From Promethearchaeota archaeon (GTDB taxonomy: Archaea > Asgardarchaeota > Thorarchaeia > Thorarchaeales > Thorarchaeaceae), in NCBI GenBank assembly GCA_027031765.1, contig JALVPN010000223.1:1-22314 (forward strand): a DNA stretch of 22,314 nt, given 5' to 3'. Shown here in pieces: positions 1 through 22,314 of this stretch. A program made the translations under genes and the position numbers. Positions within the stretch are counted from its first letter, which is position 1, and every line of letters starts with the position of its first letter. Below the pieces are notes generated by a model. The model was given only the letters and a program-made list of their open reading frames with translations, searched no databases and had not been told where the DNA came from.

Positions 1-992
1 ACATAGATCTCCACAAAGCGTGACCGGCCCTCATACGGGTCGTCCGATGTGAGGTTCCAGAGTTCGTTATCATACAGGAGAAACCTGTCATTCCCGAGGG
101 GTTTCAACGCATGCGCGTGATACCACAGGCTGTCGGTGACACCGCCGGTACGGTTGTAGAGTATGAAGTCCCCAAGCCGGCCACAGGCCCACTCGATGCC
201 CCCGGTCGCCATGTCAATCTTGTAGAATGTGTCAAGATGCCGCGAGTTGAGATACACCACATTATTGTAGAAGTCCCAGTAGATAGTATTGGAGTGTGTC
301 CAGTCAACGCTCAGGGTGGACTCGAACATCGCCCACGTCTCGTTACGCAGACGGTACTCGGCCTCATCGAAGGGGATGTGTTCGTACGCGTGCCACTCCC
401 AGATGAGGATGTCGTTGCGGTCAACCTCGTATATTGCATCGTGGAGGACTGGAGTCCCGTTGTACTCGCCATAGAACTCCCAGGTCAGGAGCAAGAACGT
501 GTCGGTCAACGGGTTGTACTCGATGTCATGGTGCACGCTGTCCACGAACAGAGGTAGGTACTCCGTCCGGTTCGTGTAGATGTCCCACAGTACGAGCTGC
601 TGGGACGGTAGTGGCATCAAGTATGCGAGGGTGGTGGCGTTGATCCACTCGAAGATGTGTACGAAGCCGGGCTCTGAGAAACCATTGACCACGTTGCCGA
701 CCATGTCTACAACCAGCACGTACGTGTACTCTGGGTCGAAGTACTGGTCCCATGCGGTCAGGGCAAGGAGGGTGAGCCCATTGAATGCGCGCCCTGCATC
801 GTAGACTGTCAGGTTCATAGAGTTGCGGACCTCGTCCAGCTGGGTGGGGTCCCAAGGGAGCCCTGTGTCCTGCGTCGCTTCATAGGGTGCTGTCACAACG
901 GGAGTACCGGAGGGCCTCGGGGCTGTGGCTGCCGGCGATAGGAGTACGGCCAGCAGTACAACAGCAACGACTGTCATCATCTCTGTTCTCAT
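1..992 (-). CDS. Secreted arylsulfate sulfotransferase (ASST family), 3' end runs off the window
   Basis: Not in the ORF track; I translated it from ATG at 992, and it is open to position 1. It begins MRTEMMTVVAVVLLAVLLSPAATA (signal peptide). It carries ASST-type motifs in the expected order: VHHDIEY, DWTHSNTIYWD, LNSRHLD, WYHAHAL, LYDNEL. There are seven N-x-S/T sequons in about 330 aa and a GAGGGA RBS 7 nt upstream. Confidence 0.85.
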   Translation of the reverse strand, partial: MRTEMMTVVAVVLLAVLLSPAATAPRPSGTPVVTAPYEATQDTGLPWDPTQLDEVRNSMNLTVYDAGRAFNGLTLLALTAWDQYFDPEYTYVLVVDMVGNVVNGFSEPGFVHIFEWINATTLAYLMPLPSQQLVLWDIYTNRTEYLPLFVDSVHHDIEYNPLTDTFLLLTWEFYGEYNGTPVLHDAIYEVDRNDILIWEWHAYEHIPFDEAEYRLRNETWAMFESTLSVDWTHSNTIYWDFYNNVVYLNSRHLDTFYKIDMATGGIEWACGRLGDFILYNRTGGVTDSLWYHAHALKPLGNDRFLLYDNELWNLTSDDPYEGRSRFVEIY

Positions 993-1341
993 GGCGTTGT
1001 CCCTCGGTATACTCAACAGCATTCGGGAATCCGACTGAAAAGGATTTCCGGTGCGGCCCACCGCAAGATTAGACAACCGTATCCCAGCCCATGCCATCCG
1101 GGCTGCGCGGGGGCCTTCTGAGGGGTGATGTACCGCCTATTACGGCACTGTAGCCATTGGGCCAGAGGTCATGGTGCCCATTGTCACACAGTGCACACCA
1201 TGTGTTGCGGGTGGCCACACAGTGCCGCGTTAGGGCATACTGGACACAACAGCCAACATGGCACACGGCCATTAGCCGTTGCATGCCCGCGGCACCAGTG
1301 GTGTAGCCCACAGACGGTGGCACTCACGAGAGGACGGCGGG

Positions 1342-2691
1342 TCACGAGATACGACGGATCCCGACCTTGCCGATGCAGCGGTACTCGAAACCGAGGTCCT
1401 CAACCGTCTTGCGGTCGAAGACGTTGCGCCCATCGACAATGGTGGGGGTGCGCATCACGTCCCGGATGGCCTCCAGGTCGAGTGAGAAGTACTGTCTGTG
1501 CTTTGTGACCAGTGCGAGGCAGTCAGAACCCCGTGCGGCCTCGACCACATCACGGAGGACCTCGTGCCGGCTGAACTCCCACGTCTGGACATAGGGGTCA
1601 TGGATGCGGACCGTTGCACCCTTTGCCTGCAGGGATGCGATGAGTGTAGCGGCAGGGGTGTTCCGTGTGTCGTCCGAGTCTTCAAGATATGCAACACCGA
1701 GCACAGTGACTGTGGCGTCCTGGACTGAAACACCACGGGCTGCAAGGGCGTTCTCGACCAGGTCGGACATGTGCACAGGCATGTGGTTGTTGATACGCCG
1801 TGCGAGGGAGATGAACTCTGGCTCAATCTTCCAGGTGCCGTACTCGTACAGGCCATAGCGCAGCAGCCATGGGTCCTTGGGGAGGCAGTGCCCACCGACC
1901 CCGGCACCTGGGATGTGCATATGCCTGTCGTCACGAGCGTTCACGAGGTCGATTATCTCATAGATGTTGACCCCGAGGCTCTCACACACCAGTGCCATCT
2001 CATTGGCGAATGCAATGTTGACGTCGCGGTAGGCGTTCTCAATAGTTTTCGCGAGTTCTGCTGTGAGCGTGTCGGTGGTGTATATCTTCTCCTTGACAAT
2101 CTTGGAGTAGAGTTCCACGGCGCGCTCAGTCCCCTTGGGAGTGATGCCACCGACGACCCTTGGCATGTGGACTATGAACTCAAGGAGTCGACCGGGCATG
2201 ACGCGCTCGTAGGAGAAGGCCAGGTCGAAGTCCTCACCGCCCTTCAGACCGGACTCGCGCTCGATTATCCTCTGGACAACGTTCTGGGTGGTACCAGGAG
2301 CCACCGTCGACTCCACAATCACGAGCGCACCCTTCTTTATCCGCTTGCCAATGTTTGCGCTGACCTCTCTCAGGGAGGTGTACTGTGGCATGTTCTGGGC
2401 ATCTGTCGGTGTCTGGACATCAATGAGAATGATATCAGCATCACGCAGTACCTCGGCATCGTCGGTGACGCGGAACGTGCCCTTTTCCACGACCCTCGCA
2501 ATCAGCTCGTCGAGGCCCGGCTCGACCCCCTCAAAGGGCGACCTACCACTGTTGAGGACATCAATCTTCCACCCTGACCGCTTCGACCTCCGCTGGAGAC
2601 CAATCACTTCATGGCCATTGACATCTGCAAGGAGGGCGGCCGCGGGGATGCCGACATATCCCATTCCAATGACAACTATCTTCGTAGACAC
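1342..2691 (-). CDS. Nucleotide-sugar dehydrogenase (UDP-N-acetyl-D-mannosamine/UDP-GlcNAc dehydrogenase, WecC/WbpA family)
   Basis: Rossmann IVVIGMGYVG; DVQTP; ESTVAPGTT; AKTIENAYRDVNIAFANE; catalytic GGHCLPKDP; DGRNVF. GTG start with GAGGGAG upstream. The exact substrate cannot be determined from sequence. Confidence 0.92.
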   Translation of the reverse strand: MSTKIVVIGMGYVGIPAAALLADVNGHEVIGLQRRSKRSGWKIDVLNSGRSPFEGVEPGLDELIARVVEKGTFRVTDDAEVLRDADIILIDVQTPTDAQNMPQYTSLREVSANIGKRIKKGALVIVESTVAPGTTQNVVQRIIERESGLKGGEDFDLAFSYERVMPGRLLEFIVHMPRVVGGITPKGTERAVELYSKIVKEKIYTTDTLTAELAKTIENAYRDVNIAFANEMALVCESLGVNIYEIIDLVNARDDRHMHIPGAGVGGHCLPKDPWLLRYGLYEYGTWKIEPEFISLARRINNHMPVHMSDLVENALAARGVSVQDATVTVLGVAYLEDSDDTRNTPAATLIASLQAKGATVRIHDPYVQTWEFSRHEVLRDVVEAARGSDCLALVTKHRQYFSLDLEAIRDVMRTPTIVDGRNVFDRKTVEDLGFEYRCIGKVGIRRIS

Positions 2692-2868
2692 TGGTGACTC
2701 CCTCTATCATGGTTCTGGTGAAGTGTGCTCGCAGGCCTTGGCGACGCTGAAAAAGCTTGTCATACAAGACCACCTGTGTGCCCCTGGACTGGCAGCCCTG
2801 TACAGGGGGCCCGCCAACACCTACAGGGCACCTGTACTCCGACCACAACCCGGGTACCGTCCCGGCCA

Positions 2869-3981
2869 CTAGAACGGGTACTCCCCAACGGGGTACGTCC
2901 CCGAGACTGGAAAACGGTCTGCCTCTTCGAACACCCCGACTTCAGCCTTTGCAAGCCCGTAGGGCAACCCGACACTCTCGACACCACTGAACAGGTCTTC
3001 GAACACAACATGGTGTTCGGACGGTGGCCTTGGTGGGGTCTCCGTCGACTCGGAGGTGCCAACTGTAAGAGTGAGCGTACCACTGGGAGTGTCTATGACC
3101 AGTCGACCGTCAGTCCCCTCAAGTACGAGCTGCTTCCTCGTGATGCCGGTGCCCTTGCCCACAGTACACTCGGTACTGACCCCGTCGAACTCCATCACCA
3201 AGTGCGCTGCGGTCTCCATGGGGTCAGTGATACCGTCGGGCAATGGCGTGTAGTGGAGCCGCGTGGCAGACCGCAGGCGCAGCTTCTCAGGGCTGAAGGC
3301 CTCAACCCCCAGGTCGAACAGCTTGAACAAAATGGACAGGAAGTGGACTGCAAGGTCACGTACCATACCGGACCTGTAGAGCCACATGCGGCTCGGACGG
3401 ATGGGTCTCGGCTCCAGCAGGTAGAAGGCCACCCGGGTGAGCGGCCCGATCTCGTCGAGGTACCGTGCATGTTCCTGGAGCACTTGCCGGACTGGCGGCT
3501 TGAAGAGGTAGTGGTCAACGAGGCGCAGGCGTGACAGAGCACCCAGGCCCAGTCCCTGTTCGAGCTGGAGCAGGTCCGACAGGCTGTCTGTGAGGGGTTT
3601 CTCCACGAGGACATGTCGCGCACGGGGGAGGAAGAAGTCTATGTAGGCGCAGTGAGTCCTGTTCGGCGTTGAAATATACACAACATCGAAGTGGTCGTCC
3701 GCCATGGCGCGTGTGATGTCCGCTACAAAGGCCTCACGACGGACATGGCAGAACGACAGTGTCAGGTCAATACCACGCTGCTGGGCCTCCGACTGCACCT
3801 GAGCGACCGCCATTTCCTGTGCCGGGTTGATGTCAACGACAACGACCTCCAAGGACTGGGTCTCACCAAGTAGAGGTAGGTCACCGGGGGCGGCATGCTC
3901 CAGTAGTGACATGAATGACGGCAGCACTTTGTAGCGCCCGATGTGCCCATACCCGACGAGACAGACGCGCGCAGTCATCAC
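2869..3981 (-). CDS. Gfo/Idh/MocA-family NAD(P)-dependent oxidoreductase with G6PDH-like features
   Basis: VCLVGYGHIG; VYISTPNRTH; HVLVEKPL; LVDHYLFKP; GMVRDLAVH (Dx3H). Confidence 0.82.
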   Translation of the reverse strand: MMTARVCLVGYGHIGRYKVLPSFMSLLEHAAPGDLPLLGETQSLEVVVVDINPAQEMAVAQVQSEAQQRGIDLTLSFCHVRREAFVADITRAMADDHFDVVYISTPNRTHCAYIDFFLPRARHVLVEKPLTDSLSDLLQLEQGLGLGALSRLRLVDHYLFKPPVRQVLQEHARYLDEIGPLTRVAFYLLEPRPIRPSRMWLYRSGMVRDLAVHFLSILFKLFDLGVEAFSPEKLRLRSATRLHYTPLPDGITDPMETAAHLVMEFDGVSTECTVGKGTGITRKQLVLEGTDGRLVIDTPSGTLTLTVGTSESTETPPRPPSEHHVVFEDLFSGVESVGLPYGLAKAEVGVFEEADRFPVSGTYPVGEYPF

Positions 3982-4146
3982 ACATCATAGAGTGGGTGGA
4001 GCAGGGGTTCAAGAATGCTTCGACTCGTGCCACTTGCACTGGCCGTGTGGGTGCTGTGAGGGCGCAGGGCAGGCCACACAGCCGGGGCGCTACATAGGCA
4101 TATGGCGTCCGGTGTGTCCGTATACCACAGTACTGCTGTCCAGGCC

Positions 4147-5541
4147 CTACCGGACGTACCGGGAGTGGTACATCAAAGTCCAGGCGGTCCACAGCACTGA
4201 TAGGACAATAATCGTATAGATGTGGACAGGCTCCAGTGCCCGGCCCAAGATTATGTCGATGGACGTGAGGACTGCAGTGACGAAGGATATTGCGTTCAGT
4301 ACGAGGAAGAGGACGTTCGAGTGGCGCTGGAAAGCAGTGAGGAGGTAGCTGTCGAGCATCTCAAGTCGTTCCCGTGCCGCATTGTAGAACTCGGGGACGG
4401 AGAGCTGTCGTGCTGCGTCCTCCATCGCAATCCTCCAGACCTCGATGCGCTGGATGCTCGTGTTGATGTACTCCTCAAGGTCCTGGTACAGGGCGCGGCG
4501 CAGGTCGACAATGTGACTCAGCGTGGCCTTGTCGAGGTTCTTGACAAGGTTCAGGAGGTTGTTGTTGATGTCCTTGATAAGGACGAGCTGCAACACCACG
4601 TTGGTGTACAAGACCACGTTGAACACTATGCGTTTGTCGAAGCCGTAGTCGGGCTCACCAGTACATATCTTGATCCCGAGGAAACGGTTACGGAACACGA
4701 ACACTGGGAAGTCGTTCCTCACAGAGATGTTCCGCAGGACCCGCTCCAAGTACTCCGGGGTGCGGGACTTGTGGTAGTCGTAGACCTTGCCATAGTAGCG
4801 GTCGGGCAGGGACACGATGTCGAAGATATGGTTGCGGTACTGTTCGATGAAGTCAGCAGGGAGTCTGACCGGGGTGTGTGTGTCAGGTATGCTCTCTCCT
4901 GTCTGTACACCAGACCCGGCACTGACATCTACTTGGGATGTGGGACTACCAAAGGGGAAGTCCTTCACGAACAGCATCACGAGGTGGTGCTCAATGAGGA
5001 ACGCATCATCGAGCTCGGCCTCCCAGTCAAGCCGTGAAAGGAGGGCCTCAACTCTGGCCTTCACGAACTCAAGCAGGGTCATCTTTCCAGCGTGATCCGG
5101 ACGTACGTGGATCTTGCTCAGGAAACACATGTCAATGATGTCACGTTTCGATACATCAGTCAACCCGGAGAGCCACAGGGTGTACACCCCAATACCGACA
5201 TCAAAGAGGGTAAGGAATGGTCGGGCATGAGCACGGATATCGCCGGTGTCGCGGACGAAAGAAACATCATACTCCTCAAGACCGATACGACAGAACCTCT
5301 TGAGGTCAAGGTATGCGGGGTCAAAGTACTCGATGTCACTGTCGTAGAACAGACGCAGGTATGATGGCAGCCTGTCCGGCTCCGAGACCTCTCGGGGGAT
5401 ATAGTATGACTCTCCAAGGCTGTCCCGTGCGTCACACGTGAGGATACGGTCTAGGCGGTGGCCCCGCCGGGCCACCCCGGTGAGGCTGAACGGGATAAGG
5501 AACACAACACTCAGCTCTGGCACTCTGAACTCGGGACTCAT
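4147..5541 (-). CDS. Hypothetical membrane protein with CorA-like architecture (large soluble N-domain, long helical stalk, two C-terminal TM helices), no GMN motif
   Basis: 464-aa ORF with host-like codon usage and GAGGG RBS. It has N-terminal VFLIPF, LFDVGIGVYTLW, a helical region ending EFYNAARERLEML, then two hydrophobic segments (VLFLVLNAISFVTAVLTSIDIILG; IYTIIVLSVLWTAWTLMY). The CDS is secure; the family call is tentative. Confidence 0.55.
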   Translation of the reverse strand: MSPEFRVPELSVVFLIPFSLTGVARRGHRLDRILTCDARDSLGESYYIPREVSEPDRLPSYLRLFYDSDIEYFDPAYLDLKRFCRIGLEEYDVSFVRDTGDIRAHARPFLTLFDVGIGVYTLWLSGLTDVSKRDIIDMCFLSKIHVRPDHAGKMTLLEFVKARVEALLSRLDWEAELDDAFLIEHHLVMLFVKDFPFGSPTSQVDVSAGSGVQTGESIPDTHTPVRLPADFIEQYRNHIFDIVSLPDRYYGKVYDYHKSRTPEYLERVLRNISVRNDFPVFVFRNRFLGIKICTGEPDYGFDKRIVFNVVLYTNVVLQLVLIKDINNNLLNLVKNLDKATLSHIVDLRRALYQDLEEYINTSIQRIEVWRIAMEDAARQLSVPEFYNAARERLEMLDSYLLTAFQRHSNVLFLVLNAISFVTAVLTSIDIILGRALEPVHIYTIIVLSVLWTAWTLMYHSRYVR

Positions 5542-5806
5542 CAGCCCTCACACTCGTCAGTTCCCGACTACTTGCAACACTGGACAGGGCCATGCGGGAC
5601 ACAGAGCACCATCCTGTAGTGGGCAATGAATCTTTCGGGCTGTGGGCACGATGACAATGTCGCAGGTCGGGTATGTACGGAGAACTCCGGGGCGTCTGCG
5701 ATGATACGCACGCGCACATGAAGAGATAAGTAGTGCCCCTCAAATAGAAACTGCACTTGCACGACATACCATGGGCCGTATCACTGACGGGTCTGACAGG
5801 CATTGG

Positions 5807-5812
5807 TTTATA
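5807..5812 (+). promoter_or_regulatory. Putative archaeal TATA box for pyk
   Basis: TTTATA in a GC-rich context, about 34 nt upstream of ATG 5846 and about 52 nt upstream of GTG 5864. Confidence 0.55.
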
Positions 5813-5845
5813 GCCGGCGACATGGTGCACTCTACTGATACGAAT

Positions 5846-7321
5846 ATGAGCCGCAGGTGCAGAGTGTTCGACCAGAACCGGACGAAGATAGTGTGTACGA
5901 CTGGCCCGGCATCAAGGTCGCGTGAGGTCCTTGAGGCTATGATAGAGGCCGGGATGGATGTCGCGCGGATCAACCTGTCGCATGCTGACCACGCAACTGC
6001 GAAGAAGACACTTGACACCATCAGGTCTATTGATGACACCATACCGGTCCTGTTCGACCTCCAGGGCCCGAAGATACGCATTGGCGAGATGGAAGGGCCG
6101 GTGGAGCTGAAGGCGGGTGACAGGTTCACGCTCTCAATCAAGGACTTTGTGGGTGATGCTACGCGTGCCTCGGTCTCGTACAAGGAGTTACCGCAGGACG
6201 TGTCCCCGGGCAATATGATAGCCATCAATGACGGGATTGTGCGGCTGCGCGTTGAGGAGGTCACGGACGAGGAGGTGGTGACCGTAGTGGTGCAGGGTGG
6301 GCCGATATCGAGCAGGAAGGGTGTCAATGTCCCCGGTATCAGGCTGTCGTGCACCATACCTACCGAGAAGGACATGCGCGACCTCGACCTGGCAGCAGAG
6401 CTCGAGCCGGAGCTGATAGCCATCTCCTTTGTACGCGACCCGGAGGACGTCAGACGGGTGCGTAAAATACTGGACGCCAACGGGCCCTCTGATGCATCAA
6501 TCATCAGCAAGATCGAGCACATGCTGGCGGTAAAGAACTACGACGCCATCCTCAAGGAGTCCCAGGGCGTGATGATAGCGCGTGGTGACCTCGGCATCGA
6601 GGTGCCGATAGAGGACGTGCCCATTCTCCAGAGGCGGCTCATCAGGGAGGCGAACGTGTGGGCCAGACCAACAATCGTGGCGACACACATGCTCGAGTCG
6701 ATGACCCATGAGGCAATCCCCACCCGGGCCGAGGTGAGCGATGTGGCCCACGCCGTGCTCGACAGGGCCGACGCGGTGATGCTCAGTGCTGAGACCGCCA
6801 TGGGACACAACCCGCCGGCAGCAGTGGACATGATGAACCGGATTGTGGGCCGTGCTGAGACCCAGCTCCCATGGGTCAACCCTGACGAGGTGACATCGCC
6901 ACGGAGGATGATTGTTGAGATTGTCGGCCACCTTGTGTACAATGCCGTGTGCCTCAACTCGTCTGTCGAAGGGGTGATAACGGCCACGCGGACAGGGTTC
7001 ACGGCGCGCTGGATCTCGAAGTTCAGACCACCCGCACACATCTTTGCGGTGACACGGAACAGACGGGTGATGCGCCAGCTGAGGCTGCTGTGGGGAGTCC
7101 ACCCGGTGCACTATGACACCGACCTTGAGAATGTCGACGACCTGATACTCGAGGCCGTGAGGGTGGTCTATGAGGAGGGGCTTGTTGACAAGGACTCCGA
7201 CATAGTGTTCACATCAGGCACCCGGCTGATACCCGGCAGGACCAACCTCGTGGGCGTGTTCCACGTCAGAGACCTGATCCGTGGACGGAAGAAGAGACCG
7301 CTGCGACGTGTGCATGGCTAG
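5846..7321 (+). CDS. pyk: Pyruvate kinase, K+-independent type
   Basis: RTKIVCTTGPAS, INLSH, DLQGPKIR, SRKGVN, ISFVR, SKIE, MIARGDLGIE, PTRAEVSDVA, VMLSAETAMG, GRTN. The track start at 5771 lies upstream of the TATA box and is unlikely; ATG 5846 or GTG 5864 (preceded by AGGTG) is more plausible. Confidence 0.97.
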   Translation: MSRRCRVFDQNRTKIVCTTGPASRSREVLEAMIEAGMDVARINLSHADHATAKKTLDTIRSIDDTIPVLFDLQGPKIRIGEMEGPVELKAGDRFTLSIKDFVGDATRASVSYKELPQDVSPGNMIAINDGIVRLRVEEVTDEEVVTVVVQGGPISSRKGVNVPGIRLSCTIPTEKDMRDLDLAAELEPELIAISFVRDPEDVRRVRKILDANGPSDASIISKIEHMLAVKNYDAILKESQGVMIARGDLGIEVPIEDVPILQRRLIREANVWARPTIVATHMLESMTHEAIPTRAEVSDVAHAVLDRADAVMLSAETAMGHNPPAAVDMMNRIVGRAETQLPWVNPDEVTSPRRMIVEIVGHLVYNAVCLNSSVEGVITATRTGFTARWISKFRPPAHIFAVTRNRRVMRQLRLLWGVHPVHYDTDLENVDDLILEAVRVVYEEGLVDKDSDIVFTSGTRLIPGRTNLVGVFHVRDLIRGRKKRPLRRVHG

Positions 7322-7413
7322 TGTGGGCCCGGGGGACAGCAGGAGCCGTGTTGCCGGCCCCGCACCACTGGTGTGGGTAGCACTCCCACGTTTCCGAAGG
7401 GCAGGCCCCAGCC

Positions 7414-7427
7414 CAAAACTGTTTAAT
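7414..7427 (+). promoter_or_regulatory. Putative BRE + TATA box for the first GT-C-like gene
   Basis: CAAAACTGTTTAAT: an A-rich BRE-like element followed by TTTAAT, about 36 nt before GTG 7464. Confidence 0.5.
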
Positions 7428-7463
7428 GTGGGCGGTAGGGAGCACCGCACCGGAGAGTGAACC

Positions 7464-9485
7464 GTGACCAGAAGACAGGAGCGTGGCCTTCCCGGGCCAG
7501 TTGTGGAGGCACTGCACGACCACCGGCTGCGGACTGCAGCGTATGTCGTACCACTGGTGTACATACTTGGCCTGCTGTCTGTGCCATACACGCTACGAGG
7601 GGCCATCCCTGCGGGCTGGGACACCGGCATACACCTCTACTACACACGACTGGTACTCGATGGGGACTTCGACAGGCTCATGGGCCTTGCGAGGGGGAAT
7701 AACGTCCTGCCTATGGTGCTGGTCGCGGCGCTGTCGCTGGTGATGTCATCGGACATCATGCTGAGCCGGATTGTGCTCACCTATGTACTGCACCTCGCAC
7801 TGATGGCCGTGTACTGGTGGGCCGGCAGGCGCACTTATGGGCAGCCCGAAGGGGGTACTCTTGCAGTGGTGTTCTTCGCTGTCTGGGCAGGCGCGTTCCG
7901 CCTCTCCGCAGACCTGCACAAGACCCTGCTGGCATATCTGTTCACACTGCCGGTGCTTGTCCTCTACACAAGGGACGACCTGTCCCTCCGGACCCGTGCA
8001 GCCCTTGTTGCAATGATGGGCGTGGCATCACTGGCCCAGATCGAGCTCTGTGTGCTCGTCCTTGGGACGGCCGTGCTGTACGAAGTGTGGTCGGTCGTCG
8101 TAAGACGACGCACAGACTACCGGAGGCTGCTACTCCTCATCTCCTTGGGGCTCGCTGTGGTGCCTGCATTCCTCCTTGCCCTGTCCTACAGCACGTACTT
8201 CATCAGCGTGGCAATAACGTACCAGGTACCCCTTGACGCGATGGCACCGGGCCCGGCCTTCGTGTTCCTTGGGATTGCACTCGCACCCCTTGTCGTGATT
8301 GGCCTCCTGCTCACTGCCCGTGACCTGCTCCGCCGCCGCAGGACCAGTACCACTACCAGCACCAGTACCACGGACAGGGACTTCCAGCCCGACCTCCTCC
8401 ACGTCTTTGCAGTGCTCATAGTGTTCCTCTTGCTGATACCATCGTTCTTCATTGCAGAGCCGACCCTCTTCAGGAGGATGGCACCACGCGCAATGGTGCT
8501 GCTGCCAGTGCCAGTACTGGTCATCGACGGCATCAGATGGGTCTACAGCCTTGAGACCACCACGCCTCCTCACGTACACCACAGACGCGTGGGTTTCAGA
8601 CATGGTGTGGCCATCGGGCTGCTCAGCCTCGTGGTCATGACCGGTGCGGTACTCCCGACCCAGACCGTCATATACCACGACCAGTACATAAGTGGCCCCT
8701 CAATGGCACGACTCAGGGCACTCGCAGAGCACGTGGACCACAACAAGACGCTGGTCGCTGTTGTGGACGAGTACCCGGTGAAGGCCTACAGGGACTACGG
8801 GTGGACTGGCGCTTACATTGGCTACTGCACCTACTTCAACGGACCACTCCATTTCCTCGTCGCGGGAGTCCTGTACCCTGATGACAACCCCATGTACAAG
8901 AACATGATGAACGACCAGATGGCGCGTATGAGGGCAGACGGAGTGCAGTTCCCACTCACAGACCCGGGTGTCCAGATTGTGTTTACAGAGGACTTCTACG
9001 GCCACCCGACCACTGTGGAGAGGGCCCTCAGCCAGGAGGTCTACCCGGGCGCATACATCATGAATGCAAGCCGCGCCTCGCTCCTGCTCAGGTACTACGA
9101 GGTGAGCCCCGCAAAGCCGTTCAACACAACGGGGCCCTGGGCAACAGTGATGGTGGAGGACATGCCACACATGGTGCTTGACGACGACGACCTGACCGGC
9201 AACGAGTCGGTAACATACGCCCTTGTGGCCTATACCGGTGGGACACTGAGGGTCGAGGTCGAGTACATGGACTACAATGCTACAGTGCCGGGGATTGTCC
9301 TCCTATTGAACGGTACTCGGGCCGCCAGTGCCAACTATACGGGCACCATGACACCGTGGACGCTGACAGCCAGCACTGATGTGACAAGTACGAGCACGGT
9401 GTTCCTGACAGTCAGAGTTGCTGGCCCCGGAAACGGCATGGTAGACCTGGGCCAGATATACGTGTACCTGACCCCCAACGAGTGA
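7464..9485 (+). CDS. Multi-pass membrane protein, putative GT-C-fold glycosyltransferase with extracellular C-terminal domains (paralog 1)
   Basis: About 11-13 hydrophobic segments. An acidic first-loop motif PAGWDTGIHLYY follows TM1, then RLSADLHKTLLAYL. The soluble C-terminal ~270 aa has multiple N-sequons (NKT, NAS, NTT, NES, NAT, NGT, NYT). It is collinear with 12158..14092. Confidence 0.7.
   Translation: MTRRQERGLPGPVVEALHDHRLRTAAYVVPLVYILGLLSVPYTLRGAIPAGWDTGIHLYYTRLVLDGDFDRLMGLARGNNVLPMVLVAALSLVMSSDIMLSRIVLTYVLHLALMAVYWWAGRRTYGQPEGGTLAVVFFAVWAGAFRLSADLHKTLLAYLFTLPVLVLYTRDDLSLRTRAALVAMMGVASLAQIELCVLVLGTAVLYEVWSVVVRRRTDYRRLLLLISLGLAVVPAFLLALSYSTYFISVAITYQVPLDAMAPGPAFVFLGIALAPLVVIGLLLTARDLLRRRRTSTTTSTSTTDRDFQPDLLHVFAVLIVFLLLIPSFFIAEPTLFRRMAPRAMVLLPVPVLVIDGIRWVYSLETTTPPHVHHRRVGFRHGVAIGLLSLVVMTGAVLPTQTVIYHDQYISGPSMARLRALAEHVDHNKTLVAVVDEYPVKAYRDYGWTGAYIGYCTYFNGPLHFLVAGVLYPDDNPMYKNMMNDQMARMRADGVQFPLTDPGVQIVFTEDFYGHPTTVERALSQEVYPGAYIMNASRASLLLRYYEVSPAKPFNTTGPWATVMVEDMPHMVLDDDDLTGNESVTYALVAYTGGTLRVEVEYMDYNATVPGIVLLLNGTRAASANYTGTMTPWTLTASTDVTSTSTVFLTVRVAGPGNGMVDLGQIYVYLTPNE
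8343..8372 (+). repeat. Short imperfect direct repeat encoding a Thr/Ser tract (TSTTTSTSTT)
   Basis: ACCAGTACCAC occurs at 8343-8353 and 8361-8371 (18-bp period) within ACC-rich codons. Confidence 0.7.
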
Positions 9486-9494
9486 GGGCCACTC

Positions 9495-10688
9495 TCAGTC
9501 CACATCCGCCCTGGCCGGACGGACGACTGCCCCCACCTGTGGACCGGAGCGGGTGTCTGCAGTCCACGCACAGAGGAAAAAGGCGACCTGTCCGGCAAGG
9601 AGGGCCAGTCCAAGGCCAAAGAGTCCGAGGGACGGGACGACCAGGACCATGCATGCGTACTGCCCTCCGAGGGCACCCCCATAGGAGACCAGCACCCCAG
9701 TGGTGTGGTCCGCAGCCAGCAGGCGTGCCACGTAGGTGCTGGCAAGTGTGGCCGGCACCACGGCCAGGGAGACCACACAGAGAGTGGCCACCGTGTCAGC
9801 ATACTGCGGGAACACGGACGGTATGAGGACGGGGGCAGCCACCACAGAGAGGACGGCGAGGACCACCGACATCAGCACTGACAGGAGGACGGCCCGTCCC
9901 GTAGCGGCACCGCTGGCGGTCTCGGGGATCAGATAGTTGCGGGTGGTCGCAGGCAGGGCGAGCAGTACCATGAAGACCTGGGACACGAACTGGTACTCGC
10001 CGAGAGTGGTGAGCCCCAGCCATGCACCGACCACCAGCTTGTCAAGATAACTCGACAGCGTCCGGGCAACGGTCACCGCACCGAGGGTGCAGACCAGCTG
10101 CCAGTGCGCCCTCAGTGGCACGAGCGACAGGTGCCTGAGCCCGTGGGCTGCACTGCGCAGGAACTCCATGCCCAGCAGGACTGGTGGCAAGGAGTACATG
10201 AGGGCCACAGTGAGGGGTGGCTGGCCGGTCAGGACACCATAGATGCCAGCGACGGCCATCCCGACCCCGCAGCCAGCACTCCAACCCGAGAAGTGGAGGT
10301 ACCGTCGCCGTGCGAGGAGGTCGTAGGTCGTCATGGAGAAGCTTGTCTGTCCGAATACCATTGGCACATAGTACATTGAGCCGGCGAGTGTTGCCACAGG
10401 GAGGGCGACCGGGAGCAGCAGCAAGAGGACGATGGCATTGAACACCGGGAGTACGTGGGGGTCTGTACCACGGGGGTGCACCGTCTGGACTGTCATGCCG
10501 AACCCGGCCACAACAATGGAGCTCACAACATTGCTGACCGAGAGTGCAAACGCCACCTCTCCAAATGCGTCCTTTGCCATGAGGGCTGCACCGACAAACC
10601 AGAACAGTGCTAGGGACAGGAGGTTGACACCACTCGCAATGGCCATCACGAACAGTCTGTACGGCCTGCTCTCCGTAGTCCGCTCCAA
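9495..10688 (-). CDS. Oligosaccharide flippase (Wzx/MOP superfamily, polysaccharide biosynthesis protein)
   Basis: About 12 TM segments; early AFGEVAFALS; mid-protein YLDKLVVGAWLGLTTLGEYQF (Wzx-type D-x-x-x-x-G...G-x-Y motif). TTG start with GGAG upstream; located among glycosyltransferases. Confidence 0.82.
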   Translation of the reverse strand: MERTTESRPYRLFVMAIASGVNLLSLALFWFVGAALMAKDAFGEVAFALSVSNVVSSIVVAGFGMTVQTVHPRGTDPHVLPVFNAIVLLLLLPVALPVATLAGSMYYVPMVFGQTSFSMTTYDLLARRRYLHFSGWSAGCGVGMAVAGIYGVLTGQPPLTVALMYSLPPVLLGMEFLRSAAHGLRHLSLVPLRAHWQLVCTLGAVTVARTLSSYLDKLVVGAWLGLTTLGEYQFVSQVFMVLLALPATTRNYLIPETASGAATGRAVLLSVLMSVVLAVLSVVAAPVLIPSVFPQYADTVATLCVVSLAVVPATLASTYVARLLAADHTTGVLVSYGGALGGQYACMVLVVPSLGLFGLGLALLAGQVAFFLCAWTADTRSGPQVGAVVRPARADVD

Positions 10689-10750
10689 GTCAGAGGTCTC
10701 CTGCGTAGCAGCTGGTCAGCCGGGTGCGGCAGGCCGGCCCTGGCACATGA

Positions 10751-10756
10751 TTTAAG
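10751..10756 (+). promoter_or_regulatory. Putative TATA box between divergent flippase and GT4 genes
   Basis: TTTAAG lies 24 nt before ATG 10780, consistent with a leaderless transcript. The reverse strand reads CTTAAATC, about 62 nt before the flippase start. Confidence 0.5.
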
Positions 10757-10779
10757 TCTTCGCGGCCAGCACGGGGCCA

Positions 10780-12033
10780 ATGGAGAGCACCGTGGACGCA
10801 GCAACCGTGACCAAGGTGGAGCACGGGCCACAACCCGGCCCTGTACGGGGACTCCGCCTCGTCGTGTTCACTGCAAACCCACTTGAGGCCTATGTCAGGA
10901 AAGGCACGATCAGGAGGTTCAACCGCGACATCAACCCAACAGGCCTCTTCAACAGCGTGACAACAGTCTATGTCAGCGACGATGGGCCGTCTGGTGAGTA
11001 TGTGGTCCACGGTATCCACGCCATGCGGATACGGCACTGGTCCCTGCCACTGGACATGCTGCGCCTGGTGGTCGCCGGGGTACGGGCCGTGCTCCAGACA
11101 CGGGCCTGCGTCGTCCGTGCATACTGTGCTGAGCTCCCGGGCCTCGCGGCTGTCCTCACCGGCCGGCTCACAGGCCGCAGGAGCGTTGTCTCAGTGCACG
11201 CGGACATCCAGTCGATAATGCGACAGAGGGGGTACAGCAGGGTGGCGAGGCTCCTTGTGGGCCTGCTCCACCGTGTCGTCTACCGGCTCAGCACACAGGT
11301 CTGGTGTGTGAGCGAGTGGCTTGCACAACACCTGGTGCAGCTGGGTGTGCCTGCCCGGAAGATAAGGGTGACATATAACAAGGTGGACACGGCACGGTTC
11401 CGGAGGACGACCCAGGGCCGGGATGAGGTCAGGCACGCCCTCGGCATCCCCCCGAGAGCACTGGCGCTCGTACACGTGGGCCGGCTGAGTCAAGAGAAGC
11501 ACATTGATGTCCTCATCCGTGGCCTTGCGGCCCTCAGACAACAGGGACACAGTGCCCACCTCATTCTCGTCGGTACAGGACTCGACTCCAGGGGACAGTC
11601 GTATGTCAGGGGACTGCAGGGGTTGATGGGCCGACTGGGACTTGGTGCATACGTCCACTTCATAGGGGGGCAGCCGAACGAACGTGTACCGGACATACTA
11701 CATGCTGCTGACGTGTACGTGTCTGCGTCCATTTCCGAGGGCTTTGGGGTGGCACTAGTAGAAGCACAGGCTGCAGGGGTGCCACTAGTTGTCACATGCG
11801 AACTTGCAGAAGAGGGGCACGGGCTTGTCCTGACCGGTGAGAACGCCCTCACGTACCCGGCCGGGTCGCCCACTGGCCTTGCAGAGTGCGTGTTGCGTCT
11901 CACGCGGAACCCCGACCTTATACAAAGGCTGAGGGAGGCAGGCGTGATGAATGCAGCACGGTTCGACTGGGAAACAGTTGCCAAGAGGGAGGCAGCACTC
12001 TATAGGGAAGTGTGTGGTACTGGCGCTATGTGA
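10780..12033 (+). CDS. Glycosyltransferase family 4 (GT-B, retaining)
   Basis: YNKVDTARF; HVGRLSQEKHIDVLI; ADVYVSASISEGFGVALVEAQAAGVP (Ex7E motif); RFDWETVA. Confidence 0.93.
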   Translation: MESTVDAATVTKVEHGPQPGPVRGLRLVVFTANPLEAYVRKGTIRRFNRDINPTGLFNSVTTVYVSDDGPSGEYVVHGIHAMRIRHWSLPLDMLRLVVAGVRAVLQTRACVVRAYCAELPGLAAVLTGRLTGRRSVVSVHADIQSIMRQRGYSRVARLLVGLLHRVVYRLSTQVWCVSEWLAQHLVQLGVPARKIRVTYNKVDTARFRRTTQGRDEVRHALGIPPRALALVHVGRLSQEKHIDVLIRGLAALRQQGHSAHLILVGTGLDSRGQSYVRGLQGLMGRLGLGAYVHFIGGQPNERVPDILHAADVYVSASISEGFGVALVEAQAAGVPLVVTCELAEEGHGLVLTGENALTYPAGSPTGLAECVLRLTRNPDLIQRLREAGVMNAARFDWETVAKREAALYREVCGTGAM

Positions 12034-12157
12034 TGGGTTGCCGTCCATGGCCCGGACACGGCAAGAGTCATAAGAAGAGCGTCATGGGCAAGTCGTGCGC
12101 TCCCGTCGTGTGTGAGAGGAGCAGCCACTGACAAGCGCAGGAGAGGAAACACGCTAC

Positions 12158-14092
12158 ATGTTGAGTGGAGAACTGCAGGACAGGATGTGCGTAACGTCTG
12201 CCGTGCTGGCAGTGGTCTTCACAGTGGTGGTACTCGTAAGGCCCTACTTCACATGGGGCTGGATCCCAGTCGGCTGGGACACCGCAATACACCTCTACTG
12301 GGCAAGACTGATTGTGGACGGCGATATCCAGCGTGCCCTTGAAGTCACCCATGGGTTCAACCTCCTGCCCTCAGTGACCATAGCAGCGGTGTCTGCCATC
12401 ACGGGGCTCGACATCCTCGGCGCCAGGATCCTGCTCACAGTCCTCCTGCCACTCCTGCTCCTTGTCGCTTTCTACTGGACAGCCCACGACCTGTTCGAGG
12501 ACAGGCGCTATGCGGTACTGGCACTAGTAGTAGCGGCTGTCTGGTTCTCGACCTACCGGCTCTCGGCAGACCTGCACCGCACCCTGCTGGCATACCTGTG
12601 CCTAGTACCTGTCTTCGCACTCTACGTCCGCAACGGCCACAGCACACGGGACGTCTTGATGATGGCGATGCTCGCGGCAGTCGCAACGTTCGCCCAGCAA
12701 CAGGTCGTGATATTCTTCCTCATCAATGTGGGGCTCGTAGAGGGCTGGCGGGCCATCAGGTTCAGGACCCTGGACACCCGCTCGGTGGTAAAGGCCCTTG
12801 CGGTGACTGCGGCCATGCTGCCCGCACTACTGCTGTCCTCACTATATGGCTCCAACGTGGTGGTTGGTGCAATCACAGGTACTGTGACCTGGCCGCCGCC
12901 AGACATACGACACGTGGCCCTGACGATGGGAGGGCCCATGATGCCGTTCACGTTGCTCGGCCTGGGGCGTGGGCTGTACGATGTGTTTACAGACCCCACA
13001 GGCAAGCTGAGGCTGGTCGAGACCTTTGGCCTGAGCATTGTCTTCTTGGTGTACCTCCCGTCCCTCGTCATCACGCAGCCGGTCGTGTTCCGGATGATGG
13101 CCACACGGGCAATGACCGTCCTGCCGACGCCCATCTTCGTGGTCCTGGGTCTCAGAGAGACCATGCGTGTGGCCAGAGGGGGTGCAGTCACAGCCCCGAG
13201 CATCCTGCACGACCCCAGAGTGATACTCGCGACGGCGACCATAGTCGTGGTAATCATGTCCGGGATGGTGACACAATACGAGGCGACAGTCCACCACAGA
13301 CCCTTTGTCACACAGGACGCCCTTGACCAGCTACGTGCAGTTGCGGAATGGACAGACGGACAGCTGCTGGTAGTGGTCGTGCGTTCACATGTTACTGTCA
13401 CTGCGTTCAAGGACGCGAGCTGGGCAGGAGTCATACTGGGCGAGTACCTGTACTACAACGGCCCACTGTGCTTTCTCGCAGCAGGACGGGCCTGGCCACT
13501 GGGAGACCCAGAGCAGACACGCAAGGGAGCATCACAGATAAACGACCTGATTGCCAAAGGGGTCTCGTTCCCCCTTGACAATGCGAGCGTCAAGGTCGTC
13601 GTCGTGGAGGCCCTCTACGGCCGGCTCACCACACTGGAGGTGGCCATTGCACATCAGGTGGACAAGGGGGCATTCCTCTTTGCCGGCAACGACCTTGTGT
13701 CCCTGACTGTGGAGTACGAACTCAGCCCTAGTGACTACTGCAACTACTCTGGGGACTGGAGGCTGGAGTGCGACGATACGGCATGCATCCACCTCGGCCG
13801 GGCAGACCTCACAGGCGAGGAGGAGATTGCATACCCGGTTGTCGTCACTACCAGCGGACAGTACAACATCACACTACAGTACGAGGACTTTGACACTGAA
13901 TACGGGGGGTTCAACATAGAACTTGATGGGAGGACCGTAGCATCCGTGGAGTACGGTGGCACGGGCACACAGAACGTGACCATCAGCACAGTGCTGTCGT
14001 CAGACTCTGTTTCGCTGCTGCGGGTGACACCCATCAGGGCCGGTACCGGTGAGATTGCATTGTCAAGGGTCATTGTCACCCGTGCTACGTGA
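12158..14092 (+). CDS. Multi-pass membrane protein, putative GT-C-fold glycosyltransferase with extracellular C-terminal domains (paralog 2)
   Basis: PVGWDTAIHLYWARLIVDGD, YRLSADLHRTLLAYL, RMMATRAMTVLPTP, YYNGPLCFLAAG, GVSFPL, DLTGEE, all collinear with 7464..9485. The C-terminal region is beta-rich with sequons NAS, NYS, NIT, NVT. Confidence 0.7.
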   Translation: MLSGELQDRMCVTSAVLAVVFTVVVLVRPYFTWGWIPVGWDTAIHLYWARLIVDGDIQRALEVTHGFNLLPSVTIAAVSAITGLDILGARILLTVLLPLLLLVAFYWTAHDLFEDRRYAVLALVVAAVWFSTYRLSADLHRTLLAYLCLVPVFALYVRNGHSTRDVLMMAMLAAVATFAQQQVVIFFLINVGLVEGWRAIRFRTLDTRSVVKALAVTAAMLPALLLSSLYGSNVVVGAITGTVTWPPPDIRHVALTMGGPMMPFTLLGLGRGLYDVFTDPTGKLRLVETFGLSIVFLVYLPSLVITQPVVFRMMATRAMTVLPTPIFVVLGLRETMRVARGGAVTAPSILHDPRVILATATIVVVIMSGMVTQYEATVHHRPFVTQDALDQLRAVAEWTDGQLLVVVVRSHVTVTAFKDASWAGVILGEYLYYNGPLCFLAAGRAWPLGDPEQTRKGASQINDLIAKGVSFPLDNASVKVVVVEALYGRLTTLEVAIAHQVDKGAFLFAGNDLVSLTVEYELSPSDYCNYSGDWRLECDDTACIHLGRADLTGEEEIAYPVVVTTSGQYNITLQYEDFDTEYGGFNIELDGRTVASVEYGGTGTQNVTISTVLSSDSVSLLRVTPIRAGTGEIALSRVIVTRAT

Positions 14093-14149
14093 CCTGGCGA
14101 GCACCCCGTGTGTGCGCCACCTGACCGGCCGTACACATCGTGGTGGCCC

Positions 14150-15274
14150 TCAGCACATGGCTGCAATGACTGCAAAGTAGTCCTCTGCAAGGCGGGCCCA
14201 GTCGAATGCCTTGGCACGCTCGCGGCCCATCAGTACCAGGCGCCGTGCGAGGGCCCGGTCGGACAGCACCCGGACTATTGCCTCACTGAGGCCCTGCACA
14301 TCGTGGAAGAACAGCACAGCATCACCTGCGAGCCTGCGCACCTCCACAAGGTCTCTGGACACCACCGGGATGTCGGCGGCCCAGTACTCGAAGAGCTTCA
14401 TGGGGCATGCCACTTCGGTGAGTGGGCTCTTCACGAACGGGATCACTCCGACCGAGAGGCGTCGCATGATGGCAGGAATCTCGTCATACGAGATGTGGCC
14501 ATGTACGAAGACCCCATCATGGACATCTGCCAGCTCCTTCACGGCAGCCTCGTTGCCGCCAATACCGAAGATGTGGTATTCCACAGTCGGGAAGACCCGG
14601 GCTACGGCCGGGTAGGAGCGGATCAGGTCGTCCACACCAGACCACTCGTGGACTCCTCCGACATAGCCTACAACCAGCCGCGCCCCTTCATGGCTGTCCG
14701 GTGGTGCGAAAGAGTGCACTGTCACGCCGTTCGGGATGTACACGGGTGCCACACCCGTTGCCTTGAGCACGCGCTGGCGGAGCGGCTCCGAACTGACTAT
14801 CACCGTGTCCGAGTCGTGCACGACCACGGACATGAACTTCCGGATCACGGCCGCCACCGGGGACCTGAGAGTACGTGGCACATACTGGGAGGCAAGACCG
14901 GAGATGTCATCCACATAGTCGAACACAACACGCACACCAAGGGCCCTCTTGAGGAGCATCACTGGGAGCACAAGCACCGGGTTGGTGCTGACGACGACAT
15001 GGATGTGGTGTTTCCTTATCAGGTGCAGTATGAAGAGCCACAGCGGGAACAGGTTCAGCAAGTAGAACAGCGCGGTGCGTCGGCGCGTCAGTACACATGG
15101 GGCACGGTGCACCCACAGTCGTGATGTACGGATGGTGGACTCGAACAGTGGGAAGTGTACCACGTGTACCTCAGCATCAGGGTGGCCCACATCCTCAAAG
15201 AACCTGTGGAGGCGGTTCTCGGGTCCACCGAGCCAGTCGATTGCTGGTATGACGAGAATCCTGCACCGTCCCAT
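14150..15274 (-). CDS. Glycosyltransferase family 4 (GT-B)
   Basis: VVFDYVDD; YIPNGV; VGYVGGV; VHGHISYDEIP; PMKLFEYWAADIPVV; FDWARLA. ATG 15274 preferred over the track's GTG 15283. Confidence 0.92.
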   Translation of the reverse strand: MGRCRILVIPAIDWLGGPENRLHRFFEDVGHPDAEVHVVHFPLFESTIRTSRLWVHRAPCVLTRRRTALFYLLNLFPLWLFILHLIRKHHIHVVVSTNPVLVLPVMLLKRALGVRVVFDYVDDISGLASQYVPRTLRSPVAAVIRKFMSVVVHDSDTVIVSSEPLRQRVLKATGVAPVYIPNGVTVHSFAPPDSHEGARLVVGYVGGVHEWSGVDDLIRSYPAVARVFPTVEYHIFGIGGNEAAVKELADVHDGVFVHGHISYDEIPAIMRRLSVGVIPFVKSPLTEVACPMKLFEYWAADIPVVSRDLVEVRRLAGDAVLFFHDVQGLSEAIVRVLSDRALARRLVLMGRERAKAFDWARLAEDYFAVIAAMC

Positions 15275-15543
15275 TGCTCTCACAGATTCCTTGCTTCGAT
15301 GTCTGGCGGACCCGTCGTTGCGTCAAACGGTCACCACTCTTCAAGGTTTCCCCTTGACCACACCCAACATGCTGCTGGACTGGCCTGTGTGGGTGGGCCC
15401 TGACCATGCCTGAGCAGTGGTGAAGCATGGCAGTGACGTGCCTCAGACCACACCCGGCGTGACCGGAGAGCAGGTGGCCACCGGAGCACAGGTGTCCGAC
15501 AACATGGTAGAGCAAAACAGAATAGACCCATTGACACTCGACA

Positions 15544-17937
15544 ATGTGGACTGACTGCACCATGTGCCCGACACCCTCCGGAGAAGACCACTCCCGCCCT
15601 GAGATATGGACACTGTTACGGCCGTGCAATGAGATACTCCAGGCTGTAGCCGAGGGCATCGCTGTCACGGATGTGGAGGAAGCGCTCGTCTACGTGAACG
15701 ACAAGATGGCCGCTATGCTGGGATATGGGGCTGAAGAGATTGTAGGACAGCAGGTGGAGTCATTCCTCGACGAAGAGAACAGGCGGGTGCTGCAGGAAGA
15801 GAACACAAAGCGTCAGCTGGGCCAGTCCTCAACGTACAGGCTTGTGTGGACATGCAGTGACGGAAGGCAGCTGCCAACGCGCGTCTCGGGGACGCCGCTC
15901 CTCGACAGGGAGGGGAAGTGCTGCGGCACACTGGCAGTGGTCACAGATATATCAGAGCAGGAACGTCTGGAGGCCACCCTTGAGAAGGAACGGCAGGTGC
16001 TGAGGGACATAGCCGACGCAGCACTGCACTCTGACACGGTCTCTGAGCTCTGTAATCATGTACTAGACGCCCTCATGGGCGTACTCTCATACAGGTATGG
16101 TGTGATGAGGTTGCCCACTGTTGAGGGGCAGGCGCTGAGGCTCGTTGCGGTGCAGAGCCACACCCTGCATGAGGTACGGCTCACACCCCCAATGGTACCT
16201 CTGGGGGCCGACGACCCTGCAGTGGTGGCGTACCTCTCCGGAAAGGCGGTCATAGTGCACGATACCAACACTGCTGATACCGACCCGAGGGTGGGACGGT
16301 GGTGCCAGCAGCTCTCGAAACGGTCAGTCATTGCATGGCCAGTAGCGGGTGCCGAGGGCCGGGGGATTGGGGTCATTGTCTTTGCCAACGACTTGCCCGT
16401 TGCCATCAGCAAGGAGGAGGAACGCTTCATCAGCAATATTGTCGAGATGATTGCAGCTGCACTCGAACGTACCGAGATGGGAGAGCACCTCAGGGACTCT
16501 GAAGAACGGTACAGGGCCCTTGCAGAACAGTCCCCTCAGGGGATTGTAATCTATGACAGGGAGAAGGTGGTCTACGCGAACCCTGCTGCTGCAAGGACGC
16601 TGGCCCTGAGTGTAGAGGAGACCATGCGGCTCAGTGTGAAGGAGCTGACGGCATTTGTGCACCCGGACGACAGGAGGGAGGTGGCAAGGAAGTTCGGACG
16701 GGTACTTGACGGCTGGGCGCCACGTGCTGCTATGGAGTGTAGGGCAACGGCTGCGGACGGCTCGGTCAGGTGGTTGGAACTGTTCGGCAGTTCAATCGAG
16801 TATGCCGGGCGGCGTGTTGTCCAGGTGCTCATAGTGGACGTCACGGAGATGCGCGTACTGGAGGAGGCCCACAGGGCCACGACCCGCCGCCTGAGGAGCC
16901 TGTTCAGTGTGATACCAGACCCAATCTTTGCCCTGGACTCAGAGGGACGTGTGGTGACCATGAACAGGCAGGCACTTGCACAACACCGCCTTGAGGATGC
17001 CGGGCCGACGCTCCATAGACCATTCACTGAGTTTGTCGTGCCGGAAGACCGGGAACGGTATGTTGCAGACATGAGACGCGTACTTGAAACAGGCCGGCCA
17101 CTCCGGGCCGAGTACAGAATGCTCAGACGCGATGGCACAGACTACTATGCCGAGGTGAACATGGCCGTGACCGCAGGTGAACCTGGTGGGAGCGAGGGCG
17201 TTGTGGTCGTAGTACGTGACATGACCCAGAGGCGTGAGATGGAACAGCGTGTGCAGGAGGCCCGGGACAGGGCCCTCCTGTATCTTGACATCCTCTGCCA
17301 TGATGTGAGGAACCACCTCCAAGTCATGGTCGGGTGCACGGGCCTGCTGCGTGAGGCCAAGGACGACAGCGAGCGCTCACACCTGCTTGACCTACTTGAC
17401 AACGCGTTCGGACGCGTCGCAGGCCTGATAGAGAAAGTGGACATGACCGAAAAGCTACAGGAGGCGGAGATGCACCCCGTGCGGCTCGTCGCAGAACTCT
17501 GGGAGTGTATCCGCATCGTGCGAAGAGAGTTCCCGGACACAGAGGTGATATACGAGGGCCGGACAGACGAGGGTACCATCTGCGGCGACGAGTTCGTCAG
17601 GGCACTCCTGCTGGGAATCCTGCGGAACGCCATTGTCCACAACACGGTCAGACACGACAGACGAGTGTGGGTAACGCTTGACAAAGACCGTGGTGGCTAC
17701 GTGCTGAGGGTCGCGGACAACGGGCCGGGAATTCCAGACAAGCGCAAGACCATGTTGTTCGACTCGTCGAGGCGTTTTGGCGGTGTCGGCCTTCACCTCG
17801 TCAAGCAAATCGTGGACAAGTACAACGGCACGATACAAGTACGAGACCGCGTGCATGGCGACCCGACACAGGGCGCCGAGTTTGTGCTGTGGCTGCCAGT
17901 AGCCCCAGCCGACAGGAGGTGTGTCCGGGAGGTCTGA
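15544..17937 (+). CDS. PAS-GAF-PAS-PAS sensor histidine kinase
   Basis: Three PAS/PAC repeats (YVNDKMAAMLGY...SDG; YANPAA...VHPDD...ADG; MNRQA...VVPEDR...RRDG) and a GAF domain (VIVHD...SVIAWPV...IGVIVF). H-box CHDVRNHLQ, N-box ILRNAIVHN, G1 DNGPGIPD, G2 RRFGGVGL. The start is uncertain (15544 or 15562). Confidence 0.93.
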   Translation: MWTDCTMCPTPSGEDHSRPEIWTLLRPCNEILQAVAEGIAVTDVEEALVYVNDKMAAMLGYGAEEIVGQQVESFLDEENRRVLQEENTKRQLGQSSTYRLVWTCSDGRQLPTRVSGTPLLDREGKCCGTLAVVTDISEQERLEATLEKERQVLRDIADAALHSDTVSELCNHVLDALMGVLSYRYGVMRLPTVEGQALRLVAVQSHTLHEVRLTPPMVPLGADDPAVVAYLSGKAVIVHDTNTADTDPRVGRWCQQLSKRSVIAWPVAGAEGRGIGVIVFANDLPVAISKEEERFISNIVEMIAAALERTEMGEHLRDSEERYRALAEQSPQGIVIYDREKVVYANPAAARTLALSVEETMRLSVKELTAFVHPDDRREVARKFGRVLDGWAPRAAMECRATAADGSVRWLELFGSSIEYAGRRVVQVLIVDVTEMRVLEEAHRATTRRLRSLFSVIPDPIFALDSEGRVVTMNRQALAQHRLEDAGPTLHRPFTEFVVPEDRERYVADMRRVLETGRPLRAEYRMLRRDGTDYYAEVNMAVTAGEPGGSEGVVVVVRDMTQRREMEQRVQEARDRALLYLDILCHDVRNHLQVMVGCTGLLREAKDDSERSHLLDLLDNAFGRVAGLIEKVDMTEKLQEAEMHPVRLVAELWECIRIVRREFPDTEVIYEGRTDEGTICGDEFVRALLLGILRNAIVHNTVRHDRRVWVTLDKDRGGYVLRVADNGPGIPDKRKTMLFDSSRRFGGVGLHLVKQIVDKYNGTIQVRDRVHGDPTQGAEFVLWLPVAPADRRCVREV

Positions 17938-17991
17938 GAGTGAGTGTCGTGGGCCGTGGCACCGGTCAGGGACGGTGTGTTATACAGACGG

Positions 17992-18651
17992 TCATGACAC
18001 TGGAGAGTGGTGACGCGACATACGTGGCGGCCGCCATGCCCTGAACTCATCAACGCGGGACAGGTACTCTTCGTAGCGCGACGCCGGGAACATCACAAAA
18101 CGGCACACAGGGTCACCTGACACCTCGCACATAACCTCTATTGCATCAAGTGGCATGTCAGTCGCGACAGAGCACCACCCTGAGGAGTAACCCCTGTTGA
18201 AATCACATATCGGGGCACGTGCGACCCGGCCCGCCTGCCCCCACAGCTGGGCCTCAAAGTTCAGCGGGTGCTCATAGAAGAGGATGAAGTCCTTGTCCGC
18301 GACAATCTTGGAGCCAGGCAGCAGCCGCACGCGGACGAACCCAGCGTATGCAGCCCACACGGGCCCTGCGAGCAACCTCTCCTCAACGGTCTCCAGGCCG
18401 AGGCGTGGCAGCAGGCGGTGAGCCTCACCCATGCCGATAGAATGTCCAAAACGGTACATTATGGCAGACACATCTTCAGCGTCCAAGGACCTCGCCAGCT
18501 CGTCTTTCAGGGAGATGGCAATCGCCTTGAGACCGATGAACATCACCGGGTCGCCGAGCAGGTAGATGCGGGCCTGCTGCGGTAAGTACGAGAGGTGGTT
18601 GCGCATGATGTCCTCATATTTTGCCTCTATGGACTCGATGACTGGATGCAT
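17992..18651 (-). CDS. Stand-alone XylR_N/V4R (4-vinyl reductase) small-molecule-sensing domain protein
   Basis: IYLLGDPVMFI, IMYRFGHSIG, AGPVWAAYAG, NFEAQLW, PICDFNRGYSSGW, EVMCEVSGDPVCRF (V4R Cys/Glu metal site). The start is uncertain: the track's 18786 lies upstream of a TATA at 18744-18749, so ATG 18651 or a nearby GTG is preferred. Confidence 0.85.
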   Translation of the reverse strand: MHPVIESIEAKYEDIMRNHLSYLPQQARIYLLGDPVMFIGLKAIAISLKDELARSLDAEDVSAIMYRFGHSIGMGEAHRLLPRLGLETVEERLLAGPVWAAYAGFVRVRLLPGSKIVADKDFILFYEHPLNFEAQLWGQAGRVARAPICDFNRGYSSGWCSVATDMPLDAIEVMCEVSGDPVCRFVMFPASRYEEYLSRVDEFRAWRPPRMSRHHSPVS

Positions 18652-18743
18652 CTCTAGCGGGGCATCAACAGTCCTGGGCAGTACACTCACGCTCCTTGGA
18701 CAGGCGGCCACACGCCGTGCGATAGTTGTGCTGGCAGCCGGCG

Positions 18744-18749
18744 ATATAA
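18744..18749 (-). promoter_or_regulatory. Putative TATA box for the V4R gene
   Basis: TTATAT on the minus strand, downstream of the hypC stop and upstream of the V4R homology region. Confidence 0.45.
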
Positions 18750-18801
18750 GTAGTTCCTGTACAGCACCCTGTGGGGCCCTGGACACACAGGGAGGGGCTG
18801 C

Positions 18802-19047
18802 CTAGGCGGTGTTGCCGGAGGGCCCCGACTCCATCATGCGGGCCATTTCCTCAAAGAGTGCGAGGGTCTTCTTCGCCTCCTCGGGCTTCATCCGCTCGAT
18901 TGCGTAGCCCGTATGGACAATGACGTACTCACCGACCCTAACACCGGGCACCAGAGAGATGCAGACCTTCTTCTTGACCCCCCCGAACTCGACCTCTGCG
19001 TAGTCCCCGTCAATCCGTTCTACAAGGCCAGGTACTGCAAGACACAT
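18802..19047 (-). CDS. hypC: [NiFe]-hydrogenase maturation chaperone HypC/HybG/HupF
   Basis: MCLAVPG N-terminus (Cys2), VGEYVIVHTGYAI, C-terminal helix EEAKKTLALF; 81 aa. Confidence 0.97.
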   Translation of the reverse strand: MCLAVPGLVERIDGDYAEVEFGGVKKKVCISLVPGVRVGEYVIVHTGYAIERMKPEEAKKTLALFEEMARMMESGPSGNTA

Positions 19048-19153
19048 GGTGGGTCACACACCCAGATGGGCCCGCCTCTGCTTTAGAGTCTTGTGAAGCG
19101 CACATATGGGGCATGAGGGGTGCTTGGGCATGCACCGGGTGGATGTCAGGGTG

Positions 19154-20257
19154 TCAGCTCACAGGTCCCCAGCAGATGCCCAGCTCCGTCGCAGCCTCAA
19201 AGGCCCGCCGCATCTCGTCACTGTGTACATGGCGGCGGATGTCAGGGTAACGGTCGGGGTCACGCAGGACCTTGTGCTCAGGCCGGTACTGGCCCATGAT
19301 GTTGACCATGCAGTCGGGCATGTTCTCCGCGACCCACTCGAGTATCGGGAGGGTGCAGCACTCCACATGGTTCGGTAGCACCAGGTGGCGGATGATCACC
19401 TCGCCGTTCTCATAGGCGGTCAGGTGGTTCCGTGCCACGACCCTGAAGTAGTCCTTCACATGTGAGAGGCGCTCTGCACACCTGTCATTGCCGTACTTGA
19501 AGTCTGGGAGCCACACATCGACAAGGTCACTGATGAGCTGCATTGTCTCAGTTGAACAGTAGAGGTTCGAGTTCCACAGCTGCGTCACGTTGTCCTGTTG
19601 GTGGAGCATGGACTCTATGATTGTGTGCGTGTTCGGGATCGGGTCGCCACCCACGTAGTTGATATTGAGTGCACCGTCGAGGCAGAGGGACTGTGCAATT
19701 GCGGCGAGGTGCTCTGCATCAACGACACGGCCTGCACGTGGATTTGTCGAGATGTCGTCGTTCTGACAGAACACGCAGCCAAAACAGCACGATGCGAAGA
19801 AAATGGTGCCTGACGGTACTAGCGGGGCCTCTTCACCGGTGTGCAGGAACGCAGACGACACCCTCGACTCTTTCCCAAGGCCACACCAGCCGGTCTCGCC
19901 ACGCGAACGGTCTGCACCGCAGCGCCGCTCACAGAAGTGACACTCCCTGAGGATGCGCCGTGCAATCTCAGCCTTCAGGTGGAGGAACGAGACCCCTGGC
20001 CGTTCGTCCTCCGGCACACGCGGGCCACCAGCGTCCACGCTCGCAAGGTAGTCACGGAACCGGCTGCTCAGCTGTGCGTGTTCCTCCCATAGACGTGCTG
20101 TCGACTCGTCAAGGGGTATGCTGCACTCGATGTCGCGCGCGAGGAGGTACTTGGCCCAACGTGTCCCATCAATGATACCGCGGTACCGGGCAAGGCGTCG
20201 CCGTGCCTCCGGGTCACGCCACACCCGTGATGCGTCAGGTCGTAGTAGCCGCCACAT
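19154..20257 (-). CDS. Radical SAM protein, PflX (COG1313)-like, function unknown
   Basis: Auxiliary Cys cluster CHFCERRCGADR...GWC; HTGEEAPLVPSGTIFF; CxxxCxxC as CCFGCVFCQN; NINYVGGDP; WNSNLY; PDFKYGN; IIRHLVLPNH; NIMGQYRP. Confidence 0.9.
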   Translation of the reverse strand: MWRLLRPDASRVWRDPEARRRLARYRGIIDGTRWAKYLLARDIECSIPLDESTARLWEEHAQLSSRFRDYLASVDAGGPRVPEDERPGVSFLHLKAEIARRILRECHFCERRCGADRSRGETGWCGLGKESRVSSAFLHTGEEAPLVPSGTIFFASCCFGCVFCQNDDISTNPRAGRVVDAEHLAAIAQSLCLDGALNINYVGGDPIPNTHTIIESMLHQQDNVTQLWNSNLYCSTETMQLISDLVDVWLPDFKYGNDRCAERLSHVKDYFRVVARNHLTAYENGEVIIRHLVLPNHVECCTLPILEWVAENMPDCMVNIMGQYRPEHKVLRDPDRYPDIRRHVHSDEMRRAFEAATELGICWGPVS

Positions 20258-20285
20258 CGTGCTCCACTATCATTGTACTGAGCAG

Positions 20286-20291
20286 ATAAAA
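20286..20291 (-). promoter_or_regulatory. Putative TATA box for the pflX-like gene
   Basis: TTTTAT on the minus strand 29 nt upstream of ATG 20257; GGAG 4 nt before the ATG. Confidence 0.5.
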
Positions 20292-20426
20292 GTGTAGACA
20301 GTGCAACAGCCGTCTTGGCCTGGACCAGTCCCCGGGGTGCTGTGTCAGGGGCACTGTGAGACCAATAGGGTAGACACGAGGCCCAAAGAGTGGGGTGTCC
20401 ACGGTGACCTGCAACAGGACCACACA

Positions 20427-21392
20427 TCAGACGAACACGACAGGGTGGTCGCCGCCCACCAGCAGTACGTATTCAAGCGTTGCGGCGAGGACTGCACAGC
20501 GCAGCTGCAGCCAGTCATGCAGCCGGCCGCTCGACTCAAGGGCACTGGCGCTGACCGAGAGGCCGAGTTCCACAGGGGGCTCCATGAGCAGGACGGCGTC
20601 CCCGGGCAGCACCTCGGGTGAGATATACCAGTCGCGGTACTGCCTCGCATGTGCGGTGCCCCGTTCAGGGTGCAGGAAGTCCTCAAGTCTGCACCAGTTC
20701 TCTGCGACGACCACGTCCACACCATCAAGGCCGGCCCCGAAGTCGTGGTAGAGCTCGACGTGCCCAGCCTGTCGGGCACCACGCACCGCCCGGCCGGACA
20801 GTGGGAACCCCTTCGGAGAGACGACCCTTACGCTGGCCCCGAGCAGGGCTGCTGCGACCACCAGGCTGTGCGCGGTTGTCGGGAGGACGGCCCGGGTGCC
20901 AAATGTCCACGTGACTGCAATCTTGGTGCCGGCAACCCTACCAAGGGACTGTTGTACTGCAAGGAGGTGGGCGAGGGCAGCCTGGTTCGCATACACATCG
21001 TCAGCGATGCTCACGATGTGACCTGCTGCTGCACCTGAGAAACGTTCGGTCAGCCTGCGCCCGGCGGCGAACGTCTGTCTGTCGACAATGGAGGTCAGCA
21101 GCACATCTGTGACACTGCTGGCCATGGTGATGTGCATGAGCAGTTCGTCGGAGGAGAGTGTGGGCAGTGGGGTGGGGGTGAGGTCTGTGACAGCAAGGCC
21201 TGCCCGGCCCGCGGTCGCCCCGACGACCATTGGCTCCACAGACTGGACACCCATGAACACCGTGCCGAGGAGGCGTGCACCGTGTCCTGAGAGAACACTG
21301 TAATGCGCGGGGTCACCGTAGAAGTGGAGTGCGCGCTCAATGATAGATGAGAGGCCCTGTGACCCGAGGTCAGCCAGTGTCACTACCACCAT
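20427..21392 (-). CDS. Aspartate/ornithine carbamoyltransferase-fold protein, knotted (AOTCase/YgeW-like) branch, catalytic motifs degenerate
   Basis: TLADL N-terminus; KIAVTWTF...AHSL...LGASVRVVSPKGFPL; GVDVVVAENW; QYRDWYI. The STRT, HPxQ and HCLP positions read roughly QSVE, YANQ and MEPP. Confidence 0.72.
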   Translation of the reverse strand: MVVVTLADLGSQGLSSIIERALHFYGDPAHYSVLSGHGARLLGTVFMGVQSVEPMVVGATAGRAGLAVTDLTPTPLPTLSSDELLMHITMASSVTDVLLTSIVDRQTFAAGRRLTERFSGAAAGHIVSIADDVYANQAALAHLLAVQQSLGRVAGTKIAVTWTFGTRAVLPTTAHSLVVAAALLGASVRVVSPKGFPLSGRAVRGARQAGHVELYHDFGAGLDGVDVVVAENWCRLEDFLHPERGTAHARQYRDWYISPEVLPGDAVLLMEPPVELGLSVSASALESSGRLHDWLQLRCAVLAATLEYVLLVGGDHPVVFV

Positions 21393-21484
21393 GACGACCC
21401 GTCCGTCAGTGTCTGAAGGGTGTGGACGGCTGTGGAGGGAAACAATTTCAAGCTAGTGGGTCGAGGACTGCCACAGTGGAGGCA

Positions 21485-22314
21485 ATGCCGGTCAACCCAA
21501 TCGACTATGGAAGGTACGGTCACCCCGACATGGTGGCAGTGTTCGAGGAGGAAACGCGGCACAGGCTGTGGCTGCTGGTCGAGGCCACTGTTGCGGAGGT
21601 GCAGGCAGAGCTCAGGCTCATCCCGGTGGCTGCTGCAGAGGACATTCGGGAAACCGCAGTCCCTGAAACCGTCACGCTGGAGCGGACAATGGAAATCGAA
21701 ACACGCACGAGACACGATGTGGCTGCGCTGTTCGAGGCGATTGCGGAGAAGTGCAGGGGAGAGGGTGCGAGGTGGGTGCACTTCGGCCTGACATCGAACG
21801 ACATCAAGGACACAGCCCTCGCACTCCAGATGAAGGCCGCCTTCGAGACCCTGCTCGAACAGCTGGACGGACTGGTCGAGACCTTGGTGGCGCTGGCACG
21901 GGGGCACAGAGACCTCCTTGCGGTTGGCCGTTCCCACGGGCAGCACGCCGTCCCCATCACCTACGGGATCCGGTTCTCGGTCTGGCTCGATGCGGTCAGG
22001 CGGCACCGTGAACGGCTGGTGGCGGCCATGGAGAGGGCGTGTGTTGGCAAGATAGCAGGGGCCACAGGCAGCCATGCCGCACTCGGGCCCATAGGCACTG
22101 AAGTGCAGTCGCGGGTGCTCAGACGCCTTGGCCTCGGAGTGCCGAACGCCACCACGCAGATTGTACAGAGGGACCGCCATGCTGAGGCCGTGTGCGCACT
22201 TGCAAACCTTGCTGCGACCATCGACAAGATGGCCACCGACCTGCGCAACCTCCAGAGGACAGAGATTGGGGAGACCAAAGAGCCCTTTGCCAGGGGCGAA
22301 CAGGTGGGCTCGTC
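21485..22314 (+). CDS. purB: Adenylosuccinate lyase, 3' end runs off the window
   Basis: Not in the ORF track; translated from ATG 21485 (GGAGG RBS): MPVNPIDYGRYG, TRHDVAA, WVHFGLTSNDIKDTA, GRSHGQHAVPITYG, GKIAGATGS, TQIVQRD, DLRNLQRTEIGE, ending QVGS at the start of the SSxMPxKxN signature. Confidence 0.96.
   Translation, partial: MPVNPIDYGRYGHPDMVAVFEEETRHRLWLLVEATVAEVQAELRLIPVAAAEDIRETAVPETVTLERTMEIETRTRHDVAALFEAIAEKCRGEGARWVHFGLTSNDIKDTALALQMKAAFETLLEQLDGLVETLVALARGHRDLLAVGRSHGQHAVPITYGIRFSVWLDAVRRHRERLVAAMERACVGKIAGATGSHAALGPIGTEVQSRVLRRLGLGVPNATTQIVQRDRHAEAVCALANLAATIDKMATDLRNLQRTEIGETKEPFARGEQVGS

Follow-up and report, generated by a model that had tools for sequence, protein, structure and literature searches.

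Two diverged GT-C-fold membrane proteins in a candidate lipid-linked glycan assembly and transfer module of a Thorarchaeota-like archaeon

The module under study lies in a 22,314-nucleotide window (the whole stretch of DNA analysed; Table 1) and comprises five genes: two GT-C paralogs flank a MOP/Wzx-like membrane protein and the glycosyltransferase GT4a, and a second glycosyltransferase, GT4b, follows paralog 2. ORF calls and strands bear out this predicted order of GT-C (+), flippase (-), GT4 (+), GT-C (+) and GT4 (-). For GT4b, the ATG at 15274 (M4), which gives 374 aa and agrees with the start of an orthologue, is more likely the true start. Three minus-strand genes at 3..3981 are, we infer, probably accessory to this glycan locus; an ASST with 37% identity to the arylsulfotransferase-like protein of the window is also encoded in a related locus (L032), and a UGDH-like gene is present in an Asgard locus with multiple GT-C genes (L152).

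Table 1. Genes, domains and motifs located in the window.
Feature	Position	Strand	Details and basis
Arylsulfotransferase-like protein, probable accessory	3-1097	-	Pfam; extends beyond window edge
UDP-sugar 6-dehydrogenase, probable accessory	1342-2691	-	Pfam
Gfo/Idh/MocA oxidoreductase, probable accessory	2869-3981	-	Pfam
GT-C paralog 1	7464..9485	+	673 aa; ORF and translation; member of 113-protein family
Paralog 1 domains: N-terminal polytopic GT-C, external alpha/beta, C-terminal CBM35-like module			from paralog 2 by alignment
GWDT, paralog 1 (aa 51-54), external loop 1, proposed catalytic Asp53	7614..7625	+	motif position
RLSADLH, paralog 1 (aa 146-152), D-x-H motif, external loop 2	7899..7919	+	
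RRMAPRAMVLLPVP, paralog 1 (aa 337-350), invariant Arg342 and P-x-P motif	8472..8513	+	
CBM35-like region, paralog 1	about 9090-9482		equivalent to that of paralog 2
MOP/Wzx-like polytopic membrane protein, candidate lipid-linked glycan flippase	9495..10688	-	397 aa
GT4a glycosyltransferase (GT-B fold, family GT4)	10780..12033	+	417 aa; Pfam
GT-C paralog 2, modelled copy	12158..14092	+	644 aa; AlphaFold2 model
GWDT, paralog 2 (aa 39-42), proposed catalytic Asp41	12272..12283	+	motif, conservation, hhalign
RLSADLH, paralog 2 (aa 134-140), D138-x-H140	12557..12577	+	motif, conservation
RMMATRAMTVLPTP, paralog 2 (aa 312-325), invariant Arg317, Pro323, Pro325	13091..13132	+	
External mixed alpha/beta domain, paralog 2 (aa 380-515)	13295..13702	+	DSSP of model
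C-terminal CBM35/CBM6-like beta-sandwich, paralog 2 (aa 518-644)	13709..14089	+	
GT4b glycosyltransferase	14150..15283	-	377 aa from GTG 15283; Pfam

The two large proteins had been proposed as paralogs, and BLASTP aligns them over their full length (33% identity over 631 residues, E 3e-96). The sequence blocks cited for this relationship recur in both—GWDT, IHLY, DGD, RLSADLH, LLAYL, RxMAxRAM, LPxP, YxNGPLxFLxAG, GVxFPL and DLTGxE—and the claimed match between DNA positions 7902-7940 and 12560-12598 holds at 34 of 39 bases, both stretches being in frame and encoding LSADLH[K/R]TLLAYL. Both ORFs are intact. Neither protein matched any Pfam or NCBIfam family, nor Pfam STT3 or PMT_2 even at E<=1, and an exhaustive profile search of 1.84 billion representatives recovered only 113 relatives.

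The AlphaFold2 model of paralog 2 reached pLDDT 93.5 and pTM 0.91; that of paralog 1, from a shallow alignment, was poor (pLDDT 52), and its architecture was therefore read from paralog 2 by alignment. The paralog 2 model upholds the predicted GT-C fold: its best match among solved structures by VIA-align is A. fulgidus AglB-L (AfAglB; PDB 3WAJ, 7E9S), of the AglB/STT3/PglB class (CAZy GT66, PF02516), with Z 29.5 over 416 aligned residues and rmsd 3.9, taking in the first external alpha/beta domain as well as the membrane domain. Further matches include STT3B (Z 28.3), PglB (24.1), ArnT (22.9), AftA (22.8), ALG12 (20.1) and Pmt (Pmt1/2; 19.9), with PimE and GPI mannosyltransferase I at 13.5-15 and AftB also among the fold matches. 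Foldseek placed STT3, PglB and AglB (E about 2e-8), AftD and ArnT at the top, and the structural alignments to AglB, STT3B, PglB, ArnT and AftA extend to model residues 510-515. The model shows approximately 11 TM helices with the N-terminus inside, followed by an external alpha/beta domain and a C-terminal CBM35-like module. Loop charges fit the positive-inside rule in the topology given by the model helices, which puts the GWDT loop outside, where its Asp had been predicted to lie. All N-x-S/T sequons (seven and four in the two paralogs) fall after the last TM helix; their positions and the loop charges agree, supporting an external C-terminal part. The family profile compared with PDB sequences matched the CBM35 of a GH31 enzyme (E 2.8e-12) and the CITase CBM35 (2.6e-7) in this region, and the fold of the module matches CBM35, CBM6 and CBM36 (Z 12-13.6, rmsd 2.2-2.9; Foldseek E about 1e-5). 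This module, the D-x-H pattern described below and the Asgard origin were all absent from the original prediction.

Conservation was counted over 66-67 aligned family sequences with a mean column identity of 19%. Both the G and the D of the external loop 1 GWD are invariant (66/66 each; G39 and D41 in paralog 2), as is the Arg of the last external loop (67/67; R317), and the prolines of the P-x-P motif occur in 58/67 and 62/67. The external loop 2 motif retains its R in 54/67, D in 54/66 and H in 60/67, while a loop-3 Glu is present in 56/67 members, including paralog 1, and is Gln in paralog 2. Absence of this Glu from paralog 2 would suit a membrane protein that kept the GT-C fold but lost catalysis, serving as a scaffold or binding glycans, or else chance conservation of the fold; however, the strict invariance of the loop-1 Asp and the Arg and the strong retention of D-x-H across 67 such divergent sequences, together with intact ORFs and conserved glycosyltransferase neighbors, make inactivity highly doubtful. 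The two paralogs, bearing Glu and Gln at this position, probably differ in step or specificity.

In hhalign comparisons, the GWD Asp aligns with both the catalytic Asp in external loop 1 of AglB (FDP motif) and the Asp of the PMT_2 DE motif; RRMAPRAMVLLPVP falls on the AglB M-I-R-L...A-P segment with an offset of one residue, its Arg lying one residue off the AglB Arg, and D-L-H lies three residues off the AglB D-N-E. The loop-1 G-x-D and loop-2 D-x-H patterns are shared with the metal ligands of AfAglB, G-N-D47 and a second 'DXD' motif, Asp161-His-His163 (PMC8342417). Judged by pattern and position, not superposed coordinates, the GWD, D-L-H and Arg appear to resemble the AglB metal/donor site. 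The family also shares with AglB a conserved Arg then Pro in the equivalent late segment and an external C-terminal region with terminal beta-sandwich units.

Possibly, the two proteins could be true AglB paralogs that glycosylate sequon Asn through a rewritten recognition site, a reading favored by AglB and STT3 being the closest solved structures, by the shared G-x-D and D-x-H patterns and by a YRDYGW sequence after the last TM helix of paralog 1. However, a motif check and hhalign against AglB found no TIXE/SVSE Glu, WWDYG or DK/MI in the family, and the sequon-binding apparatus is thus absent; Pfam STT3 is unmatched, and by profile the family is no nearer AglB than PMT_2. The suggested likeness of YRDYGW to WWDYG fails: paralog 2 has FKDASW instead, the Asp occurs in 9/67 members, and hhalign sets the WWDYG position approximately 8 residues upstream, with this Asp on the DNxT Asp. 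We consider such an alternative N-oligosaccharyltransferase highly improbable, and the view that neither paralog is AglB stands, a canonical AglB being encoded on another contig.

Against 23 Asgard AglBs, the family profile gave hhalign probabilities of 96-98.5%, compared with 95.7% over 441 columns for PMT_2 (ArnT/PMT; PF13231; CAZy GT83, GT39), which on the membrane domain alone exceeds AglB (95.3% vs 88.4%). As the profile distances to AglB and PMT_2 are about equal, the family is best classed, on sequence, as a separate GT-C branch. It differs from AglB in having about 11 TM helices (model count) rather than 13 and a C-terminal module of CBM35/CBM6-type carbohydrate-binding fold. In overall layout the family resembles atlas clusters in which PMT_2 proteins bear a C-terminal CBM60, but the D-x-H and the invariant Arg..P-x-P lack counterparts in the PMT_2 alignment. 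Mycobacterial Emb/AftA/AftD arabinosyltransferases, which act on polysaccharide acceptors, likewise combine a GT-C membrane domain with external domains including CBM-type beta-sandwiches, suggesting by analogy a model for the role of the CBM35-like module here; the present family is archaeal, much smaller, set in another gene context and without detectable sequence relationship to them beyond superfamily.

Among the neighboring genes, the predicted GT4 assignments were confirmed, both proteins exceeding Pfam cut-offs (GT4a: Glycos_transf_1, 1.4e-27, and Glyco_transf_4, 8e-13; GT4b: Glyco_trans_1_4, 9e-18), whereas the flippase label was not: the MOP/Wzx-like protein had no Pfam match at E<=1 and a sub-threshold match to NCBIfam WZX_like (E 1.5e-4, 21 bits vs a cut-off of 300). 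It has a feature score of 0.99 to archaeal 'oligosaccharide flippase' atlas clusters of about 380 aa, 10-17% of whose members carry Polysacc_synt or Polysacc_synt_3. Falling under every curated threshold, this candidate flippase carries the weakest label of the observation. The closest solved relatives of GT4a and GT4b are MshA (1.2e-14; MshA/PIG-A-like) and PimA (2e-9), respectively. These would be consistent with PIM/LM- or GPI-like assembly of a glycolipid or lipoglycan, in which the GT4s glycosylate an inositol- or glycerol-lipid inside, the MOP protein flips it and the GT-C enzymes extend it outside, as would a PIG-L-family deacetylase in the closest related locus (L004) and the presence of PimE, AftA, AftB and GPI mannosyltransferase I among the fold matches. 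Yet the MshA and PimA similarities go no further than the general family, just one related locus has PIG-L, and PimE and GPI mannosyltransferase I score far below AglB/STT3 (Z 28-29.5); we regard this route as improbable.

The predicted association with glycosylation genes elsewhere is borne out in nine of ten relatives examined, whose contigs also encode a GT4; in 8 of the nine, the GT4 gene adjoins or overlaps the GT-C gene, and the closest clade also carries the same flippase-like gene. Five other close-clade loci (L004, L005, L030, L031 and L032) link the GT-C to GT4/flippase-like orthologues. GT4b orthologues (41-47% identity) occur in all five and directly adjoin the GT-C gene in L004, L005, L031 and L032; of the two GT4s, GT4b has the tighter linkage to the family. 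GT4a orthologues (35-40%) occur in L004, L005 and L032, and MOP/Wzx-like orthologues (32-45%) in L004, L030, L031 and L032, that of L030 with a weak PF01943 match. More distant GT-C members also have GT4 genes beside them, with L149 showing a GT4 that overlaps the start of the GT-C gene, and in three other Asgard genomes several copies of the family are interspersed with GT4 genes. Related loci additionally encode an AglJ-like GT2, UDP-GlcNAc 2-epimerases and methyltransferases, and two (L030 and L149) hold AglJ/DPMS/ArnC-like polyprenyl-phosphate glycosyltransferases.

The host genome is Thorarchaeota-like and encodes one canonical, eukaryote-like AglB (E 3.5e-89 to human STT3A), which sits amid housekeeping genes with no glycan genes around it. 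Of 85 further genomes from this taxonomic family, only two gave a match to the GT-C family, while sampling of the phylum found AglB in 39 of 41 genomes; this rarity and the separate canonical AglB support the independence of the GT-C family from AglB. Since almost none of the sampled relatives with AglB carry the module, it does not belong to the general N-glycosylation machinery of Thorarchaeota.

Taken together, the original prediction of a lipid-linked glycan assembly and transfer module is supported, and we propose, with about an even chance of being right in full, that the paralogs are diverged GT-C_A membrane glycosyltransferases moving a lipid-carried glycan to a non-sequon acceptor. 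From conserved synteny, GT4a and GT4b would extend a polyprenol/dolichol-(pyro)phosphate-linked sugar at the cytoplasmic face. The module contains no priming phosphoglycosyltransferase; the sole AglH/ALG7-like enzyme of the genome, encoded outside the module, is one candidate source of the primer. The MOP/Wzx-like protein would then flip the GT4 product, and the GT-C enzymes may pass it, in one or several rounds, to an acceptor other than an Asn-x-Ser/Thr sequon. Their active site would be formed at the outer face by the conserved loop-1 GWD Asp and loop-2 D-x-H pair, with the invariant Arg gripping lipid phosphate or pyrophosphate. The likeliest acceptor would be a glycan chain, held by the CBM35-like module, or a hydroxyl group on a protein or lipid of the cell surface. 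The Campylobacter Pgl and Haloferax Agl pathways similarly bring together, in one locus, cytoplasmic GT-B/GT-A enzymes, a candidate flippase and a GT-C that faces outward, but here the motifs do not mark the GT-C as an OST, the core lacks a primer enzyme, and the flippase candidate is a short MOP-like protein (about 390 aa), whereas PglK is an ABC transporter.

The donor and acceptor named here are tentative. PMT_2/ArnT-type enzymes, equally close to the family, use polyprenyl-P-monosaccharides, and homology would therefore not imply an oligosaccharide donor. This leaves room for a second, somewhat unlikely scheme, in which the GT4s and MOP protein supply AglB's lipid-linked glycan and the GT-C enzymes add single sugars from dolichol-phosphate-monosaccharides outside, to that glycan on lipid or on protein, with the CBM35-like module binding the acceptor glycan. 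Single sugars are added in this way by Haloferax AglS and by the lumenal ALG3/9/12 and ALG6/8/10. The similar profile distances, the ALG12 match, a carbohydrate-binding module suited to a glycan acceptor and the polyprenyl-phosphate glycosyltransferases of L030 and L149 fit this scheme; moreover, the MOP/Wzx-like gene might serve the AglB pathway, since no other gene of this kind was detected in the genome and the surroundings of AglB contain no glycan genes. Against it, neither the conserved core nor the window encodes a Dol-P-sugar synthase, D-x-H and Arg are closer in pattern to the AglB metal/pyrophosphate site than to ArnT/PMT sites, and nearly all AglB-bearing relatives lack the module. 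In ArnT and PMT systems the partners are small flippases and a GT2 enzyme that makes the polyprenyl-phosphate sugar, whereas the conserved partners here are GT4s and a MOP protein. If instead the proposed glycan transfer by the GT-C paralogs holds, lipid-carried glycan would go to a surface target other than that of AglB.

The five genes of the candidate glycan locus are all present as open reading frames in the order and on the strands of the original prediction (see the table of features), in a window with a G+C content of about 60%. Paralogs 1 and 2, the two GT-C-like proteins, align over their full length (33% identity, 631 columns, E 3e-96 by BLASTP) and so are indeed paralogous; every motif block ascribed to them is found in both, and their shared DNA block is identical at 34 of 39 positions, in frame. 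The GT4 label also holds for both genes that bear it: GT4a scores 96.8 and 49.2 bits in Pfam (C-terminal Glycos_transf_1 and N-terminal Glyco_transf_4 domains), GT4b scores 65.3 (Glyco_trans_1_4), 44.3 and 32.1 bits, and all exceed the cut-offs. Comparison with an orthologue suggests that the true start of GT4b is the ATG at 15274.

Coordinates of features in the window
Feature	Coordinates	Strand	Length or remark
ASST (PF05935) gene	3-1097	-	6 kb upstream of paralog 1
ORF without Pfam match	4147-5541	-	464 aa
Pyruvate kinase, complete	5771-7321	+
Paralog 1	7464-9485	+	673 aa
DNA block shared with paralog 2	7902-7940
Glu194 codon, paralog 1	8043-8045
MOP/Wzx-like membrane protein (candidate flippase)	9495-10688	-	397 aa
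GT4a	10780-12033	+	417 aa
Paralog 2	12158-14092	+	644 aa
DNA block shared with paralog 1	12560-12598
Gln182 codon, paralog 2	12701-12703
GT4b	14150-15283	-	377 aa as called
Ornithine/aspartate carbamoyltransferase-like ORF	20427-21392	-

No model in Pfam or NCBIfam recognises either paralog at thresholds as loose as E<=1, and two distant members of the family formed by their relatives show weak GT22 matches (E ~1e-3). A word-index search of 5.8 billion proteins returned two relatives and missed paralog 2, so 1.84 billion representatives had to be searched exhaustively with a profile, which gave 113 sequences scoring E<=1e-3, with 22 of them reaching E<=1e-30; a search of species genomes with a 4-sequence alignment produced no confirmed relative. 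The window's genome, 95% complete, contains exactly these two copies. A looser family profile had matches in 47 of the phylum's 400 genomes, in 24 of its 85 genera, and in only 2 of the 85 other genomes of the window's own taxonomic family, a patchy distribution of the kind usual for surface-glycan genes. A literature search for STT3-like or AglB-like proteins without WWDYG found no description of the family in the papers covered. The protein types involved (GT-C enzymes, GT4s, Wzx-type flippases) are all familiar. New are a GT-C family that lacks annotation and bears a signature of its own (the motifs P-x-G-W-D-T-P-x-Y, Y-R-L-x-[AS]-D-L-H-x-N-L-L, [HQ]-x-E-T and R-x5-P-x-P), the CBM35-like C-terminus of that family, and, in an Asgard archaeon, a conserved partnership of four genes in which the GT-C gene is duplicated here.

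An AlphaFold2 model of paralog 2 built from a 67-sequence alignment reached a mean pLDDT of 93.5 and a pTM of 0.91 (a first run with a 4-sequence alignment gave pLDDT 52 and was unusable). Compared with all representatives in VIA-align, the model adopts the anticipated GT-C fold, with the best match to A. fulgidus AglB (AfAglB; Z 29.5, 416 residues, rmsd 3.9, model residues 13–510), followed by human STT3B (28.3), PglB (24.1), ArnT (22.9), AftA (22.8), ALG12 (20.1) and Pmt1/2 (19.9); the AglB, STT3B, PglB, ArnT and AftA matches cover 416–445 residues each. Foldseek against the PDB recovered the same families (E ~2e-8, TM ~0.5, probability 1.00). The model thereby places the family in the GT-C superfamily, structural class GT-C_A, with a polytopic N-terminal GT-C helical fold. 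Its predicted architecture consists of this membrane domain, an external alpha/beta domain common to AglB, ArnT and AftA, and a C-terminal beta-sandwich that resembles CBM35 in both fold and sequence: residues 518–644 superpose on CBM35/CBM6/CBM36 modules (Z 12–13.6, rmsd 2.2–2.9, 113–130 residues), and profile searches of solved-structure sequences returned no GT-C protein and only CBMs, among them a GH31 CBM35 (E 2.8e-12) and a CITase CBM35 (E 2.6e-7). In paralog 1 the corresponding module would span residues ~543–673. The ESM Atlas neighbours include similarly shaped unnamed clusters from archaea and Verrucomicrobiota, as well as PMT_2 proteins with CBM60 and eukaryotic STT3.

From the model helices and the AglB alignment, paralog 2 is predicted to have about 11 transmembrane helices, with the N-terminus inside and the C-terminus outside. 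Loop charges (approximately 12 Lys/Arg in ~55 inside-loop residues versus ~6 in ~115 outside-loop residues), read by the positive-inside rule, place the GWDT loop on the external face, as foreseen, and all N-x-S/T sequons lie within the external C-terminal part.

Conservation was counted over 67 sequences, whose column identity averages 19% (paralog 2 numbering). Invariant or nearly so are G39 and D41 (66/66 each), W40 (62/66) and R317 (67/67), accompanied by T42 (54/66), R134 (54/67), D138 (54/66), H140 (60/67), P323 (58/67) and P325 (62/67). The Asp of G-W-D, D41, supplies the acidic side chain that GT-C enzymes conserve in external loop 1, and in hhalign alignments it falls on the catalytic Asp of AglB FDP and on the Asp of PMT_2 D-E; R317..P falls on AglB M-I-R-L..A-P, one residue off. 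In AfAglB the metal ligands are Asp47 of G-N-D together with Asp161 and His163 of D-H-H (PMC8342417). The family's G-W-D and D-L-H, in external loops 1 and 2, show the G-x-D and D-x-H patterns of these two 'DXD' metal-binding motifs and may be their equivalents, the first aligned exactly and the second three residues out, the R..D-L-H block lying at that offset on AglB R-T-x-A-G-F-x-D-N-E. These residues make up the putative active site, and the fold and the invariant Arg317 suggest that the donor may be a polyprenyl-phosphate-linked sugar. A non-catalytic role for the proteins is disfavoured by the invariant residues.

AfAglB reads its sequon through TIXE, WWDYG and DK/MI motifs (PMC8342417). 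The original prediction had held that the paralogs, lacking WWDYG, are not AglB; WWDYG is indeed absent from both, the family being variable where that motif aligns, downstream of the conserved P-I-F-V strand, and three other AglB features are unmatched as well. The STT3 model (PF02516) matches neither paralog at E<=1 and finds the genome's own AglB at 3.1e-54; at the TIXE/SVSE position in external loop 5 the paralogs have T or P, with no conserved acidic residue in family columns 240–255; and the aligned external domain shows no conserved Lys/Met or Met/Ile pattern for DK/MI, which completes the Ser/Thr pocket. These four failed features disfavour the reading of the family as an alternative N-oligosaccharyltransferase. 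The proposal that YRDYGW of paralog 1 is a degenerate WWDYG was rejected: its Asp is kept in just 9 of 67 sequences and aligns with the Asp of AglB DNxT, and only the Trp is retained (48/67).

The genome encodes one canonical AglB (917 aa; contig C40, L006:79-2832, also L150) with FDP, DNE, SVAEH (SVSE-type), WWDYGYW and DNxTxNxT motifs and the DK motif D-G-K-W-P-W-M, which has no counterpart in the family. By sequence this AglB is strongly eukaryote-like (E 3.5e-89 to human STT3A), and its closest homologs in named genomes are from Candidatus Thorarchaeota MAGs (61–68% identity), then other Asgard lineages (31–38%). This assigns the window to a Thorarchaeota-like Asgard archaeon and led to rejection of a haloarchaeal, methanogen or Thermoplasmatota source. 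The AglB gene has housekeeping neighbours for translation and RNA processing (eIF2-alpha, ProRS and a NOG1-like GTPase), and for 10 kb to either side glycosylation genes are absent; the single AglH/ALG7-like primer enzyme of the genome is on a contig other than the window's.

Profile–profile comparison by hhalign related the family to 23 Asgard AglBs with probabilities of 96–98.5%. With 11 Asgard PMT_2 proteins as a control (PF13231 itself gives no Pfam match at E<=1), whole-protein probabilities were 95.7% to PMT_2 (E 9e-9) and 96.3% to AglB (E 1.7e-9), those for the membrane domain only were 95.3% and 88.4%, respectively, and AglB and PMT_2 matched each other at 97.8% over the whole protein. 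Because the probabilities to AglB and PMT_2 are similar and D41 also falls on the PMT_2 D-E Asp, the family is, in sequence terms, a separate GT-C_A branch roughly equidistant from GT66 and PMT_2, and not a demonstrable AglB offshoot. What brings it close to AglB are the structure scores and the D-x-H and Arg patterns.

The twins probably act at different steps or with different specificities. They share just 33% identity, paralog 1 is nearer to a metagenomic relative (40% identity by BLASTP) than to paralog 2, and paralog 2 has Gln for Glu. The latter substitution lies in the [HQ]-x-E-T motif of external loop 3, at a position occupied by Gln182 in paralog 2 and by Glu in 56 of the 67 family sequences, paralog 1 (Glu194) and the closest relatives among them; it may mark functional divergence of the twins. 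In the family tree, a clade with proteins P0007, P0010 and P0011 has support of 98/97, its inner forks are unresolved, and the branches leading to the two window proteins are long.

Contigs of the closest relatives were compared with the window by BLASTP (see the table of related loci), and GT4 genes were found beside family genes, bearing out the predicted association with glycosylation genes. GT4-to-GT-C adjacency recurs in most loci examined; in the distant members P0017, P0020 and P0021, a GT4 gene is adjacent or two genes off. At locus L149, the upstream GT4 gene (1995-3215) overlaps the start of the GT-C gene (3208-5169) by 8 nt, suggesting translational coupling of the pair. Twin GT-C genes in a GT4-rich locus likewise recur, as in three other Asgard genomes two or three family copies share a locus, interleaved with GT4 genes; at L153, one strand has GT4 followed by GT-C and the opposite strand has GT-C followed by GT4. 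A complex prediction for paralog 2 (residues 1–400) with GT4b scored 0.00, below the mark, which counts neither for nor against binding. One locus also carries a PIG-L gene, and the GT4s resemble MshA and PimA at a generic level; these two observations speak for PIM/GPI-like glycolipid assembly, a role that we consider improbable.

Orthologues of the window genes at related loci (BLASTP identity)
Locus	GT4b	GT4a	MOP-like	Other genes
L004	47%, adjacent	40%	45%	PIG-L deacetylase, hexapeptide-repeat protein
L005	44%, adjacent	36%	5-kb contig too short	none
L030	43%	not found	32%	AglJ/DPMS/ArnC-like GT2, UDP-GlcNAc 2-epimerase
L031	41%, adjacent	22%	34%	epimerases, methyltransferases
L032	45%, adjacent	35%	34%	arylsulfotransferase

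Other genes in the window and at related loci are also of note. An arylsulfotransferase (ASST) gene 37% identical to that of the window (metagenomic locus L032:1-2706, minus strand) stands beside the same GT-C/GT4/MOP module, and its occurrence near the module in both places hints that the module's glycan may be sulfated extracellularly. The pyruvate kinase gene (PK barrel 6.5e-100), between sugar-nucleotide genes and paralog 1, is a housekeeping gene oddly inserted among glycan genes. The 464-aa ORF has no Pfam match at E<=0.01 and no counterpart in related loci. Further large ORFs without Pfam matches adjoin the module at L032:13310-16510 (1066 aa) and on the P0012 contig (gene 5185-7773, 862 aa); they may encode surface proteins or additional membrane enzymes that lack annotation. 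The carbamoyltransferase-like ORF matches the Asp/Orn-binding half only (PF00185, 4.3e-8), the carbamoyl-phosphate-binding domain being unmatched.

The candidate flippase has no Pfam match at E<=1, PF01943 and PF13440 included, and scores 21 bits (E 1.5e-4; cut-off 300) against the NCBIfam model WZX_like NF041503. A profile of five orthologues found no solved MOP protein in the PDB, with chance-level MscS matches only; one orthologue weakly matches PF01943, and an Atlas feature score of 0.99 links the protein to archaeal flippase-named clusters. Searches with PF01943, PF13440 and PF04506 (the PF04506 control was silent everywhere) detected no other MOP-type flippase in the window's genome. As the sole MOP-like candidate in a 95%-complete genome, it is possibly the flippase of the AglB pathway, or that flippase is some other protein. 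The detection of no other flippase also fits a reading in which the GT-C paralogs decorate the AglB glycan after flipping, using Dol-P-monosaccharides as AglS and the lumenal ALG enzymes do. The equal distance to PMT_2, the presence of a CBM and the AglJ/DPMS-like GT2 genes at two loci are consistent with such decoration; however, the core module lacks such a GT2 and is missing from most AglB-bearing relatives, and we regard decoration as possible, if somewhat unlikely.

For the module itself, the pathway that we infer as the most likely would begin inside the cell, where GT4a and GT4b would extend a dolichol- or polyprenol-(pyro)phosphate-linked sugar; the product would be flipped by the MOP-like protein, and the GT-C enzymes would transfer the glycan at the outer face to a non-sequon acceptor, with the CBM35-like module holding a glycan. 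A bolder and rather unlikely proposal is that the four-gene unit (GT-C, two GT4s and a short MOP protein) constitutes a self-contained, AglB-independent glycan-transfer system of Asgard and other archaea, in which the GT-C enzyme with its CBM35-like module would polymerise the flipped lipid-linked oligosaccharide or move it en bloc to a non-Asn acceptor, the twins splitting polymerase and ligase roles. In bacteria, this work falls to Wzy-type polymerases and WaaL/PglL-type ligases.

If the family merely decorates an N-glycan, the result would have annotation value and be unsurprising. If the self-contained system is real, archaea of the lineage closest to eukaryotes would have a new enzymatic path to surface polysaccharide or to glycosylation of the O type. 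To our knowledge, almost nothing is known of the cell-surface chemistry of Asgard archaea, and this rare GT-C family, with its motif set, CBM and gene partnership, offers a testable handle on a second, non-AglB surface glycosylation in these organisms.
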